From assembly GCA_037200965.1 (NCBI GenBank), contig JBBCGK010000001.1:416001-480000 (forward strand): DNA of 64,000 nucleotides, written 5' to 3'. The DNA comes from a bacterium. Lineage in GTDB: Bacteria > Patescibacteriota > Minisyncoccia > Phycocordibacterales > Phycocordibacteraceae. The position numbers were made by a program, and so were the translations under genes. Positions 1 through 64,000 of this stretch are shown piece after piece. The notes under the pieces are model-generated. The model had not been told where the DNA came from, ran no database searches, and saw only the letters and a list, made by a program, of their open reading frames with translations. How positions within the stretch are numbered: the first letter of the stretch is position 1; each line of letters begins with the position of its first letter.

Positions 1-481
1 GCGGCGCGAAAAGCTCCGTGTCGATGCCAACCGGCATCCGCCGGGCCTTTCCCAGAAGCGCGGGCGCGGCGTAGGGCGACGTATAGAACACCTTCCGCGC
101 AAGAAACGCGGCGAGCTTGAAGCGCGCGTCGCGCTGCGGATGGTTGTACCAGAGAGCCGCGTGTTTCCTGAATACCCGCCAGAACAGTCCGCCGAGAATC
201 ATATATTCGGGATTCATGTGCACGAAGACCGTATCGTAGCGGCCGCGCAGCTTCCATATGAGCATTTTGAAGCGGTATGCATACGCAAGGCGGCTTCGCG
301 CGCCCTGTTCTTTTCCGAGAGAACATACCCGCACGTTGTCCGGAAGCGCGTGCGCTCCTTCACGCAGACAGATCACCTCGATGCTTTCGCATCTTCCCGC
401 GAGTTCTTCAAGCCAATGATGGAAGAAGCCGAGCACCGGATCCTCGCGGTCGACCGTTTGCGTGGCGATAAGGAGTTTCAT
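1..481 (-). CDS. glycosyltransferase (GT4-like N-terminal domain); gene starts inside the window and runs off its left edge
   Basis: Manual minus-strand translation from the ATG at 479-481 gives MKLLIATQTVDREDPVLGFFHHWLEELAGRCESIEVICLREGAHALPDNVRVCSLGKEQ... with no stop before position 1. ATGA overlap with the stop of the upstream glycosyltransferase. Absent from the ORF track because it has no in-window stop. Confidence 0.55.
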   Translation of the reverse strand, partial: MKLLIATQTVDREDPVLGFFHHWLEELAGRCESIEVICLREGAHALPDNVRVCSLGKEQGARSRLAYAYRFKMLIWKLRGRYDTVFVHMNPEYMILGGLFWRVFRKHAALWYNHPQRDARFKLAAFLARKVFYTSPYAAPALLGKARRMPVGIDTELFAP

Positions 482-1614
482 GAGAGCGTGCGGGCGAGGT
501 CGTTTGCTATGAGTGTCGGCTGGTCCGTGTACGCGGCAAGATGTTCCCTGGCGGCGACTTCGGCGCTCCGCACCATGAGTTGCCTGGCTTGCGCGTCCTC
601 TATCATGCCGACCATGGCTATCGAAAGCGCTGCGGGATCGGCGACCGGCACCGAAAGTACGTCGCGATATCCCCGGAACACTTCCCCGACGATGCCGACA
701 TCGGTCGTGATGATCGGCACCCGGGCGAGCGCGGCTTCGATGAGCGTAAGGCCGTAACCTTCATACGCGCTCGCTTGTATAAACGCTTGCGCGCTTTGCA
801 GAAGACCCCGGGCGTCGGCGCGTTCGCCAAGGAAGAGCACGTGCTTTTCAAGGCCCCATTTATGCACGTACCGCTCGAGCTTGCGGCGCTCGCGTCCCCT
901 GCCGACAAGCATGACGCCCGCTTGCGGATACTGCCCGTGCACGCGCGCAAGCGCGTCTATTATGTCTTCTATGCGCTTTTCGGGCTCAAGACGCCCGATC
1001 GCCACGAATGTGAACTTAAAGTCGTGCGGCGGAAGTGGTACCGGGGCGGATATCTCAAGCGGCGTCGCGATCGGAATAACGGTAGGCTCCTTGATGCGCG
1101 TGCCGTAGCGGAGCGTAAGCGAGTCCTTGATGCGCTTTGAGACCGCACGGATGCCGTCGGCTTTGGGAAGTACCTGGTCGGCAAAGCGGAGGCGGAAACG
1201 GTTCAAAAACGGCATGCGAACTTTGAGCGAGTGGAGGTTACCGTTTCTCGTAAACCAGGGGGAAAGGAAGTCGGTATGTATCTGTATATAAAGTTTCGCG
1301 TTCGTGCCTTTCACCGCCCAGAGCGCGATAAGGCCGTACTCGAACGGATCCTGCGCGGCAACGACATCGATGTTATAGGCAGTGATAAGCGCCCGGACTT
1401 TGGGCGGAAGAAACGCGAGTATAAGAAGTCGGGGCGTCCGGACCGGATGCAGGAAGAGCGTACCTTCCTGCTCTTCGCGCGCGCCCCGGGCGGCCCGGGA
1501 AATGATGTGCAGCTCGCCGCCCTTGATCGCGGCTGCATACGCGCGCATGCGCGCCCTCGAAGCGCTTCCGGGATTGAAAATCGATGGATCGTTCGAGACG
1601 AAAAGGACGTTCAT
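478..1614 (-). CDS. glycosyltransferase family 1 (GT4 fold)
   Basis: 378 aa. C-terminal GT1 motif ...ASAYEGYGLTLIEAALARVPIITTDVGIVGEV...; lies in a run of glycosyltransferase genes. Confidence 0.8.
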   Translation of the reverse strand: MNVLFVSNDPSIFNPGSASRARMRAYAAAIKGGELHIISRAARGAREEQEGTLFLHPVRTPRLLILAFLPPKVRALITAYNIDVVAAQDPFEYGLIALWAVKGTNAKLYIQIHTDFLSPWFTRNGNLHSLKVRMPFLNRFRLRFADQVLPKADGIRAVSKRIKDSLTLRYGTRIKEPTVIPIATPLEISAPVPLPPHDFKFTFVAIGRLEPEKRIEDIIDALARVHGQYPQAGVMLVGRGRERRKLERYVHKWGLEKHVLFLGERADARGLLQSAQAFIQASAYEGYGLTLIEAALARVPIITTDVGIVGEVFRGYRDVLSVPVADPAALSIAMVGMIEDAQARQLMVRSAEVAAREHLAAYTDQPTLIANDLARTLS

Positions 1615-2708
1615 ACGAGGGATTTTAGAAATGTGGCGGTTCTAGGAATCAGAGCCTCGACGGAAAAGCGTTTCGCGGATTCGCGCGCTTCCCGCGAAAG
1701 GCGCGCAGCAAGCTCCTTGTCGGAAAGAATGCGCCTGAGGGCTTCGACAAGCGCATCCGCATCGCCCGGCGGCGCGAGAAGCCCGTTCTCTCCGTTGCGT
1801 ATGAGTTCGCCGTTTCCGCCGACATCGGTCGTGACGACCGGAACGCCGAGCGCGAGCGCTTCGATAAGCAGATGCGAGAGGCCTTCGTATGAGGTATTGA
1901 GCACGAACGCGTCCGCGCTTTCCATGACCGTAAGCGTATCGGCGTGCGAGAGCCGTCCTGTAAGCACTGCCCGACTCCCGAGTTTCTTCGCGTGCGTCCC
2001 GATGTTCGCGTGTTCGGGCCCGTCGCCGACGATCGCGAGCGATACGCTCGGAACCGACTCCGATACCGCTGCGACCGCGTCTATCGTGCCTAGCATCCCC
2101 TTCCACGGTACCAGGCGGCCGACGGATACGACAAGAGGCCGCGAAAGCGCGGCCACCGATTCGTGCACCCTGCCCGGTTTTTCTGACTGCATGGCGTTAT
2201 AGATAACTTCGATTTTCTCTGCGGGGATGCCCCAAATCGCTGTAACGTCCTTGAGGTATGTGCTCGGGACGATCACGCGGACCGCGTTTTTCGCGACCCT
2301 GGTTTGGATCCATCTAAGTGCGCCAACTGGGAATGGAACCGTCTTCGTCCGGACGAACGTATCCAAATCGGCCACGATTCCAAACCGCTGCCTCCCCTGC
2401 TCCCAGGCATAGTCGCCGACGATCTTTACGACAAACGGCTTCCCCGCCCGTTTCGCGGCCTTCATCGCCGGAAAGCCGACCGAGACCGGGTCAAGCGCGA
2501 GTATCGCGTCCGCTTCCCGCGCTGCCTTAAGAACGCGGCGATAGTAGGCGAAATGCCGGATAAGCTTCGGCAGATGCCGTACATCCGAGAACTTCACCAC
2601 CTCGACCTCGATTCCCTGTCCAGGAAAGCCCTCGACAAGGAGTTTGGCGTAGGTAGCTGGCCCCCCGGACTCGGGCGGGTATAAAGGAGTCGCTATGACG
2701 AGCCGCAT
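1611..2708 (-). CDS. glycosyltransferase family 1 (GT4 fold)
   Basis: 365 aa. Motif SYEGLSHLLIEALALGVPVVTTDVGGNGELI; 4-bp overlap with the downstream gene. Confidence 0.8.
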   Translation of the reverse strand: MRLVIATPLYPPESGGPATYAKLLVEGFPGQGIEVEVVKFSDVRHLPKLIRHFAYYRRVLKAAREADAILALDPVSVGFPAMKAAKRAGKPFVVKIVGDYAWEQGRQRFGIVADLDTFVRTKTVPFPVGALRWIQTRVAKNAVRVIVPSTYLKDVTAIWGIPAEKIEVIYNAMQSEKPGRVHESVAALSRPLVVSVGRLVPWKGMLGTIDAVAAVSESVPSVSLAIVGDGPEHANIGTHAKKLGSRAVLTGRLSHADTLTVMESADAFVLNTSYEGLSHLLIEALALGVPVVTTDVGGNGELIRNGENGLLAPPGDADALVEALRRILSDKELAARLSREARESAKRFSVEALIPRTATFLKSLV

Positions 2709-2717
2709 GGGGCCATT

Positions 2718-3929
2718 CTAGCGGCTTTCAAGCATCCCGTCGAAGAGCGCTTTCATGTTCTGCGCGATGAGGTCCCAATCGTACTTCTCAAAGGCGAGGG
2801 CTTTTGCCGTCGAGAGGACTTCTTTTACCTTGTCTGGCCGCGAGAGTATATCTTTCACCGCAAGCGCAATCTGCTCCGGGTTGTTCTTATCGACCGCCCA
2901 CCCGGTCGTCGGCTTATCGGGATTGCGCTTTTCGTCGAACAGGAAGTCCCCGATGCCGCCTTCCTGCGTCGCTATTACCGGAAGCTCCGCCGCCATCGCT
3001 TCGACGAACGAGTTGCCCATGCCTTCCGAACGCGACGGCCTGATGAAAATATCGCACGCCTTGAGCGCGAGCGGCATTTCCGCATGGCCAATCTGTCCGA
3101 GGAAATGCGTACGTTCCCCGACGCCGGTAGTTTCTGCGAGTTTCTTGAGGACTTCTTCGTCAGGACCGATTCCGTAGATTATAAAATGCAGGTTCTCCGG
3201 GAGAAGCGCGAGTGCGCGTATGACGTCGTCTAGGGCGTTCTTGTGCACCAGCCTTGAGGTCGTGACCAGAAATATGTCGCCCGGTTTCTTGCCAAGCTTC
3301 TCACGCATTGCCTGTAATTCGCCAGCTGGATATAGATGCGAAAAATGTGCGGCATTCACCGCGTTTGGAATAACCTCCGCGGGGCCTTTAAAGCCCATAC
3401 GCCTGCCCCATGTCAGCAGGAAGTTTGAGATGGGTTGGAGCACGTCCGCCTTCGTGAAGCCCCACCTAAAAAGCGGCCATACGGGCCTCGCGATCTTCTC
3501 GATGTGCTCTGGCGGGTCCCCTTCCTGAAGCGTCAGGAGATATTTCACTTCGGGATGAAATGTCTTGAAGAGTCCGGCGGGAATACCGGTCGCATGTGCC
3601 ATCATCGCCCAGACGCCGTCAAAGTGGTGCGCTCGATGAAGCTTGAGCGCTGCGAAGAAAGCTCCAAACTGATACCAATGTTTGAGATAGTGGAGTGGAT
3701 ACCGTTTCAAGTCGTTCATCGATGGATTCAGACGCGCAGCACCGATACGGTGCACGACGACGTTCCTTATACGTTCTGTTCTCGGCAAGCCAGAGTCGAC
3801 ACGCAGTGTCAGCACATGAAACTCGAGTTGTTCGGGATCGATACGATCCGTTATTTCCTTGATAGCGACTTCCGCCCCACCTATGAATCGAGGATAGTAA
3901 TTAAGAGAAAATATGAGGATTTTCCTCAT
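2718..3929 (-). CDS. glycosyltransferase family 1 (GT4 fold)
   Basis: Start moved to the internal Met (MRKILIFSLNYYPRFIGGAEVAIKE...), which gives an ATGA overlap with the upstream gene's stop at 3926-3928. C-terminal motif SRSEGMGNSFVEAMAAELPVIATQEGG. Confidence 0.75.
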   Translation of the reverse strand: MRKILIFSLNYYPRFIGGAEVAIKEITDRIDPEQLEFHVLTLRVDSGLPRTERIRNVVVHRIGAARLNPSMNDLKRYPLHYLKHWYQFGAFFAALKLHRAHHFDGVWAMMAHATGIPAGLFKTFHPEVKYLLTLQEGDPPEHIEKIARPVWPLFRWGFTKADVLQPISNFLLTWGRRMGFKGPAEVIPNAVNAAHFSHLYPAGELQAMREKLGKKPGDIFLVTTSRLVHKNALDDVIRALALLPENLHFIIYGIGPDEEVLKKLAETTGVGERTHFLGQIGHAEMPLALKACDIFIRPSRSEGMGNSFVEAMAAELPVIATQEGGIGDFLFDEKRNPDKPTTGWAVDKNNPEQIALAVKDILSRPDKVKEVLSTAKALAFEKYDWDLIAQNMKALFDGMLESR

Positions 3930-5371
3930 AGCGATGTGTGCGCAGCCCTTTGGAGTATTTGCGAGTATGCGAAGCGCATTGCATTCGCGAACGAGTCGCC
4001 CGAGCCAAGTAACCTTTGTGCCCGCATGCGCGAGGCAAGCGAAGCGAGACGCCTGCCCTGCTCCGCATTTGAAGCATAAACCTGATCGGCGGCGCCAATG
4101 AACATACGCAGGAAAAGGCGGACATACCAAGATATATCCTGATCGGCGAGCGTGATGAGAAGCGGTACTGGCGACTCCTTACGAACTGAGAGGGCCGCAA
4201 GCGCGCCGTAACTTGCCATGAGTGACCATGAAAACAGGTACCGATGTTCTCGCACGAGCCTTTTCCCCGTACGCGCACCCAGAAACGGAAGAAGGTATTT
4301 ATCGAAGGAGTTTCCAAAACCGATACGATGGATAGTCGCGTTCGGCACCGGACAAACCGCATGGCGCGCATGCGAAACGTAATGCGTTGTAACGATATCG
4401 AAATGCAGCTCTGGCATCTGACGCATGAGCTCGCAAAGCGCGTCTTCAGCGGGTCCCGAGACCGGATGAAACGTCGTCGTAAAGACGAGCACGCGTTTTT
4501 CAGGTTCCGCGGCAGCATTCGTCCGCACCGTTTCCTTTCGTACGTATTCCTTAAGTGCACGAGAAGGACTCCACCCGAGCGAGCGCGTCTTGCCTGTATC
4601 AATGTCCGCCTGCGCGCGGTTGCCAGCGCGTTCCGGAAGCATGATGAGCGTACTGCTATAGAGCTTCGCGAGGTCGAGGATGGATATGCGGTCGTCGCTC
4701 CCGATCCCGTATCCGTCGCCATTTCCTTTCTCGCCGACAAGTATGAGGCCGTCGACAATATCTTCGACATGCGTGAAAATACGTTCCTGCGTTCCGGGAG
4801 CGACGACCGTGAGCGGCAAACCGCGTATGGCCTGCTGGCGGAATATTTCAACGACGGTGCCGTACGCATCCCCGCGCTCGCCGGGACCGTATACGTTATA
4901 GAAATAGGCGATCGCGTAGGAAAGCTCAAACCAAGTTCCGTAGTTGACGATCAGCTCCGTCATACTCGCCTTTGACCAGGCGTAAGGACTTTGGTCACGT
5001 CCGAGACCACTATCACCGAACTTGGTGGAACTGCCAGCATAGACCAGTTTTGCGCGGCGGCGGCGTACAAATTCGAGTACGGCAAACGTGCCGAACTGAT
5101 TCAAGTCCCAAACTTGCTCAATATCTTCAAAGCTTTTCTCGACACGGGAGTATTCCCCAAGATGATAGACAATGTCCGGAGTCTCGGGAATGAGCTTTTC
5201 TATATCCTTCGTATGTCCCTCCCTATAGTCGACGCCTGGAACATGATTCTCGCGGGAACCCGTAAAATAATTGTCGAGAGAAATGACCTTGTGCCCGTCC
5301 TTTATGAGCCGTTCGCACAGGTGTGAGCCGATAAAGCCCGCACCGCCGGTCACGAGGATAGTCTTTTGCAT
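3926..5371 (-). CDS. NAD-dependent epimerase/dehydratase (SDR) fused to a C-terminal GT4 N-domain-like region of about 190 aa
   Basis: N-terminus MQKTILVTGGAGFIGSHLCERLIKDGHKVISLDNYFTG (Rossmann GxxGxxG); ...YAWSKASMTELIV (YxxxK). C-terminal part KRVLVFTTTFHPVSGPAEDALCELMRQM... resembles a glycosyltransferase N-domain. One uninterrupted frame. Confidence 0.65.
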   Translation of the reverse strand: MQKTILVTGGAGFIGSHLCERLIKDGHKVISLDNYFTGSRENHVPGVDYREGHTKDIEKLIPETPDIVYHLGEYSRVEKSFEDIEQVWDLNQFGTFAVLEFVRRRRAKLVYAGSSTKFGDSGLGRDQSPYAWSKASMTELIVNYGTWFELSYAIAYFYNVYGPGERGDAYGTVVEIFRQQAIRGLPLTVVAPGTQERIFTHVEDIVDGLILVGEKGNGDGYGIGSDDRISILDLAKLYSSTLIMLPERAGNRAQADIDTGKTRSLGWSPSRALKEYVRKETVRTNAAAEPEKRVLVFTTTFHPVSGPAEDALCELMRQMPELHFDIVTTHYVSHARHAVCPVPNATIHRIGFGNSFDKYLLPFLGARTGKRLVREHRYLFSWSLMASYGALAALSVRKESPVPLLITLADQDISWYVRLFLRMFIGAADQVYASNAEQGRRLASLASRMRAQRLLGSGDSFANAMRFAYSQILQRAAHTSL

Positions 5372-5553
5372 GCCTTGAGGATAAGGGTTTCGTGAAGGAA
5401 TACAAGGCGAAAGCCGCCCCCGCCAGAAGCAACCTCGGCTGCTTCTGGCGGGGGCGATTACTCTTTCCTTGGCATAGCGGACTTTGGTTACGATCCAACA
5501 ATCTTTGTCCGACGTTCCTTAGTACTCTCCGTTCGGGGAAAAAGTTTCAAACA

Positions 5554-7545
5554 CTATGCCTCGCCCTTGAGTATTTTCTTCAGCGTCTCTTCAGGAACTT
5601 CGAAAGGCTGCACTCCTGGCGTTTTTTGCTGCGTTTGCGGTTCTTGCCGCGGTGCCGGAGCTTGGGGCACAACATCTGTCGCCGCGGAAGGCGCTACGGC
5701 TGGCTGCTTCGCGATAACGCTCGCGAGCGCGTCCTTGAGCGAACTTTGCTTCTCGGTCTCTTTCTGCTGTTTCTCCTTCCCGGCCGATGCGGTCATATTC
5801 TTGAGTATTGATTTAAGCTCCTCGGTGGTCTTTGCTTTCGGTACGGGCGGAACGCGTTCCCGGATCGGCGCGTTTATGGGCCGGTTTTGCTCTACGGAAG
5901 CGGGCTCGCCCATGGGAAGCTCTTCCCGGTGCGGGCGCGGCGGAAGCGCCTCTTCCTTTGGTCGTGGAGGGAGCGTACGCTCCGGAGAAAGGACAGGAGC
6001 GCGCATCAGGGTCCTTGCGGGAGAAGGCATGCGGGCCGGAACCGGGCGCTCGCTTGCCTCGCGCCGTGGCGCGGCAGGCACCGGGCGGGCCCCGGGCCCC
6101 GGCACTTCGCTTCCCTGGTTCGCAAGCGCCTTTTGCATGGCGACATTGCTTGGGGCTTTTCTCGGGGCCCCTGGCGGGCCGTACGAGGCCTTGCGCATGC
6201 GTGCGTCGACCGGCGCTTCGGAGGCGACGCTCGCCTCAAGCTCGGCGACTATGGCGCTTTCGATTCCTTCGCGCGGCGAGGTGAACTGCGCGCGGGAGGA
6301 GGCGATAACCTCGTTCCGGTACGAAACGGGCGGCGCTTCGATCGGCGGTATGGTTACGGCCGAAAACGGCGGCGAGCCGACGCCGTCGATCATGAGGGTC
6401 AGGTATATCTGCCGCTTGTCGAGACCGACGATGTCCTCCTTGAGGAAGGCGGGCGAAAAGACCGTTTCGAGTGTCTCGGCGTCGAAGGGACCGACGCGGA
6501 ACGCGACCGTCGTGCCCACGTTCCCGAATACGGCGTCCCGGACCTCTTCTTCCATCTGTTCGATGTACTGGTGCGCGATGACGAGGTTAAGTTTGTATTT
6601 TCGGGCTTCGGAAAGAATCTCGGCAAACGTCTCGTTCGCGAAGTTCTGGAATTCGTCGACATAGAAATAGAAGTGCGGGAGCCGGGCGAGGTCGGCGCCG
6701 TGGAGATTCGCGCGGCTCATGGCGCCGAGAAAGATGCGCGTCGTTAGCATGGAGCCCAGGAGCCGCATGTTGGTCTCGCCGACAAGCCCCTTCGAGAGGT
6801 TGATGATGAGTATCTTCCGGTTGTCCATCATCTCCCTGATGTCGAACGAGGACTTCGGCTGCCCGATAATGTTTCGAATGAGCGGGTTCCCGGTAAACTG
6901 GCCGATCTTGTTCTGGATCGCGGGCGTCGCCTCTTGCGTGTACTTGTCACCGTAGTTTGCGAATTCCTTGACCCAGAAATCCTTCACGACCGGATCTTTC
7001 ACGTTATCGACGACTTTGGTGCGATAAGCCCTGTCGGTGTACATGCGGTTCACCCCGAGAAGCGTCGCGTCCGGGTATTCAAGGAGCGCGAGGAGCGTGT
7101 TCGTGAGGATGTACTCCATGCGGGCGCTCCAGGCGTCCTCCCAAATCTTCTTGAAGGTCGCCATGAGACCCGAGACCACGAGGTGTCGCTTGTCGTACCC
7201 GACGTCTTCCATCACGTTGAAAGCGATCGGATTGTCCATGTCAAACGGCGCGAAGTAGACCACGTCCTTGATGCGCTCCTGCGGGACGTACTCCAGGAGC
7301 TTGTTGGCAGTCTCGCCGTGCGGGTCGATAAAGGTGAGACCTTCGCCGTTCCGAAGGTCCTGGATCGCCATGTTCTCAAGCAAGGTCGACTTGCCCATAC
7401 CCGTCTTCCCGATCACGTACATATGGCGGTCGCGGTCCTTCTGCTTGATGCCAAATGGCACTTTCTTCCCTCTCGAGTCGGTCGCCGCGAAATAGGTAAC
7501 GCGTTCCGGATTATCCATGCGCCTATTATACACTTTCCAACGCAA
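5554..7545 (-). CDS. TraD/VirD4/TrwB-like (type IV coupling protein family, FtsK/HerA superfamily) ATPase with a long Pro-rich C-terminal tail
   Basis: Walker A VIGKTGMGKSTLLEN followed by ...FIDPHGE (pattern of TrwB GTTGSGKS...VDPNGD); Walker B FYFYVDEFQNF. C-terminal roughly 260 aa is low-complexity and P/A/R/E-rich. Paralog at 59402..60715. Confidence 0.6.
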   Translation of the reverse strand: MRWKVYNRRMDNPERVTYFAATDSRGKKVPFGIKQKDRDRHMYVIGKTGMGKSTLLENMAIQDLRNGEGLTFIDPHGETANKLLEYVPQERIKDVVYFAPFDMDNPIAFNVMEDVGYDKRHLVVSGLMATFKKIWEDAWSARMEYILTNTLLALLEYPDATLLGVNRMYTDRAYRTKVVDNVKDPVVKDFWVKEFANYGDKYTQEATPAIQNKIGQFTGNPLIRNIIGQPKSSFDIREMMDNRKILIINLSKGLVGETNMRLLGSMLTTRIFLGAMSRANLHGADLARLPHFYFYVDEFQNFANETFAEILSEARKYKLNLVIAHQYIEQMEEEVRDAVFGNVGTTVAFRVGPFDAETLETVFSPAFLKEDIVGLDKRQIYLTLMIDGVGSPPFSAVTIPPIEAPPVSYRNEVIASSRAQFTSPREGIESAIVAELEASVASEAPVDARMRKASYGPPGAPRKAPSNVAMQKALANQGSEVPGPGARPVPAAPRREASERPVPARMPSPARTLMRAPVLSPERTLPPRPKEEALPPRPHREELPMGEPASVEQNRPINAPIRERVPPVPKAKTTEELKSILKNMTASAGKEKQQKETEKQSSLKDALASVIAKQPAVAPSAATDVVPQAPAPRQEPQTQQKTPGVQPFEVPEETLKKILKGEA

Positions 7546-7588
7546 CGGCCGCGCCTAAAGACGCGGTCGTTGCTTATTTTCGTTTTTT

Positions 7589-7816
7589 CTACCCTACGCT
7601 ACTGATTTCTTCAGAGCCGCCTGGCGCCGGAGCGGGAGCGGCGGCGGAAGCGCGTATCTCCGCGCGTACCCTTGATTGACGCAGCGAGAGGCCCGCGACC
7701 ACTATGGCGATGCCAAGGATCGGTAGAAACCATGAGAGCCACGAAACCGGAAGGCCCGAAAAAGGCGAAAGGAAAACGAGGACGCCAAGAAGTATAAGGG
7801 TACTTACGCGGGACAT
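7589..7816 (-). CDS. small hydrophobic (two predicted TM segments) hypothetical protein
   Basis: 75 aa: MSRVSTLILLGVLVFLSPFSGLPVSWLSWFLPILGIAIVVAGLS...; sits in an intergenic gap. Confidence 0.3.
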   Translation of the reverse strand: MSRVSTLILLGVLVFLSPFSGLPVSWLSWFLPILGIAIVVAGLSLRQSRVRAEIRASAAAPAPAPGGSEEISSVG

Positions 7817-7828
7817 GGCCAGATTCTA

Positions 7829-8512
7829 TCAAGGACTCACGATGACGACAAATTCTCCCCGGATCTCGCCCGGAAACGCCGCGAAATGCGCCCGGCACTG
7901 GGTAGCGGTGCCGACGACGAGCGACTCGTAGAGTTTCGTGAGCTCGCGGCAAACGGCGACCTTCCGATTGGCGTCGAGGACCTCGACAAGAGAATCGAGC
8001 GCTTTCTCGATACGGTGCGGGGATTCATAAAAAACGACAGCGCGCCGGCTTGTTCCGATTTCCTTAAAGAGCGTCTGCCGCCCTTTTTTATGCGGAAGGA
8101 ATCCGAGGAACGTGAACTCCGCAGCCGGGAGTCCCGCGATCGAGAGTGCGGCAGTAAGGGCCGAGGCGCCAGGGATGGCCTCGATCTTTACCGATTCCCC
8201 GAGCCGCTCGCGCGTTTCTCTTACCAGCTCGTTTCCGGGGTCCGAGATGCCCGGCGTCCCCGCATCGGTCACGAGCGCGACGCGCTTTCCTTCCCCAAGA
8301 AGCGCGAAGATCTTCGAGGCAGCCTTGGGGCCGCTTCGCGCATGGAAAATAAGAAGCGGCTTCGAGATTTCATAGCGCGCCAAGAGCTTCGCCGTCACGC
8401 GCGTGTCCTCGCACGCTATCGCGTCGGCCTGCCTGAGCGTCTCGAGCGCCCGCAGCGTGATGTCACCCAGGTTGCCTATGGGCGTTGCCACAACGGAAAG
8501 AGTCCCGAGCAT
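7829..8512 (-). CDS. rsmI: 16S rRNA (cytidine1402-2'-O)-methyltransferase
   Basis: MLGTLSVVATPIGNLGDITLRALETL...AIACEDTRVTAKLL...DAGTPGISDPG matches the RsmI / tetrapyrrole-methylase-like fold. Confidence 0.8.
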   Translation of the reverse strand: MLGTLSVVATPIGNLGDITLRALETLRQADAIACEDTRVTAKLLARYEISKPLLIFHARSGPKAASKIFALLGEGKRVALVTDAGTPGISDPGNELVRETRERLGESVKIEAIPGASALTAALSIAGLPAAEFTFLGFLPHKKGRQTLFKEIGTSRRAVVFYESPHRIEKALDSLVEVLDANRKVAVCRELTKLYESLVVGTATQCRAHFAAFPGEIRGEFVVIVSP

Positions 8513-8619
8513 CGTGTCCGTACCTTACCACCATGCGCTTCGTCCGAACAGCGCAGGACGCTGTTCCCGGGATTATTCGTGGATAAATTGCCGGGTCCAC
8601 GAGTCGTGATCCGGGGGTA

Positions 8620-9477
8620 TTAAGAACAAGTTGGCACAAGCGTGAGTGATTTCGTTAAGTAAATACGGGGCGAATTGAAGATTTCCGGCGAGGAAAATCT
8701 GAAGCAGAATTCCCTCACGTATTCCTCCAAGTTCTCGCTCCAGTGATGATGATACATCCTGCGCACGAAGGTGCGGTATACCCCGAACATTCCCTCGATC
8801 TCAGAGGTGTGCTCGAACTCGAATTTGGAGTGAATATCTCGCTGGTGCGACACCGGCCAGCGTTGGCTGATGTTCTTGTATATCGACCCGCCATCGGTCC
8901 AGAGCTCGCTTCCCGGCGCCACATGCTCGAACAGGAATGAGACGGCATCAGTCTTGGTTGGGTACCTGCCGTGGAATACCTCGAAGGCGAGCTTTCTCGT
9001 ACCTTTCTGCTTGGCCATGACGAGCGCGGCGTTTTTGAAGTACGCTTCGTCCATTTGGACGATACGTTCGAGCACATGGGTTTCCTGGGGCAAATGGAGC
9101 CTGAAGGTGGCATACCAACGCCTGACCGTGCGTTCCGGAAGGCCAGAGAGCGTGACGGCTTGGCGTACCGGCTCTTGTATGGTCCAGCACCAGAGCAGCA
9201 CCCACCACTGCTCGAGGGGGAGCTTCAGATTCGAGAGCCAGGTGTGCGAGGTGAGGGAGAAGCGGATGCGGCACGTGCGGCACCGATACCGCTCCTGTTG
9301 CTTTTCGATCCTTCGTGACCGGCACGAAGGACAGAACACGTTCTTGCCGAAGAGCGTACGGCGCAAGAACTTCCGAATCTGCGCTTCGCTCGGTATCTGT
9401 TTGAGAGTGTACATAGCTTCCATGGTATGGGAGCTGTGCCAACTGAGTCTGAATGCCCTGATCCGGGGACTTGACAA
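8620..9477 (-). CDS. IS1595-family (ISXO2-like) DDE transposase
   Basis: N-terminal zinc ribbon CPSCRS...YRCRTCR, then IVQMDEAYF...TDGGSIY...E, typical of DDE_Tnp_IS1595. Real start probably MEAMYTLKQ near 9423. Confidence 0.75.
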   Translation of the reverse strand: MSSPRIRAFRLSWHSSHTMEAMYTLKQIPSEAQIRKFLRRTLFGKNVFCPSCRSRRIEKQQERYRCRTCRIRFSLTSHTWLSNLKLPLEQWWVLLWCWTIQEPVRQAVTLSGLPERTVRRWYATFRLHLPQETHVLERIVQMDEAYFKNAALVMAKQKGTRKLAFEVFHGRYPTKTDAVSFLFEHVAPGSELWTDGGSIYKNISQRWPVSHQRDIHSKFEFEHTSEIEGMFGVYRTFVRRMYHHHWSENLEEYVREFCFRFSSPEIFNSPRIYLTKSLTLVPTCS

Positions 9478-9500
9478 TACAATATACTAAGGTGTATAAT
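9471..9500 (+). promoter_or_regulatory. near-consensus sigma70-type promoter (TTGACA-18bp-TATAAT)
   Basis: TTGACA at 9471-9476 and TATAAT at 9495-9500. A 7-bp inverted repeat ATTGATG...CATCAAT lies just downstream. Confidence 0.5.
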
Positions 9501-9547
9501 TGATGCCGTACCCTGTACATCAATCATCACGCTAAGAGGAGAGTTAC

Positions 9548-9658
9548 ATGGATATGACCACCTTACCCTTCGTTGTCGCTTTGGCGACGTTCGGGCTGTA
9601 TTTCGCGGGCCTGTTTTTCGAGGCACGCGCGACAGCGATCCCGTACTTCCGCCCGTAG
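9548..9658 (+). CDS. 36-aa hydrophobic peptide ORF with a strong ribosome-binding site
   Basis: AAGAGGAG 6 nt upstream of the ATG; MDMTTLPFVVALATFGLYFAGLFFEARATAIPYFRP*. Below the ORF-track length cutoff. Confidence 0.3.
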   Translation: MDMTTLPFVVALATFGLYFAGLFFEARATAIPYFRP

Positions 9659-9680
9659 ACCGAAAAACGGGCGTCTCATT

Positions 9681-9720
9681 GGCGCAGGCTCCGTAAGGAA
9701 CCTGCGCCAACCTGCTTTTC
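9681..9720 (+). terminator. hairpin plus T-run downstream of the mini-ORF
   Basis: GGCGCAGG-ctccgtaaggaa-CCTGCGCC followed by aacctgcttttc. Confidence 0.4.
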
Positions 9721-9745
9721 AAGATGAATCAAAATCGGTAACGGT

Positions 9746-11029
9746 CTAGGTCTTAGGTGCGGCGAGCATGTCCGCAATTTTATAAATATCTCCTGCGCCC
9801 ATGGTCATAAGGGAGTCGCCGGAGCCATACGTTTCGAGCACCTTCTCGATAGCGTCAAACGAAGGAAGCGCTGCGGCGTCGGTGCCTTCCGCACGGATAC
9901 GTTCGGCGAGTATGTCACTTGAAATGGTGCCGTCGTCCGTCTCACGCGCCGCATAGATGGGAGCTATAAGGACCTTGTCCGCGTCCTTGAAGGCGGTTGC
10001 GAAATCGTCGAGGAGGTCGCGGGTGCGGCTGTAAAGATGCGGGTGGAAGGCGACAACGACCCTGCCGTTCGTCTTTTCCCGAAGCGCCTTCAAGGTCTCG
10101 CGCACTTCGGTCGGGTGATGCGCGTAGTCATCGTATACGTCGGCCCCGCTCTTGGTTTTTCCTTTGTATTCGAAACGCCGCCAGGTGCCGTGGAAATGAG
10201 AGAGCGAAGTGGCGATGGAACTTTCAGCGATAGACGGAAGAACGGCGCGGGCGGCCCCGGCGGCAGCGCGGGCATTCATTTGATTGAAGCCTCCCGGAAG
10301 CCGCAGCTCATAGGCAGGCTCGAGCGTATAGTCGATAACGGGCGCCACGGCGTCGGCGAGCACCGCCGCGATATTCGCGTCGTGGGGGTTCGTGACGATA
10401 CAGCCGTCCTCGGGCACGTTCCGTATCGCCGTACGAAACGTTTCCTGAAGAGCTGCAAGCGACGGGAAATGATCGGTATGGTCCCATTCGAGGTTGGTGA
10501 CCACGAGCACCGAGGGGGAGAGCTCGAGCAGGTGATCCTTATATTCGCACGCCTCGACGACGAAAAGATCCGAATTACCGGAAAGATAGTTGGAGCCGAA
10601 ATCCTTGACGATAGAGCCGACGATGGCGGTCGGAGAAGCCCCGGCGTCGGCGAGAATCTTCGCAAGCATGCCGGTCGTGGTCGTCTTCCCGTGCGTTCCG
10701 GCGACCGCGATCGTCTTCTTTCCCCGCGACACTTCCCCGAGCATGGCGAAGTACGAGAGTTCGGGTATGCCAAGCTCCCGGGCGCGCATTCGTTCCGGAT
10801 TTTCCGGAGGCACCGCGTCGCTATAGATGAGCCTGTTCGTGAGAGCCTCTACGTTCTCCGCCTTTTGACCTATCACGACCCTGATCCCCTTCTTCTCCAA
10901 TAGCTCCGTCACCGGACCCGCCTCCCTGTCCGATCCGGTTATTTCATTTCCCTGCTCCTTGAGCATTTGCGCGAGCGCGCTCATCCCGATGCCGCCGATG
11001 CCGGTGAAATGGAGTTTTTGAGGGTTCAT
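9746..11029 (-). CDS. murC: UDP-N-acetylmuramate--L-alanine ligase
   Basis: MNPQKLHFTGIGGIGMSALAQMLKEQGNEITGSD... and the Mur-ligase P-loop GTHGKTTTTGM. Confidence 0.85.
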   Translation of the reverse strand: MNPQKLHFTGIGGIGMSALAQMLKEQGNEITGSDREAGPVTELLEKKGIRVVIGQKAENVEALTNRLIYSDAVPPENPERMRARELGIPELSYFAMLGEVSRGKKTIAVAGTHGKTTTTGMLAKILADAGASPTAIVGSIVKDFGSNYLSGNSDLFVVEACEYKDHLLELSPSVLVVTNLEWDHTDHFPSLAALQETFRTAIRNVPEDGCIVTNPHDANIAAVLADAVAPVIDYTLEPAYELRLPGGFNQMNARAAAGAARAVLPSIAESSIATSLSHFHGTWRRFEYKGKTKSGADVYDDYAHHPTEVRETLKALREKTNGRVVVAFHPHLYSRTRDLLDDFATAFKDADKVLIAPIYAARETDDGTISSDILAERIRAEGTDAAALPSFDAIEKVLETYGSGDSLMTMGAGDIYKIADMLAAPKT

Positions 11030-12099
11030 GCGCCTGTGCCAAGCACGATATCAGAAATATCCCGGCGAAGCTCGTTGATGGCATCCGGGCTCGAGCGCTT
11101 GGGATACGTCCTGTTGGAGAGAACGGCAAACGCTGTTTCCCGTTCCGGATCGACGACGCAGAGCGTTCCCGTGAACCCTGTTTTCCCGAATGTGCTCGGA
11201 CGCACGTGATTTCCCATGAACCTCGGCTCGTTGAGTTCCCATCCAAGGCCCATCGATACGCCAGGCAGGCTGAGCTGGTTGGTATGCATCTGCGCGACCG
11301 TCGCGGGCTCGAAGTATTTGATGCCGCTCAGCGAGCCTTCGTTCAGAAGCATCTCGAGGAAGATGAGGATGTCCGGTACGTTCGTAAAGAGGCCGGCGCA
11401 ACCCATGGGATGCTCTTTCTCCAGAACGAAGCTGGTCTCGTCGTGTACGAATCCCTGCACGAGCCCCCGCCATTCGTCTATCTCCGTCGGCGGAATGCTC
11501 TTCTGGTCGCGAGGAAAAAAGGTTGAGTTCGTCATGCCAAGCGGCTTGAAGAAGTATCCGTGTCCGACTTTATCGACCGTCGAACCTGTTATGTTTTCTA
11601 TGACCAGGCTAAGGAGGAGCGCCGGAAGATTCGAATATTTCGCCTGTTCGCCCGGCCGGGCCTTGAGATTCACGTGCGGAAGATTCTTTCCTATTTCTTG
11701 CGCAGTCGCCTTCGTGACGTCGAATCCGGGCGTCGGAAAATCTGGGATAATCGCGTATGTGAGCAGGTGCCGGATGAGCGTCTCGTGTGTGTAGTTATTT
11801 TTGTAAGTCGGCAGATGAGTGACAAGCTTGTCGTCGAGGGAAAGCTTCCCTTCTTCGATCAGTTTGAGCGCGATGGAGCTCGTCGGGATCGATTTGGTGA
11901 TGGAGGCGACATCATACGATGTATCCGCCATGACCCGGGGACTTTCCGGTTCGTAGGTGAAGCGGCCTTCCGCGAAAATCTCGCGCTTCCCGTCGCGCCC
12001 TACGATGCCGACGACGGCACCCGGGAAGACTCTTTCTTCGATAGCGCGTATAAGCCTGTTTCGGAGTGCTGATTCCATAGACGCTATCAACTCTAGCAT
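11026..12099 (-). CDS. serine hydrolase, beta-lactamase / penicillin-binding-protein-like family
   Basis: S-x-x-K active-site motif within SYDVASITKSIPTSSIALKLIEEGKLSLDDKL; 357 aa. Confidence 0.65.
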   Translation of the reverse strand: MLELIASMESALRNRLIRAIEERVFPGAVVGIVGRDGKREIFAEGRFTYEPESPRVMADTSYDVASITKSIPTSSIALKLIEEGKLSLDDKLVTHLPTYKNNYTHETLIRHLLTYAIIPDFPTPGFDVTKATAQEIGKNLPHVNLKARPGEQAKYSNLPALLLSLVIENITGSTVDKVGHGYFFKPLGMTNSTFFPRDQKSIPPTEIDEWRGLVQGFVHDETSFVLEKEHPMGCAGLFTNVPDILIFLEMLLNEGSLSGIKYFEPATVAQMHTNQLSLPGVSMGLGWELNEPRFMGNHVRPSTFGKTGFTGTLCVVDPERETAFAVLSNRTYPKRSSPDAINELRRDISDIVLGTGA

Positions 12100-12146
12100 T
12101 TTCGATGCATGGGTGCCTTTTCTCTGCCTCTGCTACACTGGCCCGT

Positions 12147-13067
12147 ATGGCCCGAATCTATGACAAGGCGTATTTCGGTTCAAAGGTGGTGCCCATTGAT
12201 GACGCAGCGCTCAACATCACTACCTCAGCTGTACTCTACGGGCTCAGCGTCTATACGGTATTCCCGGTATGCGTGACGCAAGACGGACTCGCAGCGTTTC
12301 GCCTGTCCGACCATTTCAAGCGCCTTATCGAGTCGGCGCGCATAGTTGGAATCGACACATTCGAACAGGAATGGACGTATGAGAAGTTCTTGGTGGCCGT
12401 GAAGGAGACTACGGCCGCAAACAGCATCCGCCAAGACGCATTCGTGCGCGCGAGTGTACATGTGAGTGAGCGCGTGCCGGGCACGCGCTCGAGAGGACTG
12501 GCGACGACCTTGAGCATGTTCGTCTATGAAGCACTCCCGATCATCCCGCAGGACGGGACGCGCCTCAAGACGAGCGTCTGGAGGCGCGTCCCCGACTATG
12601 CGATTCCTTCCCGCGCGAAGGTAAACGGGGCGTATGTGAACTCGGTGCTTGGAAAGCAGGACGCGCTCGACAGCGGGTACGACGACTGCATCTTCCTAGA
12701 CGCCGAAGGCCATGTCTGCGAATTGTCCGCGGCAAACATCTTCATCGTCCGCGACGGCATGCTTGTTACACCGCCGACCTCAGGCGATATTCTTGAGGGA
12801 ATAAACCGGCGCACCATACTCGAGCTTGCGAAGAACATGGAAATCCCCGCGGTTGAACGCACGATCGACCTTACCGAACTCTATGTGGCGGAGGAGGCAT
12901 TCGCCTGCGGTACCTCTTCCTTCATCGCTCCTATCGCCGAGATCGACAAGCGTCGTATCGGTTCGGGTGCGATAGGCCCGATTACGACACGGATACGGCA
13001 ACAACACACGGCCGCGCTTCACGGGAGCGATCCGGCTTACCACAAATGGCTTACGATTTTAAGCTAG
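12147..13067 (+). CDS. class IV (branched-chain / D-amino-acid) PLP aminotransferase
   Basis: Start placed at MARIYDKAYFGSKVVPIDDA... (the ATG at 12105 would nearly abut the divergent gene). ...EAFACGTSSFIAPIAEID... is typical of IlvE/Dat. Confidence 0.65.
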   Translation: MARIYDKAYFGSKVVPIDDAALNITTSAVLYGLSVYTVFPVCVTQDGLAAFRLSDHFKRLIESARIVGIDTFEQEWTYEKFLVAVKETTAANSIRQDAFVRASVHVSERVPGTRSRGLATTLSMFVYEALPIIPQDGTRLKTSVWRRVPDYAIPSRAKVNGAYVNSVLGKQDALDSGYDDCIFLDAEGHVCELSAANIFIVRDGMLVTPPTSGDILEGINRRTILELAKNMEIPAVERTIDLTELYVAEEAFACGTSSFIAPIAEIDKRRIGSGAIGPITTRIRQQHTAALHGSDPAYHKWLTILS

Positions 13068-14272
13068 TTTTCTGCAAGAGTTGAAATCCATTTCCTGTAC
13101 TGCGCACTCTTGTCCTTATAGTCCTTGAAGAGGTTGAAGCTCGGTGAGGCATTCGAAAGAAGAACGATCCCGCCAGGGCGCGTATGCGTATACGCGGCAC
13201 GCACCGCTTCTTCCATAGAAGATACGGGGATGATATTCCGCTCGCTCACTTCGGCCACCATCTTGGCACCCGTATCGGGAAATATGATAAAGGTTTGTAT
13301 CTTGGTCTTCCCCAATTCTTGAGCAAAAGCATCAAATGAAATGCCGCGATCTTCTCCGCCGAGGATGATGGTATCGACACCGGAAAGAGCGTGTACGGAA
13401 GCCATCGAGGCTTCCGGAATGGTGGCGAGAGAGTCGTCGTAAAATGTGATGCCGCGATACGTTCCGAGTCTCTCCAGTCGGTACGGGAGCGGAATAAATG
13501 TCTTGATATGTTCGCGGGCTTCGGCTTCCGAGATACCCAACGCCTGCACCGCCGCGACCGCAAGCGCACAATCCTTTTGATTATGCTCGCCGAGGAGTTT
13601 TGTCTCGAAGCTTTTGCTCATATCCGGCCGCACTACCTTTCCTGCAAACTGAATAGCAAGATCACTGCCGTTTATGAAAACATCTTCCGAACCTTGGAAA
13701 CGCGCGATATTGAGCTTCGCCTCCTTGTACTTTTCAAAAGAACCGTGATGGGATAAATGTTCCTGATAGAGATTCGTAAGGACGGCAACGTGTGGGGAGT
13801 GCGTCAGGTATTCGCACTGATAACTCGACAGCTCAAGGACATGAAGCTGACCCGGAATATCCGCGCTCAGGATATCTGCGTCGGCAATACCAATATTGCC
13901 CGAGAGCCGGACGGTACGGCCCGCTCCTTTGAGTATGTGGTAAATCAGCGAAGAGACGGTACTCTTTCCTTTCGTACCCGTGACCCCGATGGCCCGGTCG
14001 CGCACGCGTTCAAGCACCAAGTCGGTAAACGTGGTGACGCGCGTTTTCGAAGAAGCAAGCCGGAGCTTTCTCGTCGGTATGCCGGGAGTCTTGTAGACAA
14101 TCTCGATAATGTCCGGTATCGAGAGCCCGAGATGCACGGTCGCATCCAATCCCCCAGGGTCTATAGCCGCTTCGTCGAAAATATGGAGTTCGGCCTTTCC
14201 TTTGAAATATTCATAAGCGGCATGGCCTTCCAGACCGAAACCGGCAATCCCGATGATAGGCTGTGCGCTCAT
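13064..14272 (-). CDS. murD: UDP-N-acetylmuramoyl-L-alanine--glutamate ligase (MurD or MurD2-type)
   Basis: IGIAGFGLEGHAAYEYF...GVTGTKGKSTVSSLIYHIL; Mur ligase domain. Confidence 0.8.
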   Translation of the reverse strand: MSAQPIIGIAGFGLEGHAAYEYFKGKAELHIFDEAAIDPGGLDATVHLGLSIPDIIEIVYKTPGIPTRKLRLASSKTRVTTFTDLVLERVRDRAIGVTGTKGKSTVSSLIYHILKGAGRTVRLSGNIGIADADILSADIPGQLHVLELSSYQCEYLTHSPHVAVLTNLYQEHLSHHGSFEKYKEAKLNIARFQGSEDVFINGSDLAIQFAGKVVRPDMSKSFETKLLGEHNQKDCALAVAAVQALGISEAEAREHIKTFIPLPYRLERLGTYRGITFYDDSLATIPEASMASVHALSGVDTIILGGEDRGISFDAFAQELGKTKIQTFIIFPDTGAKMVAEVSERNIIPVSSMEEAVRAAYTHTRPGGIVLLSNASPSFNLFKDYKDKSAQYRKWISTLAEN

Positions 14273-15588
14273 GGCTGGTGATAGTCGGCGGGAATGCCGT
14301 GCTCCCCGGTCGTCTCAGAAAGCATGGGCAAATACGCACCTCCTTCCATAATCGGCAGAGCTGCCAACACCGCCGGGAGCGGCAATCCTGCGTCGCTATA
14401 CTGCTTCGCGGAAAGATAAAGCGCGAGAAGATTTTCCTTGAACGTACCCACACAATCAAATGGCTTCCCCTCGTGCATACCGATCAATTCCTCAAAGAGC
14501 GGAATGAGAGCCGCATCCTCAAAGAGATTCTTCCTGAAGATATTGAAAACGGTGTTTGGCGCAAGAAATGCGGATAACGCTCCGAACATGAAAGCGCATT
14601 TCGCGCATTCGCCACACCACGACCCGGTCTTAAGGCCCCGATTGCAAGAAACGAAATACGGAAAATATTGCGGATATTCGATGAATCTGCGGACCACCTG
14701 CAGCTCGTAGAGCGGCCGGATAAGGGAAAAGAGGCGGATGCCTGGATTCACATACTTCCGGACATACTCTGCCGCCATCTTCTCGAACTCATAGCTTTTC
14801 GAATACTGATGGTTAATATTCTGACCCAGATACTCGACATTACCTTCGCTCGCGCTCCGTTCAAGCGAGGGAATTATATCGGTGAAGCCGTTCGCCTGCG
14901 CGGCAAGCACGGCGCTCATCATGTATGTGGCGGTGATAGGCACGTGTCCGTTCGGCGCTCCCCGCTTCACAAGCTCCATGACGGGAGCGAAATTCTTCGC
15001 CACATCGCGCCTGACGCTCACACAATCGGTGACTCCGGACACTTCGCGCAGGCGCGGGCCAAAAGGGAGCGGTTCGAGCTCGAACCATGAAAATGCTTTC
15101 TCTTGCTTTTTTAGCAGTTCGCCAGTCACCAAGCTGTCCTTCCCTCCTCCGAAAGGCACCAGCGCGCGGCGCGGGCCATTCGGGATACTTTGAACCGGCA
15201 AAATATCGGGTGCCTGAGGGTCTCCAACCACGTGTACCAGCCCTCGAAAGTCGATCTTGTTGACATAAAAGAATTCCCCAAGACCCTGAGTATATAAATT
15301 CTCCCAAAATGCGATTTGTTCCGGCAAAAGCCGCCCCGCTTTTATAACAATTTCCGGAGCAAGGATTGCTTTCCAAAAGCCCGCAAGTTCCGCGAGACCG
15401 AGTGCAAACGCAGCTGGTCTTAATGTTTCGGGGTTTGTGCCGTCTGGGAATGTATACCCAAGTTCGTGGACGAAGCGGTGCCCGGCATCGGTCGTATAGG
15501 TATAGGCAACCTTCCCCCGTTCGATATCTATCGCAAACGCATCGAAATAGAATCTGTGCGCGAGCGGCGAAGGTTTCATCGCGTCCAT
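14269..15588 (-). CDS. PP-loop (SGGxDS-type) ATP-pyrophosphatase family protein with a C-terminal Cys cluster; candidate UDP-MurNAc-L-Ala-L-Glu epimerase (MurL-like)
   Basis: ALVPFGGGKDSLVTG at about residue 150; CNRGLKTGSWCGECAKCAF (a QueC-like Cys cluster). ATGA-type coupling with murD. The MurL assignment is an inference. Confidence 0.4.
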   Translation of the reverse strand: MDAMKPSPLAHRFYFDAFAIDIERGKVAYTYTTDAGHRFVHELGYTFPDGTNPETLRPAAFALGLAELAGFWKAILAPEIVIKAGRLLPEQIAFWENLYTQGLGEFFYVNKIDFRGLVHVVGDPQAPDILPVQSIPNGPRRALVPFGGGKDSLVTGELLKKQEKAFSWFELEPLPFGPRLREVSGVTDCVSVRRDVAKNFAPVMELVKRGAPNGHVPITATYMMSAVLAAQANGFTDIIPSLERSASEGNVEYLGQNINHQYSKSYEFEKMAAEYVRKYVNPGIRLFSLIRPLYELQVVRRFIEYPQYFPYFVSCNRGLKTGSWCGECAKCAFMFGALSAFLAPNTVFNIFRKNLFEDAALIPLFEELIGMHEGKPFDCVGTFKENLLALYLSAKQYSDAGLPLPAVLAALPIMEGGAYLPMLSETTGEHGIPADYHQP

Positions 15589-15633
15589 GCCCCTATTCTA
15601 CCCGCAGAACCGCACTCACGCACGAAACGGAAC

Positions 15634-16182
15634 CTACTCGCACTCCCTGGTCGAAGTCGCGTCCTGGTGCGTCACCGGAAGCGGGCTTCTCGGCATGACG
15701 ATGATGCTATACGGGGTCGAGAGGGACTGCGTCACCATGCAGCCCTTGCCCGGGACGGTGAGGGTGACATAGACGGTACGCTCGGTCGCGCTGTCCTCGA
15801 CTTTCGTGACCGCGATGGCGTATCCCCCGGTTGGCTTTTGCCCGGCGAACACCCCAACGACCTCCTGCGAGGAAAGGTCGACCGCGGGCGTCGTCGAACT
15901 GGTACCGAACGCGAGTTTCCAGAGTTTCGCAATCCCCTCGGCATCGGTCGCGAGATAGTTCTTGCGGGTCGTAACGCCTCCGGCATGGGTGCCGGTGGTG
16001 AGTGTCGTGAAGTCCACGGGGCCTCCTATCTCCATCGCTTCGGTCGAGTTCGGCGTCGTAGTAGCCACCTGCTCGACGGCGGGCACGCCCATCATAAGCT
16101 CGTCAGGAGTGTAAAAATAAAGATAGGCACCGATGATGCCGGACGCGATGATCATCCCGACGATGATAAGAAGGTCTTTCAT
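15634..16182 (-). CDS. membrane-anchored hypothetical protein
   Basis: Start at MKDLLIIVGMIIASGIIGAYLYF (TM anchor); Thr-rich linker; C-terminal beta-rich domain. Confidence 0.5.
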   Translation of the reverse strand: MKDLLIIVGMIIASGIIGAYLYFYTPDELMMGVPAVEQVATTTPNSTEAMEIGGPVDFTTLTTGTHAGGVTTRKNYLATDAEGIAKLWKLAFGTSSTTPAVDLSSQEVVGVFAGQKPTGGYAIAVTKVEDSATERTVYVTLTVPGKGCMVTQSLSTPYSIIVMPRSPLPVTHQDATSTRECE

Positions 16183-16237
16183 AGGTCTAGTATACCTTCT
16201 GTGCGGGCCCCGGGGGCGTTCTCCACAGGGAATTTTG

Positions 16238-16310
16238 TGCACGCTCTAGGATTCGAACCTAGGACCGCTCGAGTATCAGTCGAGTGCTCTACCAACTGAG
16301 CTAAGCGTGC
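16238..16310 (-). tRNA. tRNA-Ile (anticodon GAT)
   Basis: The reverse complement folds as a cloverleaf: GCACGCT-TA-GCTCAGTTGGTAGAGC-A-CTCGA-CTGATAC-TCGAG-CGGTC-CTAGGTTCGAATCCTAG-AGCGTGC-A. No encoded CCA. Confidence 0.8.
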
Positions 16311-16564
16311 AGTTTCGTGATAGTACCAAAATCCGCCTGTTATTTCCACTTTCCCCACCCCCTCCCTTTCCCCCGAACCTTGCCTGTTATAGTGAGCCTA
16401 TAGATGGTCCACCGTGGCAACACGCGCGAACCGAAATTCCTCCGGTCGAGGAGGACTTCTACTCCCGAGTCGAAACTGCGCCGGCATCGCAACAAGGAGC
16501 GCATCTGGCAAAGATGCGTAAAGCGCCTCAAGGTCGCGGAAGTGCCTGCGGCTGCATAGGCCAA

Positions 16565-16598
16565 AAAGAAAGACCCGGATCACCCGGGTTCTTTCTTT
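16565..16598. terminator. long near-perfect palindrome (terminator or RNase III processing stem) between the 16S 3' end and tRNA-Ile
   Basis: AAAGAAAGACCCGG-atcac-CCGGGTTCTTTCTTT, T-rich on both flanks. Confidence 0.35.
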
Positions 16599-16929
16599 AT
16601 TCAGTGCATCGAAAACCTGTAGTCGCGTTCTCTTTTGTTCCGCCTATCCTGCTCCCGCTCAAAGGCTCACGTGTGGCCTTCAAGCGACCGCCGGGTTACG
16701 TTATCCGGCTTCCGTAGCGCGTTTGGGGACGACGCTAATCTCCCACTGTCCTTGCAGACAATATCGACATGATATGCCTTTCGGGCGATATCGGTTCCAA
16801 TTGGATATGTTCCACGAGCAGCTTCCGCTACCCGTGCCTTGTTTCGACTTACTCCCTGTCATTGAGTTTGCCGTAGTCCTGCATACGCAGAATTTCGGGC
16901 ACCCCCAACTCCCTTGAGTTGACGGGCGA

Positions 16930-17820
16930 ATGTGATACTTAGGCAAGTTCACGTTCCCACGCAGCGAGCGGATTTCCCGCACTGCGCGAGCCCCCGGCGT
17001 GCATTTTCGATTTCAACACAGCGATCTTCCTAACCCCTTCTTTCGTGTGATGGGCTTTCGCAATCGCGAGCTCGAGGACTTGGTAAAATAGCTCAAAGTC
17101 CTTTACGCGCTTGCTTTCAAGCGGGTGCCTTTTGAAAAAAGGCACCACGACTTGCTTCAAGAGATCGTAGCTGAAGATCTCGAACCGATAATTATCCCGT
17201 TGATTCTTCCGATATTCGCGTTGGAAGTATATCTTTCCGCATCCCCAGAATTTCTGTACTTTCTCAAGAAGAGGAAGTTCGTCTTCCCGCATCTTGATGT
17301 AGTAACGGCACTGCACCCGGTAACTTACCGAGCCATGCTCTTTCTTAGGTGGAAGCAGATAGACACAGAAACTCCCTTCGCCATCGGTCAAACCGACGAT
17401 GTAATCAGCGGATAGCACGCCTGGTTTTGTCCTTCTCGCGTTCTTCTTGTGGAAGAGCGCAATACTACGACGCAGCTGACTCCCAGTGTCTTTTGATTCC
17501 TGCATACCGACATAGTATCAATGAGTTGACACTACGGGTATTCAAGAACCGTTGCCGTTGTGGACAACTGGGTCTCCCCGGGTTACGCATACTTCTATTC
17601 CATACATCCTCTACGGGCCTTTCTTCGGCACCTTCCCTATCCTCACCGCCCACTGATAGGTCGATGCGGCCCTTTTTGTGTACAGGCTGTGTTTTGCTTC
17701 CAGATCCTTCAGTCCATACCTTACGGCATTGGACCTATCTTTCGGCTACGCTCCCCACGACGAGTGAGGAGGAGTGGATTTGAACCACTTAGAACTATGC
17801 GCTGCCGGGCGCATTTATTT
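16930..17820 (-). mobile_element. 16S rRNA intron (about 890 nt) at roughly E. coli position 1400 (between CTTGTACTCAC and CGCCCGTCA)
   Basis: The 16S exon sequence breaks at about 17821 and resumes at about 16929. The ORF inside is a LAGLIDADG endonuclease. Confidence 0.7.
16939..17505 (-). CDS. LAGLIDADG homing endonuclease (single-motif type), intron-encoded
   Basis: Motif IVGLTDGEGSFCVYL; 188 aa; lies inside a 16S intron. Confidence 0.7.
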   Translation of the reverse strand: MQESKDTGSQLRRSIALFHKKNARRTKPGVLSADYIVGLTDGEGSFCVYLLPPKKEHGSVSYRVQCRYYIKMREDELPLLEKVQKFWGCGKIYFQREYRKNQRDNYRFEIFSYDLLKQVVVPFFKRHPLESKRVKDFELFYQVLELAIAKAHHTKEGVRKIAVLKSKMHAGGSRSAGNPLAAWERELA

Positions 17821-18395
17821 GTGAGTACAAGACTCGAGAACGTATTCACCGTAGTATGGCTGACCTACGATTACTAGTGATTCCGGCTTCATGAGGTCGG
17901 TTGCAGACCTCAATCCGTACTGGGGGCGGTTTTCGGGATTAGCTCCACCTTGCGGTCTTGCATCCTTCTGTACCGCCCATTGTAACACGTGTGCAGCCCA
18001 GGGTATCAAGGGACATGCTGATCTGGCGTCATCCCCACCTTCCTCTCCCGTGAGGGAGCAGTCTCGCCTGACATATATAACAGGCAACGGGGGTTGCGTT
18101 CGTTACCCCACTGAAGGGAACAGTTCAAACCACGAACTGACGACGACCATGCATCACCTGTCCAGCACCCTCGAAGGCTCCGTCCCTTTCGGGTCGGATG
18201 CAGCTGGATTTCTAACCCTGGTAAGGTTCTTCGCTTGCCGACGAATTAAGCCACATGTTCCACCACTTGTGCGAGTCCCCGTCTATTCCTTTGAGTTTTA
18301 AGCTTGCGCTCGTACTACCCAGGCGGCTCGCTTATCGCGTTAGCTTAGCCCCACAGAGGGTCGATACTCCGTAGAGCGAGCGAGCAACGTTTAGG

Positions 18396-18427
<32 letters not shown>

Positions 18428-18685
18428 ATCCCCTGGCTTTCGTGTGTGAGCGTCAGGAACGTACCAGTCTATTGCCTTCGCCTTTGGTGTTCCCCATGAT
18501 ATCAACGGATTTCACCCCTACACCATGAGTTCCATAGACCTCTTACGCCCTCGAGCCGTACCGTTTCCCGTGCGGACCGGAAGTTGAGCTCCCGGATTTT
18601 ACGCGAGACTAATACGGCCGCCTTGACACCCTTTACGCCCAGTGATTCCGGATAATGCTCGGGGCCTCTGTATTACCGCTCCTGC

Positions 18686-19628
18686 TGGCCATCGTGTGTG
18701 GCATGCCGCACGGGCATGCCGCTCATATCGCTATGAGGATCGGACTATATCATCACCCACCAATACTGATGGGGCTCGGCGTGTAGTCTCTGAGGGGTCA
18801 AAGTATATATTCCGATGATCAGAAGGAAGCTTGTACCTGAAACAGGGCAGGATGTAAGGGGCGACGGTTCTTGTAAACGCGTCGCGTCCTTCTTTCCCGA
18901 TATACAGTTTCGGATACCGCTTCCCGCGGCACAGCGACAAATAGGTTTTTGCCGCGATGCCGAATCTCTCTAATAACAGCGCTTGCAGTCGCTTCACCTC
19001 CGATTCCGTGAAAGAATCAGTACTGATGTGGTACGCATAATGGGATTTTGCTCGATAATCGAGCCTCCCATCATCCATGAACCACACCGCGAGCGTGAGC
19101 GGCGACCGGAACAATTCGGTGATATTTCCAGGAACGACCTTCTCGCGTCCCGCGTAGAAGATTTTGCGCATGTCTTCGAGGTTCTCGAAGAAACGCGTTC
19201 CGAAATACCACTGTTTCGTATCCGGTCTTTGCTTCGGAGGAGTTTTGACGAGATGCGCGAAGTGACTATAAAGCCACACTACATACTCCTTTCGTTCCTC
19301 CGATTGCTTTACCTGCAATCGGGTGCCTCGATAGCCGTTAAACTCGAGATTTCCATCTCCGAGCATGAGGCCTACGAGCACATCCCGTTGTTGCTTCGAG
19401 AGCGCACAGATCATCTTCACAATTATACTCGACTTCCCTGCTGATTGTCTCTTGGGATCTGATTTTGATTTCAAAGAAATCTAAACCAGACGCAGTCCAC
19501 AAGAGAGTTCCAGCATATAGCCAAGTTTTCGATCTCGATTTCTCGAGAAAGCTGCACGCGGTAACGAACGGTTCGTGAGAACCGTTCGATTTGCTCCAAT
19601 GCGCAGAGCCACCTGCGCACGTGTACAG
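18686..19628 (-). mobile_element. 16S rRNA intron (about 940 nt) just 5' of the 515 region
   Basis: The exon stops after ...AACTCTGTAC near 19629 and resumes at GGCCAGCAGGAGCGG near 18685. Confidence 0.7.
18731..19474 (-). CDS. LAGLIDADG homing endonuclease (two-motif monomeric type), intron-encoded
   Basis: Motifs LVGLMLGDGNL and LAVWFMDDGRL; 247 aa. Confidence 0.7.
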   Translation of the reverse strand: MKSKSDPKRQSAGKSSIIVKMICALSKQQRDVLVGLMLGDGNLEFNGYRGTRLQVKQSEERKEYVVWLYSHFAHLVKTPPKQRPDTKQWYFGTRFFENLEDMRKIFYAGREKVVPGNITELFRSPLTLAVWFMDDGRLDYRAKSHYAYHISTDSFTESEVKRLQALLLERFGIAAKTYLSLCRGKRYPKLYIGKEGRDAFTRTVAPYILPCFRYKLPSDHRNIYFDPSETTRRAPSVLVGDDIVRSS

Positions 19629-20209
19629 AGTTAGGAGCCCCTTATTCCCCGGGTACCGTCAATTACTTCGTCCCCGGGAAAAGCTGTTTACGTACCTAAG
19701 CACTTCGTCCAGCACGCGGCGTCGCTCCGTCAGGCTTGCGCCCATTGCGGAATATTCTCGTCTGCGGCCTCCCGTAGGAGTATGGGCCGTATCTCAGTCC
19801 CATCGGTGGGGGTCAGCCTCTCAGCTCCCCTAAACGTCGTAGCCTTGGTGAGCCATTACCTCACCAACTAGCTGATATTACGCAGGTGACTCCCGGAGCA
19901 ATAAATCTTTACTCTCGCGAGACCATCGGGAATTACCCAACCTTTCGGCTGGCTATGCCCGACTCCGGGGGATCTCCCTGCGCGTTACTACCTCGTTCGC
20001 CACTGCCCTTGCGGGCCGTTCGACTTGCATGACTTATCCACGCCGCCAGCATTCATCCTGAGCTAGGATCAAACTCTCATTAAGAATAGGCGGAACAAAA
20101 CAAAACATAACTTACAGGTTTTCTTGCACCCCCAAGACCGTGCCGGTCCTGGGGACTTTATTCGTATGTCAGAGAGCAAATAAAACCGGCCCCCTGTGGG
20201 GCAGGTAAA

Positions 20210-20245
20210 GCCATACTATAGGAGGGCGGGAGGGGCGTCAAGAGG
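20210..20245 (-). promoter_or_regulatory. putative 16S rRNA promoter (TTGACG-17-TAGTAT on the minus strand)
   Basis: The reverse complement reads tcTTGACGcccctcccgccctccTATAGTATgg, about 110 nt upstream of the 16S 5' end. Same architecture as the 23S promoter. Confidence 0.45.
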
Positions 20246-20338
20246 CGTTTTGATGGGCGTCGTAACGAACCGGAGACCCTTTGGACAGGCCTTAGCGCTT
20301 ATGGTATATCTGGCCCAGATCCAACGGAGATTACGCAC

Positions 20339-20824
20339 ATGGGAACTCGGGTAGCCGACATGGCCAAGGCCATGGGAATGTCCTATATAGACCTGAACCG
20401 CCGACTCTTTCCAGTCAACGCTCCCGCCAGGCTGGTGCCGACCATTGAAGAACTCGAGGAGGAACTGGAAGAATCTGAGACGATGGGCGAGGTCGCGTAC
20501 GTCATAAACGAAACGAAGCCCGGAAGCCCCCTCAGGCACCGGGCAACCCAGAAACACTATGCGCTCTGGATCAAAGCCCGTGACGAAGCGCGCACGATTG
20601 CTGAGTGGTACGAAGTGCATCGCTTCGCGCGATTCGACAAGCAACGCGACGCTGCCAGGGCCAAGATCGACAATATCTTCGAGTCGAAATTCAATGCGGC
20701 AGACACTCTCCCGAAACTCATGGAACTTTGGGAAGCGTTGCCGCGGAAGAGCAGGACTTTCGGCTATCTGCGGACACGCATGCTCTTCAAGATCGCCGAA
20801 TACTACCAAGATGAAGGGGGATGA
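20339..20824 (+). CDS. hypothetical protein
   Basis: 161 aa with ordinary composition. Preferred over the overlapping minus-strand ORF 20216..20809. Co-oriented with the downstream pyrH. Confidence 0.4.
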   Translation: MGTRVADMAKAMGMSYIDLNRRLFPVNAPARLVPTIEELEEELEESETMGEVAYVINETKPGSPLRHRATQKHYALWIKARDEARTIAEWYEVHRFARFDKQRDAARAKIDNIFESKFNAADTLPKLMELWEALPRKSRTFGYLRTRMLFKIAEYYQDEGG

Positions 20825-20949
20825 ATCTTTGAAAGGGCCTGCGGAAACGCGGGCCCTTCACTGTTTCCCTTATAAAACGATTCTTACCTCCGACAAGTTG
20901 CATGCGGCGTTGAAAAGCGTATGCTGGTTGAAGCCGTCAAACCTTACCT

Positions 20950-21642
20950 ATGAGCGCATCACCGCGGGAGCGTGTTGTCGTGTCTGTCGGAGGGTCTCTT
21001 ATCGTCCCTGAGGGGATCGATGCTTCATTTCTCGCGCGCTTCCGCGAGCTTATTCTCAAAAAGATTTCCGAGGGCTTTTCTTTTTATATCATCACGGGCG
21101 GCGGGAAGACCGCGCGCAGCTATCAGGAAGCCGCGCATCTTGTTCGCGGCGATCTCCCGCGCGAAGACCTCGATTGGCTCGGCATCCACTCGACCAGACT
21201 CAACGCGCACCTCATGCGCACGCTTTTTCGCGAGCAGGGGCACGCGAAGATCGTAAAGGATCCGACAATGGTCCCTGAGGAAAGCCCGGTTATCATCGGT
21301 GCCGGATGGAAGCCCGGCTGGTCGACCGACTATTGCGCCGTGCTTGCGGCAAAGGCGCTCGGCGCGAAGCGCCTCGTGAACCTGTCGAATATCGACTACG
21401 TATACGACAAAGACCCGAGGAAATTCGAGGGTGCGAAGAAGCTTGAAAAACTATCCTGGAGCGAGTTCCGAAGCCTTATCCCTGCCGAGTGGGATCCGGG
21501 GCTCTCTTCCCCGTTCGATCCGGTAGCGGCCAAGGAAGCGGAGGCGCTTGGTCTTGAAATCGCCATCATGAACGGCGCGCGTCTTGATGAATTTGAAAAC
21601 TATTTAGAAAATAGGAACTTCGAGGGAACGGTCATTTCATAA
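20950..21642 (+). CDS. pyrH: uridylate (UMP) kinase, short / archaeal-type
   Basis: Amino-acid-kinase fold: VVVSVGGSLIVPEG...FYIITGGGKTARSY...IIGAGWKPGWSTD. Confidence 0.75.
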   Translation: MSASPRERVVVSVGGSLIVPEGIDASFLARFRELILKKISEGFSFYIITGGGKTARSYQEAAHLVRGDLPREDLDWLGIHSTRLNAHLMRTLFREQGHAKIVKDPTMVPEESPVIIGAGWKPGWSTDYCAVLAAKALGAKRLVNLSNIDYVYDKDPRKFEGAKKLEKLSWSEFRSLIPAEWDPGLSSPFDPVAAKEAEALGLEIAIMNGARLDEFENYLENRNFEGTVIS

Positions 21643-21683
21643 CGAAACGGGCCGCTTTCGCGGCCCGCAAGTTGGGGAAGACC

Positions 21684-22580
21684 TTAGTGATATAGGAATG
21701 AGGAATCCGACATCACGACCTGTCCGAGCGACAGGTCTTTGACCCATCCCGGCATTTCAGTCCGATGCTCATGCACGAGCGCGGCGAGGCGCAACTGCAT
21801 GCTCGCCTCGGAACCTGTGATTTTCTTCTCTTCGATCTCACGCAGCACTCGGGCGATCTTGTCGGCAAGATACGGCGCAAGCGCTCCGGTAAACACGTTG
21901 AGCTGCATACCGGACCTGTCTCTGGTCTCTTGCGGGCCCAATGCCTGATAGTGCGTCGCAAGAAGTCCCTGGAGCGATGCGTTCGGCTTGAGCCTGAAGT
22001 CGACTGAAACGAGAGCATGGATGGTATAGCCCCCGTACCAGGCAACTGTGACCGGTACAATAGCGGAACGGCGCCAGACCGGCACCGGGACGCTACGTAC
22101 TTCCAGGCGTTCGGCCTGCACGATCTGCCCCGGCAAGAGCATCCGGCCATCGTCGGTTATCCGCACATACCCAGGAGCGGTACCGAGCAGATGTCCGCCT
22201 TGGTTTATGTAGAGCGCCGCCGCAGTCGGCATGAGGGCGAGCAGCGTGAAGACGCTCAGCGTGATCGGGATAGCTTCGTCGGTCGCTTCGTAGAACCAGT
22301 ACAGCGGACCGAAGTATTTGCGCGTCTTTCCTGTCCAATCATCTGTCCACACGAGAATAAGCGCGTAGGCACTGAGACAGATAACGCCGCCCGCCGACAC
22401 CCAGATCGGCGTCCATTCCCAGAACGCGGCATTGTCTTCCATGGCGCTCACCCCATAGGCGTCCAATAGATACAGGGACGAAAAAAGAAAAGCGGCGACA
22501 CTCACGGCGAAACCGGCAGCAATAAAGGCGGTCCGGCCCAGCCAGTGTGGGAGCTCGAAGCTCCGCGTTGTTGCAGTCAT
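21684..22580 (-). CDS. hypothetical integral membrane protein
   Basis: 298 aa with several hydrophobic segments. Confidence 0.45.
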   Translation of the reverse strand: MTATTRSFELPHWLGRTAFIAAGFAVSVAAFLFSSLYLLDAYGVSAMEDNAAFWEWTPIWVSAGGVICLSAYALILVWTDDWTGKTRKYFGPLYWFYEATDEAIPITLSVFTLLALMPTAAALYINQGGHLLGTAPGYVRITDDGRMLLPGQIVQAERLEVRSVPVPVWRRSAIVPVTVAWYGGYTIHALVSVDFRLKPNASLQGLLATHYQALGPQETRDRSGMQLNVFTGALAPYLADKIARVLREIEEKKITGSEASMQLRLAALVHEHRTEMPGWVKDLSLGQVVMSDSSFLYH

Positions 22581-22666
22581 TGGATTATCCTCCGTAACGA
22601 GCTTGGTTGCCTAAGGCATTATAGCAGATAAACGTGGCACTGTAAAACGACGACGTCCACTGATCG

Positions 22667-23218
22667 TTATCTTGAAACTTCCGAGAGGATCCGGTCTATC
22701 TGCTTATGAAGCTCTTCGAGCGTGCCGTCGTTGGTGATTGTAAAGTCAGCCGAATCAATGACGGCACGGATATTGTGCTTTGCCGGATCGTTCGATGCTA
22801 TTTCCCGCTCGTTGTCCTCGACAAACTTCTCAAAAGAAACCTGATCGGTCTCGGTTCCCCGCTTCCGTATACGTTCGTAGCGCGCTCTGACATCCGCGTC
22901 CACGCCCAGGATTATGGCCCCGTGCTCCCGGAGGAAATTCGCCTCTCCGAGCGTATGCAATGACTCGATGATAACATCGGCTCCGTACGATTGCGCGCGC
23001 TTCAGAAGCTCTCCCGTGATATATCCGGCTCCATGTTTCGCGCGTAAATCGTTCGCGACGATGCTCAGATTATCGCGAACGCGCGGAAGGCCCCGGCGAT
23101 CCACTTCTTCCCAGAGAAAGTTACGAACCGAGAAATGTGTAAATCCTTGTTCTTCGACCAAGTACTCGACCACCGTTCCCTTCCCCGCCCCGAGCGTCCC
23201 GGCGATACCGAGAATCAT
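22667..23218 (-). CDS. P-loop nucleotide kinase family protein (dephospho-CoA-kinase / dNMP-kinase-like)
   Basis: MILGIAGTLGAGKGTVVEYL (Walker A); 183 aa. Confidence 0.55.
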   Translation of the reverse strand: MILGIAGTLGAGKGTVVEYLVEEQGFTHFSVRNFLWEEVDRRGLPRVRDNLSIVANDLRAKHGAGYITGELLKRAQSYGADVIIESLHTLGEANFLREHGAIILGVDADVRARYERIRKRGTETDQVSFEKFVEDNEREIASNDPAKHNIRAVIDSADFTITNDGTLEELHKQIDRILSEVSR

Positions 23219-23221
23219 GGG

Positions 23222-24130
23222 CTATTTCTTCGCGAACCGGTGCGCGAGCGGGATAAGGAGCGGGGCGGAGCGGCAGATGGAAGAGAACGTTCCGGCGACG
23301 ACGCCGACGAGCATCACGAGCGCGAAGTTGACGGTCACGGGCGCGCCGAAGAAAACGAGTGCGAGGAGTGCGAGCGCGACCGTGAGCCCGGTATTGATGG
23401 AGCGCGTCATGGTCTCGTCGATCGACTTGCCGATCGTCGTCTCGAACGATTCCTTAAGCCCGGTCTTCTCGTTCTTCGCAAGGTGCTCGCGGACGCGGTC
23501 GAAAATGACGATAACGTCGTTCACGCAGTACCCGAGAAGGGCAAGAAGGGCGACCACGAAGAGCGAATCGACTTGAGCGCCCGTGAAATGGCACAGCGCC
23601 GCGAAGAAGCCGGTCGGCACGATGATGTCGATCGCGAGCATGGCGACGACGGTAAGACCGTAGGTCCAGCCGGGGACCGGAGGCGGGACTTTCCGGAACG
23701 CCCAGGCGATATAGAGCACGATGGCGAGGACGACCGCGAGGATGGCCCAGATCGCTTTCTTGCCAAGCTCGGTGCCGAGAGCAGGCCCGACGCTCGTGAA
23801 TTTGTCTTCGGTGAACTCCGCCGTGCCGCCAAGGGTAAGCGCGGAAAGGACTGCCTCGTGTTCCGCGGGAGTGAGCGTCCGGGTACGAAGCGTTACGCCC
23901 GTCTCTCCCGACTGGCGGAGCGATATTTCCCCGAGCGCGACCCGGTCGGTAACGCTCTTCTTAAGCACGTCGAGCGAAGGCTCGGACGTGGTGTACGTGG
24001 CCTCAAGGAGCGACCCGCCCGTGAAATCGATGCCGAGCGGAAGACCGAAGAAGACGATGGCGCCGAGCGCGGCGGCAAGGATGACTCCGGTGATCCAGAA
24101 GAACAGCGTGCGATGGTTGACGATATACAT
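23222..24130 (-). CDS. secF: protein-export membrane protein SecF
   Basis: MYIVNHRTLFFWITGVILAAALGAIVFFGLPLGIDFTGGSLLEA...; adjacent to secD. Confidence 0.85.
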   Translation of the reverse strand: MYIVNHRTLFFWITGVILAAALGAIVFFGLPLGIDFTGGSLLEATYTTSEPSLDVLKKSVTDRVALGEISLRQSGETGVTLRTRTLTPAEHEAVLSALTLGGTAEFTEDKFTSVGPALGTELGKKAIWAILAVVLAIVLYIAWAFRKVPPPVPGWTYGLTVVAMLAIDIIVPTGFFAALCHFTGAQVDSLFVVALLALLGYCVNDVIVIFDRVREHLAKNEKTGLKESFETTIGKSIDETMTRSINTGLTVALALLALVFFGAPVTVNFALVMLVGVVAGTFSSICRSAPLLIPLAHRFAKK

Positions 24131-24133
24131 ACG

Positions 24134-25435
24134 TTATTTGCGAAGCCCGCTACCAGTAAGAAAACGCCATGCCCCCGTGTTTGCTTCGGGCAGTATCGCA
24201 AGCAGGAAGATGCGCGAGACGGTGACGGCGGAGACGAGCGAAGCGATGACGCCGAGCGCGAAAACGAGCGCGAAGCCCTGGATGAGGCTCGTTCCGAGCC
24301 AGAAGAGAATCACCGCGGAAATAAGCATCGTAAGGTGGCCGTCCCTGATCGCGGGCCACGCGCGGCTGAAGCCGATGTGCGCGGCTTCGCGGGGCCCCTT
24401 CCCTTCGCGAAGCTCTTCCTTGATGCGCTCGAAGATGAGCACGTTCGCGTCGACCGCCATACCGACCGATATGATAAGCCCCGCGATGCCGGAGGCGGTA
24501 AACGTGACCGGAATGAATTTCATCACGGAAAGGACGAGCGCGAGATAGCCGACGAGGGCAACGTCCGCGACCAGGCCCGGAAGACGGTACCAAAGAAGCA
24601 TGAAAACCGCGACCAGGAGGAATCCGACGATGCCGGCAAGCACTCCGGCGGTAATGGCGTTCGCGCCAAGAGTCGGCCCCGCGGTGTTCGAACCGATAAG
24701 TTCGATCGGGACCGGAAGCGCGCCGAAGTTAAGGTTCTGCACCAGGCTCTTCGCTTCGGTCGCGTTGAACTTACCGGTAATGGTTGCGGTGCCGCCCGGA
24801 ATCGCCTCCTGAATGACGGGCGTCGAAATCGGCGAGCCGTCGAGGAAGATGCCGAGTATGTCGCCGACGTGCTCGCTCGTGATTTTCTCGAAAAGCTTCG
24901 CGCCTTCGTCGTTGAACTTGAGAAGGACAATAGGGCTTCCAAGCACGTTGCTTGCGCCGCCGTTCCCGAATTCAAGCGACGCATTCGCAAGATACTGGCC
25001 GGTGAGTCCGGTCGAGACGAACTCGGTCGTCGTGCCGACCGTCTTCTGGAGCCGGAATTCGAGCACCGGCGTCTTGCCGATCGCGTCGACCGCGGCCTTC
25101 ACGTTCGTGACGCCCGGGAGATCGACGATAAGGCGGTCTTCCGCCTGGCCGTTGAGGGTGCTCGCCCGCTCGGTCTGGACGAGGGGTTCCGCGACGCCGA
25201 AGAGGTTCACGCGGCGCTCGATAACCTGATGAAGCGACGCGAGGGCGCCCGGGCGGCTTGCCTCAGCGATCGAGGCAGTATCCGCCTTATAGGTGAGTTC
25301 GGTACCTCCCGCAAGGTCGAGGCCGAGCTTGAAGCGCCACGGGGACTCGGGATTGGCCTGGGTCGACCAGACGAACCATATAAGCGCGGCTCCTATGATA
25401 AGGAGCCCGATGGCGGCAAGCCGATGATGCTTCAT
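24134..25435 (-). CDS. secD: protein-export membrane protein SecD
   Basis: ...LGLDLAGGTELTYKAD... and the RND-like C-terminal TM bundle; 433 aa. Confidence 0.85.
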   Translation of the reverse strand: MKHHRLAAIGLLIIGAALIWFVWSTQANPESPWRFKLGLDLAGGTELTYKADTASIAEASRPGALASLHQVIERRVNLFGVAEPLVQTERASTLNGQAEDRLIVDLPGVTNVKAAVDAIGKTPVLEFRLQKTVGTTTEFVSTGLTGQYLANASLEFGNGGASNVLGSPIVLLKFNDEGAKLFEKITSEHVGDILGIFLDGSPISTPVIQEAIPGGTATITGKFNATEAKSLVQNLNFGALPVPIELIGSNTAGPTLGANAITAGVLAGIVGFLLVAVFMLLWYRLPGLVADVALVGYLALVLSVMKFIPVTFTASGIAGLIISVGMAVDANVLIFERIKEELREGKGPREAAHIGFSRAWPAIRDGHLTMLISAVILFWLGTSLIQGFALVFALGVIASLVSAVTVSRIFLLAILPEANTGAWRFLTGSGLRK

Positions 25436-25495
25436 GATGGGCCTAGTATAAGGAATTAGGGGCCGGATGCAACCGCATCCGAACCAGGTGGAATC

Positions 25496-25765
25496 TTATT
25501 CAAAAAGATCGGCATGGGTGCCGGTGCGGTGGAGGATAATACTGGATTCCGTGACGGCATAGACGAGGAGCCAGTCGGGTTCGATATGGCATTCGTCGGT
25601 TCCTTTCCACTCCCCTTGAAGGGGGTGAGGCTTGTAGTCCGGGGGAAGGCTGCCTTGAGCCGCAAGCAAGCGCGTGACGGCCACCATCTTCTCTCGATCT
25701 TTCCCCCGTTTTAACTGACGCCGGATATCTTTCTTGAACCGGCTTGTTTGAAGAAGAATCCTCAT
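25496..25765 (-). CDS. yafQ: type II toxin, YafQ/RelE family
   Basis: MRILLQTSRFKKDIRRQLKRGKD...DYKPHPLQGEWKGTDECHIEPDWLLVY. ATGA overlap with the upstream antitoxin. Confidence 0.7.
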   Translation of the reverse strand: MRILLQTSRFKKDIRRQLKRGKDREKMVAVTRLLAAQGSLPPDYKPHPLQGEWKGTDECHIEPDWLLVYAVTESSIILHRTGTHADLFE

Positions 25766-26031
25766 GCGCGCATAGCGCGCAACTCCTTCTCCCATGCATC
25801 GAACGATTTCGGCTTCAGCAGCCCGCGGCCCTTACGGGCATCGCGGATGACTTTTGCGGTTTCGGCGTTGGGGATATTGGTACTGAACGGGAGTCCTTGG
25901 TTGAGGGTTACTTGCGTATAGAAGAGCGTAACGGCATCCGTCGGGGAGAGGCCGATTCTCGAAAGCACCGCCTCTCCCCTGCGCTTGAGCGAGGGTTCCA
26001 TGCGGGCTCGTACCGTTGCGGTTTTTGCCAT
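25762..26031 (-). CDS. dinJ: type II antitoxin, RelB/DinJ family
   Basis: MAKTATVRARMEPSLKRRGEAVLSRIGLSPTDAVTLFYTQV...; translationally coupled to yafQ. Confidence 0.65.
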   Translation of the reverse strand: MAKTATVRARMEPSLKRRGEAVLSRIGLSPTDAVTLFYTQVTLNQGLPFSTNIPNAETAKVIRDARKGRGLLKPKSFDAWEKELRAMRA

Positions 26032-26069
26032 ATGCGCAGTGTAGCCCATTTGGGCTACACTTGCAAATC

Positions 26070-26882
26070 CTAAGAGTATTCGGCGAGCTCGATAACGTTC
26101 TCAAACAGTTTCGCAACGGCGACCGGACCCACTCCTCCCGGGACGGGCGTAAAAAGAGAACATTTTTCGGCACCCGCCGGATCGGCATCTCCCCTTATAA
26201 CGCCGCCGGACTCGGAGGTGCCCGCATCGATAAGGATGACTCCCTCCTTGATTATCTCAGGCTTCACAAGCCCCGCGGAACCCGCGCCCGCGACGATAAT
26301 GTCCGCGCCGGAAAGCATGCGCGCGAGCTCTTCCGGAGCCGTTTCGATGGTCGCTATGGAAACGTCCGCACCTTGGCGGTTAAGCCATGTCGCAACCGGA
26401 GCGCCGACCAGCCAGCCATTCCCTATGACTACAGCCTTCTTCCCCGCTATCGATACGCCCCTCACTATTTCCGCGACCGCGCCGACGACCGGCGGCAGGA
26501 GCGCGCCGTCTTCTCCTCTTTCAAACCGCGCCCGGGCCGCGGACGAAAGCACGTCAGCGTCTTTTTCCACAGGAATCGCGTCGAGTACCGCCTGCGTATC
26601 GACCGTGGCCGGAAGCGGAAGCTGTACGATGAGCGCGTCTTCCGTAGCGGCCGTGACCGCGGCGATGAGCTCGGTTGTGGTCGCGGTCTCCGGGAGCGTC
26701 TGCACGATCATCCCGATACCGGCCTCCGCGGCGCGCTTTTCTTTGATCTTAAGATACGACGCCGTCGCGGCATTGCCCCCGCAGGCAACCACGCGAAGCG
26801 TCGGCATGCGTCCGAGCTGTTCGGAACGCGCTCTGGCGCGCGAGAGTATATCCGCTGCGAGTCTCTTTCCGTCGAGAATCAT
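26070..26882 (-). CDS. folD: bifunctional methylene-THF dehydrogenase / methenyl-THF cyclohydrolase
   Basis: Start at MILDGKRLAADIL (ATGA overlap with the upstream stop). ...VIGNGWLVGAPVATWL... and ...PVPGGVGPVAVAKL... Confidence 0.8.
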   Translation of the reverse strand: MILDGKRLAADILSRARARSEQLGRMPTLRVVACGGNAATASYLKIKEKRAAEAGIGMIVQTLPETATTTELIAAVTAATEDALIVQLPLPATVDTQAVLDAIPVEKDADVLSSAARARFERGEDGALLPPVVGAVAEIVRGVSIAGKKAVVIGNGWLVGAPVATWLNRQGADVSIATIETAPEELARMLSGADIIVAGAGSAGLVKPEIIKEGVILIDAGTSESGGVIRGDADPAGAEKCSLFTPVPGGVGPVAVAKLFENVIELAEYS

Positions 26883-27943
26883 TTGTGGCGGCGCGCGCTT
26901 TCGGGCACGAACGACTCGTACGCGCCGTTGGTGTAATAGAAGGCGTCGAAGCTCGGGTAAGCATATGCATATCCGAGTTCCCTCGTAACTTTCGAGCCGT
27001 CGACCGCGATGGGATACGAATAGCTTTTCCAGGCCCCCTTGCCGGTCGGAATCTTCCCGCGCGAAAGATGCCAAAATACGAAAAACGGGAAGCGCACCAT
27101 CCACGGATATACGGGAAGCAGCCGCTTCCCCACCGCCTTCGCCATATCGGGCCCGAGAACAACCGGACCCGGAGGGCAGATATTGAAGACCTCGTATCCC
27201 TTGACCGGTTCGCCAAACGCGAGACGCTCGACGATACCGACGACGTCGTCCTCGTGTATGAACTGCCGGAGCCACTTAGGCGTGACCGGAACAAAGGAAA
27301 CCATGCCGGAGACGAGACGATAGGCGAAGGAATCCTTGAGCTGCCCCGAAAGCGCGGCCTGAAGCCCGAACCGGATACGCATGAACCGCCCGCGGGGGCC
27401 CGTGATGGCCGCGGGGCGCACGACGGCGACGTTCACCCGCTTATCGCTTTTCGCATATTTCTCTTCGAGATGCTCCTCGGCAATCCTCTTCTCTTCCGCA
27501 TATAGATAGTCCATTTTTCGGAACGGCTCGTCTTCCGCATACCGGTGTCCGGTCGAGTTGTCGGGATACGCGCCATAGGAAGCGACGGTGGAGAAATGGA
27601 TCAGGCGCTCGACCGAAGGTTCGCCGAGCGCGAAATCGAATACCGCGTCGGATCCGTCGATATTCCACTTCCACGTAAGCGCATGATCGCCGTACACCTC
27701 CCGTATCTGCCACGCGGTGTGGATCACGATATCCGGCCTTTCCGCCCGCGCCCGCTCCTGCCAGGTCCCGTCGGAAGTATTGGCCTCTATATAGAGAAGC
27801 TTCGGTTCCTTGGCGAGCAGTTCCGGAAGCGGTTCTTTATCGACGCCGATGATGCGTCCGATGTCCTCGCGCTTCGCGAAGCGTTCGACGAGCATGGCGC
27901 CTACATACCCTGCCGCCCCGGTGATGAGTATCGTGCGCTTCAT
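26879..27943 (-). CDS. NAD-dependent epimerase/dehydratase family protein
   Basis: MKRTILITGAAGYVGAMLVERF (Rossmann); 354 aa. Confidence 0.7.
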   Translation of the reverse strand: MKRTILITGAAGYVGAMLVERFAKREDIGRIIGVDKEPLPELLAKEPKLLYIEANTSDGTWQERARAERPDIVIHTAWQIREVYGDHALTWKWNIDGSDAVFDFALGEPSVERLIHFSTVASYGAYPDNSTGHRYAEDEPFRKMDYLYAEEKRIAEEHLEEKYAKSDKRVNVAVVRPAAITGPRGRFMRIRFGLQAALSGQLKDSFAYRLVSGMVSFVPVTPKWLRQFIHEDDVVGIVERLAFGEPVKGYEVFNICPPGPVVLGPDMAKAVGKRLLPVYPWMVRFPFFVFWHLSRGKIPTGKGAWKSYSYPIAVDGSKVTRELGYAYAYPSFDAFYYTNGAYESFVPESARRHK

Positions 27944-27944
27944 A

Positions 27945-29315
27945 TCACCATGAGCTTACGCGAAACAGCATCCTTTTGATAGTCTTGAGCGCGATAACGA
28001 TGTCGAGCCCGAGCGAGCGGTATTTGAGGTAGTAGAAGTCGTAAGCGAGGCGGGTTTTGGTCTCTTCTATGGATTGCGGGCTGATGCTTCCCTGCTCGTA
28101 CTGCTGGTTGATCTGCGCCCAGCCCGTGATGCCGGGCTTCACGATATAGCGGGCGTCGTAGTACGGAATAGCTTCGGAGAGACGCTTGCCGAGCCCTTCG
28201 ATATCGCTTCGGGGGCCGATGAGCGAGATTTCGCCCCGAAGGACGTTGAGCCATTGCGGAAACTCGTCAAGCGACGTCACGCGAAGGAAGCTGCCGACGC
28301 GTGTGACCCGGTTCTCCCCTTCCGTCGTCCATTCGCCGGAACTTGCGAGATTCTTGGTCATGCTCCGGAACTTGCGCGCGGCGACCGGCCTTCCGCACTC
28401 CCCTATGCGGACCTGTTCGATGAATACGGGACCGGGACCTTCGAGTTTCTGCGCGAAATACACGAAGGGCGTAGCGAGCGCGGTTACGAGGCCCATCACG
28501 AGGCCCCCGATGATATCGATTGCGCGCTTGGCGGCCATATACGCAAGCGACGGATTCGCGGAAACGTGCTTGAGGAACCATTCGTGCTTCATAAGCGAGA
28601 GCGGGATGCGGTCGAAGACCTCTTCGTATACCTGCGTGAATTCGGCAAACTGGTAGGTGCGCCTGAAGCAGGACAGGTGATAGATGAGCGGCAGGAGGCC
28701 CTTGGCAACGGGGTGCTCGGTATCGACGACGAGCATCCCCACGTTCGCTTTCTCGAACTCCGCTTCAAGCGCTGCGGCATCAAGGTCCGCGAACTCCTCC
28801 GGGGTGCGGACAAGCGCGAATTCGAGATGATAGCGGGAATTCCCGTTGACTTCCCGCACAAGCTCGTCCGCTTCCGCGCCGCTTGCGATGAGCGCCGCGC
28901 GAAAACGAACGCGGCGGCTGGTCAGTTTCGGATAGAGCGCAAGGCGCCAGAGGAAGATAAGCCCGAGCGAGATGACGAGATACAGAACGAGATTGGTTTT
29001 CGGGGCGATGCCGACGCCGGGCACGAGAAAGAAGAAGAGTGCGGCGAGCACGATGTTGAATACCTGCGTCTTGAGGAGCGCATCAGCCAGCCGGCTCTTG
29101 AAGAGGATTACCCGCTTGCCATAGAGGCCCGAGAGATAGAAAACGAGGATCCATAGCGCGAACAGGAGCGCGAATACCGGGAAGTGAGCGCCGAACGTCT
29201 CGCGGCTCGGGAGTTCCCCGTAGCGAAGGAGAAGGGTAAGCCAAAGCGCCGCCACGAAGGCGGCAATATCGCCGAGAAACAGGAGCGCGGCTCCCCTTTT
29301 GCCACCGTGAGTCAT
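27945..29315 (-). CDS. polyprenyl-phosphate sugar phosphotransferase (WbaP / bacterial sugar transferase family)
   Basis: N-terminal TM helices plus a C-terminal ...RPVAARKFRSM...VGSFLRVTSLDEFPQWLNVLRGEISLIGPR... motif. Confidence 0.8.
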   Translation of the reverse strand: MTHGGKRGAALLFLGDIAAFVAALWLTLLLRYGELPSRETFGAHFPVFALLFALWILVFYLSGLYGKRVILFKSRLADALLKTQVFNIVLAALFFFLVPGVGIAPKTNLVLYLVISLGLIFLWRLALYPKLTSRRVRFRAALIASGAEADELVREVNGNSRYHLEFALVRTPEEFADLDAAALEAEFEKANVGMLVVDTEHPVAKGLLPLIYHLSCFRRTYQFAEFTQVYEEVFDRIPLSLMKHEWFLKHVSANPSLAYMAAKRAIDIIGGLVMGLVTALATPFVYFAQKLEGPGPVFIEQVRIGECGRPVAARKFRSMTKNLASSGEWTTEGENRVTRVGSFLRVTSLDEFPQWLNVLRGEISLIGPRSDIEGLGKRLSEAIPYYDARYIVKPGITGWAQINQQYEQGSISPQSIEETKTRLAYDFYYLKYRSLGLDIVIALKTIKRMLFRVSSW

Positions 29316-29350
29316 CGGATACGGTTATACTATAGAACATCTACAGCCGC

Positions 29351-30481
29351 ATGGAAGTTACGCCCCCGCACAAGATTCTCTACGTCATCACCAAGGCAAA
29401 CTGGGGCGGCGCGCAGAAATACGTCTTCGACCTCGCGCTTGAGGCGAAAAAACGCGGGTACGATGCGGCGGTCGCGTACGGCGAGGAGGGGCTCCTGGCA
29501 AAAAAACTCGCGGAGGCGGGCGTGCGGACGATGCGCGTCGCGGCGCTTCGCCGCGACGTATTGGGGCTCGGGGAGTTCAAGGCGGCGGCGGAGCTGTGGC
29601 GTTTGTTTCGGGAGGAACGTCCGGACATCGTGCACCTTAACAGCTCGAAAGCGGGGTTTATAGGCACGCTCGCGGCGCGGATGGCCCGCGTGCCGCGCAT
29701 AGTCTTCACGGCGCACGGATGGGCCTTCAACGAACCGCGCCGGAAGTTCGAGAAGAACCTTTTCGGCATCCTCCACCACCTCACCATTCTCGGGACGCAC
29801 CGGACGATCTGCAATTCGGAAGCCACGTACCGGGACGTTGCGTGCATGCCGGGCGCCCGGGGAAGGCTTGTCGTGATATATAACGGGGTCGAACCGGTGG
29901 AACTGCACGGGCGGGCGGCGGCGCGCGCGAAGCTTGCCCCCGGTCTTAAGGCTACATTCTGGCTCGGTACGCTTGCGGAACTCCATCGCGTGAAGGGCCT
30001 TGATGTCGCGCTCAGGGCGTTCTCGAAGATCGCGGAGCGCTTCCCCGACATGGCGCTTGTGCTTATGGGAAGCGGCGAGGAACGCGCGCATCTCACCGCC
30101 CTTGCGCACTGGCTTGGCATCGAGAAGCGCGTCTTTTTTTGCGGACATGTGGAAAACGCGGCGGGCTATCTCCCGGCGTTCGATCTGTTTCTCCTTCCGT
30201 CGCGCTCCGAAAGCTTCGGGTACGTGGTGGCCGAAGCGGGGCTTGCGAGGGTGCCCGTGATCGCAAGCAGCGTGGGCGGCGTGCCGGAGCTTATCGAACA
30301 CAAGGTGACAGGGCTGTTGGTACCTCCGGACGATGCCGATGCGCTCGCGCAGGCGATAGCAGACCTGCGGGAAGATCCCGCGCTTGCCGCCGGACTTGCC
30401 GGGAAGTTCTTCGAGCGCGTGCACAGGGATTTCTCAAAACAGAAATCGCTTGACGAGACATTCGCGCTTTACGGCCTTTAG
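29351..30481 (+). CDS. glycosyltransferase family 1 (GT4 fold)
   Basis: ...RSESFGYVVAEAGLARVPVIASSVGGVPELI...; 376 aa. Confidence 0.8.
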   Translation: MEVTPPHKILYVITKANWGGAQKYVFDLALEAKKRGYDAAVAYGEEGLLAKKLAEAGVRTMRVAALRRDVLGLGEFKAAAELWRLFREERPDIVHLNSSKAGFIGTLAARMARVPRIVFTAHGWAFNEPRRKFEKNLFGILHHLTILGTHRTICNSEATYRDVACMPGARGRLVVIYNGVEPVELHGRAAARAKLAPGLKATFWLGTLAELHRVKGLDVALRAFSKIAERFPDMALVLMGSGEERAHLTALAHWLGIEKRVFFCGHVENAAGYLPAFDLFLLPSRSESFGYVVAEAGLARVPVIASSVGGVPELIEHKVTGLLVPPDDADALAQAIADLREDPALAAGLAGKFFERVHRDFSKQKSLDETFALYGL

Positions 30482-31614
30482 CCTATATATTCCTGGCCCG
30501 CGAGCGAACGCGAGACGCTCCTGCCGTGCCGGGCAAGCGATGAGACGATGCCAAGCGCCGCGAATTCCATAAGGAGATGCGACCCGCCGGAGCTCATGAA
30601 CGGTATCGTCGTGCCGGTAACCGGCAGGAGTCCCAGGTTGATCCCCGCGTGTATGAAAAGGTGCGCCATAAGGACGAGGGCGACGCCAAGCGTGAAGAAC
30701 GCGTCGAAATTGGTCGCCGCGCGCTTCGCGATATCGATGAGGCGGGCGAGCAGGAGGCCGTAGAGAAGCAGGAGAAGGAGAACGCCGACGAAGCCCCACT
30801 CTTCGGCGAACGCGGCGAACACGAAGTCCGTCTCGTATTCCGGAAGGAACCGGAGCTTCGACTGCGTGCCGTATCCGATTCCCTTCCCGAGCCACTCCCC
30901 GGAGCCCACGGCGACCGTCGCCTGATAGGCGTTATAGCCCGCGCCGCGGATGTCGGCCGCGGGATTGAGGAAGGCGACAATGCGCGTCCGCTGATAGTCG
31001 TGAAGGCCAAGGGACCAGAACCCCGCCGCGGCGACGATGCCCGCAAGCGCGACGAGCGCCAGATGCTTTTTCGAGATGCCGGAAACGAGCATCATGCCAA
31101 GCCATACGGCGGAAAGTATCACGGCGGTCCCGAGATCGGGCTGCACGAGGACCAGAAGAATCAGGGCGGCCGCATAGAGGCCGGAAATGATGACGTGCTT
31201 CAGCTGCGCGATGTCGACGTGCCGGCGAGAGAGGTATTTCGACAAAAGCATTACGAGCGCGAGCTTCGCGAAATCGGCGGGCTGGAACGAAAAGCCGCCA
31301 AGAAGAAACCAGCTTTTCGCCCCCATTACCTTATGCGCGACAAGGAGGAGGAGCGCGAGGAGCGCGACCGCAAGCGCGTACGCCGCGAACACGACCTCCT
31401 TGCGCCTCAGGAACCGCAAATCAAGCGAGGAAAGGGCGAAATACGCGAATACCGCGAGGACGAGCCACTCAAGCTGGCGCGGCGCGAGGCTTGCGCCCAC
31501 GCCGAACGTATTCATGGTAAGGACGCCAAGCAGCGTGAGCGTTATGGCCGGAAGGATGAGGAGCCAGTCGAACCGGCGGGGGAAGCCCTCGGCCTTCGAA
31601 AACAGTTCCCTCAT
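30478..31614 (-). CDS. SEDS-family cell-cycle protein (FtsW/RodA)
   Basis: Ten or so TM segments; ...QPDLGTAV..., ...PEYETDFVFA..., ...TGTTIPFMSSGGSHLL... Confidence 0.8.
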   Translation of the reverse strand: MRELFSKAEGFPRRFDWLLILPAITLTLLGVLTMNTFGVGASLAPRQLEWLVLAVFAYFALSSLDLRFLRRKEVVFAAYALAVALLALLLLVAHKVMGAKSWFLLGGFSFQPADFAKLALVMLLSKYLSRRHVDIAQLKHVIISGLYAAALILLVLVQPDLGTAVILSAVWLGMMLVSGISKKHLALVALAGIVAAAGFWSLGLHDYQRTRIVAFLNPAADIRGAGYNAYQATVAVGSGEWLGKGIGYGTQSKLRFLPEYETDFVFAAFAEEWGFVGVLLLLLLYGLLLARLIDIAKRAATNFDAFFTLGVALVLMAHLFIHAGINLGLLPVTGTTIPFMSSGGSHLLMEFAALGIVSSLARHGRSVSRSLAGQEYIG

Positions 31615-32375
31615 CGCGGGAGCATAATGACGGGCTTGACCTCAATGCGGGCTACCGGGGCCGGGAAGGCCGCGTTCCAGGTGAAGATCGCAGAAGCGCT
31701 ACCCTGCGGCTGGATCGCTTCGAGCACGGTCTGCGAGGCGCCGACCGCGTTTCCGGATGCGTCGAATACCGTCGCGACGACTTTCGTATTGTAAAGCGGC
31801 TCAACGTCGTCGTTTTGGAGAACGGCAGTGATGCGGGGCGCATCCGGCGTGCCGCCAAGCTCCGCGCTCCTTGCTTTCGGAAGTACGCGCGTCTCCCGAT
31901 AGCTTTCCCACAGGACGGAATCCTGATCGAACGTAAGAAACACCCGAACGACCTGCTGGTTGCCGGAAAAGAAATTCGGCACGTAGACCGGGACGACCGA
32001 CTTCGGCGGGAGGTCAACCGTACCGTTCGAGCTCGCGATGATCACATTCCCCGCTCCGTAGAGATCGATGCGATACGGGGCGCTGCGGGCGGCAGCGGAT
32101 GGATTCTGATTCTCGACGTACGCGATCACATCGGTACGGCCCGCGCGAGGCGAGAGCGCCCTGACGAATTGCACCACCGGAGCTTCGGTCTTGACCGCAC
32201 AAAGGTACGGACAGGGTCCGCCGCAGTCCACGCCTTCTTCGCCCTGGTTCTGCTTCGTGTCGGTACATGAAGGCGCCCTATACACCGCGGCAAACAGAAT
32301 GGCCGCCGCGAGCACAGCCGCAAGGGCGATAAGCCCCCCGAGTATCCAGAATCTTCGTCGCGCTGCCCAGGACAT
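31611..32375 (-). CDS. membrane-anchored hypothetical protein
   Basis: MSWAARRRFWILGGLIALAAVLAAAILFA (TM anchor); CxxxC...CGGPCPYLC. Confidence 0.45.
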   Translation of the reverse strand: MSWAARRRFWILGGLIALAAVLAAAILFAAVYRAPSCTDTKQNQGEEGVDCGGPCPYLCAVKTEAPVVQFVRALSPRAGRTDVIAYVENQNPSAAARSAPYRIDLYGAGNVIIASSNGTVDLPPKSVVPVYVPNFFSGNQQVVRVFLTFDQDSVLWESYRETRVLPKARSAELGGTPDAPRITAVLQNDDVEPLYNTKVVATVFDASGNAVGASQTVLEAIQPQGSASAIFTWNAAFPAPVARIEVKPVIMLPR

Positions 32376-32760
32376 ATCTCTAGTATAAACGAATGCAGCC
32401 AACTCAACGAGTCGGCCGCAAACTCACCTTATGATCTCTTATCGTCTGAAAAGCACGCGGTCGACCGAAGCTTGGAATCGGCGTTTGCAGAAAGCGCATC
32501 CGCTTCCCGCGAACATATGTTCGTAGATAGCAGCAAGCGATGCATGCGGGTCCGCCGACGCTCCTAAACAGGTAGCGTAGGTGCCCACAAAAGGAACTTC
32601 CCATTCATCAATTGCCGCGATGTGCGGATATTTGTTCGCTAACGCCAAAACTTCTGCCGATTCTTGTCCCGAAGTTCTCATGGGCCTTACTCCTTCTCTC
32701 CTTTACCGGGAACTCGTAAATACGGTGCAAGGTTACGAAAACACGCCCGCAGTGCTGGCG

Positions 32761-32861
32761 ACTACCTACTCTCCCCCTTGCGGAGTACCATCGGTTCAAG
32801 AGGGCTTGACTGCCGAGTTCGGAATGAGATCGGGTATGACCCCTCCGACAAATCACCAGCA
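32761..32861 (-). rRNA. rrf: 5S rRNA
   Basis: The reverse complement reads GTGCTGGTGATT...CCGAACTCGGCAGTCAAGCCCTCTTGAACCGATGGTACTCCGCAAGGGGGAGAGTAGGTAGTCGCCAGCAC. Confidence 0.7.
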
Positions 32862-33269
32862 CCGCGGGCGCGTTTTATAAAACGGCACGCACGATGCAAA
32901 CGAGATACGTATAGATGGAAAATGCGAGCGCGCGCAGATTGTGGCACGCAGAGTTCCGCACAGTAGACTCGGCATATTAGTATTCCTCCGCTCCGGCAAT
33001 TGCTTGCCTTCCACGTAGAACCTATCAACCTGGTAATCTCCCAGGTGCCTGATAACGATTTCTAATCTTGGAGCACGCTTCCCGCTTATATGCTTTCAGC
33101 GGTTATCGCAACCCGACATAGCTACCCAGCGGTGCCCTTGGCAGGACAGCTGGCAGACCAGAGGTCAGTTCATCCCGGTCCTCTCGTACTAGGGACGACC
33201 CTCCTCAAAAATCAACGCCTGTAGTAGATAGGAGACCAACCTGTCTCACGCATGTTCTCACGCATTACT

Positions 33270-33915
33270 GCGTGCATCGGACTGTAACTTCATCGGTTCT
33301 CGATGTTCAACGTTCAGTCTCTACGGGCGATATACCTCCGTATCCGCTTCTTGGAGTAGTTCAGTTCTCCGAAAGCGTTTACGAGTTCGAGCAATTTCTT
33401 GAATGCTGCCTGATTCTGTTCGCGCTTCTTGCAGTCCAGGACCTTCTTCAGGAGAGCGATCTGTTTCTTCTTCAACCGAACGAAAGGTTCGACGAGTCGG
33501 ATCATCTCTTCTAAGTCGTCAAGACGCTGCACCGTGTACTCGCACACGCCATCCTTGCGTTCCCGAAGGGAACCGAACGGCATAAGCGTACACATCTTCT
33601 CGAAAGAATCCTTCGACTTGGCGGACTGGAAGAACACTATCGCTGGTGCAATCTGGTATCCGAACCGATAGGTTGAATTAGGTTTTGCACGAACGTAGAT
33701 GCTTCCATCCCCATCGAGGAATCCTGCGAGATAAGCCCTGTCAGTGTCAGATAGGCGAATTTGCTTCATATCTTCCCTCGGTATTATCCTACCATATGAC
33801 AGGTTAGGACTTCACCGATATAAGTTGAATTGTCGTACTGCATTCCTGCAATACGCCGCCGTGATCATGTCTTCTGCCTCGGGGCTCAGACCGTTCAGTG
33901 GCCGATGCTTTCATC
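33270..33915 (-). mobile_element. 23S intron (about 650 nt) in domain V near E. coli position 2590
   Basis: The exon breaks between GGGTTCAGAC (about 33918) and GAGAACATGCGTGAGACAG (about 33262). Contains a LAGLIDADG ORF. Confidence 0.65.
33314..33769 (-). CDS. LAGLIDADG homing endonuclease (single-motif type)
   Basis: Motif [13 protein letters not shown]; 151 aa. Confidence 0.7.
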
Positions 33916-34244
33916 TAGCCGCTGAACGGTCTGAACCCAACTCACGTAACATTTTAATTGGCGAACAGCCAAACGCTTGGGACCTTCTCCAGCCCCGCGC
34001 TATGTTGAGTCGACATCGAGGTGCCGAACTCCGCCGTCGCTATGGACGCTTGGGCGGAACTAGCCTGTTATCCCCAGAGTAACTTTTATCCGTTGAGCTC
34101 TGGCCGCATCTAAGGCGTACCATCGGATCACTATGCTCTGCTTTCGCATCTGCTCGGGATGTACCCCTTGCAGTTAAGCTCTCTTATGCCATTACACTAT
34201 CGGCACGGTTTCCATTCGCGCCTAGAGAACCTTAATAGACTCCT

Positions 34245-34550
34245 CCGTTACTTTTTAGGCGTGTGGTACTCAATCGCTTGAGCGCGCGATCACGGAATCG
34301 CACCTCTATGTCGCCATAGAGATCGGACTATATCTTCATCACCTTGCGGTGAGATCGGCGTGTAGTCTCTGAGGGTTCTCTTACGAGTCTTCCCTGCTGA
34401 TTGTCCGCACCGGACGGATTTTCACTCTTTCGAGTACCGCCGGATACCCGGATGTTCCAGCATTTGGCCGATTTGCTTGTACCGGTTGCCCGGCACAGTC
34501 CCCCTTTTTTATATTTATCGGTTTTCGGATGATGGTCGAACGGGCGCCGC
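34245..34550 (-). mobile_element. ORF-less 23S intron-like insertion (about 300 nt) in domain V near E. coli position 2450
   Basis: Lies between CTCCTCCGTTACTTTTTAGG and GCGCCCCACCAAAACTGCC. Shares the motifs GGACTATATCTTCATCAC, GTGTAGTCTCTGAGGGT and CCCTGCTGATTG with the other introns. Confidence 0.5.
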
Positions 34551-35104
34551 TTTCGAGGATAGCGCCCCACCAAAACTGCCTACCACGCACGGTCCCGAGG
34601 AGGATCCCTCCTCGGTTAGGAACTGCACAATTCAAGAGTGGTATTTCACTGACGAGTCCACGGGAGCCGAAACCCCCGCTTCAACCTCTCCCACCTATGC
34701 TACGCAGGAATCACGCAGCCCCAATACGAAGCTGCAGTAAAGCTTCTGGGGTCTTTTCGTCTAACTACAGGTAACCGGCATCTTCACCGGTAATGCATTT
34801 TCACCGAGCGAGTCCTCGAGACAGTTCCCCAGTCATTACGCCATTCGTGCACGTCGGAATTTACCCGACAAGGAATTGCGCTCTTCTATTCCTCTACGAA
34901 GGACCATTTCTTCACCCCCGAAGGGGTGCGCGGCGTATGGCCTCTCTTGTGAGCCGCGGATCTGCTATGCGTTGCCGCATAACGAGGTAGCTTGTCATGA
35001 CGTAATCTTTCGAACTGTTTACGGTCTCCTACAATCGTCCCAATCCGTTCCGCGCTCGATCGCTCGAACGCGGAACCTTAGGCATATCTCCTTCCTGTCG
35101 CCAG

Positions 35105-35920
35105 GAGGTTGGACTTTATCATCTCGCGTCTCAAGCGAGTCCGACGTAAAGTCTCTGAGGATTCATGTGTTCAATTACTAATCCGGGAGCGTCGCGAGCA
35201 TCTCTTGTAGAGCGTGCTTGCGGCCCTTTCCTTGTTGATTCATCGAGTATGCGAGTGTTGCTATCCTCACAAACCCTTCCTTCGTCCAGTGCTCCCGCTT
35301 CTCCATTGCCGCGACGATCTCCTTGAAGATCACGAATGTCTCGGCTTTGACGAGAAGCGGGTATCGCTCGAAGAACGGTATAACCCGCTCGACGATTGAA
35401 CGTCTCGAATCGATGCTGAAGTTGAGGACGGGATGAGTTCCGGATTTTCGATATATCGACCCTGTCCCGAAGGTTTCCTTCATGAGTTCAAGCACCTCGC
35501 GGTGCTTCTCATGCTGGTATACCTGGAAACAAGGATTGATCATCCATCCGAACTTTTGGGTCGGATGCTTGATGATCGATACCGAGAAGCTTCCCTCTCC
35601 GTCCACGAATCCTGCTACATAGTAGTTGCGCTGATGTCGCTTGCCACGGAAGTAGCTCATGACATCAGCCGAGTTATTCAGTCTCATGGCTAAGTTTGTT
35701 AGTTGTGAGACGAACACATGTCTTTCCTGCTGATTGACTGCACCGCGCGCATTGTTACCTGCTCGGTAGCGGCGGATACACCAGTTATTCCAGCATTTGG
35801 TCGGATTTTATAATCGCCCGACTTTTGACCTACTTGCGCAGGTTTGTAGGGTCCACGATTATAGTTATCGCCGACATTCACCAGGGCATATACAGCCCAG
35901 CACTATATCCGAAGACATAG
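35105..35920 (-). mobile_element. 23S intron (about 815 nt) in domain IV near E. coli positions 1915-1935
   Basis: The exon sequence resumes at CCTTCTGGCATCGGTCAGGCGTCACC near 35925. Contains a LAGLIDADG ORF. Confidence 0.65.
35178..35717 (-). CDS. LAGLIDADG homing endonuclease (single-motif type)
   Basis: Motif VAGFVDGEGSFSV; 179 aa. Confidence 0.7.
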   Translation of the reverse strand: MFVSQLTNLAMRLNNSADVMSYFRGKRHQRNYYVAGFVDGEGSFSVSIIKHPTQKFGWMINPCFQVYQHEKHREVLELMKETFGTGSIYRKSGTHPVLNFSIDSRRSIVERVIPFFERYPLLVKAETFVIFKEIVAAMEKREHWTKEGFVRIATLAYSMNQQGKGRKHALQEMLATLPD

Positions 35921-36059
35921 CACCCTCCGTACTTAACCTTCTGGCATCGGTCAGGCGTCACCCCCTATACATCCTCTTACGAGTTCGCAGGGAGCTGTGT
36001 TTTTGGTAAACAGTTGCCAGGGAATCTTTCGCTGCGGCCCGCGCACCACTTTAGCCTCA

Positions 36060-36415
36060 ACTCTTTTGGAAGGAGCGGAAACTAAAGTACTCGACGATCA
36101 AGACATGTTGTGAATCCGGATATCCGTTCCGATCTTCGTGGAATTATCCACAAAGAAAAGTCGGGGGCGTCTCCGTTCTACAACGTCATCCATCAGCTGG
36201 CCCAGGTCTTCCGGGCCGCAGATGTATTTCTGATCATCGTTCACGAACTCTAACGTGCACTCGGAAGCACTCGGATAACGATACTTGAACGACCTCAACT
36301 CTCTGGTCGTGAGCATCGTATACAGTACTTCGAGGTCAAGTTTTGTTCTTTGCTGCGTCATTTTGCTCTCCATATGTTGAGGACAAAGTGGTGCGCGGGC
36401 AGGCCTTATCGCTAA
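36060..36415 (-). other. insertion / expansion (about 355 nt) in 23S domain IV carrying a non-LAGLIDADG ORF
   Basis: E. coli has about 60 nt between CAGTTGCAGCC and CCGAAGTTACGG; this window has about 410 nt. An open frame (36098..36520 in the track; the internal Met frame reads MTQQRTKLDLEVLYTMLTTRELRSFKYRYPSASECTLEFVNDDQKYICGPEDLGQLMDD...) lies within it. Confidence 0.4.
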
Positions 36416-37642
36416 CTTACGGCCGCTTTTTTGCCGAGTTCCTTGAGGACCTCTCACTCGTTCGTCTTGGTCTTCTCGACCTGACCACCTGTGTCGGTTT
36501 ACGGTACGGTCGTCGCACATTAAGCTTAGAAGTTTTTCTTGGAACCGCGCTCTCTACTCTCCGCTCCCCCGTGGGAGAACGTTGCGGCTACGCTCGGAAT
36601 AGCGCATGGCGGATTTACCTACCACACTTCCTCGCGCAACCGACCCAAATCCAATTATGGGCGGTAGATACAGCAGTCCGTCGCTCCATCGCATATGCGA
36701 ACGGTCACGGAATATTAACCGTGTGTCCATCGGGTTCGGCTCTCGCCTACCCCTTAGGCCCGACTAACCCAGAGTTGATCATCATGGCTCTGGAAACCTT
36801 GGTCTTTCGACGTGCGGGGTTCTCACCCGCATTGTGGTTACTTGTACCGGCATCCTCACTTCCGTACGCTCCACGACGGGTTACCCCTTACGCTTCAGCG
36901 CATACGGAACGCTCTCCTACCGCATACCTTTCCCGAAGGAAAGGTACACCCGCAGTTTCGGCACTACGCTTAACCCCGATCATCTTCGGCGCAGGAACCC
37001 TCGATGAGTGAGCTGTTACGCTTTCTTTAAATGGTGGCTGCTTCTAAGCCAACATCCTCATTGTCGAAGGATTCCCACTTCCTTAAGTCGTACTGAGCGT
37101 AGATTTTGGGGCCTTAACTTGCGATCTGGGCTCTTCCCCTCTCGACCAGTGGAGCTTCGCCCCCACGGTCTAACTGCCATATTCTTGACCCTTGGTATTC
37201 GGAGGTTGATAGGGTCAACGAGATTTCTCCCTGTTTGACCCTTCCAGTGCTCTACCCCCAAGGGGAACATATGACGCCAACCCAAAAGCTGTTTCGGAGA
37301 GAACCAGCTATTACTAGATTCGATTAGCTTTTCACTCCTTACCACAAGTCATCCGAAGACGTTGTACGATCTACCGGTTCGGGCCTCCATCCGTCTTTCG
37401 ACGAACTTCACCCTGCTCATGGCAAGCTCATCTAGCTTCGGGTCGTATGCATACTACAGGCGCGCTATTAACACTCGGTTTCCCTGAAGCTCCATCCGGT
37501 AAAGGATTTAGCTACGCAGCATGCATACACTCGCCGGCTCATTCTTCAATAGGCACGCTGTCACGGATACGGCTTGCGCCGTTCCGCTCCAACCCCTTGT
37601 AAGTGCACGGTTTCAGTTCTATTTCACTCCCCTCTCGGGGTG

Positions 37643-37682
<40 letters not shown>

Positions 37683-38469
37683 CTGCGTGATATTTAGCCT
37701 TACCGGTTAGTTCCGGCAGATTCATTCGAGCTATTCGTGTCTCGAACTACTCAGGAACGGAAGCACAAGAGAGATCTCTATTTCGCGTACGGGGCCATTA
37801 CCCTCTGGGGCGCTGCTTCCCAGCAGCTTCCGCTATAGAGACCTTTTGTAACTCCTGCCGTATAAATACGGCGCTTCCGCCCTACAACCCCGAAGATCGA
37901 AACCTTCGGTTTGGGCTCTTCCCGTTTCGCTCGCCGCTACTAAGGGAATCGCGAGAGACGTGTTCCACCCCCTCGACGAATCGAGGAGCCGGAACACGGC
38001 TCGCTGTTGTTTTCTATTCCTCCGGGTACTGAGATGTTTCACTTCCCCGGGTACGCTTCCATCCTCTGTCGAGGCGGATTCCCGATATACGGGAGGGTTT
38101 CCCCATTCGGAAATCTTCGGATCAAAGGCTATAAGCCGCCTCCCCGAAGCATATCGCTGGCTGATCGCGTCCTTCATCGCTCACGCAAGCCTAGGCATCC
38201 ACCGTGCACCCTTATGTCTCCTGTGCGGAGATCTGTTCACCACAATCTGATAGCACTTGCATTTTGCTGACCGCACGGGCTTAGCCCATACGGTTTTGCT
38301 TACCATCTATACGTATTCGTATGTCAAAGGGCGCACTATCCACGCGATTTTTCCGACTAAAAAACCGCTCAGAGGAGCGGTCGCATTTGCATGCAAGGCC
38401 TTCCGGCCTTTATCCGCTACTCGTTGTTAGGGTTTTTCGGGTCGGTATCACGTGTAGGGAGAGTATAGG

Positions 38470-38502
38470 GGAGGGGGCAAAGGCTGTCAACAAGGGCATG
38501 AG
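38470..38502 (-). promoter_or_regulatory. putative 23S rRNA promoter (TTGACA-17-TATACT on the minus strand)
   Basis: The reverse complement reads gTTGACAgcctttgccccctccccTATACTc, about 200 nt upstream of the 23S 5' end. Confidence 0.45.
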
Positions 38503-38843
38503 TGGGTGGTTTATAAGGTCCGCCCGCAGATTTGACAAGAATATAGAACTAGTCCATAGTTATATACGAAACAGTGGAGAGTCGGCCTAAAGGCCGATAT
38601 GCTCATATGAAGCCAGGAGTTACGCCTCAGATGAAGGAAACAACCAGGACTGCTAAGGAGCGGCGCGAGCGGTCAAGAATTGCCATGTTGATTGTCGGCA
38701 TTCCTGTTATTTCGATCGTTCTGGCACTGATCGGGTTAGGGGTTCTTCTCTTGCATGGGCCCTTTTGACGGACTGATGTGTTGGGAGTGCGAAGCGAGCA
38801 ATCGCTTCCCTCCCTGCCCATCGGTTTTTGTTTTTATAGACTA

Positions 38844-38884
38844 AAAACAAACACGCCGCGCTTCTGCGCGGCGTGTTTGTTTTA
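38844..38884. terminator. bidirectional rho-independent terminator
   Basis: AAACAAACACGCCGCGC-ttct-GCGCGGCGTGTTTGTTT, with T-runs on both strands. Confidence 0.6.
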
Positions 38885-38898
38885 AAACCCGAGAAACC

Positions 38899-39579
38899 TT
38901 ATCCGACCTGCTCGCGAACCTTGTCGATGTAGCGGGCAGCCGCTGCCTGGCCGCCAAGGCCGAAGGCAAGGCCCACCGCCAGGGAAACCGCGATGACGAC
39001 GCCCGTGAAGAGGGTCTGCACGAAGGCGGTCGCGACCTGAAGCTGCGCGAGCGCCGCGAGGATCGCGAAGATCCAGATCGCCCATCTTGCGACGGAGCCG
39101 AGGAAGTTCGCCGACGGCATGTTCGCCGCGCGCGCTGCGCCCGCGACGAGGTTCTGCACCACGTCCGCGATCACCGCTGCGACGAGAAGGATAAGGACGG
39201 CCACGATAACCTGCGGGAGATACCCGAGCACTACTTCGCGAAGGAAGATCGTCACGTCGGAGAGCCCGAGTACGTCGAGGGACGCGATGAGGAACACGAC
39301 GATGAAGAACCACTTGACCAGGGCGCCAAGGAACGCGCCGGAGTTAAGGGTGAATCCTGCGCGGGTGAGGACGCGCTCTACGCCCGCCGAACGGAGCGCC
39401 TGATCGACGCGGATCGAGTTAATGATCTGCGCGACCACGCGGCCGACGCCTGCGCCGATAAGCCAACCGATGACGAAGATGATGATCGCGACGACGAGCG
39501 TCGGGATGAACTGCACGAGGCCGTAGAAGAGACCCAAAAACGACTGGCTGAGCACGTCTGACCAAGTAGTGAGAAACAT
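38899..39579 (-). CDS. multi-pass membrane protein with conserved-TM-helix repeats (MscS-like N-terminal module)
   Basis: 226 aa, highly hydrophobic, with repeated ...LV..F.....L...V segments. Confidence 0.5.
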   Translation of the reverse strand: MFLTTWSDVLSQSFLGLFYGLVQFIPTLVVAIIIFVIGWLIGAGVGRVVAQIINSIRVDQALRSAGVERVLTRAGFTLNSGAFLGALVKWFFIVVFLIASLDVLGLSDVTIFLREVVLGYLPQVIVAVLILLVAAVIADVVQNLVAGAARAANMPSANFLGSVARWAIWIFAILAALAQLQVATAFVQTLFTGVVIAVSLAVGLAFGLGGQAAAARYIDKVREQVG

Positions 39580-39726
39580 AGTGTGGGTAGTTTTTATAAT
39601 TGTCCCTCGAGGCTGCCTCTCTTGGAACGGTTATCCGGTAAAGCCGGCCCGGGTCTCCCCGTGTGGCCTGCTGTCTATAAGTGTAGCAGGGATGGGCAAA
39701 AACAGCCTTTCGGGTGTGGATAGTTT

Positions 39727-40293
39727 TTAGGAAGGTTTGAGCCCTATTTTATCGAAAATGGCCCGGTGCGGATAGTCGAGAACGTTCCGTATGAGGCGGT
39801 CGTAGACGCCCAGACGGTAGCGGAAGTCTTCCGTGGAGAACGAGGCGTAGCGTATCTCGCGCCCGAGCTCGGCTTCGATGCCGTGAACCGCTGCCTTAAG
39901 CGCCCGCTCGACAAGCTTGTCGCCTACGATAAGCAAGTCGATCTCGGATTCGGCGACGCCCGTGAAGAGCCCTGAAGTAACGACAAGGCGAAGAGTTCCT
40001 CCTTTTCTAAGTGCGGCCAGAACTTCGGCATTCTCCACGTTCGTCGTCGTGCGCACGAAGTCGGCAAGCGCGTCGTAATACGGGAAACGCTTCTCGGCGG
40101 CATACCCGCTTCCCCGCTTCTTGATAACGCCCGCGGCGGCAAGGGTGCTTATCTCCTTGCGCGCCGCGGCTTTTGAAAGCTTCGTCCGGAATGCCGCGTC
40201 GGAAACGGAGAACGCGGATGCGGGGTTGAAAATGAAAAGACGAAGGAGCTTGAGGCGGGCGTTCGAGCCGAAGAGTTTCGCGAGCGGATCCAT
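39727..40293 (-). CDS. hypothetical protein, possibly DNA-binding
   Basis: MDPLAKLFGSNARLKLLRLFIFNP... is wHTH-like. Confidence 0.4.
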   Translation of the reverse strand: MDPLAKLFGSNARLKLLRLFIFNPASAFSVSDAAFRTKLSKAAARKEISTLAAAGVIKKRGSGYAAEKRFPYYDALADFVRTTTNVENAEVLAALRKGGTLRLVVTSGLFTGVAESEIDLLIVGDKLVERALKAAVHGIEAELGREIRYASFSTEDFRYRLGVYDRLIRNVLDYPHRAIFDKIGLKPS

Positions 40294-40400
40294 ATTCGAT
40301 TCCGCGCATTCTACCGCGCTTCGAAGTCCCGTGTCCAAGCCTTGACGAAAACAACAAAAAACGCCCTGTGGGGGCGTTTTTTGTTGTTTTCGCTTTCGGA

Positions 40401-40874
40401 TTATTTGAGCGTAACCTTCGCTCCTGCCTCCTCGAGCTTCTTCTTGAGTTCATCGGCTTCCTCCTTCTTCATGTCGGCCTTCACGACCGACGGAGCCGCG
40501 TCGACGAGATCCTTCGCCTCCTTGAGACCAAGGCCGAGCGCCTCCTTCACCACCTTGATGACGGCGATCTTCGATGCGCCGGAGTCGGTAAGTTCGACGG
40601 TTGCGGTCGACTTCCCTTCCTCGGCGGGACCCGCGGCTGCGGGACCCGCGACCGCGACTGCCGCAGCCGAGACGCCGAACTTCTTCTCGAGCACCTTCAC
40701 GAGTTCTGAGAGCTCAAGAACAGTCATGTTCTCAACTTCCTCGACAAGCTTCTTGAACTTTGCCGGTACCTCCACCTTCTCCTCTTCTTTCGGGGCTGCC
40801 GCAGGAGCCGGAGCCGCCTCCGGCGCAGCTGCCTCGGGGGCCGCCGCTTCCTCTACCTTCTTTTCTTCGTCCAT
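40401..40874 (-). CDS. rplL: 50S ribosomal protein L7/L12 with an N-terminal Ala/Pro/Glu-rich extension
   Basis: ...[28 protein letters not shown]... and C-terminus [23 protein letters not shown]...[15 protein letters not shown]. Confidence 0.85.
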
Positions 40875-40899
40875 AGTAATGAGTTAAATGGGAATAAAG

Positions 40900-41394
40900 T
40901 TATGCCGCTTTCTTTTCCGCGATCTTGTTGAGCGCGACCACGAATCCCTGGATAGGGCTATTGATCACGTTCACGAACATGCCGCGAAGCACCGGTACCG
41001 GCGGGATGGTGGCGATGGCCGTCATCTGGCCCGCATCCGCGAATGCGTTCTCGAACACGCCGCCGACAATCGCGAGCGCTTCCTTGAGCTTCTTCGCGTG
41101 CTCGTAGATCGAGCGGGCGGGAAGCGTCGCGTCTCCCTTGCCCCAGGCGATCGCGATTTCTCCGGCAAGCTCCGGAACGTCTCCGGTATAGCCTCGCTCG
41201 GCGAGCGCGCGACGGATAAGCGTCTTCTTCGCGACATAGAACCCGACGCCCTCGGCGCGAAGCGCCTTGCGCATTTTGGTCGTGTCCGCGACCGAAAGCT
41301 TGTGGAAGCGCACGAATACGACCGAAGCCGCTTCGCCAAGCGCGCCCTTGAGCTTTTCAACGATGTCTACTTTCTTTTGTTTGGTGATTGCCAT
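40900..41394 (-). CDS. rplJ: 50S ribosomal protein L10
   Basis: Start at MAITKQKKVDIVEKLKGALGEAASVVFV...; sits upstream of rplL. Confidence 0.8.
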   Translation of the reverse strand: MAITKQKKVDIVEKLKGALGEAASVVFVRFHKLSVADTTKMRKALRAEGVGFYVAKKTLIRRALAERGYTGDVPELAGEIAIAWGKGDATLPARSIYEHAKKLKEALAIVGGVFENAFADAGQMTAIATIPPVPVLRGMFVNVINSPIQGFVVALNKIAEKKAA

Positions 41395-41640
41395 GTGATT
41401 TGTTAGTACGAAACGACACTGGTCCCGGAAGCTTTCGCTTCCGGGACCGAAGGAGGGCTCGACCTCTTTCACCCCGCATGAGGGGATCAAGATGTGCCTC
41501 GGCAGGGTTTACGGCCTTTCGGGCCACCTGCTGTCTTCGGTCCGTACCCGGCCACCATACTAAATGGTGGCCGATAAGGCAAGCGCCGCTTCATGAAGGT
41601 TCTTCATGAAATCTTCGTAATCCGTAGGTTCTACTGATTG
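41395..41640 (-). promoter_or_regulatory. structured 5' leader of rplJ-rplL (candidate L10 autoregulatory leader)
   Basis: Several perfect hairpins: GGTCCCGGAAGC-tttc-GCTTCCGGGACC, GGCCACCAT-actaa-ATGGTGGCC, CTTCATGAAG-gtt-CTTCATGAAG. Confidence 0.35.
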
Positions 41641-41672
41641 CGTTCCCCTTAGAAACCGTTACCCTCTACACT

Positions 41673-42350
41673 ATGCGCATCCTTATCGTGGAAGACGAGC
41701 CGCAGCTCGCCGAAAACCTCAAGAAGGGCCTTGAAATGAAGGGGTTCGCCGTCGACTGGGTCGCCGAGAGCGAGAAGGCGCGGACCCGGATCATGCTCTA
41801 TAAGAACGAGTACGACCTCATACTCCTTGACCTCATGCTTCCGGGCCTCGGAGGCGACGCCATCTGCCGGGAAGCCAGGGAAGCGGGGGTGAAGACGCCG
41901 ATCATTATCCTCACCGCCAAGGCCGAAGCCGAAGAGAAGGTGTCGCTCCTCAACTCGGGAGCGGACGACTACGTCGTAAAGCCGTTCTCGTTCGACGAGC
42001 TTGTCGCCCGCATAAACGCCGTGCTGCGGCGCCCCGAAAGCGCGCTTCCCGCCGCGCTTACCGTCCGCGATATCATTCTTGACCCGGCAACGAGACAAGT
42101 CACCAAAGCCGGCGAGAAAATCGCGCTTACACTCAAGGAATACTCTCTCCTCGAATACTTCATGCGCCGGCCGGGCGAAGCGCTTACCCGGGAAGACGTG
42201 CTCGATCATGTCTGGAATTTCGACTTCTCCGGGTTCAGTAACGTGCTTGACGTGCATATGAAGAATCTCCGCAAGAAGCTCGACGATTACGCGGGCGGCA
42301 CTCCCCTCTTCGAGACGGTGCGGGGCGTAGGGTACCGCCTGAATCCGTAA
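41673..42350 (+). CDS. OmpR/PhoB-family response regulator
   Basis: MRILIVEDEPQLAENL...ILLDLMLPGLGG...; winged-helix C-terminus ...VRGVGYRL. Confidence 0.85.
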   Translation: MRILIVEDEPQLAENLKKGLEMKGFAVDWVAESEKARTRIMLYKNEYDLILLDLMLPGLGGDAICREAREAGVKTPIIILTAKAEAEEKVSLLNSGADDYVVKPFSFDELVARINAVLRRPESALPAALTVRDIILDPATRQVTKAGEKIALTLKEYSLLEYFMRRPGEALTREDVLDHVWNFDFSGFSNVLDVHMKNLRKKLDDYAGGTPLFETVRGVGYRLNP

Positions 42351-42351
42351 C

Positions 42352-42519
42352 ATGGCCGATATCCCCCACGACATCCGCAGTTCCCTCGCGATCATCAAGA
42401 GCGGTACCGAACTCGCGCTCATGAATCCCGGGCTTGATCCTGAGTCGAAAAAGATATTCGATTCCACGCTTCGCGAAATCGACCGCATACACGAACTTCT
42501 GAAACAGCTTCCGAAATAA
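42352..42519 (+). pseudogene. 55-aa remnant of a histidine kinase (HisKA H-box only)
   Basis: MADIPHDIRSSLAIIKSGTELAL... matches the H-box consensus HDIRSPLT.I; no ATPase domain follows. 1 bp after the response-regulator stop. Confidence 0.4.
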
Positions 42520-42534
42520 AATCCGGGTAAATCA

Positions 42535-42560
42535 AAACCGCCCCGTACGGGGCGGTTTTG
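42535..42560. terminator. bidirectional terminator
   Basis: AAAACCGCCCC-gtac-GGGGCGGTTTT. Confidence 0.6.
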
Positions 42561-42577
42561 ATTTCTAGCGTGAGAAT

Positions 42578-44134
42578 TTACTTAATCCACGCACGGGTCT
42601 TCGGACCGAAGTAGCCAGCAGCAGGCGTGATGCCGACCGATGCCTGGTACTTTGCGAGCGCGGCCTGGGTAAGGGCCCCGAAGAGGTCGGTTTCCATACC
42701 AGCCGACCCTGGTCCCGTCGCGGCGACCATGAAGCCATGTGCGTTGAGCCACATCTGGAGAGCCTTCACGTCGGCTCCGCTTGAACCGATGGTGAGGTCG
42801 CGGGTGAAGGAAGCCGAAACTCCTCCCATCGCGTTTGCCTGCGCCATAAGTGCTGCGAGCTGCGCGTTGAGGGCTGCAAGCTGCGCTTCTACGCTCGTCG
42901 AGGTGGTAGTCGTGGTGGTGGTAGAACCGGAAGTGCTCGAGCTCGAAGAAGACGAGCCGCCGGAGCTGTGGTGATGGCTTCCGCCACCGCCACCGTTTGT
43001 GCTTCCCGCGCCCGCTCCCACTTCAACGTCGGTGCTGTAAGTGAAGGCGGTTCCTGCGACAGCGGCCGTACAGGTAACCATGACATCGTCTTCGGTACAG
43101 GTGACATCCGTATTCGAAGCAAGCTGCCCGTTCAGTGCTTCAACGACCTGCTGGGCAGTAACATCGGTTCCGGAGCTGTAACTATAATCAGTATCGTTGA
43201 TCGTTACCGTGTACTTCGCGCGAATGACGCTTCCCGGAGTAAAGGTAACTACCTGTGCGGTCGTGCCGTAGTTAGAATCGCCAAGGACGATTGACCCGTT
43301 CGCTCCGTTCGCCCGCGTGAAGGTCAGGTTGGCCGCGCTCGGGTTCGTTACAACGTATGCGCCCGTCGAGCCGTAGCTGGTACCGCCGGTGTACGTAGCA
43401 GCAGCGAGAGCCGCAGCAACTTGATTCGCGGTGAGCACGGACGTGCCGAGGTTGATGACGACACCGTCAACCGTCACCGAATGGTCGCCAGCGTTTGCCG
43501 GGAGACCAGCGGGAATGACGACGGTCGTCGTTGCCGGGATGGCGTTTGCGCCCCCGGCAAGCGCGGTGAGCGTAAATCCTGCGTTCGTCACGCCTTCGGC
43601 CCAATAGCCAGAGTTGACGGCAATATTTCCTGCTGCGCCAGCCGTGTCGTTTGTCAGGACCAGGATTCCCCCGCCGCTGTTAGAGGACGTAATGGTGAGT
43701 GCGGAGGTGACTCCATTGATTGCCGTGTTGATAAGTGCGGCAACGCTTGCGGCGTCGGTCGCGGCGCTAACTGCGATCTCGATGCCTCCTGCTACGCCGT
43801 TGGCATCTTTACAAGCCTGGGCCGTACCCGCATCGCTTGAAAGCGAGTTATCCACGTCGAAGTAGAAACAGACCGCGGTCGCGGCGACTCCGGTGTGCGA
43901 GAGGATGAAGTAATCGTTGTTCGCGAGGTTCGCTTTCGCGACGGCCGTCAGGGTTGACGTTGCCGCGATTGCTACGGTACCGCCGGTAAGGGCGATAGCC
44001 GGGATCGAAGCGGTCTCGGTATTGGCCACAGTTTCCTGTGCGGTCAGGGTCGGCGTGACCGCTGCAAGCCCGACCGAAGGAAGGACAAGAAGCGCGAGCG
44101 CCAGGACCGGGGTTAATAGGGCAAGCTTTTTCAT
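42578..44134 (-). CDS. secreted Thr/Ala/Gly-rich surface protein with a C-terminal peptidoglycan-binding (PG_binding_1-like) domain
   Basis: Signal peptide MKKLALLTPVLALALLVLPSVGLA; C-terminus ...GADVKALQMWLNAHGF...GYFGPKTRAWIK. Confidence 0.65.
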   Translation of the reverse strand: MKKLALLTPVLALALLVLPSVGLAAVTPTLTAQETVANTETASIPAIALTGGTVAIAATSTLTAVAKANLANNDYFILSHTGVAATAVCFYFDVDNSLSSDAGTAQACKDANGVAGGIEIAVSAATDAASVAALINTAINGVTSALTITSSNSGGGILVLTNDTAGAAGNIAVNSGYWAEGVTNAGFTLTALAGGANAIPATTTVVIPAGLPANAGDHSVTVDGVVINLGTSVLTANQVAAALAAATYTGGTSYGSTGAYVVTNPSAANLTFTRANGANGSIVLGDSNYGTTAQVVTFTPGSVIRAKYTVTINDTDYSYSSGTDVTAQQVVEALNGQLASNTDVTCTEDDVMVTCTAAVAGTAFTYSTDVEVGAGAGSTNGGGGGSHHHSSGGSSSSSSSTSGSTTTTTTTSTSVEAQLAALNAQLAALMAQANAMGGVSASFTRDLTIGSSGADVKALQMWLNAHGFMVAATGPGSAGMETDLFGALTQAALAKYQASVGITPAAGYFGPKTRAWIK

Positions 44135-44235
44135 CGTTAAATTAAAGTTGAGACTAATAAATACTTCTTCAGTATACCTACGCACTCCGCATGAAGATAA
44201 GTTATCCCCCATTGGTTCTTCCCTCCCTCAAACGC

Positions 44236-44261
44236 AAAACCCCCGCTTTCGCGGGGGTTTT
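44236..44261. terminator. terminator hairpin
   Basis: AAAACCCCCGC-tttc-GCGGGGGTTTT. Confidence 0.6.
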
Positions 44262-44316
44262 GCTGCCTGACAACTCGTCTGGCTAACGTGTTCCGGAACG
44301 AATCCCGGAAAGCTCG

Positions 44317-46293
44317 TTAGTCAGCCGTGATGTACACAGCGTCGGTCTCGTAGTCCGCATTGTCGAGGTCGACATTGAACTTCGAGAGCGGCGTGAGGTC
44401 ATTCTCTACAGAGTAGTTGACCTCAGCGAGCTGGATCGCGTACTGACCGGTGCCGGTCAAGGTGAGCGGATCAAGAGTGACGGTGAGCGTGAACGTTTCC
44501 GTCGCGCCTGCGTCAACCTTGAAGTTTCCGTTCTTCGTGTGCGCCGTCGAAGAAAGCGTTGCCGTCTTCGAGTCGAACGCGACCGAGGTGGTTGCACCGT
44601 TCTTGATGATGTCGTAGACCGCACCGGCAGTGTCGTTGCCAAGCGTCGAGCTTGCAGCCGTCTTACCGATGAAGATCGGATCATCCTCGTCAGCCGTCAC
44701 ATCGAACTTGATGATGAAGGTACCGTACGCATCGGAGTTGTCGGTCGAAGCCGTTACCGATTGCGAGGTGCTCTTCGGCGCGACATCGAAGCCGGTCTCC
44801 GAGACCATGTGGTCTTCAGAGGTTGCCGAGCCGGAGATGTCGGTCGATTCGACTTCGTCACCGCTTTCGACGCCCTCAGCCTCTACGCTCGAGTGATCGA
44901 TCGCGAAGGTGATGGTGTTCGGAAGGTCGGAAGCGTATCCGCTGTCCGAAGCGAACTCGACGGAGAGGGTGAAGGTCTTGGTGCTGTCACCGTCAACCTG
45001 CGCCTCAATGTCGTCAAAGTCGATGGTTCCGTCATCGTTGATGTCGCCATCGTACTCATCATCGCCGTCGGAGACGGTCGCCTTCCGGATGATATCCGAT
45101 ACATCGGCGGTGTTGAAGAGATCAGAGCTCGTCGCGACCGTGATGGTGAAGTCGGTGATGAGCGTATCCGCGTTGTCCTTGTTGCGGACATCCCATGCGA
45201 ATACGTCATATGCGTCCGAGGACTGGTCGTTCTCGACCTTAAGGGTCGTGGCATCCGGATTCTCGTCGCTTTCGCGGATCGAGAGGTCACCGTTCTCCTC
45301 GGCCTGGAAGTCGAAGCCAACCTTGTCGCTCGTCTTACCCGTGTACTGCTGGATGCCAGCGGCATCGATTGCGCGGATACCCTGGTCGGTCTCTACGGAG
45401 AGATCGAAGGATCCGTCATCGACATCGTCGTCGTCCATGTTGTCCGCGATGTCCGCTGCGAAGGTGAGCTCGGCAGTGCTGCCGTCCCTCACCATGTAAT
45501 CGAAGCCGGAAACCGAGATAGTGTAGACGCCGTCATCCTGGTCATCCCAATCGGCACGGCTGTCGGCATTGACATCGGCAAGCTTCTTGCCGTTGCCCCA
45601 TACCGAGATCGTGTCGAAGTAGTCCCAAGGGCGCTCGCTTGCGGAACCCGAACCGGTGAATTCCACCGTGAGTTCTGCGCGCTGCACGTTCACGTCACCG
45701 CCGTCAACGTCGAACTTCGCCGTTGCAAGCTTGACGTCCTGCTCGCCTTCCGCGCCGTCTCCGTCCTCCGAGCGGAGGTCGAAGTCAGTGAGGTCCGCCT
45801 CGCCGCCCTTAAGGGTCGTCGTGGTGGTCGTGGTCGAGCCGCCAGTCGTGGTGGTCGTGGTGGTCGTAGCGGACATCGAAGCGACCTTGGCGCGAGTGAT
45901 CGGACCGAAGTAGCCTGCTGCCGGGCTTACGCCGTTTGCAGCCTGCCATGCGGCGAGAGCCGCCTTGGTCTGAGCACCGAAGTAGCCGGTTGCGCCAGCT
46001 GGGATCGCGAAGCCTTTCGCGATGAGCCAGGTCTGGAGCGCGGTTACGTCTGCGCCGGTCGAACCGATGGTGAGGTCACGAGTGAACGTGGTGCTCGTCG
46101 TGGTGGTCGTAGAGCCGTTCACCTGCGCCTGAAGCGCTGCGATGGTCTGCATGAGCGTCGCGATCTGCGCCTGGAGATCCGCCTGGCTCTGTGCGTGTGC
46201 CGGAGCAACTGCCGCAACAAAGGAAAGCGAAGCCGCCATAGCGAGACCGGCCGCAACTGCAGCGATCTTGGAGATCGAAGTTGCTTTAGTCAT
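44317..46293 (-). CDS. secreted surface protein: N-terminal peptidoglycan-binding domain plus a long Asp/Glu/Thr-rich (probably Ca-binding) region
   Basis: Signal peptide MTKATSISKIAAVAAGLAMAASLSFVAAVAPAHA; ...GADVTALQTWLIAKGF...GYFGPITRAKV; D/E-rich repeats. Paralogous module to 42578..44134. Confidence 0.65.
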   Translation of the reverse strand: MTKATSISKIAAVAAGLAMAASLSFVAAVAPAHAQSQADLQAQIATLMQTIAALQAQVNGSTTTTTSTTFTRDLTIGSTGADVTALQTWLIAKGFAIPAGATGYFGAQTKAALAAWQAANGVSPAAGYFGPITRAKVASMSATTTTTTTTGGSTTTTTTTLKGGEADLTDFDLRSEDGDGAEGEQDVKLATAKFDVDGGDVNVQRAELTVEFTGSGSASERPWDYFDTISVWGNGKKLADVNADSRADWDDQDDGVYTISVSGFDYMVRDGSTAELTFAADIADNMDDDDVDDGSFDLSVETDQGIRAIDAAGIQQYTGKTSDKVGFDFQAEENGDLSIRESDENPDATTLKVENDQSSDAYDVFAWDVRNKDNADTLITDFTITVATSSDLFNTADVSDIIRKATVSDGDDEYDGDINDDGTIDFDDIEAQVDGDSTKTFTLSVEFASDSGYASDLPNTITFAIDHSSVEAEGVESGDEVESTDISGSATSEDHMVSETGFDVAPKSTSQSVTASTDNSDAYGTFIIKFDVTADEDDPIFIGKTAASSTLGNDTAGAVYDIIKNGATTSVAFDSKTATLSSTAHTKNGNFKVDAGATETFTLTVTLDPLTLTGTGQYAIQLAEVNYSVENDLTPLSKFNVDLDNADYETDAVYITAD

Positions 46294-46831
46294 AACTTGG
46301 TGTGCTTGTTTAATTTGGAACGCATGCGTCCGCGGCGTAACTGATAAGGTGCCGCGGCGCGCATGCGCGTTTTAAGTAATGTGAGTTCGCACAAGAACTT
46401 CGCACTTTCAAACTACCCCGCGAAACGCGGTATCGACCTGCGCTCCCCGGGTTAGTTGGCAAGGTTTGGCGGAATTCGGCGGTTCTTTCGTAGAGGTAAA
46501 GCGGTCGTTCGGTACTCCGTTTTAGCAAACGGGCAAACACGCGGATGCTCCCGCGATTTTCTATGTACGCGCTTTCACGCGTTATTTCATTTTCAAAGTC
46601 CGGTCACTTCTGCCTGCTGCCCCGTATACAGTGACTGGATCAAAGTATACGGGATAGCCGCGGCGTTCTATACCGCAAGAAGCCTGTATGAATGTGGATA
46701 ACCGACTCCGCCTGGAAAACACAAAGAGGCCGTTTCCGGCCGCAGTCGTGATTACCGGTAGGTCGTCACCACATATAGAAGATACCTCCTGCGGCGGCCT
46801 AAGTCAATCTACCTCTAACTACCCAAAGAAA

Positions 46832-47617
46832 TTATGAAGGCTGCCCGGCAAGGCGATATGAGGTCCACCTGCGTTCCCCCGCTTTAATCACAACTCCTTC
46901 ATCGACAAGGGCCTGGAGCTCCCGCTGGATAGTCTTCTCGCTTACGTCTCGTATTACCATCGAAACATCCTTTATATAGAGGGGGCCTTTCCCGCGCAGT
47001 ACGGCAAGTACGGCATCGCGGCGTCCTGATTTGCGCGGTTTGTCCGATATTTGTCCTATATGTCCTATATGCTCCGGGCGGTTCGCCGGTGTCCCCGGAC
47101 GCGATTGCGGAATGGGTTTTACAAGCGTCTGAATGTTTCTTTGCGTCAGGATCTTGGCGAGTTCGGCAAGGGTCGGCGTGTTCTCAAGCATGACGCGCGG
47201 CTCCTCATAGGCAGCAACTTCCTGGAGAAGTTCCCGGGCCTCATGCGCGATTAGGTCGGCATTCATGGAAGAGAGGAGGCCTCCGGTACGGGCGATCGCC
47301 AAAACACTTGAGAGCGCAAGAAGCTCGCGGGAAAGAGCCTCGCGCGCTTCTCGCGGTGCGAGTATCGCGCCGTCTATGAGGCCGACGGCGACCGCGTCGA
47401 TCTTGTCTCTTAGAGAGGGCGCGCGGGAAAATGCCGGACTTACTAAATGCACGGCTTTCGCGAGGCGCTCCGCTTTCTTGTAAATGAATACGCGACGTAT
47501 GTCCTTATCGAATATGTTGGAGAATATGCTCTTCTCTAGGACAAAGTCAGACAAGTCGGGGTTATAAGGACGCTGTGCGCTTGACTGGATTTCTGGATGT
47601 TGTCCTTTTTCCGCCAT
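46832..47617 (-). CDS. hypothetical protein with a C-terminal winged-HTH
   Basis: ...KTIQRELQALVDEGVVIKAGERRWTSYRL (DeoR-like). Confidence 0.45.
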   Translation of the reverse strand: MAEKGQHPEIQSSAQRPYNPDLSDFVLEKSIFSNIFDKDIRRVFIYKKAERLAKAVHLVSPAFSRAPSLRDKIDAVAVGLIDGAILAPREAREALSRELLALSSVLAIARTGGLLSSMNADLIAHEARELLQEVAAYEEPRVMLENTPTLAELAKILTQRNIQTLVKPIPQSRPGTPANRPEHIGHIGQISDKPRKSGRRDAVLAVLRGKGPLYIKDVSMVIRDVSEKTIQRELQALVDEGVVIKAGERRWTSYRLAGQPS

Positions 47618-47722
47618 AAAGTCTTTTATGTAGTTCGTCCTTGAGAAGGAGTATATGTCTTATATACCGCTCGCGCAAATGTGTATAACACCGCCAGAAA
47701 ACCTAAGTGGTACAATGCTTAA

Positions 47723-49960
47723 ATGAAGAAAGCCAAGAAGAAAAATGTCGAGACGTACGAAACGCTGTTGCGGATCGCTGCGGCCATAGTACTTCTCGCC
47801 CTTGGCGCGCTTATGGGACTTGCGGCGTTCGCGGACCTTGGCGGATCTCCTCTTGCGGGTCCAGTCGGCTCTACGATATTCGGGTTTGCGTATCTTCTCG
47901 TCGGTATCGGCGCATTTCTTCTGCCGCTCCTTATGATTTGGCTTGGAATCTATGCGGGTTTCAGGCGTCCGCGCATCGCGCCCCTTACCGCAGCCGGTAC
48001 CGCGCTCATCCTCGCTGCGGTGCTCGCTTTCGCCGGGCTGTTTTCCAAAACCGTCGGAGGCCTTGCAGGTGCTTCCCTTGGAGACGAACTTCAACAGTTC
48101 TTCGGATTTTGGGGGGCGCTTGTCCTGGTACTTGCGATAGCAGCTGCGGGGATCGTTATCGTAAGCGATGTGGCGGCCATAGTACGTGTACTGGTAAACG
48201 CGCTCGCCGCGCTTGGCCGGGCAATCGGGAACGCGTGGCTTGCGGCGATTGCGCGCAGGCGCGAACGAAGGCTTGAGCGACAGGCGCAGGAGCTTGAAGA
48301 CAACATTGCTACAGAATCTTCGGAAACGGAGGCCGAAGTGGCACCACAGGAAGTATCGGATGAGCTCGTCGAGCGAGACCCGCTCGTCACGATGTTTAAC
48401 GAAAGCCCGTCCCAAGCCCGTGCGGCGTCCCCCGGCGGCATCCCGAGCTTTGATGCCGAGTACGACGCCCCTCCCCTCTCACTCCTTGGGGGCGACAAGG
48501 GCAAGCCTGACGTAGGCGACATAAAGGCGAACGCCAATATCATCAAGCGCACGTTCCAAAATTTCGGCATTAACGTGGAGATGGACGAAGTATCGGTTGG
48601 CCCTACCGTCACGCGCTACGCGATAAAACCGGCGGAAGGAGTGCGACTTTCAAAAATAATATCGCTCCAAAACAACCTTGAGCTTGCACTCGCCGCGCAT
48701 CCCGTGCGCATCGAGGCGCCGATCCCAGGCAAGTCGCTTGTCGGTATCGAGGTCCCGAACGCCTCAAAAGCGACCGTGGGCCTCGGCGGCGTTATGGGCG
48801 CGCCGGAGTGGACCAAGAGCGCGAAGCCGCTTCTCGCGGCGCTTGGCCGTGATATCACCGGCACGCCGCACTACGTGAACATCGCGAAGATGCCGCACGG
48901 ACTTGTCGCGGGCGCGACCGGTTCCGGAAAGTCGGTTGCCATGCACGCAATCATCACTTCCCTGCTCTATCGGAACGGCCCGAACCAGCTGCGGTTCATC
49001 ATGGTCGACCCGAAGCGCGTCGAGCTCACCCTCTATAACGGCATCCCCCACCTTCTCACGCCCGTCATCACCGACTCGAAGAAGGCGATCCTTGCGCTTA
49101 AGTGGGCGGCGAAGGAAATGGAACGCCGCTACAACATCCTCGAGGCCGAGACCGTGCGCGATATTGATTCCTATCACGCGACCGTCTTTGAGCCCGCAAA
49201 GAAACTTAAGGGCGAGGCGCGCCCGGAAGCGATGCCGTTCATTGTCATCGTCATCGACGAGCTCGCCGATATTATGCAGACCTATCCGCGGGAACTCGAA
49301 GCGGCTATCGTGCGCCTTGCGCAGATGAGCCGCGCCGTGGGCATCCACCTGGTCCTTTCGACACAGCGCCCTTCGGTGAATGTCATCACCGGCCTCATCA
49401 AGGCGAACGTGCCAACGCGTATGGCGCTTCAGGTGGCCTCGCAGATCGATTCGCGCACCATTCTCGACTCGGGCGGCGCCGAAATGCTTCTTGGCGCCGG
49501 GGACATGCTCTATCTCTCGGCCGATATGCAAAAGCCGGTACGCATCCAGACCGCCTATATAGGAGAGGGTGAAGTGAAGAAGGTGGTGCAGTATATAAAA
49601 AAGAACAATGCGGGCGATCTTTCTTCGCTTGACCTTGGAGGTACAGGCGGCGCATCTGAAGGCCCGAATGACGCGATCCTCATGGCGGGAGAAGATGACG
49701 ACGTGGACGACGACCTCTACACACAGGCAAAGGCAGCGGTCGAAGAAGCGGGCCGGGCTTCCACGTCGTACCTGCAGCGCAAGCTCCGCATCGGATATTC
49801 CCGCGCGGCCCGCCTCATGGATCTCCTTGAGGCCAAGGGGGTCATCGGCACTGCCGATGGCAGTAAGCCCCGAGAGGTGCTCACGGCAGCGGGAGCCGCG
49901 GCAGCCGCGTCTTCCGCCGATCTCTCCCCTTCCGAAGATGAAGAACCGTCAGTCTTCTAG
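47723..49960 (+). CDS. ftsK: DNA translocase FtsK/SpoIIIE
   Basis: N-terminal TM domain; ...GLVAGATGSGKSVAMHAIITSLL...; gamma domain at the C-terminus. Confidence 0.85.
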   Translation: MKKAKKKNVETYETLLRIAAAIVLLALGALMGLAAFADLGGSPLAGPVGSTIFGFAYLLVGIGAFLLPLLMIWLGIYAGFRRPRIAPLTAAGTALILAAVLAFAGLFSKTVGGLAGASLGDELQQFFGFWGALVLVLAIAAAGIVIVSDVAAIVRVLVNALAALGRAIGNAWLAAIARRRERRLERQAQELEDNIATESSETEAEVAPQEVSDELVERDPLVTMFNESPSQARAASPGGIPSFDAEYDAPPLSLLGGDKGKPDVGDIKANANIIKRTFQNFGINVEMDEVSVGPTVTRYAIKPAEGVRLSKIISLQNNLELALAAHPVRIEAPIPGKSLVGIEVPNASKATVGLGGVMGAPEWTKSAKPLLAALGRDITGTPHYVNIAKMPHGLVAGATGSGKSVAMHAIITSLLYRNGPNQLRFIMVDPKRVELTLYNGIPHLLTPVITDSKKAILALKWAAKEMERRYNILEAETVRDIDSYHATVFEPAKKLKGEARPEAMPFIVIVIDELADIMQTYPRELEAAIVRLAQMSRAVGIHLVLSTQRPSVNVITGLIKANVPTRMALQVASQIDSRTILDSGGAEMLLGAGDMLYLSADMQKPVRIQTAYIGEGEVKKVVQYIKKNNAGDLSSLDLGGTGGASEGPNDAILMAGEDDDVDDDLYTQAKAAVEEAGRASTSYLQRKLRIGYSRAARLMDLLEAKGVIGTADGSKPREVLTAAGAAAAASSADLSPSEDEEPSVF

Positions 49961-49975
49961 GGCGCCGAAGACGCC

Positions 49976-50302
49976 ATGCTAGTCCGTATAGCTATCCCCC
50001 TGGTACTTCTCGCCATTCTTGGCTTCGGGGTCGTGAAAGGACTGCCGCTTGTCCTCGGGCCCCGCATCGTCCTTTCTTCCCCCGCAGACGGGGCCGTTAT
50101 TCCCGACGGATTCCTCGTGGTCTCCGGCACCGCGTACCGGATCGACTCGCTCACCCTCAACGGCGCAAAGATTCTCCCGGAGGCCAGCGGGCACTTCGAG
50201 AAGCTCCTGGTACTCCCTTCGGGGCATACTATACTGTCCCTGACCGCCGCCGACCGCTTCGGGAGGTCCACGATCCTTCGCCGCACGGTCGTCGTTCCGT
50301 AG
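49976..50302 (+). CDS. hypothetical secreted / membrane-anchored protein
   Basis: MLVRIAIPLVLLAILGFGVV...; 108 aa. Confidence 0.4.
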   Translation: MLVRIAIPLVLLAILGFGVVKGLPLVLGPRIVLSSPADGAVIPDGFLVVSGTAYRIDSLTLNGAKILPEASGHFEKLLVLPSGHTILSLTAADRFGRSTILRRTVVVP

Positions 50303-50352
50303 TCCTTTGTTTCAGATTTATTTCATAACTTACCCGTTAGCCTTACGAAACC

Positions 50353-51402
50353 ATGGCCGCCAAGAAATCCGCAAAGACCGCAGAAAAAGAAAATCAGGCC
50401 GAAGGGGCCGCGCCTCAGTCCGACAAGCAGAAGTCTATCGACCGTGCGATCAAGGAAATCCAGACCAAGTTCGGCGATGAGGCCATCATGACGTATGGCT
50501 CCACTTCCCCGGCAAAAATCGCATTCGTTCCGACGGGCTCGATCGGGCTCGACGCGGCGCTCGGGATCGGCGGGCTTCCCCGCGGCCGCATCATCGAAAT
50601 ATACGGGCCAGAATCCTCAGGCAAGACGACGCTTGCGCTCCATGTGATAAGCGAAGCACAGAAGCTTGGCGGCATCTGCGCGTTCGTCGACGCCGAACAT
50701 GCGCTTGATCCGGAATACGCACGCAGGATCGGCGTACGGCTCCAAGAGCTTTTGATATCGCAGCCGGATACCGGCGAACAGGCGCTCGAGATCGTCGAGA
50801 GCCTCGTGCGCGCCGGCTCGGTCGACGTGATCGTGGTCGACTCGGTCGCCGCGCTTACCCCGAAAGACGAGATCGAGGGCGACATGGGACAGGCCCAGAT
50901 GGGCAAGCAGGCCAGACTCATGTCCCAGGCGCTCAGGAAGCTCACGGCCATCACCGCGAAGTCGAAGACCATCATCATTTTCATCAACCAGATCCGCATG
51001 CAGCTCGGCGTGATGTTCGGGAATCCCGAGACGACGACCGGCGGCAAAGCCCTCAAGTTCTATACTTCCGTGCGCCTCGACATCAGGCGCATCGCATCCA
51101 TCAAGAAGGGCGAAGAAGTTGTCGGCGGGAGGGTGCGGGTGAAGGTGGTGAAGAACAAGGTGGCGGCGCCCTTTAAGACCACCGAGTTCGATCTCCTCTA
51201 TAACGAAGGCATCAGCCGCGAAGGCGAGCTTATCGCGCTTGGTGAGAAGTATGAGCTCGTGCAGAAATCAGGCAATACGTACAAATTCGGCGAACAGAAG
51301 CTTGCCGTCGGGTACGATGCTTCGCGCACCTTCCTCAGGGAGAACAAGGCTATCGCGAACGATCTTCTGAAGCAGATCAGAGCGAAGCTTGCGGAGGGGT
51401 AA
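50353..51402 (+). CDS. recA: recombinase RecA
   Basis: ...[20 protein letters not shown]...[10 protein letters not shown]...; 349 aa. Confidence 0.9.
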
Positions 51403-51408
51403 ATTCTT

Positions 51409-52149
51409 ATGAGGGAAGGATACGTCGCTCCGAAGCAATCAGGTGAGACATCGCCTGAAATGCGGATTACCGCTTGTATCGGAGCAAAGGCGGATTTCGA
51501 CCCGTACACACGAGCAGATATACACGATTTGGACGCCATCCCCGTCGACTATTACGGGAACACAAAAAAATGGAACCGCTTCAATCAACTTAATGGAGGC
51601 GAGGGTACCTATGTAATTTCGGCCATCGATGCAAGCAATAAGGAATCGAAAGATTATCTCGACTGTACCGGTCTTGCCGCCGTAGGCACGGATAAGAGAT
51701 CTGGTGAAACTGTTTCGCTTTTGACTCATCAAGACCCCAAACAGATCGTACAAGAACACCGCGATCGGTACATTGTCGATATGACATCGCGTTTAATGGA
51801 ATTGCATGACAACTGCTCCCCTCATTCAATCGATGTGATGCTTTTTGGTGGAGCGGCAAGGAATTCCGAAGATATGAAAGGGTACCGAGAATCAATTATG
51901 CTTCTAAGGAAACTGTGCGAAAAGACCCTAGGCATCGATCCGCATGTCGTAGTAGGACCGAACAATCCTGATTTTAATCAATGGGATTGGGAGGTTGGAG
52001 CGGTACTCGATACCAAGCATCGGCGACTTTATATTACTCGAGCGCCACAAGATACAGTTCGTGATGCCGAAACTAGTTTTGGATTCAAAGCTTCTGAACT
52101 CGAAAACGTCGAGAGGCGGTGGCGAAACCCTTCCAACGGAAAAACTTAA
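51409..52149 (+). CDS. hypothetical protein, low-GC island immediately downstream of recA
   Basis: 246 aa with no motif I recognise. Visibly AT-richer codon usage than the flanking genes. Confidence 0.5.
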   Translation: MREGYVAPKQSGETSPEMRITACIGAKADFDPYTRADIHDLDAIPVDYYGNTKKWNRFNQLNGGEGTYVISAIDASNKESKDYLDCTGLAAVGTDKRSGETVSLLTHQDPKQIVQEHRDRYIVDMTSRLMELHDNCSPHSIDVMLFGGAARNSEDMKGYRESIMLLRKLCEKTLGIDPHVVVGPNNPDFNQWDWEVGAVLDTKHRRLYITRAPQDTVRDAETSFGFKASELENVERRWRNPSNGKT

Positions 52150-52168
52150 TGGGTATCGTTTAGAATTT

Positions 52169-52504
52169 CTAGGCTTGTACTGAAATAGCAGCAGAAAAAA
52201 CAAACGCCCGCGCGGTCTCGCGCGCAAGATAGACAACCGCCACGAGCACGACGAGCGAAAGCAGCTGTACCGGCAGGCGTGTGTCAAGAAATGCAGAGAC
52301 CCAGAAGTGCATAAAGGCGTTTATATGCGCGAGCGACGGCGCGTTCGCAAATACCTTCGCCACCCACACTTCCCTGCCGATGCCGTAGAGCGCGAATGCG
52401 GCAAGAATAAGTGCCCCGGTCTCGAGGCTCAGGGCCATGCGCGAAGCGCGTATGATGCGCACCCGGCGCATCACGGTTTTCTGGATCGCAGAGGTTGGTT
52501 CCAT
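52169..52504 (-). CDS. small membrane protein downstream of the ECF sigma (putative anti-sigma factor)
   Basis: 111 aa with TM segments; position matches the usual sigma / anti-sigma operon layout. Confidence 0.4.
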   Translation of the reverse strand: MEPTSAIQKTVMRRVRIIRASRMALSLETGALILAAFALYGIGREVWVAKVFANAPSLAHINAFMHFWVSAFLDTRLPVQLLSLVVLVAVVYLARETARAFVFSAAISVQA

Positions 52505-52517
52505 ACGGAAAAGATAA

Positions 52518-53102
52518 CTAGCGCTGCTTGTTAAAAGTTTCCCTGAAAAGCTTCTTCGCCCGGTGTACCCGCGTCTTCACGGCCGAGACGCTCGCGCCTT
52601 CTATTCGCGCCATTTCCTCTTGGTTTTTTCCTTCAAGGAATTGGAGTCTCAAAAGCCTTGCGGCGGACTCCGGAAGCTTCGCGAGCGCCTGGAGCACCTC
52701 GTCCCTAGCGGTAAGGTCAGCAACGAAATCCTCGCGGTCGGCGATGCGCTCGAAGCTTTCGGGCTCTAACTCGGTGCGCACGCCCCGCTCGGCTTTCAGT
52801 TTCTGATACTTGGTATAGGCGACCCGGTTGAGGATGGCATACGCCCAGGAAGAGAAGCTCGCGCCCTCCTGGGCCTCATAGCGGTCGGCGTAGAGGTATA
52901 TGCGGGTGAAGGCGTCCTGCACCGCCTCTTCCGCGTCCTCGTCGCTCCGGAGTATCGCTTTGGCCCGCCGGAGCAGGGGTGCCTCGTAGCGGGCGACGAG
53001 GATGGCGAAATGCTCGGGAGAACTTCGGGAAAGGACGAGTATCTCGGCGTCGGGAAGCTCGGGGGCCGCCTCTCTTGAAAAGCTCATAATAGCCTGTATC
53101 AT
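52518..53102 (-). CDS. RNA polymerase sigma-70 factor, ECF subfamily
   Basis: Region 2 ...VQDAFTRIYLY...; region 4 ...LQFLEGKNQEEMARIEGASVSAVKTRVHRA. Confidence 0.8.
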   Translation of the reverse strand: MIQAIMSFSREAAPELPDAEILVLSRSSPEHFAILVARYEAPLLRRAKAILRSDEDAEEAVQDAFTRIYLYADRYEAQEGASFSSWAYAILNRVAYTKYQKLKAERGVRTELEPESFERIADREDFVADLTARDEVLQALAKLPESAARLLRLQFLEGKNQEEMARIEGASVSAVKTRVHRAKKLFRETFNKQR

Positions 53103-53177
53103 ACGCTACATCCGCGGGTCGGACATTTTTTATAACCGCCCTTCCCCGCCGTTAGTTTCAAGCACTAATCAATCCCT

Positions 53178-53753
53178 ATGGCAGTACTCAGCTACAACGA
53201 GATAGTCCCGAAGGTCGTGATCGAATACGAAGGCGCTCCGTACGAGGTGCTCTCCTCGCACGTGTTCCGCATGCAGATGAGGAAGCCCGTGAACCAGACC
53301 AAGCTCCGAAGCATGCTCACGGGCAAGGTCACCGAGATATCCTTTCACCAGAGCGAAACGGTCAAGGAAGCCGATATCTCGACTATGGAAGCGAACTATC
53401 TCTATACCAACCGCGGCCAGTCGTGGTTTGCCGAAACCGGCAACGCGAAGAACCGTTTCTTTTTCGAGGAGGACGCCGTATCTGACAAGGTGAAATACCT
53501 GGTCCCAAATTCGGAAGTCGAGATATTCCAATACGAGGGCAAGCAGGTCTCCGTGAAGATTCCGGTCAAGATCGATCTTAAAGTCACCGACGCTCCCCCG
53601 GCCGTCAAAGGAAACACCGCCCAGGGCGGCAGCAAGCTCGTCACGCTTGAGAGCGGGGCGACCGTAAACGTTCCGCTCTTCATAAACGAGGGGGATATCC
53701 TCCGCCTCAACACGGACACGGGCGAATACGTGGAACGGGTCGAGAAAGCGTAA
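53178..53753 (+). CDS. efp: elongation factor P
   Basis: Three-domain EF-P: ...KPVNQTKLRSMLTGKV... and ...KGNTAQGGSKLVTLESGATVNVPLFI... Confidence 0.85.
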   Translation: MAVLSYNEIVPKVVIEYEGAPYEVLSSHVFRMQMRKPVNQTKLRSMLTGKVTEISFHQSETVKEADISTMEANYLYTNRGQSWFAETGNAKNRFFFEEDAVSDKVKYLVPNSEVEIFQYEGKQVSVKIPVKIDLKVTDAPPAVKGNTAQGGSKLVTLESGATVNVPLFINEGDILRLNTDTGEYVERVEKA

Positions 53754-53757
53754 AGCG

Positions 53758-53787
53758 AAATGGCGGGACCCCGGGGTCCCGCCATTT
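53758..53787. terminator. terminator hairpin
   Basis: AAATGGCGGGACCCC-GGGGTCCCGCCATTT. Confidence 0.55.
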
Positions 53788-53808
53788 ACTGCAGCTCCGT
53801 TTCTTCGA

Positions 53809-54360
53809 TCATCGTGACCTCCGGCCGGTCCGAACGGTCACGGAAGAGTCCGAAGCGACGAACGTCAGTCCGTCAGGCGTAAGCGCGTAGGGAAGGAGGA
53901 AATATGATTTTCCCTGCGGTACGCCATATTCGCCTTCCCGTCCGAACCATTGCGAGCGAATACCAAAGACGGTGAAAACCCGCGCGACCGCGATTACGCG
54001 GCACGCTCCCGCGCCGGAGATCGCGACAAATCGCGCTCTTGCTACGCGTAGCGATACCGCATGCTCGAGCCTCTGCGTCATGTCGTGCCGAGCTACCGCT
54101 TGAACGACTGGTTCCGGCCATTTCAAACATTCAGCCGCTTTCACGCTTGCCGCCCGAATCTCGGCTACAGTCAATCGCCCGCCGACCGCTGACGGGCGAT
54201 CATACAGGTCGACAGACCAATCAAGCGCCATGATGAACATCATCCCGAGCGTGAATATGATGCTCGACCTCGGGATTGCCGCCTCTACTTCGGCAAGCAG
54301 TCTTTGCAACGTTTTGAGCCCAAGCACCGCAGCGCGCCGAGGCCAGGTTTGAATCCGCAT
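53809..54360 (-). CDS. hypothetical protein
   Basis: 183 aa with host-like codon usage. Confidence 0.35.
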   Translation of the reverse strand: MRIQTWPRRAAVLGLKTLQRLLAEVEAAIPRSSIIFTLGMMFIMALDWSVDLYDRPSAVGGRLTVAEIRAASVKAAECLKWPEPVVQAVARHDMTQRLEHAVSLRVARARFVAISGAGACRVIAVARVFTVFGIRSQWFGREGEYGVPQGKSYFLLPYALTPDGLTFVASDSSVTVRTGRRSR

Positions 54361-54446
54361 CGCTTTCGGGCCTCGTTAAGGTACGGGCGGCACCCCGTGT
54401 GCCGCCGCTTCCTGAAGCGGAGAGTGCCACAGCAAAAATGTAAACG

Positions 54447-54474
54447 CAAGAAGGCGGTAAAAACCGCCTTCTTG
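54447..54474 (-). terminator. terminator of the rpsF-ssb-rpsR operon
   Basis: CAAGAAGGCGG-taaaaa-CCGCCTTCTTG, T-rich downstream on the minus strand. Confidence 0.5.
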
Positions 54475-54492
54475 TAGTTTGCCTAACGAGAA

Positions 54493-54699
54493 TTACGCCG
54501 CGAGGTACGGCATGAGGGCCATGTAGCGGGCGCGCTTTATCGCCTGCGTGATATCGCGCTGCTTTCCGGCCGGAAGTCCGGTGCGCTTTCTGGGGAGCAT
54601 CTTCGCGTGCGGGCTCGTGAACTGGCGAAGATATTCCACATCCTTGTAATCGATGTGCTTCTTAAGCTCTACCTCTTCCCGTTCGGATTGATATGCCAT
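54493..54699 (-). CDS. rpsR: 30S ribosomal protein S18
   Basis: ...KKHIDYKDVEYLRQFTSPHAKMLPRKRTGL...AIKRARYMALMPY. Confidence 0.85.
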   Translation of the reverse strand: MAYQSEREEVELKKHIDYKDVEYLRQFTSPHAKMLPRKRTGLPAGKQRDITQAIKRARYMALMPYLAA

Positions 54700-54709
54700 A
54701 GGTGATTAT

Positions 54710-55159
54710 TTAAAACGGAATGTCTTCCGGGTTGATGTCTTCGTCCGGGTACTGGATCTCGTCGGCGGGCGCGCCCTTGTCCTGGCTTCCCTCTCCCGCG
54801 CCCTCCTGGCCGCGGGTACCTCCGCCCATTCCGGCACCCGCAGGACCGAACTGGAAGTTCTCGACGACGATCTCGGAGCGGTACTTCTTCTGCCCTTCGC
54901 TCTCCCAGGAACGGGTCTGCATGCGGCCTTCGACGAAGATCGCCTTGCCTTTCTTCATGTACTGGCCGATAACTTCCGCCTGGCGGCCGAACGCCACGAT
55001 GTTATGGAACTCGGTCGACTCCTGCTTCGCCCCCTCCTTGTTCTTGTATGTACGGTTGGTCGCGATCGAAAACGACGCGACTTGCTGGCCCGAAGGGAGC
55101 GCGCGGAGTTCCGGATCGCGGGTGAGGTTGCCGTAGACGAAAGCTTTGTTGAGATACAT
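54710..55159 (-). CDS. ssb: single-stranded DNA-binding protein
   Basis: MYLNKAFVYGNLTRDPELR...; OB fold; Gly-rich tail ending DIPF. Confidence 0.85.
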   Translation of the reverse strand: MYLNKAFVYGNLTRDPELRALPSGQQVASFSIATNRTYKNKEGAKQESTEFHNIVAFGRQAEVIGQYMKKGKAIFVEGRMQTRSWESEGQKKYRSEIVVENFQFGPAGAGMGGGTRGQEGAGEGSQDKGAPADEIQYPDEDINPEDIPF

Positions 55160-55171
55160 CTGGGTAAGGTA

Positions 55172-55660
55172 TTAGACGGTCGTAGCCGTTTCAAGCGCCG
55201 CGTCGAGCTCGACTTCGGAGATGCCCTCCTCCTTTTGCGGAACCTGCATGCGGATAGAGCGCAGATCGGCCGCATGACGAGCGGCCTCACGGTCAGTCTT
55301 CACATCGATAAAGCGAATGATGCGCTTCTCTTCCCCCGCTTTCGAGATAACTGCAGCATGTCCTTCGCCTTTCGCTTCATATGCGATCCATGCGAAGAAC
55401 GCGCTGTTGAAGTCGCGGCGTCCGCCTACATCGCTTCTTGAGATGGTGTACGCGAGCGGGATACTTTCCGGCTCTCCCTCGGCAACGATCTCGCCTGCGG
55501 CTTCTGCCGCATCGCGGATGCCCTGATAGACCTTCTTCACTTCCTCGCTTGGAAGCTCGGGGTCGATATGGAAACCAAGCTCGTATACGCGGGCCTCGCC
55601 ATCATCGATGTCGGCGTCGAATTCCGCGCTCTCCGCTGCCTGATCCTTCTTCTTGGCCAT
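55172..55660 (-). CDS. rpsF: 30S ribosomal protein S6 (acidic N-terminal extension)
   Basis: ...RVYELGFHIDPEL...; position in the rpsF-ssb-rpsR operon. Confidence 0.7.
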   Translation of the reverse strand: MAKKKDQAAESAEFDADIDDGEARVYELGFHIDPELPSEEVKKVYQGIRDAAEAAGEIVAEGEPESIPLAYTISRSDVGGRRDFNSAFFAWIAYEAKGEGHAAVISKAGEEKRIIRFIDVKTDREAARHAADLRSIRMQVPQKEEGISEVELDAALETATTV

Positions 55661-55717
55661 AATAGGGGCATCCTAGCACGCTGCCCTACCCCTCGCAAGG
55701 CAGCTTTAAAGCGTAAA

Positions 55718-56533
55718 TCAGGCGAGCTTAAAGATCCGCCTGGCGTTTATAAGAAGCGCTTCGCGGACAGTTTCGACTTCCTCCCCGCGGATGCGGGCGA
55801 TGGCGGAGACGACATCCATGACGGCCAAAGGATCGTTCCTCTTCCCCCTGCGGGATGAGGGAGCGACGTAGGGAGAATCGGTTTCGGAGAGAAGGTGCGT
55901 AAGGGGCGCGGCGCGTACCACCTCGTCATAGTCGTGGGTAAAAGTGAGCACGGCCGTATAGGACGTAGTGAAATCAAGCGCGAAGAGCTTGCGCGCCTCT
56001 TCGATGCCGCCTACGAAGAAATGTACATTTCCGGTAAGGCGGTCTCCGTGCTCGCGCTTCGCGCTTTCGAGAATATCGATGAGATCGCTATATGCGTCGA
56101 CCGTTCCCTTGGAAGGCCGCGCATGAATCATCAGGGGCTTCCCGGTCTCGGCTGCAAGCACGACATGGCTCTCGAATACCGCTCGCTGTTTTTTCTTCGC
56201 TTCGTCGCTTGTATCAACGGGGCGGAAATAGTCTAGCCCGCACTCCCCTATCGAAACTACCTTCGGGTGCGCGGCAAGCGAGCGGAAGGCCGTCTCGTCG
56301 AATCTTTCTTCGGGCGTGTCGTTCGGATGGAGTCCGACAGAGGCGTAGAAGTCGGGACGGCTCTCCACGAGGACTATCGCCTGCTCGGAAGACTTCCGGT
56401 CGACGCCGACAACGATGCCGCCGACCTCATTCTCCGCAAGATTCTCGAAGAGCCTTCCTCGGTCCTCGTCGAACAGGTCGAACTGGACGTGGCAATGCGC
56501 ATCGAAATACTTCATGCGGTTGAACGATAGCAT
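55718..56533 (-). CDS. TatD-family metal-dependent DNase/hydrolase
   Basis: ...MKYFDAHCHVQFDLF...SIGECGLDYFR... Confidence 0.8.
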   Translation of the reverse strand: MLSFNRMKYFDAHCHVQFDLFDEDRGRLFENLAENEVGGIVVGVDRKSSEQAIVLVESRPDFYASVGLHPNDTPEERFDETAFRSLAAHPKVVSIGECGLDYFRPVDTSDEAKKKQRAVFESHVVLAAETGKPLMIHARPSKGTVDAYSDLIDILESAKREHGDRLTGNVHFFVGGIEEARKLFALDFTTSYTAVLTFTHDYDEVVRAAPLTHLLSETDSPYVAPSSRRGKRNDPLAVMDVVSAIARIRGEEVETVREALLINARRIFKLA

Positions 56534-56548
56534 AAAAAGGTCTGAGTG

Positions 56549-56585
56549 AGTTGCACAACCTCCTTTTTACGAACGATCCTGCAGG
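56549..56585 (+). repeat. 37-bp direct repeat, copy 1 (left boundary of the cassette)
   Basis: AGTTGCACAACCTCCTTTTTACGAACGATCCTGCAGG, identical to 58765..58801. Confidence 0.8.
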
Positions 56586-56594
56586 TTAAAAGCC

Positions 56595-56903
56595 GTGACT
56601 GATTTTCATCGAAAGCACGGCTACGACGTGGGGACCGGGAACATGGCGGTCATGTCGCTCAGAATTGGACTACTCATAGAAGAACTGGGTGAACTCCACG
56701 CCGTGGTTTCAAAGGGTGTTGGCGACATTTCAGAGGAACACGCAGACCTCTTGTATCTACTTCTTGGAAACTGCGTCACGCTTGGTATTGATATAGAAAC
56801 TGCTTTCTTTGCAAAACATGCCATTAACATGCGGAGGGAAGCCAAGGTAGTGAGGGGGAACCGCCGTGTATCGGATTGGTCCCATGAAAAATCTCAGGAA
56901 TGA
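56595..56903 (+). CDS. small MazG-like nucleoside-triphosphate pyrophosphohydrolase (MazZ-like)
   Basis: GTG start; 102 aa with MazG motifs LIEELGELHAVV and EEHADLLYLLLGNC; 4-bp overlap with the next gene; low GC. Confidence 0.65.
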   Translation: MTDFHRKHGYDVGTGNMAVMSLRIGLLIEELGELHAVVSKGVGDISEEHADLLYLLLGNCVTLGIDIETAFFAKHAINMRREAKVVRGNRRVSDWSHEKSQE

Positions 56904-57931
56904 AAGCTACAGTCATCATCGGTGCGCAGTATGGCAGCGAAGGAAAAGGTAAGATTGCAGCTTATCTTTCAGATGAGTTCGCTCGTGCAGTTCGAACTGG
57001 CGGGCCAAACTCGGGGCATACCGTCGAGCGCAATGGCACGTTCTATCAAGTTCGAGCGGTCCCTAGTGCCTTCGTGAACCAACAATGTCGCCTCGCGATT
57101 GGTGCCGGGGCCATAATAAACACTGCCGTACTATTAGGAGAATTAACGGCATGTGGTATTGTCGAGGGGCGTTTGATAGTTGACCCTCAGGCTGTCATAA
57201 TTGATGAAGAATATCAAAATTCGGAACTAGATTTAATCAGTTCGATTTCGTCCACCGGACAAGGCGTTGGTGCAGCAATCGCAGCTAAGGTCTTACGTCG
57301 GAAAGTAACTCTCGCAAGAGACGTGCCCGAGTTGCGGCCACTGCTTGCCGATGTTGCTGGCACGATCAATTCCGAACTCCAACAAGGCCTAGCTGTAATG
57401 ATTGAGGGGTCGCAAGGATTTTTCTTGAGTTTGCATCATGGTTACTATCCGTTTGTAACAGGCAGGGAAACGACCGCAAGTTCATTTTGCGCCGAAGTAG
57501 GAATCGGTCCCAAAGATGTGGGTCAAGTGATTGGAGTTCTCCGCACCCACCCGATTAGAGTTGGCGGCCCTTCGGGACCTCTTCAAGACGAAATCGATTG
57601 GCAGACCGTCACCGCCGAGTCGGGCTACCCAACACCGCTGTTAGAGATAACTACCGTTACCAAACGAATTCGACGCGTCGGGAGGTTCTCAATGGCCGAA
57701 GCTAAACGATCTTTGATGATCAATTCGGCGACCCAAATTGCTTTAAACTTCGTCGACTACTTGGACCATGCAAACTTTGGACTTAGAAGCTACACCGCAC
57801 TGACTGCTTCAACAAAAAAATTCATCGACGCACTAGAGACACAAACGGGAGTTCCCGTTTCGCTGGTGGGCACGGGGCCCCGTAACAGCGATATGATAGA
57901 CTTACGACGCGAAAAGAACCTCCCCCATTAG
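56900..57931 (+). CDS. short adenylosuccinate-synthetase-family enzyme (PurA-like; candidate PurZ-like 2-aminoadenylosuccinate synthetase)
   Basis: 343 aa. VIIGAQYGSEGKGK (the PurA P-loop GDEGKGK but with Asp->Ser); GGPNSGHTV (GGxNAGHT); IEGSQGFFLSLHHGYYPFVTGRET (GAQG...YPYVTS); ITTVTKRIRRVGRF (TTGRRRR-GW). Confidence 0.6.
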   Translation: MKATVIIGAQYGSEGKGKIAAYLSDEFARAVRTGGPNSGHTVERNGTFYQVRAVPSAFVNQQCRLAIGAGAIINTAVLLGELTACGIVEGRLIVDPQAVIIDEEYQNSELDLISSISSTGQGVGAAIAAKVLRRKVTLARDVPELRPLLADVAGTINSELQQGLAVMIEGSQGFFLSLHHGYYPFVTGRETTASSFCAEVGIGPKDVGQVIGVLRTHPIRVGGPSGPLQDEIDWQTVTAESGYPTPLLEITTVTKRIRRVGRFSMAEAKRSLMINSATQIALNFVDYLDHANFGLRSYTALTASTKKFIDALETQTGVPVSLVGTGPRNSDMIDLRREKNLPH

Positions 57932-57939
57932 ATACCAGC

Positions 57940-58692
57940 ATGAAAAACCAATACTTTGGCGACTTGAGCGACTATAAGAAGTACGGTTTGCTGCGCACAC
58001 TTTCGATTGAGGGTGAGTGCTCGCTCACTGTGTGTTGGATGCTGACGCGAGATGATCAAAGTACCGACGGGCGGCATACAACTTATTTGGCGGACGTAAG
58101 AGAATGGCGCAACCATGAGCCGTTGGTATTTGATCTACTCGCGGACGCAGTCTTCAAAAATTCCCGTAATCTCGAAATAGTTGAAAAGTCCGGACTAATA
58201 CCGAACTCAAACTACTTTCGTGAGGAAATCGGCGATGCTCCCTCCCAACGGGAAGCTTTTTTTGCCCGATTGGCAGATGAAGCCCGCAATTCTGATATTG
58301 TGTTCTTGGACCCCGACAACGGCCTTGAAGTGAAGTCAGTCCCCTATGGCTCCAAGGGAGCACATAAGTACATTTATCGGTCTGAAATCGAAAAGTTATC
58401 TCGGAATGGACTTTCAATCTTGCTGTATCAACATTTTGGTCGGAAAGAACGGTCTGAGTTTATCCGAGCTATTGCATTGAAACTCATCGATTGGCTGAAT
58501 GTGGAGGAAGTATTTTCACTTCGGACGACGCATACCGTATTTTTTCTTGTGCCGAAAGCTGCCCACAGGTCGCGAATAGATCGATCCCTCCAGGCAGTAA
58601 ATAGACAATGGGGAGATAAGATCTTTATCGAGATACACTCTAAGGAGTCTGTATCAACGGTTACAACGAAAAATCAGTTAGACCTACTCTAA
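57940..58692 (+). CDS. hypothetical protein, third gene of the cassette
   Basis: 250 aa: MKNQYFGDLSDYKKYGLLRTL...IVFLDPDNGLEV...SILLYQHFGR...; no motif I recognise; low GC. Confidence 0.55.
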   Translation: MKNQYFGDLSDYKKYGLLRTLSIEGECSLTVCWMLTRDDQSTDGRHTTYLADVREWRNHEPLVFDLLADAVFKNSRNLEIVEKSGLIPNSNYFREEIGDAPSQREAFFARLADEARNSDIVFLDPDNGLEVKSVPYGSKGAHKYIYRSEIEKLSRNGLSILLYQHFGRKERSEFIRAIALKLIDWLNVEEVFSLRTTHTVFFLVPKAAHRSRIDRSLQAVNRQWGDKIFIEIHSKESVSTVTTKNQLDLL

Positions 58693-58755
58693 GTAAGTGA
58701 GCAACATGGATATTGGAAAGGAGCCTGACTTCGCCTCGGATGCCTACTTTGATAA

Positions 58756-59418
58756 TCCGCAACAAGTTGCACAACCTCCTTTTTACGAACGATCCTGCAG
58801 GACGATATCCACAAATCACTGCTGCGCAGCGCGGGCCTCGCGCATCTCTCGGCGGATGAGATTGGGGACTTGAGGGACTTGGCAGCGCATGAGCTACGGA
58901 ATGAGACCGCGGACCGCGGTGGTCTCATGGCGGGATTGCGACTGCGCCTGCAACAATGCGACACACGGCTATCACGCCTTACAGACGCGCTCCTCGACCA
59001 CCTCATCGAAAAGCAGGAATACGAAGCCAAGAAGGCCGCGCTCCTGGGCGAGCGGCGCGAACTGCTAGACAAACTGGAAAGCCCGGAGGCTTCGCGTCAA
59101 CCCGCCGACGGCGTGCTGCAAGCATTGGAACTGCCAGATGTCGTGGAAACACGCTACGAAATGGCTTTGCCGGACCAACGGCGCCGCATTGCGTCTGCAA
59201 TCGCTTGGAACCTAACTGGTAGCGGAAAAGAGGCCGTACCTGAGCTGAAATCTCCGTACCGGGAGATCGTACAGTGGCGTCTTTCCAATCCGGTGCGCCG
59301 TAACGGGGAGCGATCGGAACCTGACATAAAGCTGCTATACGAAGCGCTCAAAGAAGTCTGCCGGCGAGAAGACAAGCCGCCGCAACGTCCCCAACGTCCT
59401 GATGTCTCCGGCATATAA
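58756..59418 (+). pseudogene. N-terminally truncated recombinase-like ORF (C-terminal coiled-coil region resembling large serine recombinases); no catalytic domain
   Basis: The frame is open from 58756 (through the repeat), but the first usable start is the TTG at 58870. ...RLSRLTDALLDHLIEKQEYEAKKAALLGERRELLDKLESPE...DQRRRIASAIAWNLTG... matches the leucine-rich coiled coil and tail of large serine recombinases. The similarity is from memory, not a search. Confidence 0.35.
58765..58801 (+). repeat. 37-bp direct repeat, copy 2 (right boundary of the cassette)
   Basis: Identical to 56549..56585. Lies inside the open frame that continues into 58870..59418. Confidence 0.8.
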
Positions 59419-60715
59419 GGCGACATACTTTTTCGAGAATTGTCGCGCCTTATGCCGCGTGAATGTCAGGCAGATGCTGTTCTGCATGGATGCGAGCATC
59501 AGCTACTTCGCCCGCACCAACTTCCGCAACCGAAACCAGCTCTTCGGTGTGAGGCAAGCCGACCGTCTTTCGCACCTGTACGTCATCGGCAAGACTGGCA
59601 CGGGCAAGTCCACCCTCCTTGAAACCCTCGCCCGGCAAGACCTTCGGGCCGGGCGCGGCTTCGCCCTCATAGACCCGCACGGCGATCTCGTGGAACGGAT
59701 CGCGAGGGACGCGCCGGAAGCCGTCTATCTGAACGCCCCCGATCCCTCCCAGCCCTTCGGCTATAATCCGCTCCGGAGGGTCAGGGACGACAAGATACCG
59801 CTTGCCGTCTCGGGCTTCCTCGAAACCCTCAAGAAGCTCTGGCCCGACGCGTGGGGCGTGCGCATGGAGCACGTCCTTAGGAATACGCTGTATGCGCTAT
59901 TCGAGCAGGAGGATGCGCGGCTTCCCGATATCCTCCGCCTCTATGCCGACGAGACATACCGGAAGGCGCTCGCCAAGGGGATTAGGAACGATACCGTCCG
60001 CCGCTTCTGGCTCCATGAGTTCGAGCACTTCCACTTTCGCCAGAGGGCGGACGCCGTGGCTCCGATACAAAACAAGATCGGGGCGCTCCTTGCCGACCCC
60101 ACGCTCTATCGCATCCTCGTCGAGCCAAAGGAGGATATCCGCTTCCGTGCCCTCATGGACGGCGGCGGGGTTCTTCTGGTCAATCTCTCGAAGGGCAAAC
60201 TTGGCGAGGACAGCTCGCACATCCTCGGCGCGCTCATCGTCTCGACCCTGGGCCTTGCTGCCTTTAGTCGGGCCGACAGTCCCCCAACCTCCCGCCGCCC
60301 TTTCTTCGTCTATATCGACGAATTCCAGTCCTTCACGACCCTTATGCTCGCCGACATGATGTCGGAGCTGCGGAAGTACGGCGTGGGCCTTACCTTGGCG
60401 CACCAATATATGCACCAGCTTGAACCCGAGATACGGCATGCGGTTCTGGGGAACGCTGGGACGCTCATATCATTCCGTGTTGGCCCCGAGGATGCGTCAA
60501 TCCTGGCGAAGGAGTTTCAGCCGACGTTTGACACACACGATCTCCTGAACCTGCCTAACCACCATATCTATCTGAAGCTGATGATTGATGGGGTGCCGGG
60601 CGGGGCGTTTAGTGCAAATACAGTCGATCATTCGACGCGGGGAGAGACAAAGCTCGCACCGCTACGAAGGACTTCAGACTTGAATGCGGGCGAAAGCGCG
60701 TCTGACTATGTGTGA
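59402..60715 (+). CDS. TraD/VirD4/TrwB-like coupling-protein-family ATPase (paralog of 5554..7545)
   Basis: LYVIGKTGTGKSTLLETLARQDLRAGRGFALIDPHGD; Walker B FFVYIDEFQSF; collinear with the other copy at roughly 45% identity by eye. Confidence 0.6.
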   Translation: MSPAYKATYFFENCRALCRVNVRQMLFCMDASISYFARTNFRNRNQLFGVRQADRLSHLYVIGKTGTGKSTLLETLARQDLRAGRGFALIDPHGDLVERIARDAPEAVYLNAPDPSQPFGYNPLRRVRDDKIPLAVSGFLETLKKLWPDAWGVRMEHVLRNTLYALFEQEDARLPDILRLYADETYRKALAKGIRNDTVRRFWLHEFEHFHFRQRADAVAPIQNKIGALLADPTLYRILVEPKEDIRFRALMDGGGVLLVNLSKGKLGEDSSHILGALIVSTLGLAAFSRADSPPTSRRPFFVYIDEFQSFTTLMLADMMSELRKYGVGLTLAHQYMHQLEPEIRHAVLGNAGTLISFRVGPEDASILAKEFQPTFDTHDLLNLPNHHIYLKLMIDGVPGGAFSANTVDHSTRGETKLAPLRRTSDLNAGESASDYV

Positions 60716-60835
60716 GCGGGATCACGTTTTTTTGCAGATGGCACGCCCGCGTGGGCTGTTTTGGTAATTGCCATAGCGTCTTGGCAACAACTGGGCGTCA
60801 GTACCTGGCTTCCCTCACAGGTTGAATATATTACA

Positions 60836-60858
60836 GTATAGCTCAACCATATGTTGAG
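60836..60858 (+). promoter_or_regulatory. perfect palindrome overlapping the start codon of the ATP-grasp gene (candidate operator)
   Basis: GCTCAAC-CATATG-TTGAGTC; an upstream TTGAAT...TATAGC promoter-like pair. Confidence 0.3.
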
Positions 60859-61855
60859 TCGCCGCATGCCCGGTATTACCGAATTACTTTTGAAAATCGC
60901 GCCCAAGATCGGCGCAAAAGTGCTGATCGAGCCTGAGTGGGGCTACGTCGGGCAAATCGCCTTCCGAAGCGGTCGCAAGCGGTACTTCCGGTTCTCCAGC
61001 GTTGACGTGAATACGCTGGGCGCATCGGAAGTCGCGAAGGACAAAGATTTTGCGAACTTCTTCATGAAGCACATGGGTTATCCCATCGTGAAAGGAAAAA
61101 CGTTCTTCCGGGACGACTGGGCAGAGACAATCCGCTCCAAGCGAAAGATCACGGCCGCCTATCGATACGCGCGACGGCTGGGATTTCCGGTGATTGTGAA
61201 GCCTAACAGCGGCAGTCAGGGGAAAGCAGTATGCTTGGCTCGCACGAAGCGTCAATTCTATCGCGGAATGCGGGCGACCTTTGAGGTGGACAAAGTCGCG
61301 CTTGTCCAAATACCTGTTTCAGGAAAAGACTACCGCATCGTGGTCTTGGACCGAGAAATCATTTCGGCGTACTACAGGGTTCCGCTAAGCGTCGTCGGCA
61401 ATGGAAAAGCTTCCGTAGCGGCGTTGCTCAAGTCGAAGCAGAAAGAGTTTCGGCGCGCCGGGCGCGACACGGCGATCAGGGCCGACGATCCGCGCATAGC
61501 GGAAAAGCTCGAGCATCAGGGACTGAGCTTCGCTTCCGTTCTCCGAAAGGATCAAAAGGTTTTTCTTTTGGATAACGCCAACCTTTCGACGGGCGGCGAA
61601 TCGGAAGACGTAACGGAAAGCGTGCACAAGGAGTTCAGGAAAATCGCGGTGTCGCTTACGAGGGATATGGGACTGCGCCTGTGCGGCGTCGATCTCATGA
61701 TAGACGGGGATATCTCGGAGCCGCCCAAAACGTATTGGGTGCTTGAAGTCAATTCGGCCCCGGGGCTCGATCATTATGCGAAAAGCGGCGCGGCACAAAA
61801 CAAAATCGTCGAAAAGATGTATACGACGGTGCTTAAGAGCTTGGATCGTGACTAG
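60851..61855 (+). CDS. ATP-grasp ligase (RimK / cyanophycin-synthetase-N-like)
   Basis: ...FPVIVKPNSGSQGKAV... and ...YWVLEVNSAPGLDHY... are ATP-grasp hallmarks. Confidence 0.65.
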   Translation: MLSRRMPGITELLLKIAPKIGAKVLIEPEWGYVGQIAFRSGRKRYFRFSSVDVNTLGASEVAKDKDFANFFMKHMGYPIVKGKTFFRDDWAETIRSKRKITAAYRYARRLGFPVIVKPNSGSQGKAVCLARTKRQFYRGMRATFEVDKVALVQIPVSGKDYRIVVLDREIISAYYRVPLSVVGNGKASVAALLKSKQKEFRRAGRDTAIRADDPRIAEKLEHQGLSFASVLRKDQKVFLLDNANLSTGGESEDVTESVHKEFRKIAVSLTRDMGLRLCGVDLMIDGDISEPPKTYWVLEVNSAPGLDHYAKSGAAQNKIVEKMYTTVLKSLDRD

Positions 61856-61947
61856 CTCGTGTATAGTCCATACGACCGATCTTCCTGACACCAATAGGCA
61901 TCGGCCAAATCGTGATTGCTGACCAACGTTTTGCGCCGAGCGACCGC

Positions 61948-62238
61948 CTAGTCGGGATCGTAGGGATTATTGGTATCCGTGCCATTGCGCGAGGAACCAG
62001 ACGGCGAACTATACGGATCGACGCGCTTGTGACCTTGCTCGCCCGTATAGGGGTTCACGTTTGGATACGTCGAGTAATTGTTATAGGGATTGCTGTCAGG
62101 CGATGAGCGATGGTGTGGCGGAACATACGTGCCGTCCTTCCGCACATAGCCTCTGACACTGACGTCCTTCGCTGCCGCCTCAGCGCCAGTGGCCAGCAGG
62201 GTCGTGAAGACCAAAAGGGCGGCAAAAATCTTGCGCAT
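61948..62238 (-). CDS. small secreted protein (Pro/Tyr/Asn-rich)
   Basis: Signal peptide MRKIFAALLVFTTLLATGAEAAA; 96 aa. Confidence 0.45.
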   Translation of the reverse strand: MRKIFAALLVFTTLLATGAEAAAKDVSVRGYVRKDGTYVPPHHRSSPDSNPYNNYSTYPNVNPYTGEQGHKRVDPYSSPSGSSRNGTDTNNPYDPD

Positions 62239-62348
62239 ATTAACTCCGATCAAAAATGCGGCTCGATGCTAGTTTAGTGGCTGGCGCAGGGCCAGAGGAA
62301 TAATCTTCGCAAGCGTGCGTCAGGCCACGCCCTACGGTAACGCGTCGA

Positions 62349-63314
62349 TCAGTTCGCCTCGTCGAAAATCCCATTCAGGATCGCCCCAAGCCGCACCCCT
62401 GCCGCCTGCAAGCGCTCTTCCACGATGGCGGCGCGGTCTTCCTTGTAGTTGCCGTCGGGCGCGAAGACGCGAACGGCGCCACCGGTATACGTCTCGCTGT
62501 CTTCGGAATAGCGGCAGGTGGTGCCGGAGAGCGTACAGTATCCGGTGTCGGGCGCGCGGGAGACGGTGAGCGATTCGTTGGCCCATACCATCGGATCGAG
62601 CGACGCCTTCCACGTTGCCCGCTGCTCGTCCGTGATTTCCTTTTGAAGAACATTGCCAAACGCCTCGCGCCCAGGGCCTGCTGGCTTCGTCTGCGCGATG
62701 TGGAGATCACGCATGACTTGTTCGGGAATGCAGGTGTCCCACACGGTATGGAGCGCGGTTTTGCCGTCATAGGCGCAGCCCGAGACGCCCTTCACGCCGA
62801 CGCTGTTGCCGCCGCGATCATCGGCATACGAAATGTGGAGCGGCTGGTGTATGTCGCCGAGCCAGTGCCCGAGGAATTTGAGGGCCGTGCGCTTCTTGTC
62901 GGTTGAGGCATTCGGGTCTTTGAGGATGGCGATATCGGCGGGGATGGCCGTGAAAAGGCACGTCGCCGCATTCACGCACTTGGCCTCGGGGAAGCTCGTC
63001 CAATCGCGCGGCATATTGATGAAGTGCTCCGCCCTCCGGCTGCTTTGCACATCGCCCTTCTCGTCCGGCCAGGTGCAGGCCCCGTGGAAGGTTCTCGGTA
63101 TCTCCTTGCCGTCAGCGTCCTTAAGCGGGGTTTCTGAGCGGATAAGCTTGTTGACCGCCTTGCGGGCCGTCGGCGTGAGCTCCTTGTATGCGATCTCGCA
63201 GACCGCCTCGTGGCCGGTGCCGCCGAAGGCGAGGGCACCGCTCGTTGTGAGACAAAGACTGACGAAGCCACCAGCTCCAAACAGCGCAAGAAGAACCCGC
63301 CGACGTCCACCCAT
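62349..63314 (-). CDS. secreted S1/P1-family zinc nuclease
   Basis: Signal peptide; ...FLGHWLGDIHQPLHISY... (S1/P1 Zn-binding motif); ...TALHTVWD... Confidence 0.7.
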   Translation of the reverse strand: MGGRRRVLLALFGAGGFVSLCLTTSGALAFGGTGHEAVCEIAYKELTPTARKAVNKLIRSETPLKDADGKEIPRTFHGACTWPDEKGDVQSSRRAEHFINMPRDWTSFPEAKCVNAATCLFTAIPADIAILKDPNASTDKKRTALKFLGHWLGDIHQPLHISYADDRGGNSVGVKGVSGCAYDGKTALHTVWDTCIPEQVMRDLHIAQTKPAGPGREAFGNVLQKEITDEQRATWKASLDPMVWANESLTVSRAPDTGYCTLSGTTCRYSEDSETYTGGAVRVFAPDGNYKEDRAAIVEERLQAAGVRLGAILNGIFDEAN

Positions 63315-63486
63315 GTACCCGCTCCCCCTCACTATTCGTGCCCAGGATGCGAGGACTCGCCCTAGCCGAAGAACGGATGATGCCCGGATGATTTCACCCG
63401 TCCAAGAGGAATGTGCGCCTTAGACTTCGTATCGGGCCGGGCCTATGCTGCTTCTATTGGTGGGGTGTTTCTCAGGGGGTATTGGC

Positions 63487-64000
63487 ATGACTAGCGGCAC
63501 GCGAGTTTTTCCGACGCGTTCGTATCGGGCATCATTTCCCATTCATGCGCTTCTTGCCGTCTTCGCGCTTCTCGTCGCGGGTGCGTATGGCCCGGCCGGT
63601 TCGGCCTTGGCCGCGACCAGCGCGGCGTCCTTCTGCCTTGACGCATGCCCCGAGGGCGCGCCGGCAAAGAACAAGACGGTCGTGCACCATGTCTATGCGC
63701 TCAGCTCGAACCCCGACACGAAATTCGCCGATTGGGTCGCGTACAAGATCTCCAAAGCGACCATCGGGTCGAACTGTTCGCGCAAGTGGGCGAAGGACCC
63801 GGACCTAGCGGCCGGCACCACGCTCAAGCCCGCCGATTACAAGGACATCAGTGCGGCGCTCCAGTCCGACCGGGGCCATCAAGCGCCCTTGGCAAGCCTA
63901 TGCGGCTCGAAGTTCAATGCCGAGGCGAACTATCTCTCGAACATCACCCCACAAAAGTCCGACCTCAATCAGGGCGCATGGGTGCGGCTCGAAACCGCCG
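63487..64000 (+). CDS. secreted DNA/RNA non-specific endonuclease (Serratia NucA family); runs off the right edge of the window
   Basis: Manual translation: MTSGTRVFPTRSYRASFPIHALLAVFALLVAGAYGPAGSALA (signal)...SDRGHQAPLAS (DRGH active-site motif)...; no stop before 64000, so absent from the ORF track. Confidence 0.6.
   Translation, partial: MTSGTRVFPTRSYRASFPIHALLAVFALLVAGAYGPAGSALAATSAASFCLDACPEGAPAKNKTVVHHVYALSSNPDTKFADWVAYKISKATIGSNCSRKWAKDPDLAAGTTLKPADYKDISAALQSDRGHQAPLASLCGSKFNAEANYLSNITPQKSDLNQGAWVRLETA

Follow-up and report, generated by a model that had tools for sequence, protein, structure and literature searches.

This locus raises the question of what two ATPases resembling the coupling proteins (T4CPs) of type IV secretion systems (T4SSs) do in a Patescibacteria (CPR) genome, and whether one of them is a duplicate of the other. 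Both lie in the window, i.e., the whole 64-kb stretch of DNA that was analyzed, and are called copy 1 and copy 2 in the following. Our main reading, to which we give a probability of about 50%, is that copy 1 represents a branch of coupling-family ATPases that works without a nearby T4SS and handles DNA at the cell envelope, while copy 2 is a xenologue.

Family assignment of the two ATPases

The two genes and the one complete FtsK of the window are located as follows.

5554..7518, minus strand: copy 1, T4CP-like ATPase with a long tail (NCBI MEJ0053564.1)
6331..7518, minus strand: ATPase core of copy 1, residues 10-405 (663-aa numbering), P-loop NBD and inserted all-alpha domain
59486..60715, plus strand: copy 2, T4CP-like ATPase of a proteobacterial element clade, without tail (NCBI MEJ0053614.1)
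47723-49960: true FtsK with 4TM, alpha, motor, and gamma domains, a complete gene in the window

The open reading frame (ORF) of copy 1 spans 5554..7545 on the minus strand and encodes 663 aa, with TTG 7545 as a possible extended start. The true start is likely ATG 7518 (654 aa), as in NCBI and in homologues. Copy 2 has an ORF of 437 aa at 59402..60715 on the plus strand, and its true start is likely ATG 59486 (409 aa). Walker A and Walker B of copy 1 occupy residues 46-53 and 296-303, respectively (663-aa numbering). In both annotated proteins Walker A starts at approximately residue 37, corresponding to residue 66 in the 437-aa ORF of copy 2.

The two proteins are collinear and share 43% identity over 384 aa (E 3e-109), which confirms the collinearity and common Walker motifs described in an earlier note on this DNA. 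GKTG[MT]GKSTLLE, IDPHG[ED], and DEFQ[NS]F occur in both copies. Only the [VY] position that the note had placed before the last motif needs correction, as copy 2 reads YIDEFQSF.

Membership in the TraD/VirD4-like class, also proposed in that note, was upheld. The Pfam model PF10412 (TrwB_AAD_bind) scored 33.0 and 36.5 bits for the two copies at a cutoff of 20.5, and the TraG-D_C cutoff was passed as well. TrwB was the top fold match in Foldseek (E 1e-9), ahead of HerA, Cag-beta, DotL, and VirB4, with a target-normalised TM-score of ~0.6 across the whole of TrwB-deltaN70 and an alignment of ~435 columns. TrwB/VirD4/TraD and the window proteins have in common a P-loop NBD of the HerA/FtsK superfamily with an inserted all-alpha domain. 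In the AlphaFold model of copy 1, pLDDT ranges from 80 to 93 over the core, and the all-helical insertion was located at residues 108-232. Copy 1 further resembles TrwB/VirD4/TraD in having a C-terminal extension that is likely used in partner docking.

However, the window proteins lack the N-terminal TM domain of TrwB/VirD4/TraD, with no 19-aa segment reaching a hydropathy of 1.6. No TM segment was found by hydropathy in copy 1, with a maximum of 1.04, or in copy 2. All NCBIfam T4CP equivalogs (TraD, SXT_TraD, CD1115 VirD4-like) missed their cutoffs widely, the best scores being 50.9 bits for NF045973 and 45.7 bits for TIGR03743 against cutoffs of 250 and 366, respectively. A canonical T4CP from the same community is only 21-23% identical to the window proteins. 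The VirB4-type T4SS or relaxase neighbours of TrwB/VirD4/TraD were not found within the 64-kb window. Pfam scans of ~40 of its ORFs detected no VirB4, VirB6, relaxase, pilin, or competence families, in agreement with the previous statement that the window holds no T4SS, relaxase, or pilus genes.

FtsK/SpoIIIE proteins are hexameric DNA pumps of the same superfamily, and FtsK carries a long Pro/Gln-rich linker. The window ATPases differ from them in having neither the 4TM nor the gamma domain, and the linker of copy 1 lies C-terminal to the motor. FtsK_SpoIIIE (PF01580) reached 13.6 and 15.9 bits, below its cutoff of 24, and matched the P-loop only. Because of these scores and the complete FtsK elsewhere in the window, neither gene is an FtsK paralogue; placement among such paralogues was what the earlier note had named as contrary to its reading. 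The HerA-type model PF01935 (DUF87) was passed weakly, with 28.4 and 25.6 bits at a cutoff of 23.2. The ~40 residues before Walker A leave no room for a HerA-type HAS-barrel, no NurA or Sir2 neighbour is present, and HerA ranks below TrwB in the fold search.

A profile match to phrog_5156 (E 1e-55), whose ~390-aa N-terminal extension followed by an ATPase has the layout of the fused long forms described below, led to the consideration of a phage origin. This was rejected, as cultured phages hold only relatives of 21-27% identity. PADLOC returned only mad8 (E 1e-16) and weak HerA matches, and no defence-system partner genes were found near the matching ATPases.

Conservation and spread of copy 1

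More than 8,000 relatives of copy 1 were found, the best 120 of which are 87-95% identical, and at least 562 species genomes contain one. Clustering at 50% resulted in 21,659 representatives. Core identity to the closest Paceibacteria relatives found ranges from 81 to 95%, and the mean top-residue frequency in the core of the orthologue alignment is 0.92. Unlike TrwB/VirD4/TraD, copy 1 is encoded on the chromosome and belongs to a branch of the TrwB/VirD4 family that Patescibacteria inherit vertically. It is a highly conserved core gene, near-universal in its phylum. That the genome is of CPR type, as the note had assumed, is borne out by the rRNA genes, which are unlinked and, in the case of 16S and 23S, interrupted, and by a group I intron; the relatives are named Kaiserbacteria or Paceibacterota.

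T4CP homologues were previously reported from 2,918 of 3,035 Patescibacteria genomes and VirB4 from 2,417, while only 148 out of 5,713 homologues occurred near virB4 (PMC12102498). Orphan T4CP homologues have been described from Patescibacteria before (Quinonero-Coronel et al. 2025, PMC12102498), so that the genes as such are no novelty.

The tail of copy 1

The tail that follows the ATPase core of copy 1 comprises ~260 aa, with 16% Pro and 15% Ala overall, and is divided into the following segments.

6181..6330, minus strand: helical extension after the core, residues 406-455, moderately conserved, helices in the model
5836..6180, minus strand: Pro/Ala/Arg-rich disordered linker, residues 456-570, with PPRPKEEALPPRPHREELP, conservation ~0
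5707..5835, minus strand: amphipathic motifs KTTEELKSILKNM and SLKDALASVIAK, residues 571-613, both conserved and modelled as one long helix
5611-5706, minus strand: second variable linker, preceding the C-terminal peptide
5557..5610, minus strand: C-terminal peptide QPFEVPEETLKKILKGEA, consensus KKPFEVPEDALRKVLKGE, conserved, modelled as a helix with pLDDT ~80

The linker at residues 456-570 contains 24% Pro, and pLDDT is below 50 over roughly residues 455-570 of the AlphaFold model. The P/A/R/E-rich tail with repeats described in the earlier note was recovered in its length and in the presence of PPRPKEEALPPRPHREELP, but the repeats are compositional only, because TRF found no tandem repeats in the tail. 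The C-terminal peptide occurs at the C-terminus of 25 out of 25 close orthologue tails listed, of 75 extracted, and is kept in relatives down to 53% identity. Docking of SH3/WW-like partners to the Pro-rich stretch, raised as a possibility before, is not supported, since conservation in the tail falls on the two helices and the C-terminal peptide and is lacking in this stretch alone. The clade defined here combines a soluble core, a disordered tail ending in EVPEDxL(K/R)xxL, and a small upstream 2-TM gene. All three were found for copy 1, whereas copy 2 has neither the tail nor an upstream TM gene.

Conserved neighbours of copy 1

Two features flank copy 1.

7589..7816, minus strand: small 2-TM protein of 75 aa with two hydrophobic segments, directly upstream of copy 1 on the same strand
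5415..5456: 17-bp GC-rich hairpin behind copy 1, in the gap where most relatives have the ComEA/LTD gene

A homologue of the 2-TM protein lies directly upstream of the ATPase in 55 of 72 close loci, and the 75-aa protein also matches small TM proteins of divergent lineages (E 3e-13). Other lineages have a 2-TM module with a ~380-aa domain, either as part of the ATPase polypeptide or in the gene immediately before it; profile searches in Pfam, NCBIfam, and PDB gave no match for this domain. Where the membrane module is a gene of its own (446 aa), its product matches the N-terminal part of the fused forms over the full length, with E values down to 1e-73. Gene order and the fused forms point to the 75-aa protein as the putative membrane anchor of copy 1.

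On the other side, a gene with HHH_3 (68 bits), PKD, and LTD domains is found directly downstream of the ATPase in 59 of 69 close loci. The spacing is mostly -22 to +30 nt, with frames that usually overlap or nearly touch. In divergent lineages, a protein with LTD (65 bits) and PKD follows the ATPase in 18 of 51 loci. This partner is a membrane-anchored extracellular protein, and in the Kaiserbacteria-like group it bears a ComEA-type HhH DNA-binding domain. The linkage falls to ~35% in divergent lineages, and shared ancestry explains part of it. No ComEA/LTD homologue was found within the 64-kb window. The hairpin at 5415..5456 is a probable terminator, and copy 1, with hairpins on both sides, may be monocistronic in this genome. 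No T4SS parts or relaxase occurred among the conserved neighbours in 160 related loci. In the literature, no paper was found that reports the ComEA/LTD operon link or the captured island described below.

The label “orphan” used in the note therefore applies to T4SS partners and needs qualifying otherwise, because copy 1 has conserved partners outside the T4SS. The note had further suggested a role with DNA outside conjugation for both ATPases. This gains indirect support, for copy 1, from the linkage to ComEA-HhH/PKD/LTD and from the occurrence of T4CP homologues in more genomes than VirB4 (PMC12102498).

According to one alternative, copy 1 is the true coupling protein of a chromosomal MPF-FATA-type T4SS encoded elsewhere and recruits protein or DNA for delivery to the host. 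TrwB as the best fold and family match is consistent with this. C-terminal tails of T4CPs are known docking sites, and the existence of such tails likewise favours a coupling protein; the tail and C-terminal peptide of copy 1 would then bind adaptors or substrates, as in TraD-TraM or DotL. T4CP genes are also often far from virB4, and VirB4 is present in 80% of Patescibacteria genomes (PMC12102498). However, homologues near virB4 are as few as given above, T4CP homologues occur in ~500 more genomes than VirB4, and the T4SS genes of “Ca. Southlakia epibionticum” were essential in co-culture while its T4CP homologue was not (PMC12102498). The conserved neighbours are 2-TM and ComEA/LTD proteins instead of T4SS parts, and every NCBIfam T4CP equivalog was missed, e.g., with 51 bits against 250. 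We consider a coupling protein of this kind unlikely.

Copy 1 might instead be a housekeeping ATPase that translocates DNA or builds the envelope, with a part in chromosome segregation, division, or the assembly of cell wall and glycans, and its neighbours would then reflect inherited gene order only. This would account for the extreme sequence conservation and for the stable position among murC, rsmI, and glycosyltransferase genes. Yet a full FtsK is encoded at 47723-49960, copy 1 stays below the FtsK_SpoIIIE cutoff without a gamma domain, and the genes tied to it most closely, by overlap or fusion, are those of the membrane module and the ComEA/LTD protein and not mur genes, which leaves a housekeeping role most improbable. 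The best reading of copy 1 is that of a putative membrane-tethered DNA-handling motor outside conjugation.

Copy 2 and the alphaproteobacterial-type island

Copy 2 is surrounded by DNA of alphaproteobacterial type.

56549..64000: part of an alphaproteobacterial-type island in the window, the whole island being ~11 kb
56549..56585, plus strand: left copy of a perfect 37-bp direct repeat, in recombinase coding sequence, left island edge
56586..58764, plus strand: 2.18-kb shared segment, 99.95% identical to a mobile element on a co-assembled 4.0-Mb alphaproteobacterial contig
58765..58801, plus strand: right copy of the 37-bp direct repeat, a perfect match to the left copy
58802..59418, plus strand: 3' stump of a large serine recombinase, C-terminal coiled-coil only, directly upstream of copy 2

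The best named relatives of copy 2 belong to Rhizomicrobium (72-83% identity), and in the tree it was placed in a clade sister to the copy 1 branch. ATPases of this type (~390-410 aa) usually have a large serine recombinase as neighbour, where an integrated element ends. In four proteobacterial loci (L007, L091, L092, and L093) the order is ArdC, HTH, a ~430-aa protein, serine recombinase, and ATPase, with no T4SS within 8 kb of the ATPase and no relaxase recognised near it. The best match in the plasmid database, 49% identical and from a Sulfitobacter plasmid, has the same serine-recombinase neighbourhood. Beside copy 2, the module lacks its ArdC, HTH, and ~430-aa genes. The recombinase stump reads in frame through the 37-bp repeat and matches the phrog_95 integrase, and together with copy 2 it shares 75.6% DNA identity with the recombinase and ATPase pair of the 4-Mb genome. 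By sequence and gene order, copy 2 is the last gene of a proteobacterial integrative element that has since decayed, and not a duplicate of copy 1. In the sense of a duplication inside this genome, the term “paralogous” in the earlier note is wrong, because copy 2 groups with proteobacterial element genes in a sister clade and its surroundings are foreign DNA.

The left repeat begins the island 15 nt from the TatD start codon. The 2.18-kb segment contains a truncated MazG/PRA-PH fragment, a short PurA/PurZ-like gene, a gene for a 250-aa product, and the first 20 codons of a P450. The PurA-like gene scored 219 bits with the PurZ model (cutoff 300) and 362 with its best match, the short archaeal-type PurA model (cutoff 368). 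Beyond the window, the island passes the point where the circular contig closes and extends into HTH_3, LysR, and an acetyltransferase-like gene. Tetranucleotide and GC3 profiles did not separate the island from CPR DNA, so that composition tests are uninformative here.

Copies 1 and 2 are encoded on one 960,259-bp contig with consecutive NCBI accessions. This single contig, together with locus tags that are continuous through the junction, ruled out the possibility that the window consists of concatenated contigs. That suspicion had come from a 6.6-kb contig which would begin at window position 58625 and was at first the sole place where the exact copy 2 protein turned up. The contig is a closed circle, as an independent Logan contig bridges its end to its start at 100% identity without gaps, and the left junction from CPR DNA to island was seen again in assembly L004 at 99.98% identity. 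Copy 2 entered this closed 960-kb CPR genome on ~11 kb of alphaproteobacterial-type DNA.

According to another alternative, copy 2 and the island are foreign to the organism, the contig end being an assembly chimera formed through the shared 2.2-kb segment. The segment is long and nearly identical, every short-read contig breaks at its ends, an older study placed the 6.6-kb piece and the CPR piece in different assemblies, and the gene content (LysR, S1/P1 nuclease) is of proteobacterial type. Nevertheless, the contig closes on itself with the Logan contig as a bridge, NCBI gene numbering continues across the end-start point, and the junction is reproduced in L004. The 37-bp repeat flanks the segment on both sides, so that the CPR flank and the flank with copy 2 are tied to a single locus, and a chimera in circular form would require two misjoins. 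A chimera is therefore very unlikely, and the acquisition of the island by the CPR genome is retained.

Copy 2 may be the element's own coupling-type ATPase, which, as in an integrative mobilisable element, would pass the excised DNA through the T4SS of a helper, and it may be an inert remnant in the CPR genome. The module recurs at element edges without a T4SS within 8 kb in the four proteobacterial loci, and in the window only the recombinase stump is left of it beside the ATPase. On the other hand, the ORF of copy 2 is intact with all motifs present, and a relaxase was not recognised near the ATPase in the source elements. We rate this as a serious possibility with slightly less than even odds.

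Possible function of copy 1 and comparison with known systems

Copy 1 would form a hexameric NTP-driven translocase, as TrwB, HerA, and FtsK do, by analogy with these relatives. Its 2-TM partner would hold it at the membrane, and the flexible tail would present the C-terminal peptide to a partner. The pIP501 system offers a likeness, in which TraJ, a T4CP without a TMD, is encoded with the small two-TM TraI that was proposed as its anchor (PMC12857230). The copy 1 locus similarly pairs a coupling-type ATPase lacking a membrane domain with a small 2-TM gene. In contrast to copy 1, TraJ and TraI lie in a conjugative T4SS operon with a relaxase.

The resulting machine would handle DNA at the cell envelope, most likely in the uptake of extracellular or host DNA, with conjugative export less likely. 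Relatives of copy 1 pair an HhH receptor with an ATPase of the HerA/FtsK/VirB4-VirD4 group, as is the case in ComEA competence, H. pylori ComB, and archaeal Ced, and the CedD and CedB models showed weak similarity at the level of the P-loop. However, ComEC, the pilus, and the VirB or Ced membrane components of these systems are absent from the copy 1-type operon, and H. pylori ComB has no VirD4 homologue at all.

Uptake would serve the need of nucleotide-auxotrophic cells for DNA, and CPR cells are thought to scavenge DNA (PMC6744442). As ComEC and ComFA/ComFC are usual in CPR genomes (PMC6744442), there is no evident need for another uptake motor. The non-essential T4CP homologue of Southlakia fits poorly with strong conservation, and its subfamily may differ from that of copy 1. 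A more specific proposal combines the 2-TM anchor, the tailed ATPase, and a ComEA/LTD receptor into a T4SS-independent envelope DNA-import device, with the captured ~11 kb as its output and the alphaproteobacterium as candidate host. We consider this proposal speculative and unlikely as a whole.

Significance for Patescibacteria

Through this analysis, a conserved ATPase gains a concrete set of putative partners: an anchor in the membrane, a surface protein of the ComEA/LTD type, and a peptide for docking at the C-terminus. The partner set of copy 1 points to DNA handling at the envelope and not to conjugation. Patescibacteria are unable to make nucleotides, and most of them have no known host. 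The freshly acquired DNA, near-identical to that of a co-assembled alphaproteobacterium, provides a sequence lead to the bacterium that hosts an uncultured lineage or donated DNA to it. If the reading as an import device were true, this lineage of Paceibacteria would have a candidate host in the 4-Mb alphaproteobacterium.

Family assignment of the two ATPases

Both ATPases were assigned by profile comparison, supplemented for copy 1 by structure comparison, with the start codons placed by homologue coverage and NCBI annotation.

ATPase genes of the window and its FtsK
5554..7545, minus strand: copy 1 ORF, 663 aa; likely start ATG 7518 (654 aa, MEJ0053564.1)
59402..60715, plus strand: copy 2 ORF, 437 aa; likely start ATG 59486 (409 aa, MEJ0053614.1)
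47723-49960: complete FtsK

The two ORFs lie where the earlier note had placed them and align collinearly over 384 residues with 43% identity (E 3e-109), sharing the Walker A (GKTG[MT]GKSTLLE), IDPHG[ED], and Walker B (DEFQ[NS]F) motifs that it had described. Neither protein contains a hydrophobic segment. The Pfam family TrwB_AAD_bind was matched by both copies, with 33 and 36 bits, above its cutoff of 20.5, and the cutoffs of TraG-D_C and DUF87 were also passed, more weakly. Both copies fell below the FtsK_SpoIIIE cutoff, and every NCBIfam equivalog for type IV coupling proteins (T4CPs) was missed by a wide margin. Among PDB sequences, TrwB was matched in the P-loop stretch only. The AlphaFold model of copy 1 (core pLDDT 80-93) found its best fold match in TrwB, covering essentially all of TrwB-deltaN70 with a target-normalised TM-score of about 0.6 (E 1e-9), followed by HerA, Cag-beta, DotL, and VirB4. 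From the Pfam passes and failures and the TrwB fold match, both copies are therefore T4CP-like members of the HerA/FtsK superfamily and neither is an FtsK paralogue; the TraD/VirD4-like classification of the earlier note holds, and the FtsK/SpoIIIE identity it had named as the opposing outcome did not emerge. At 50% clustering the family is very large: it has 21,659 representatives, and 5,603 of these reach E<=1e-30.

Separate origins of the two copies

More than 8,000 relatives of copy 1 were scored, and the best 120, each 520-700 aa in length, shared 87-95% identity with its core. Its relatives are encoded in at least 562 species genomes and bear the names Kaiserbacteria, Paceibacterota, or Minisyncoccia. 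The best relatives of copy 2 showed 72-83% identity, were about 390-410 aa long without a tail, occurred on contigs of up to megabase scale and, where named, belonged to Rhizomicrobium. In a neighbour-joining tree rooted with a canonical 695-aa T4CP (21-23% identical to both copies), the copy 2 clade was sister to the whole clade of copy 1 and all Patescibacteria-type forms. The two genes, previously called paralogous, are thus not duplicates of each other.

Tail of copy 1

In 75 orthologues of copy 1, the tail measured 129-310 aa with a median of 198.

Parts of the copy 1 tail
Residues 406-455: conserved extension
Residues 456-570: unconserved linker, 24% Pro, pLDDT <50
Third part: motifs KTTEELKSILKNM and SLKDALASVIAK, both conserved, one helix in the model
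Fourth part: second linker, variable
C-terminal part: conserved peptide, consensus KKPFEVPEDALRKVLKGE

The C-terminal peptide was kept in relatives as low as 53% identity, and other lineages have different but conserved peptides at this end (PG[EQ]xVxF or FxEPII). The repeats once read into this tail did not hold up, as no true tandem repeats were found in it.

Neighbourhood and membrane partner of copy 1

Across 80 species-genome loci, 81-90% identical to copy 1, the gene order was MurC ... RsmI, a small 2-TM protein, the ATPase, a ComEA-type protein, and glycosyltransferases. In 55 of 72 loci the ATPase was immediately preceded by the small 2-TM gene in the same orientation, and 59 of 69 loci had a gene immediately 3' encoding a signal sequence, HHH_3 (68 bits), PKD, LTD, and a C-terminal TM segment. 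The distance from the ATPase stop codon to this ComEA-type gene was mostly -22 to +30 nt. In a second sample of metagenome loci chosen as divergent (41-59% identity to the seed), a separate 446-aa gene with two TM segments and an unknown domain directly preceded the ATPase in 21 loci, and an anchored LTD (65 bits) and PKD protein followed it in 18 of 51. The 446-aa gene aligned end to end with the N-terminal 420 residues of fused long-form ATPases, with E down to 1e-73. Searches of Pfam, NCBIfam, and PDB sequences with this membrane module, fused or upstream, were all negative, and its domain of about 380 aa is widespread and uncharacterised.

Membrane gene beside copy 1
7589-7816: small 2-TM gene, matching the small 2-TM genes of divergent lineages (E 3e-13)

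The ComEA/LTD gene and the large membrane module are both absent from the window. In this genome, copy 1 has hairpins on both sides: a 12-bp hairpin (7510-7573 region) separates it from the small TM gene, and a 17-bp GC-rich hairpin lies 3' at 5415-5456, the position of the ComEA/LTD gene in relatives. The sequence TGTATAAT occurs 8 nt 5' of the copy 1 ATG, and the transcript could be leaderless or near-leaderless. An IS1595-family transposase gene (DDE_Tnp_IS1595 and zinc ribbon, 8620-9477) between rsmI and murC interrupts the otherwise conserved order.

Copy 2 and the captured island

Directly 5' of copy 2 lies what is left of a large serine recombinase gene, its 3' stump. The assembly also contains a 4.0-Mb contig with a recombinase and ATPase pair, to which the stump and copy 2 together show 75.6% DNA identity. 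The module ArdC, HTH, a protein of about 430 aa, large serine recombinase, and ATPase was found at the edge of integrated elements in four independent proteobacterial loci, with no T4SS within 8 kb. Directly left of the stump, a 2.18-kb fragment (56586-58764, with the match running to 58770) is 99.95% identical to a mobile element in the 4.0-Mb contig, whose chromosomal Asn synthase has alphaproteobacterial relatives only among those named. This fragment may hint at which organism hosts this CPR lineage or donated DNA to it.

Repeat flanking the 2.18-kb fragment
56549-56585 and 58765-58801: perfect 37-bp direct repeat, in-frame recombinase coding sequence

The left repeat copy lies 15 nt from the start codon of a CPR TatD, and the repeat is too long for an ordinary target-site duplication. 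A single contig of 960,259 bp carries both ATPases, their accessions numbered consecutively, and the junction between CPR and island DNA is found again in another assembly (99.98% identical). The HTH_3 and LysR genes following the island in a Logan contig are those at the start of the 960,259-bp contig, with continuous accessions, and the Logan contig crosses its end-to-start junction at 100% identity without gaps. The contig thus represents a closed circular molecule that contains the island of about 11 kb. Concatenation or a chimera, suspected at first, is opposed by the shared contig, the recurring junction, and the bridged ends.

The island also carries a short, archaeal-type PurA-like gene (56900-57931; remnant ORF, 56595-56903) that scores 362 bits for NF003295 (cutoff 368), 219 for PurZ (cutoff 300), and E 6e-72 for phrog_1211. 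In the donor genome this gene overlaps an AAA_18 and MazG/PRA-PH gene, and next come an unknown gene of 250 aa and a P450. The arrangement is reminiscent of purZ-mazZ in aminoadenine phages, although here it is part of an integrative element. Further cargo (60851-64000 and beyond) comprises a RimK-like ATP-grasp, a secreted S1/P1 nuclease, a non-specific DNA/RNA endonuclease, and HTH_3 and LysR regulators, the latter unusual in CPR genomes. A cell that scavenges nucleotides could profit from the two secreted nucleases.

Other features of the genome

The window is a CPR/Patescibacteria genome with atypical rRNA regions (16237-20084 and 32753-38226), in which 16S and 23S are 14 kb apart.

rRNA features
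19562-20084 and 17773-18828: 16S gene in two pieces, 733-nt insert between
16939-17505: LAGLIDADG endonuclease ORF, adjoining tRNA-Ile
34304-34520: group I intron in the 4.3-kb 23S gene

Two large neighbouring proteins (544 and 658 aa) with PG_binding_1 domains and otherwise no family match, and a 774-aa ORF with zero Pfam matches, were recorded at 42578-46293 and 23135-25459. Beyond the island, the start of the circular contig (positions 1-11625, next to the window end on the circle) encodes an FG-GAP/SpvB protein of 706 aa, a patatin-like protein, and Cas1 with an adjoining 98-aa gene. The small genome therefore possesses a CRISPR adaptation module at least in part.

Proposed role of copy 1

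Pfam scans of about 40 window ORFs detected no VirB4, VirB6, relaxase, pilin, or competence families, which agrees with the earlier reading that T4SS, relaxase, and pilus genes are missing here. Published counts give VirB4 in 2,417 of 3,035 genomes and 5,713 T4CP homologues spread over 2,918 of them, with no more than 148 of the homologues near virB4 (PMC12102498). These counts establish independence from virB4. The main rival reading, considered unlikely, is that copy 1 is a true coupling protein for the chromosomal T4SS elsewhere in the genome. Copy 1 and its relatives together show a TrwB-like fold without a TM domain, the tail anatomy, a fused or split membrane partner, and the operon link to a ComEA/LTD surface protein. 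Copy 1 would act as a hexameric translocase tethered to the membrane through its 2-TM partner, for which pIP501 TraI/TraJ offer a precedent (PMC12857230), while the flexible tail would present a docking peptide and the substrate would be DNA at the envelope. We give this overall picture a probability of about one half. The substrate's most likely fate would be uptake by a nucleotide-auxotrophic cell (PMC6744442), and uptake specifically is put forward as a tentative, rather doubtful role.

Orphan T4CP homologues of Patescibacteria and their suggested exaptation are already published (PMC12102498), and a search of one paper library found none tying them to ComEA or LTD proteins. The present analysis adds to this the partners of copy 1, the motifs in its tail, and the captured island of alphaproteobacterial DNA.

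What the first reader, a model, noticed from the sequence alone, without database searches (positions are those of the whole stretch)
13064..15588. murD translationally coupled to a PP-loop ATPase: candidate MurD2/MurL L-Glu-then-epimerise route, next to a class IV aminotransferase
The gene upstream of murD (4-bp overlap) encodes a 439-aa protein with an SGGxDS-type PP-loop (FGGGKDS) and a QueC-like Cys cluster (CNRGLKTGSWCGECAKC). This fits an ATP-dependent adenylating enzyme. The alternative D-Glu pathway, as I recall it (MurD2 adds L-Glu and the ATP-dependent epimerase MurL then converts it to D-Glu), has adjacent murD2-murL genes. Divergent from murC lies a class IV aminotransferase (possibly a D-amino-acid transaminase) and a PBP-like serine hydrolase. 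The organism may therefore lack glutamate racemase and use a non-canonical D-Glu supply.
Basis: partly seen in the sequence, partly recalled or inferred. Interest (0 to 1): 0.55.

Follow-up and report, generated by a model that had tools for sequence, protein, structure and literature searches.

The report
MurL/MurD2 alternative D-glutamate cell-wall route

Summary
A 439-aa ORF (14269..15588, -) overlaps a 402-aa Mur ligase ORF (13064..14272, -) by ATGA, and both quoted motifs are present.

The 439-aa protein is a MurL homologue:
- It hits Pfam MurL_N + MurL_epimerase_C (precomputed) and NCBIfam NF041275 at E 2.6e-73. That score is below the Xanthomonadales-specific cut-off.
- It is 33% identical to Xanthomonas sacchari MurL and keeps every family-invariant residue.
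- It folds (pLDDT 96.8) as a QueC-like PP-loop ATPase.

The ligase is MurD2-type, not canonical MurD:
- It carries the residues shown by mutagenesis to set L-Glu specificity (E171, R309, P377, F379). It also lacks the Lys equivalent to E. coli K319 (L282).
- It scores 417 bits against a MurL-linked-ligase HMM and 241 against a canonical MurD HMM.
- It falls on the MurL-linked side of a 98%-bootstrap split.

The murL-murD2 pair is adjacent in 71 of 75 assessable genomes and is fused into one protein, in both orders, in many others.

The neighbouring aminotransferase is BCAT-like, not a D-amino-acid transaminase. Absence of murI could be checked only within the window.

Verdict: a correct call and a new member of a known system. 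It is unannotated in GenBank, and its breadth in CPR is under-reported.

The parts
14269..15588 (-). [quoted passage not shown] It has a MurL_N domain (about residues 1-125) followed by a QueC-like PP-loop ATPase core and a C-terminal helical region.
15133..15150 (-). PP-loop variant GGGKDS (residues 147-152), the predicted ATP pyrophosphatase / adenylation motif.
   Evidence: G148 and G149 are invariant and K150, D151 and S152 are at least 90% conserved across 90 homologues. The motif aligns to FSGGQDS of E. coli QueC by hhalign.
14596..14646 (-). Four-Cys cluster C315-x9-C325-x2-C328-x2-C331, a QueC-type putative Zn site.
   Evidence: C315, C325 and C328 are invariant and C331 is at least 90% conserved. 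All four Cys align to the Cys cluster of E. coli QueC.
14443..14466 (-). KPFDCVGT motif (residues 375-382) with invariant C379, specific to the MurL family. C379 is a candidate acid/base residue for epimerisation (inference).
   Evidence: P376, C379 and G381 are invariant in 90 sequences. The motif is conserved as KPFECVG in X. sacchari MurL. It was one of the two patterns that retrieved 594 genomic relatives.
14269..14272 (-). ATGA overlap of the murL stop and the murD2 start (translational coupling).
   Evidence: Sequence read. Overlaps of the same kind occur in 36 of 71 related loci, after removing the 7 fusions from the 43 negative gaps.
13064..14272 (-). [quoted passage not shown]
   Evidence: Mur_ligase_M and Mur_ligase_C domains. 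Catalytic residues K103, N126, E147, H172, K186, T284 and S378 are conserved. 417 bits against the MurL-linked ligase HMM versus 241 against the canonical MurD HMM, and an NJ split with 98/100 bootstrap.
13742..13765 (-). QEHLSHHG: E171 lies at the position of E. coli MurD D182 (Xoo MurD2 E197), next to the catalytic His.
   Evidence: The residue mapping comes from PMC8788868. Thirteen canonical MurDs have D or A here and never E.
13412..13438 (-). DDSLATIPE: L282 replaces the Lys of the canonical DSK-x-TN motif (E. coli K319), and P286 follows.
   Evidence: K in 13/13 canonical MurDs, against I, L or another non-Lys residue in 67/67 MurL-linked ligases plus X. sacchari MurD2. The K319T change lets E. 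coli MurD accept L-Glu.
13343..13360 (-). GGEDRG: R309 lies at the position of E. coli K348 (Xoo MurD2 R358).
   Evidence: R in 65/67 MurL-linked ligases.
13136..13156 (-). SNASPSF: P377 and F379 lie at the positions of E. coli A414 and L416 (Xoo MurD2 P433 and F435).
   Evidence: The direct pairwise alignment to X. sacchari MurD2 gives SPGAPSF.
9746..11029 (-). murC (UDP-MurNAc:L-Ala ligase), the step that makes the MurD2 substrate.
   Evidence: TIGR01082 408.8 bits, above the 335.1 cut-off.
12105..13067 (+). Class IV (BCAT-like) aminotransferase, a conserved neighbour in this clade. Its role is unproven and it is not a typical D-amino-acid transaminase.
   Evidence: A 74%-identical orthologue lies directly downstream of murD2 in GCA_023269035.1.

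Best explanation
The two overlapping genes encode the alternative 'L-Glu first, epimerise afterwards' branch of peptidoglycan precursor synthesis, first described in Xanthomonas oryzae.

Proposed sequence of events:
1. MurC (9746..11029) makes UDP-MurNAc-L-Ala.
2. [quoted passage not shown]
3. The 439-aa MurL homologue binds ATP at its PP-loop (GGGKDS) and adenylates the alpha-carboxylate of the terminal L-Glu, releasing AMP at the end.
4. This acidifies the C-alpha proton, so the residue is inverted.
5. [quoted passage not shown]

The ATGA overlap, and outright fusion in many relatives, keeps the two activities stoichiometric.

Shown here: family membership, specificity-residue signature, fold, synteny and fusion. 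Taken from the literature for the Xanthomonas, Micromonospora and Salinispora enzymes: the actual chemistry (ATP -> AMP, unidirectional L -> D). Inferred: that the window's enzymes do the same, and that C379 and the invariant His/Glu residues serve as acid/base groups.
For: MurL side:
- NCBIfam's only hit is NF041275 MurL, E 2.6e-73, covering residues 11-394.
- Precomputed Pfam gives MurL_N + MurL_epimerase_C.
- 33% identity, E 3e-55, to PGAP-annotated MurL of X. sacchari, with every family motif conserved.
- Invariant residues across 90 homologues are all present.
- The AF2 model has pLDDT 96.8. Its closest solved folds are QueC and the QueC-like Cap9 and QatC, followed by other PP-loop ATP pyrophosphatases.
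- hhalign aligns the PP-loop and all four Cys to E. coli QueC. QueC also adenylates a carboxylate (background knowledge), which fits the AMP-forming chemistry reported for MurL.

Ligase side:
- At the positions that PMC8788868 reports as controlling stereospecificity (E. coli D182/K348/A414/L416 -> Xoo MurD2 E197/R358/P433/F435; the E197D/R358K double mutant switches L to D), the window protein has E171/R309/P377/F379.
- It has L282 where E. coli has K319; the K319T change admits L-Glu.
- Thirteen diverse canonical MurDs have D/A, K, K/R, A/S at these positions, whereas 67 MurL-adjacent ligases and X. sacchari MurD2 share the window's pattern.
- HMM scores are 417 (MurL-linked) versus 241 bits (canonical). 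An NJ bipartition separates canonical from MurL-linked ligases at 98/100 bootstrap.

Linkage:
- A MurD-like gene lies directly downstream on the same strand in 71 of 80 related loci. Five of the nine exceptions are contig ends.
- X. sacchari has the same order, with a 20-bp overlap.
- Natural fusions exist in both orders, MurL-MurD and MurD-MurL.

Context: murC, FtsW/RodA and PG-binding proteins are in the window, so the organism makes peptidoglycan.
Against: - No biochemical data exist for this clade.
- The window MurL is among the most divergent family members sampled: 247 bits on NF041275 against 396-412 for some other CPR members, and far below the 700-bit equivalog cut-off.
- Overall identity of the ligase to Xanthomonas MurD2 (28%) is barely higher than to E. 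coli MurD (26%). The MurD2 call therefore rests on signature residues, the HMM scores and the tree.
- The ligase passes the TIGR01087 'murD' cut-off. However, the bona fide Xanthomonas-type MurD2 passes it too, so that model does not discriminate.
- Absence of murI or dat from the genome was not established.
- Lone MurL-like genes without a MurD neighbour exist on Pseudonocardia plasmids, so the family may not be mono-functional.
Confidence: 0.85

Rival explanations
1. The ligase is an ordinary D-Glu-adding MurD. The upstream PP-loop protein is an unrelated QueC/TilS/TtcA-type nucleoside- or tRNA-modifying enzyme that merely happens to overlap it.
For: The ligase passes TIGR01087 murD (250 bits, above 211.95). 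The PP-loop protein's nearest solved folds are QueC, TilS and TtuA. JGI labels some homologues '7-cyano-7-deazaguanine synthase'.
Against: - There is no NCBIfam hit to QueC, TilS or TtcA; the only hit is MurL. TilS appears in the PDB search only at E 0.061 over 50 residues.
- QueC similarity is at superfamily level: hhalign gives 76% probability and covers only residues 140-343.
- TIGR01087 also accepts the Xanthomonas-type MurD2.
- The canonical MurD residues D182, K319, N322 and A414 are all replaced.
- Adjacency holds in 71/75 assessable loci across many phyla, and fusions exist in both orders. Chance adjacency cannot explain this.
Confidence: 0.03
2. The MurL-like enzyme of this divergent CPR clade still adenylates the Glu alpha-carboxylate of the muropeptide precursor but does something other than epimerise it. 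One possibility is amidation to isoglutamine, by analogy with QueC, NAD synthetase or MurT/GatD. Another is transfer to a different nucleophile.
For: PP-loop enzymes closest in fold (QueC, Cap9, QatC, NAD synthetase, nitrile synthetase ArtA) couple adenylation to amide formation. The window clade is divergent from the characterised enzymes, at 33% identity and 247 bits. Lone MurL-like genes exist outside a MurD context.
Against: - All residues invariant across the family, including the MurL-specific KPF[DE]CVGT motif and the NHQ-SK motif, are retained.
- No glutaminase or ammonia-donor partner is encoded next to it.
- The partner ligase has the L-Glu signature. That only makes sense if the L-centre is subsequently inverted, because downstream MurE and the transpeptidases use D-iGlu (established pathway knowledge).
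Confidence: 0.06
3. The pair is functional but redundant. The organism also makes free D-Glu, through MurI elsewhere in the genome or through the adjacent class IV aminotransferase acting as a D-amino-acid transaminase, so the MurL route is not its sole D-Glu supply.
For: - The genome outside the window was not examined.
- At least one CPR bacterium is reported to have an active MurI. This rests only on the title of Penalver et al. 2024, seen in a reference list.
- A class IV aminotransferase is conserved next to murD2 in two species of this clade. Its first active-site motif (V-Y-T-V) departs from BCAT's F-E-G-I-R.
Against: - No Asp_Glu_race domain occurs in any called gene of the window.
- The aminotransferase scores as BCAT (248.8 bits), far above the D-amino-acid transaminase models at 91.6-115 bits against cut-offs of 277-320.
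- It aligns full-length to solved BCATs but only in its C-terminal half to Bacillus DAAT.
- It keeps the BCAT F/Y-x-R carboxylate site.
- A MurD2-type ligase would not use free D-Glu efficiently.
Confidence: 0.12

Closest known systems
MurD2 (XOO_1320) / MurL (XOO_1319) of Xanthomonas oryzae, with the assayed orthologues of Micromonospora sp. and Salinispora tropica (Feng et al. 2017; reviewed in PMC8788868 and PMC5808125). The EC numbers, from memory, are 6.3.2.53 and 5.1.1.23.
   Same: - Same two protein families and the same gene order murL -> murD2 with overlapping ends (X. sacchari locus).
- Same ligase specificity residues E/R/P/F and loss of the K319-equivalent Lys.
- Same MurL motifs: GGGKDS, NGH-P, S-E-S, NHQ-SK, the 4-Cys cluster and KPF[DE]CVG.
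   Different: - Only 33% (MurL) and 28% (MurD2) identity to the Xanthomonas proteins.
- Below the NF041275 equivalog cut-off (247 versus 700 bits).
- The ligase is compact: 402 aa against 478 aa.
- The host is a CPR/Patescibacteria MAG, outside the taxa listed in the reviews (some Gamma- and Alphaproteobacteria and rare actinobacteria).
- No biochemical data.
[quoted passage not shown] E. coli MurD (PDB 1UAG/2UAG family)
   Same: Three-domain Mur ligase with all ATP/Mg and catalytic residues conserved, including K115, N138, E157, H183 and the carbamylated K198 equivalents. It passes TIGR01087.
   Different: D182->E, K319->L, N322->I, V323->P, K348->R, A414->P, L416->F. It scores 241 bits on the canonical HMM against 417 on the MurL-linked HMM and sits across a 98% bootstrap split.
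QueC (7-cyano-7-deazaguanine synthase) and the QueC-like proteins Cap9 and QatC of anti-phage systems
   Different: - No QueC family hit in Pfam or NCBIfam.
- MurL has an extra N-terminal domain (MurL_N) and a C-terminal helical region carrying the invariant KPF[DE]CVGT motif.
- The PP-loop starts with Gly rather than Ser.
- The substrate is a UDP-muramyl dipeptide and the outcome is epimerisation, not amide or nitrile formation.
MurI glutamate racemase and Dat D-amino-acid transaminase (the two classical D-Glu sources)
   Same: They serve the same physiological purpose, namely getting D-Glu into position 2 of the stem peptide.
   Different: They are unrelated folds that act on free amino acid, without ATP and reversibly. 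None is encoded in the window. The neighbouring class IV enzyme is BCAT-like.

Membership tests
[quoted passage not shown] | Matches the curated Pfam family models MurL_N (PF26299) and MurL_epimerase_C (PF26298) | tested here: met
   Precomputed hits without a weak/faint mark (E<=1e-5) are listed for this exact protein. The local Pfam copy returned no hit at all for this protein, apparently because it lacks these two models.
[quoted passage not shown] | Reaches the NCBIfam equivalog NF041275 (MurL_Xanthmoales) cut-off of 700 bits | tested here: not met
   247 bits, E 2.6e-73, near full-length. None of ten other homologues reaches 700 either (229-412 bits), and that includes some that their sources name MurL. 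The cut-off is lineage-specific.
[quoted passage not shown] | Family-invariant motifs: GGGKDS PP-loop, NGH-P, S-E-S, NHQ-SK, C-x9-C-x2-C-x2-C, KPF[DE]CVGT | tested here: met
   All are present in the window protein. They are invariant or >=90% conserved in 90 homologues and are shared with annotated X. sacchari MurL.
[quoted passage not shown] | Encoded immediately next to, or fused with, a MurD2-type ligase | tested here: met
   ATGA overlap in the window. 71/80 related loci have the ligase directly downstream. Xanthomonas has the same arrangement. Fusions exist in both orders.
[quoted passage not shown] | ATP- and Mg-dependent, AMP-forming, unidirectional L->D epimerisation of the terminal Glu | not testable with these tools
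   Reported for the Xanthomonas enzyme. Only the ATP-pyrophosphatase fold and motif could be verified here.
MurL/MurD2 pathway | Genome lacks murI and dat (the criterion used when the pathway was discovered) | tested here: inconclusive
   No Asp_Glu_race protein was found, and no class IV enzyme reaches a D-amino-acid transaminase cut-off, among the genes of the 64-kb window. The remaining ~900 kb of the contig could not be read.
[quoted passage not shown] | Specificity residues Glu and Arg at the positions of E. coli D182 and K348 (the E197D/R358K double mutant converts Xoo MurD2 to a D-Glu ligase), plus Pro and Phe at A414 and L416 | tested here: met
   E171, R309, P377 and F379, confirmed in pairwise alignment with X. 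sacchari MurD2. Residue definitions come from PMC8788868.
[quoted passage not shown] | Loss of the DSK-x-TN lysine (E. coli K319), whose mutation admits L-Glu | tested here: met
   L282. The position is K in 13/13 canonical MurDs and never K in 67 MurL-linked ligases or X. sacchari MurD2.
[quoted passage not shown] | Groups with MurL-linked ligases rather than canonical MurD | tested here: met
   417 versus 241 bits, with the window excluded from the HMM. The NJ bipartition has 98/100 bootstrap. Caveats: distance tree only, with 13 canonical controls.
[quoted passage not shown] | Preference for L-Glu over D-Glu in vitro | not testable with these tools
Canonical MurD (TIGR01087) | Score above the equivalog cut-off AND the canonical D-Glu pocket residues (D/A182, K319, N322, A/S414) | tested here: not met
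   The score passes (250.3 above 211.95). However, the model also accepts X. sacchari MurD2 (298 bits), and all four pocket positions differ.
QueC / TilS / TtcA PP-loop nucleoside-modifying enzymes | Significant match to the family models | tested here: not met
   No Pfam or NCBIfam hit to these families. TilS appears only at E 0.061 in the PDB search. QueC is related only at profile/fold level over the core.
D-amino-acid transaminase (for the neighbouring class IV enzyme) | Reaches the TIGR01121 / NF005209 cut-offs and aligns full-length to solved DAATs | tested here: not met
   91.6 bits against 277 and 115 against 320. Bacillus DAAT aligns only to residues 178-301.
Branched-chain aminotransferase (for the neighbouring class IV enzyme) | Reaches the NF005146 / TIGR01122 cut-offs and has the F-E-G-x-R and Y-x-R active-site motifs | tested here: inconclusive
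   248.8 bits against 279 and 224.4 against 245.55. It aligns full-length to BCAT structures. F-V-R is kept, but F-E-G-I-R is replaced by Y-T-V-F-P.

The most novel reading that the evidence does not exclude
The L-Glu-then-epimerise route is described in reviews as confined to 'relatively few bacterial genera'. On this reading it is instead a major, perhaps the predominant, way of installing D-Glu in CPR/Patescibacteria, and it is also common in Bacteroidota, Acidobacteriota, Rokubacteria and other MAG lineages. It often takes the form of a single bifunctional MurL-MurD2 (or MurD2-MurL) polypeptide.

This would mean three things:
- Many 'MurD' annotations in these phyla are wrong.
- A murI gap in a small genome need not imply dependence on host-derived D-Glu.
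- MurD2/MurL inhibitors would not be narrow-spectrum.

A further speculative layer is that the atypical BCAT-like aminotransferase conserved next to murD2 in this clade supplies or balances the L-Glu pool for the pathway.
Probability: 0.45. Interest if true: 0.55.

Novelty: new member of a known kind. Interest (0 to 1): 0.4.

Why it matters
This assigns a function to two genes that GenBank currently calls 'hypothetical protein' and 'Mur ligase family protein'. It explains how this reduced-genome bacterium can put D-glutamate into its wall without free D-Glu.

More broadly, the evidence collected here conflicts with the published picture of a pathway limited to a few genera:
- 2524 sequence clusters match.
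- 51 of the best 80 loci are labelled CPR.
- Fusion proteins are frequent.

This matters in three ways. Metabolic reconstructions of CPR bacteria score the wrong genes when they look for 'murI/MurD'. The TIGR01087 model cannot separate MurD2 from MurD, so annotation is affected. The proposal that MurD2/MurL is a narrow-spectrum antibiotic target is weakened.

The high-confidence model and the QueC relationship also give a concrete structural hypothesis for MurL. No MurL relative was found among solved PDB chains, and the reviews I read (2018, 2021) call its mechanism unclear.

Tried and rejected
1. The local Pfam scan of the PP-loop protein gave no hit. The local copy appears to lack the MurL models, so the absence means nothing.
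2. Overall pairwise identity cannot separate MurD2 from MurD (28% versus 26%). I used signature residues, competing HMMs and a tree instead.
3. TIGR01087 was rejected as evidence for D-Glu specificity, because it also accepts a Xanthomonas MurD2.
4. A promoter/terminator scan of 9.5-16.5 kb found nothing above the shuffled expectation.
5. I tested whether the aminotransferase and the PF00144 hydrolase form a transferred two-gene module shared with Nocardia farcinica. The aminotransferases are 59.6% identical, but the hydrolases are not orthologous (25% over 149 aa), so this was dropped.
6. tblastn of murC, the hydrolase, the aminotransferase and PrcB against the 80 distant loci found essentially no conserved neighbours beyond murD2.
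7. A genome-wide murI check was not possible.
8. The paper on MurI activity in Ca. Saccharimonas aalborgensis is not held in the library.

Full report
**Observation.** The window carries, on the minus strand, a 439-aa ORF (14269..15588) and a 402-aa ORF (13064..14272). The junction sequence ...CAG CCA TGA / ATG AGC... shows a 4-bp ATGA stop/start overlap. Both proteins exist verbatim in GenBank as MEJ0053572.1 'hypothetical protein WDN10_02485' and MEJ0053571.1 'Mur ligase family protein'. They lie on a 960,259-bp contig of assembly GCA_037975565.1, and the window corresponds to record positions ~895.6-959.6 kb.

**Organism.** It is a CPR/Patescibacteria-type bacterium.
- Its rRNA genes are interrupted by LAGLIDADG ORFs and a group I intron, and the 16S and 23S genes are unlinked.
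- The closest named homologues are from Minisyncoccia, Paceibacterota and the 'Patescibacteria group'.

**Local gene order.** murC <- PF00144 serine hydrolase (both minus) | class IV aminotransferase (plus) -> <- murD-like <- murL-like <- PrcB-domain protein <- tRNA-Ile <- 16S rRNA.

**The PP-loop protein is a MurL homologue.**
- The score (247 bits) is far below that model's 700-bit cut-off. None of ten other homologues reaches the cut-off either (229-412 bits). Two of these (P0080, P0117) are named MurL by JGI, and one (P0103, a Blastocatellia MAG) is named MurL in its NCBI record. The cut-off therefore looks lineage-specific.
- The precomputed Pfam annotation of this exact protein is MurL_N (PF26299) + MurL_epimerase_C (PF26298). 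The local Pfam copy gave no hit at all for this protein.
- A lucky hit in the plasmid collection gave a Xanthomonas reference. It is a 508-kb X. sacchari record with PGAP-annotated murL followed by 'murD', overlapping by 20 bp.
- The window protein is 33% identical (E 3e-55) to that MurL. The alignment conserves GGGKDS, NGH-P, S-E-S, NHQ-SK, the four Cys and KPF[DE]CVG.
- Across 90 homologues these same positions are invariant or at least 90% conserved.

**Fold.**
- An AlphaFold2 model built on the 90-sequence alignment is very confident (pLDDT 96.8, pTM 0.94).
- Foldseek against the PDB ranks QueC (2pg3, 3bl5) and the QueC-like QatC and Cap9 first.
- A profile comparison with E. coli QueC aligns residues 140-343 (E 2.2e-5). 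It places GGGKDS on QueC's SGGQDS and all four Cys on QueC's Cys cluster.
- No MurL relative was found among solved PDB chains. By sequence the PDB offers only TilS, at E 0.061.
The similarity is at superfamily level, not membership of QueC, TilS or TtcA.
- PP-loop enzymes of this type adenylate their substrate and release AMP (background knowledge). That matches the published finding that Xanthomonas MurL consumes one ATP, forms AMP and works only in the L->D direction.

**The ligase is MurD2-type.** The review PMC8788868 reports two results:
- E. coli MurD D182, K348, A414 and L416 are replaced in X. oryzae MurD2 by E197, R358, P433 and F435. The E197D/R358K double mutation converts MurD2 into a D-Glu ligase.
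- K319T lets E. coli MurD accept L-Glu.

Aligned to E. coli MurD, the window protein has E171, R309, P377 and F379, with L282 at the K319 position. All catalytic residues are intact.

As controls I collected 13 canonical MurDs from six phyla. They comprise E. coli plus 12 taken from chromosomes mislabelled as plasmids. They show D or A at position 182, K at 319 (13/13), N at 322 (13/13), K or R at 348 and A or S at 414.

By contrast, 67 ligases found next to MurL homologues, plus X. sacchari MurD2, show:
- E at 182 (53/67);
- I, L or another non-Lys residue at 319 (67/67);
- P at 323 (63/67);
- R at 348 (65/67);
- P at 414 (42/67).

Three solved D-Glu ligases read from PDB alignments agree with the canonical pattern.

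An HMM of MurL-linked ligases, built without the window sequence, scores the window protein at 417 bits. A canonical-MurD HMM gives 241. E. coli MurD behaves the opposite way, at 271 versus 553. A neighbour-joining tree separates canonical from MurL-linked ligases with 98/100 bootstrap.

Overall identity is uninformative (28% to Xanthomonas MurD2, 26% to E. coli MurD). TIGR01087 'murD' accepts both kinds.

**Linkage.**
- In the best 80 loci, a MurD-like gene lies directly downstream on the same strand in 71. Five of the nine exceptions end at a contig edge.
- Of the 71, 43 have a negative gap. Seven of these are single fused ORFs, so 36 are true overlaps, many of 4 bp.
- Three of the fused ORFs were confirmed to contain both a MurL and a MurD part.
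- In an exhaustive search of 1.84 billion cluster representatives, 2524 clusters match (1108 at E<=1e-30). Twenty-two of the top 150 are 799-983 aa long.
- Of five long or intermediate-length representatives tested, three complete proteins are MurL-MurD, one is MurD-MurL, and a 686-aa protein is MurL followed by a partial MurD. Fusions in both orders are classic evidence for a shared pathway.
- Close relatives of the window organism show murL-murD2-murC, murL-murD2 alone, or murL-murD2-aminotransferase-EamA-murC.

**Mechanism (best explanation, confidence about 0.85).**
1. MurC makes UDP-MurNAc-L-Ala.
2. MurD2 adds L-Glu.
3. [quoted passage not shown]
4. MurE and MurF continue from there.

The family assignments, signature, fold and linkage are shown here. 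The chemistry is taken from the Xanthomonas, Micromonospora and Salinispora work. The proposal that invariant C379 (KPFDCVGT), H215, H260 and E243 act as acid/base groups is my inference.

**Rivals.**
- *Ordinary MurD plus an unrelated tRNA/queuosine enzyme.* This is contradicted by every test above.
- *Adenylation followed by amidation rather than epimerisation in this divergent clade.* It cannot be excluded without an assay. It is disfavoured because all MurL-specific invariant residues are retained, no ammonia-donor partner is present, and the partner ligase has the L-Glu signature.
- *The pair is redundant with MurI or Dat elsewhere in the genome.* This remains open.

The class IV aminotransferase (12105..13067; the GenBank start gives 306 aa) is not a typical D-amino-acid transaminase.
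- The BCAT models score 224-249 bits, just under their cut-offs. The Dat models score 92-115 against cut-offs of 277-320.
- Solved BCATs align full-length (best 5ce8, E 3.9e-54), whereas Bacillus DAAT aligns only to the C-terminal half.
- It is atypical, though. The BCAT F-E-G-I-R motif is Y-T-V-F-P, while the F/Y-x-R site is kept.
- A 74%-identical orthologue sits co-directionally right after murD2 in another species, so some functional tie to the cluster is possible. It is unproven.
- No Asp_Glu_race protein is encoded anywhere in the window. The other ~900 kb of the contig could not be examined, so 'lacks murI' is not established.

**Comparison with what is known, and novelty.** The pathway, both enzyme families and their curated models already exist, so this is a new member of a known kind.

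What appears under-reported is the distribution. The reviews list Xanthomonadales, a few Alphaproteobacteria and rare actinobacteria, and call the distribution limited. Full-text searches for MurL or MurD2 together with Patescibacteria/CPR found nothing relevant. Yet 51 of the 80 best loci here are labelled CPR lineages: Paceibacteria, Saccharibacteria, Peribacteria/Peregrinibacteria, Gracilibacteria and many Microgenomates and Parcubacteria groups. Others are labelled Bacteroidota, Acidobacteriota, Rokubacteria, Methylomirabilia and Bacillota.

Three caveats apply. MAG labels can be wrong. The top 80 are ranked relative to a CPR query and so favour CPR. The searchable literature is incomplete.

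**Scores.** Interest is 0.40. The call is correct and useful for annotation and CPR physiology, but the system is known.

Noticed in passing
window 12105..13067 (+); L105:9490-10410; L102:5007-5921: The class IV aminotransferase is an atypical BCAT-like enzyme: Y-T-V-F-P replaces the F-E-G-I-R motif, and it is sub-threshold for every NCBIfam equivalog. A 74%-identical orthologue lies inside a murL-murD2-AT-EamA-murC-rsmI string in GCA_023269035.1. It is also 59.6% identical to a Nocardia farcinica chromosomal gene, against about 30% for ordinary IlvE. That suggests a distinct subfamily or horizontal transfer. Substrate unknown.
   Followed up: partly
L010:5935-8604, L027:5983-8547, L061:5839-8529 (also L018, L022, L053, L077); proteins P0121, P0140, P0207, P0264: Natural single-polypeptide fusions of MurL and the MurD2-type ligase, 799-983 aa, occur in both orders (MurL-MurD and MurD-MurL). 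They make up 22 of the 150 best cluster representatives.
   Followed up: yes
L088:6001-7401 (Pseudonocardia alni plasmid pPaSha1) and two other Pseudonocardia plasmids: Lone MurL-like genes (28-30% identity) sit on actinobacterial plasmids with no Mur ligase neighbour, next to a WD40 protein, an HTH protein and ParA. The family may therefore include members with a different substrate.
   Followed up: no
L087:6115-7551 (X. sacchari) and window 13064..14272: The NCBIfam equivalog TIGR01087 'murD' scores MurD2-type ligases above its cut-off (298 and 250 bits against 211.95). PGAP therefore names the Xanthomonas MurD2 a 'D-glutamate ligase', which looks like a systematic mis-annotation. The motif DS[IL]xTxP versus DSKxTN would separate the two.
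   Followed up: partly
window 16238..20084 (-) and 32753..38226 (-): The 16S rRNA gene matches the Rfam model in two pieces (17773..18828 and 19562..20084) and is interrupted by LAGLIDADG ORFs (16939..17505, 18731..19474). The 23S gene (33882..38226) carries a group I intron (34304..34520) and a LAGLIDADG ORF (35178..35717), with another at 33314..33769. About 14 kb of protein-coding genes lie between the 5S gene (32753..32860) and the 16S gene, so the 23S-5S pair and the 16S gene are unlinked. tRNA-Ile follows the 16S gene and is itself followed directly by the PrcB-murL-murD2 genes.
   Followed up: no
window 13064..13067: murD2 (minus) and the aminotransferase (plus) converge. Their stop codons are superimposed on the palindrome CTAG, which leaves no room for a terminator, so the transcripts must overlap.
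   Followed up: no
window 11026..12099 (-): A PF00144 (beta-lactamase/PBP4B-like) serine hydrolase overlaps murC by 4 bp. Its best solved relatives are a Pbp-related beta-lactamase (2qmi), Flp, carboxylesterases and an alkaline D-peptidase (E 1e-12 to 2e-17). It may be a D-stereospecific peptidase or LMW-PBP tied to wall metabolism.
   Followed up: partly
window 8620..9477 (-); ~25.5-26.1 kb; 5554..7545 (-) and 59402..60715 (+); 60851..61855 (+): Several other features were seen. An IS1595-family transposase sits next to murC. There is a RelB/YafQ toxin-antitoxin pair. Two VirD4/TraG/TrwB-like coupling ATPases are present. A RimK / D-Ala-D-Ala-ligase-like ATP-grasp protein lies near the contig end.
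   Followed up: no
window 15634..16242 (-): A PrcB_C-domain protein lies directly upstream of murL (45-bp gap). PrcB is a subunit of the Treponema dentilisin protease complex. The longest ORF overlaps tRNA-Ile by 5 nt, and GenBank uses a later start (182 aa).
   Followed up: no

Follow-up and report, generated by a model that had tools for sequence, protein, structure and literature searches.

The window, by which is meant the whole 64,000-nt stretch of DNA analysed here, contains two identical copies of a 37-bp direct repeat, AGTTGCACAACCTCCTTTTTACGAACGATCCTGCAGG, at 56549..56585 and 58765..58801 on the + strand, the first of which is host sequence. The repeat is exactly 37 bp, because the adjoining bases differ on either side. 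No third copy with three or fewer mismatches was found, nor was one generated in 100 shuffles. Three open reading frames are located between the repeats, at 56595..56903, 56900..57931, and 57940..58692, of which the first two overlap by ATGA and the last two are separated by 8 nt. The GC content over 56586-58764 is 0.486, with values of 0.44–0.51 in 400-nt windows, as against 0.56–0.64 in the flanks and 0.57 in the window overall. These features, together with the neighbouring genes (tatD, rpsF-ssb-rpsR, a recombinase-like fragment, and a TraD/VirD4-like ATPase), are as described in the initial annotation. Cas1-Cas2 integration duplicates a repeat, but a CRISPR-type origin of the 37-bp sequence was set aside in view of an insert of 2.2 kb and no more than two copies.

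The left flank contains tatD (55718..56533, - strand; PF01026, E=6.8e-63), a host gene divergent from the cassette. Following the second repeat is the C-terminal remnant of a large serine recombinase (58802..59418, + strand), which matches the phrog_95 integrase profile at positions 459-549 of 651 (E=3.7e-4) and has a reading frame that stays open across the repeat when the reconstructed empty site is translated. The 437-aa TraD/VirD4-like coupling ATPase at 59402..60715 (+ strand; PF10412, E=3.5e-9) is part of a decayed mobile element in the right flank. The rRNA genes of the host contig are interrupted and unlinked, as is the style in CPR.

A second copy of the cassette is present in a 20.8 kb stretch (L007) read from a 4.0-Mb contig of the same NCBI assembly as the window. 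Fragment X, the 2,180 nt at 56586..58765 (+ strand; GC 0.486), is 100% identical to L007 8647-10826, with zero differences both by blastn and by base-by-base comparison; its final base is common to repeat copy 2. The L007 sequence is part of an operon that encodes, in order, a nucleotide kinase-MazG fusion, a PurA-like protein, an RlmJ-fold protein, and a cytochrome P450 (297, 343, 250, and 402 aa). Fragment X takes in the fusion gene from codon 193 onwards and the P450 gene up to and including codon 20. The cassette is the middle piece of a complete four-gene mobile-element operon, and it has no promoter-like site. Within the donor island, which contains an integrase, AlpA, a relaxase, a TrwB-like protein, and a serine recombinase, with a tRNA at its border, the operon has a GC content of 0.47–0.51 compared to 0.55–0.66 around it. 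The view that the cassette is foreign DNA is upheld. Judging from rRNA architecture and contig sizes, the 4.0-Mb and 0.96-Mb contigs are likely to belong to different organisms.

A relationship between the mobile remnant in the right flank and the donor island was also considered and rejected, since the two ATPases are only 25.5% identical (437 aa against the 695-aa TrwB-like protein of L007). Likewise, the recombinase fragment beside the cassette has no similarity to the recombinase of the donor island.

The ORF at 56595..56903 (+ strand) encodes a MazG/PRA-PH-like all-alpha NTP pyrophosphatase domain (PF01503, E=1e-6), which scores 29.5 bits against a cut-off of 21.3, while PF03819 at 17.8 bits is under its cut-off of 22. 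The EExxE...ExxD metal-binding motif is retained as LIEELGE...EEHAD. What had been taken for a small MazG gene does contain a MazG-type domain, but it is not a separate gene; it represents residues 196-297 of the 297-aa kinase-MazG fusion, cut by the insertion, with the kinase domain and the native start gone. The intact fusion, at L007 8071-8964, has AAA_18/cytidylate-kinase-like and PRA-PH domains. At the other end of the cassette, the first 20 codons of the P450 gene (58706..58765, + strand) are cut by repeat copy 2, and MDIGKEPDFASDAYFDNPQQ is the start of the 402-aa P450 of L007, in which the ExxR and FGGGAHSCPG motifs are present. This gene, missing from the initial annotation, belongs to the operon and is truncated in the window copy.

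The donor stretch of 20.8 kb does not contain the 37-mer, and the repeats therefore look like a target duplication and not like att sites. Fragment X has no terminal inverted repeats, and no microhomology greater than 1 nt is found at its ends. It is probable that the cassette, 2,180 bp from the interior of the four-gene operon, was captured recently by a small CPR-like genome with duplication of a 37-bp target and is present there as a silent relic, the intact operon belonging to a widespread cellular PurZ-type family. The donor would be the integrative island of the co-occurring 4.0-Mb genome, in which the operon is intact, and the site of capture would lie between tatD and the decayed serine-recombinase gene of the small genome. 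There, filling-in of a staggered break around the captured linear fragment may have duplicated 37 bp of host sequence. A target duplication of 37 bp is unusually long, and we know of no precedent for one in this host, which counts against this reading.

In the initial annotation, the insertion was ascribed to site-specific recombination, in which case the 37-bp repeats would be the attL and attR of a mobile cassette. This is very unlikely. In its favour, the direct repeats are perfect, the repeat lies within a recombinase pseudogene, and small tyrosine-recombinase genes adjoin the operon in L007 and in L017/L018. Yet no 37-mer that could serve as attP is present in the 20.8 kb around the donor copy, both ends of the cassette are inside coding sequences, no recombinase is encoded between the repeats, and the repeat was not found in either GTDB representative genomes (37-mer) or JGI metagenomes (24-nt core). 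These same searches gave no empty site, and no contig representing one was found by exact look-up of the TatD and TraD-like proteins.

The identity of X in two contigs of one assembly could also have come about through a chimeric graph path by which part of the 4.0-Mb genome was placed in the small one. Only one record has the right junction and the 437-aa ATPase in assembled form, and short-read contigs break at the repeat. Such an artefact is nevertheless most improbable, as the left junction from tatD through the repeat to the cassette is recovered both in L009, an independent NCBI assembly, and in L010, a Logan contig of another run. In L009, tatD, the repeat, and X are on one contig, with 2 SNPs within X and 0 in 8.6 kb of flank, and in L010, 28 nt of the repeat are joined to X. 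In addition, real reads alone can supply the junction k-mers that a 37-mer duplicated on either side requires. The same left junction with tatD is found in L009, L021, and L022. Logan contig L011 covers precisely 56586-58765, and contigs break at the predicted branch points. Three other contigs end at 58765, the exact base at which the two contexts diverge, which is indirect support for the right junction. Several observations count against the capture of an operon fragment: the right junction is in one assembly only, identity of X is also expected from cross-assembly, no empty site was found, and the ORFs of the window are intact and coupled, with a MazG domain that looks complete.

A scan for sigma-70-type promoters found no promoter-like site upstream of the cassette, although an unrecognised promoter could be outside such a scan. 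Since both ends cut genes and there is no promoter-like site upstream, the window copy is most likely a silent relic, and its ORFs may still be intact only because the capture was recent. An alternative is that the three genes are a working mini-system, in which MazG would convert dGTP to dGMP and the PurZ-type enzyme would turn this into a succino-adduct, draining or rewiring the guanine deoxynucleotide pool for defence or for salvage in a purine-auxotrophic CPR cell. The intact, translationally coupled ORFs, the conserved metal-binding motif of the MazG domain, and the retention of the insertion in two assemblies or samples are in keeping with this, as is the occurrence of a PurZ-type gene with an RlmJ-fold partner in Saccharibacteria and Nanoarchaeota MAGs. 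It is unlikely, however, in that the cassette has no promoter-like site in front of it and is divergent from the gene upstream, and in that it lacks the kinase domain, the P450, and the native start, a kinase being recurrent in about a third of related operons. Fragment X is 100% identical to the donor, and there has therefore been no time for selection to show. If an operon fragment was captured, it may be the trace of DNA recently transferred into a CPR-like genome, and its 100% identity may reflect the direct uptake of DNA by a CPR episymbiont from the bacterium that hosts it. A more modest lesson of the window is that genes which look intact and coupled, even with perfect repeats on either side, can be no more than a silent part of a larger operon.

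The second gene of the cassette (56900..57931, + strand) encodes a short adenylosuccinate-synthetase homologue of 343 aa (PF00709, E=6.9e-59; phrog_1211, 244 bits). Its best overall match is the archaeal short PurA (P. horikoshii, PDB 2d7u/5k7x; NF003295), at 235 bits and 43% identity; the two are equally long and have their deletions against bacterial PurA in common. It differs from the archaeal enzyme in having Ser for Asp13, Y for W11, T for G at the position of T262, a 2-residue G-xSG insertion, and NF-x-D-Y in the guanine-binding TxxDK region. The Ser at the catalytic Asp13 (E. coli PurA numbering; S14 of phiVC8 PurZ) is within GAQYGSEGKGK, and all 120 of the closest homologues with a recognisable motif have either GSEGKG or GGEGKG. 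PurZ is the succino-amino-deoxyadenylate synthase with which phages make 2-aminoadenine, a DNA base. Replacement of Asp13 by Ser has been used as a criterion for PurZ (bioRxiv 10.1101/2025.10.22.683976, PMC12884076). Residues F12, T262, F295, and Y298 of phiVC8 PurZ align with Y11, the T of TTVTK, and the F and Y of NFVDY in the window synthetase, which is PurZ-type at 5 of 5 discriminating residues; the PurA proteins of E. coli and P. horikoshii differ from the PurZ type at all four of these positions.

Scores against existing models fall short of their cut-offs, at 219.3 bits for the NF038379 PurZ model (cut-off 300), 361.8 for NF003295 (just under the equivalog cut-off of 368), and 246.6 for TIGR00184 (cut-off 395.6). 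The score of the synthetase with archaeal PurA is higher than with PurZ models, a point against the PurZ-type reading. In a neighbour-joining tree with 100 bootstraps and two PurA outgroups only, all Ser/Gly-type sequences, cellular and from 4 phages, form one clade without P. horikoshii PurA (100/100). By its sequence the synthetase appears to be PurZ-type, with predicted substrates and products to match. The Ser13, the four further PurZ residues, and the clade with phage PurZ bear out the earlier statement that the PurA-like protein is not a housekeeping PurA. The proposed resemblance to a MazZ-PurZ pair is also supported in part by these residues and by the MazG-like neighbour, for which S-2L MazZ (7ody) is the best MazG-like match in the PDB, although a weak one (E=0.0067).

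The third gene (57940..58692, + strand) encodes an RlmJ-fold protein of 250 aa that is a conserved partner of PurZ-type genes. The protein has a class I methyltransferase fold with the helical subdomain of RlmJ. An invariant DPDNG is found where RlmJ has the catalytic DPPY, and the sequence shows no glycine-rich SAM loop. Identity to RlmJ (the 23S rRNA m6A2030 methyltransferase) and to Legionella LPL1258 is 9–10%, and sequence kinship to RlmJ was rejected, the hhalign comparison with E. coli RlmJ giving a non-significant probability of 0.3. Fold matches in BFVD are generic methyltransferases. There is no Pfam match and no match in a profile search of PDB sequences; fusion partners of the family have no informative Pfam domains, and an 'Atl1' label given by the source was discarded, with E=0.063 behind it. 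For this gene, listed as an unknown in the initial annotation, the conserved PurZ-type partner and the RlmJ-like fold are a correction. Elsewhere the family adjoins GIY-YIG or HNH nucleases. A phage origin was rejected, with no match in 50,697 phage records, and among IMG/VR contigs the protein is found in only 7, none of which (0/7) has an adjacent PurZ-type gene.

GTDB species genomes yielded 547 PurZ-type loci in all, which lie in recurrent operons. The recurrent partners are kinase, dCTP-deaminase-like, NUDIX, or MazG proteins, and the operons also encode the RlmJ-fold protein or else an RNase H-like exonuclease. A dCTP-deaminase-like gene is present in 63 of 80 related loci and a kinase in about a third. 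The family ranges over Acidobacteriota, Dehalococcoidia, Halobacteria, Lokiarchaeia, CPR, and DPANN. The four-gene order of L007 is shared by L001 and a Bacteroidota MAG (L024), and by a Pseudonocardiaceae MAG (L086) minus the P450, while a Gammaproteobacteria MAG (L025) has PurZ-type, P450, and RlmJ-fold genes. The upstream regions of ten related operons contain no Rfam family. Tong et al. 2023 (Nat Microbiol) reportedly deals with PurZ0 and its archaeal relatives; leaving aside overlap with that work, no description of a bacterial or archaeal PurZ-type operon family was found.

In these operons the pyrophosphatase, whether MazG, NUDIX, or dCTP-deaminase/dUTPase-like, may convert (d)GTP to (d)GMP, from which the PurZ-type enzyme and aspartate would give N6-succino-2-amino-(d)AMP. 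PurB would release the 2-aminoadenine nucleotide, to be re-phosphorylated by the kinase, and the RlmJ-fold protein (or, in other lineages, the RNase H-like exonuclease) and the P450 would act downstream. The biological role would be in defence, DNA modification, or the making of a metabolite. Tentatively, these loci could represent an undescribed, widespread class of operon by which cells and mobile elements make 2-aminoadenine or N6-succino-2-aminoadenine nucleotides, for anti-phage defence through nucleotide conversion or for DNA modification, with the RlmJ-fold protein and the exonuclease as interchangeable downstream modules. A cellular nucleotide-rewiring or defence-like system was the alternative reading in the initial annotation, and for the wider family it is a better fit than a phage Z-genome cluster; the window copy, however, is without a promoter-like site and two conserved parts.

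Known phage Z-genome clusters encode PurZ with MazZ, DatZ, and DpoZ (S-2L, phiVC8) or PurZ0 with DutZ and DmtZ (Ghobes, Wayne). Like phage PurZ, the window synthetase is short and archaeal-type, with Ser for Asp13 and the other discriminating residues, and a (d)NTP pyrophosphatase is encoded beside it. As in phages, the family of this pyrophosphatase is swapped between cellular operons (PMC8342488, PMC12884076). The window synthetase is only 32–38% identical to PurZ and PurZ0, and unlike PurZ in the phage clusters it has a kinase, an RlmJ-fold protein, and a P450 as partners, on an integrative island or a chromosome rather than in a phage. As noted initially, there is no DatZ or DpoZ, and this is true of the window, L007, and L001; DutZ is likewise absent from all three, and DmtZ from this system. 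Similarity of the cellular dCTP-deaminase-like proteins to the dUTPase-like genes of Ghobes was too weak to be accepted (E >= 3e-4).

A handful of sequences from archaea have served to trace PurZ back to archaeal PurA. The cellular operons could be the reservoir from which phage PurZ arose and, if this is true, contain candidate ancestors of the phage pathway. Natural Z-DNA has been reported only in phages (PMC13128860, 2026). Hundreds of cellular PurZ-type genes in conserved operons with pyrophosphatases and kinases would, if true, shift where Z-nucleotide chemistry occurs, and they point to a nucleotide-based system of defence or DNA modification that may be new and that includes two unknown partner proteins.

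The toyocamycin/sangivamycin enzymes ToyG and ToyF are PurA-like and PurB-like and act on a modified purine nucleotide, and their genes are clustered with those of tailoring enzymes. Similarly, a PurB-like gene is convergent in L001, where a P450 is also encoded. Unlike the toyocamycin pathway, no 7-deazapurine genes were seen, and the Ser13 signature points to a 2-amino purine substrate. The defensive dCTP deaminase is a fusion of a kinase and a dCTP deaminase that acts in nucleotide-depletion defence (bioRxiv 10.1101/2021.04.26.441389; PADLOC PDLC02373). Its kinase region is matched by the kinase domain of the intact L007 fusion (E=1.5e-13), whereas neither the window nor the donor operon has a deaminase-like gene. 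With PADLOC 2.0, the PurZ-type, RlmJ-fold, and MazG proteins have no significant match, and only the kinase of the intact fusion matches the dCTPase model. Several carriers of PurZ-type genes are cultured isolates, including Nitrospira tepida, Paludibaculum fermentans, Granulicella sp. S190, Paenibacillus ginsengihumi, and Tissierella sp. P1, and the cellular PurZ-type question is therefore directly testable.

The 37-bp repeat occurs exactly twice in the window, at 56549–56585 and 58765–58801, with no near-copies there and no matches in 100 shuffles. The bases adjoining the two copies are unlike, which sets the length of the repeat at exactly 37 bp. Windowed GC dips to 0.44–0.51 between the copies (0.486 overall), against 0.56–0.64 in the flanks and 0.57 for the window. 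The perfect repeats, the low-GC interior and the three coupled ORFs (56595–56903, 56900–57931 and 57940–58692) described in the initial annotation are all confirmed.

The cassette is part of a larger operon. An exact look-up of the third protein identified copies on two contigs of GCA_037975565.1, the 960-kb contig JBBCBH010010897.1 (the window copy) and a 4.0-Mb contig, of which a 20.8-kb stretch is referred to here as L007. The 2,180 nt at 56586–58765, referred to as X, are base-for-base identical to L007 8647–10826, which places X within a complete four-gene operon. The first gene of this operon encodes a 297-aa fusion of a cytidylate/adenylate-kinase-like domain and a PRA-PH/MazG domain, the second the PurA-like protein (343 aa), the third the third protein (250 aa) and the fourth a cytochrome P450 (402 aa) with ExxR and FGGGAHSCPG motifs. 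X takes in the fusion gene from codon 193 onward and only the first 20 codons of the P450 gene. The small MazG gene seen originally is therefore the surviving C-terminal domain of the kinase-MazG fusion; the MazG-type domain is real, but it is not a whole gene. Likewise, the short ORF 3' of the third gene is a P450 stub. The donor operon is also low in GC (0.47–0.51 versus 0.55–0.66 in its flanks) and the island around it carries a tyrosine recombinase, AlpA, a relaxase, a TrwB-like ATPase and a serine recombinase, with a tRNA gene at its end. The tRNA gene at the end of the island and a Ruegeria trans44 sRNA family match, which overlaps the AlpA gene, lie at L007 15014–15278 and 17017–17106. 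A SET-domain gene is present in L007 at 4639–5721.

Insertion by site-specific recombination had been proposed, which would make the repeats attL and attR. This is not supported by the structure of the junctions: the 37-mer was not found in the 20.8 kb of L007, there is no recombinase gene between the repeats and at most 1 nt is shared at either junction of X. Terminal inverted repeats were also sought in X and none was found. When the empty site is reconstructed, the recombinase remnant downstream (58802–59418) has a frame that continues open through the 37-mer, showing the repeat to be host sequence within a decayed recombinase gene. The repeats have the anatomy of a target duplicated on either side of a captured linear fragment, not of attL/attR. 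A 37-nt staggered break, filled in around the fragment, is the proposed source of the duplicated repeat.

The left junction of the insertion is also present in an independent assembly, GCA_015655515.1, in which tatD, the repeat and X are on one contig. This differs from the window by two SNPs in 10.8 kb, at 57597 and 57739, both of which are inside X; there are none in 8.6 kb of host flank. A Logan contig from a different run (L010) has 28 nt of the repeat joined to X. Contigs on the tatD side end within the repeat. The GCA_015655515.1 contig, L010 and a second Logan contig all end at 58765, the base at which the paths from X to the repeat and from X to the P450 gene part. The right junction, from X through the repeat to the recombinase remnant, has been assembled only once. 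No empty site was identified using the 37-mer in GTDB representatives or a 24-nt core in JGI metagenomes.

The rRNA genes of the window are all on the minus strand, at 17773–20084, 32753–32860 and 33882–38226. The 16S gene is interrupted by approximately 730 nt of inserted sequence and, together with its tRNA-Ile, is separated from the 23S and 5S genes by more than 13 kb. The rRNA scores are low (775 and 386 bits for the 16S). At 4,345 nt the 23S gene exceeds its model of 2,925 nt, and it has a group I intron at 34304–34520. Interrupted and unlinked rRNA genes are typical of the CPR/Patescibacteria. The window contig is 960 kb, and the one bearing the donor-like copy is 4.0 Mb and has an alphaproteobacterial-type sRNA match. 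The two contigs are probably from different organisms, and X would therefore be a very recent transfer between them. The identity of X across contigs of 0.96 Mb and 4.0 Mb may reflect gene conversion between the copies or a recent capture of DNA, in which case the source would be a co-resident bacterium, possibly the host. Beyond the mobile remnant, from 60851–63332 onward, are an ATP-grasp (RimK-like) gene and an S1/P1 nuclease gene, with an Endonuclease_NS gene just outside the window; nucleases of this secreted type would suit a cell that scavenges DNA. A second low-GC patch (0.45–0.51) is found directly after recA at 51200–52200, containing a 246-aa ORF (51409–52149) with no recorded Pfam match.

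It is unlikely that the three genes are a working mini-system in this genome. Their ORFs are intact, but with 100% identity to the donor this is uninformative as to selection. The window copy lacks the native start, the kinase domain and the P450. No σ70-like promoter was found upstream of the cassette, where the neighbouring tatD is divergent. The window copy is most likely a silent relic.

The best overall match of the PurA-like protein is the short archaeal PurA of P. horikoshii (235 bits), and it scores 361.8 against NF003295 (cut-off 368). Phage PurZ is more distant (149 bits for phiVC8, identity 32–38%), with a score of 219 against NF038379 (cut-off 300). At the residues published as separating PurZ from PurA, however, the protein is PurZ-type. 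The Asp13 of PurA is Ser (GSEGKGK) and the W11 of PurA is Tyr. At T262 of phiVC8 PurZ there is Thr (in TTVTK), which in PurA is Gly (P. horikoshii) or Ala (E. coli). The RVG-AG loop has a two-residue G-xSG insertion not present in PurA. At F295 and Y298 of phiVC8 PurZ the sequence is NF-x-D-Y, where PurA has no Phe or Tyr (TKLDV in E. coli, TMLDK in P. horikoshii). Among its closest database relatives, all 120 in which the motif can be recognised have Ser or Gly at position 13. In a neighbour-joining tree with two PurA outgroups only, the cellular and phage Ser/Gly-type sequences form one clade without P. horikoshii PurA in 100 out of 100 bootstraps. Grouping with housekeeping PurA, which would have counted against the PurZ reading, was therefore not seen.

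When one genome per GTDB species was scanned with a sequence pattern, 547 loci with Ser-type relatives emerged, spread over numerous phyla of bacteria and archaea, CPR and DPANN among them. In the best 80 of these 547 loci, the gene adjoining the PurZ-type gene is often dCTP-deaminase-like (63 out of 80) or encodes an RNase_H_2 plus DUF429 protein of approximately 528 aa (39 out of 80). RlmJ-fold proteins, the type to which the third protein belongs, and kinases each adjoin it in 27, a P450 or remote P450 relative in 5, and NUDIX genes in several. The RlmJ-fold and RNase H-like proteins do not co-occur in any of the 80, and seem to be two modules that can replace each other in a single system. 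The kinase-MazG, PurZ-type, RlmJ-fold and P450 arrangement is found again in a JGI contig (L001), with an additional convergent PurB-like gene, and in a Bacteroidota MAG. A Pseudonocardiaceae MAG has the window-type operon without the P450, and a Gammaproteobacteria MAG has PurZ-type, P450 and RlmJ-fold genes. The kinase domain of the fusion matches the kinase region of a defensive dCTP deaminase (E=1.5e-13). One Parvibaculum PurZ-type locus adjoins a CBASS operon; many others are amid ordinary chromosomal genes. Across these operons the PurZ-type core stays constant and the pyrophosphatase family changes, a parallel to the functional convergence that has been described in phage Z clusters (PMC12884076).

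The shared operon logic suggests an order of steps from (d)GTP to a 2-aminoadenine nucleotide. The (d)GTP would be converted to (d)GMP, from which an N6-succino-2-amino nucleotide would be made; a PurB would turn this into the 2-aminoadenine nucleotide, which would then be re-phosphorylated. The pathway might end in depletion of guanine nucleotides, in a nucleotide that is toxic or acts as a signal, in Z within DNA, or in a metabolite tailored by the P450. In the searchable literature, natural Z-DNA is reported from phages only (PMC13128860) and only four archaeal Ser/Gly-type sequences are mentioned (PMC12884076). This literature contained nothing relevant linking PurZ or adenylosuccinate synthetase to defence, with some overlap with published work possible.

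The third protein has no match in Pfam, NCBIfam, PHROGs or PADLOC, yet its family comprises 4,387 clusters at 50% identity. It has in common with RlmJ an N-terminal G-[ND]-xx-D-xx-K-[HY] pattern, but differs in having an invariant DPDNG at the catalytic DPPY site of RlmJ and no evident glycine-rich SAM loop. A profile comparison with RlmJ was not significant. Outside PurZ contexts, homologues in some loci are near Fic and AbiEii genes. On the Ensifer adhaerens plasmid pCTYH.Ch1_3 a homologue is flanked by two GIY-YIG nuclease genes (L105 5014–7319), and in another locus (L012 4820–8193) one lies between Schlafen/AlbA_2 and HNH_5 genes, beside a SMODS/PLD (CBASS-like) cluster. These nuclease-gene surroundings hint at a role on DNA. 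The family is rare among viruses. Three virus- or plasmid-like JGI/ENA contigs of 74–107 kb with small co-oriented ORFs (L004, L005 and L006) have a distant homologue whose gene immediately precedes a PurZ-type gene; the latter shares 57% identity with that of the window. L005 and L006 differ from L004 in having an extra inserted RRXRR/HNH endonuclease gene.
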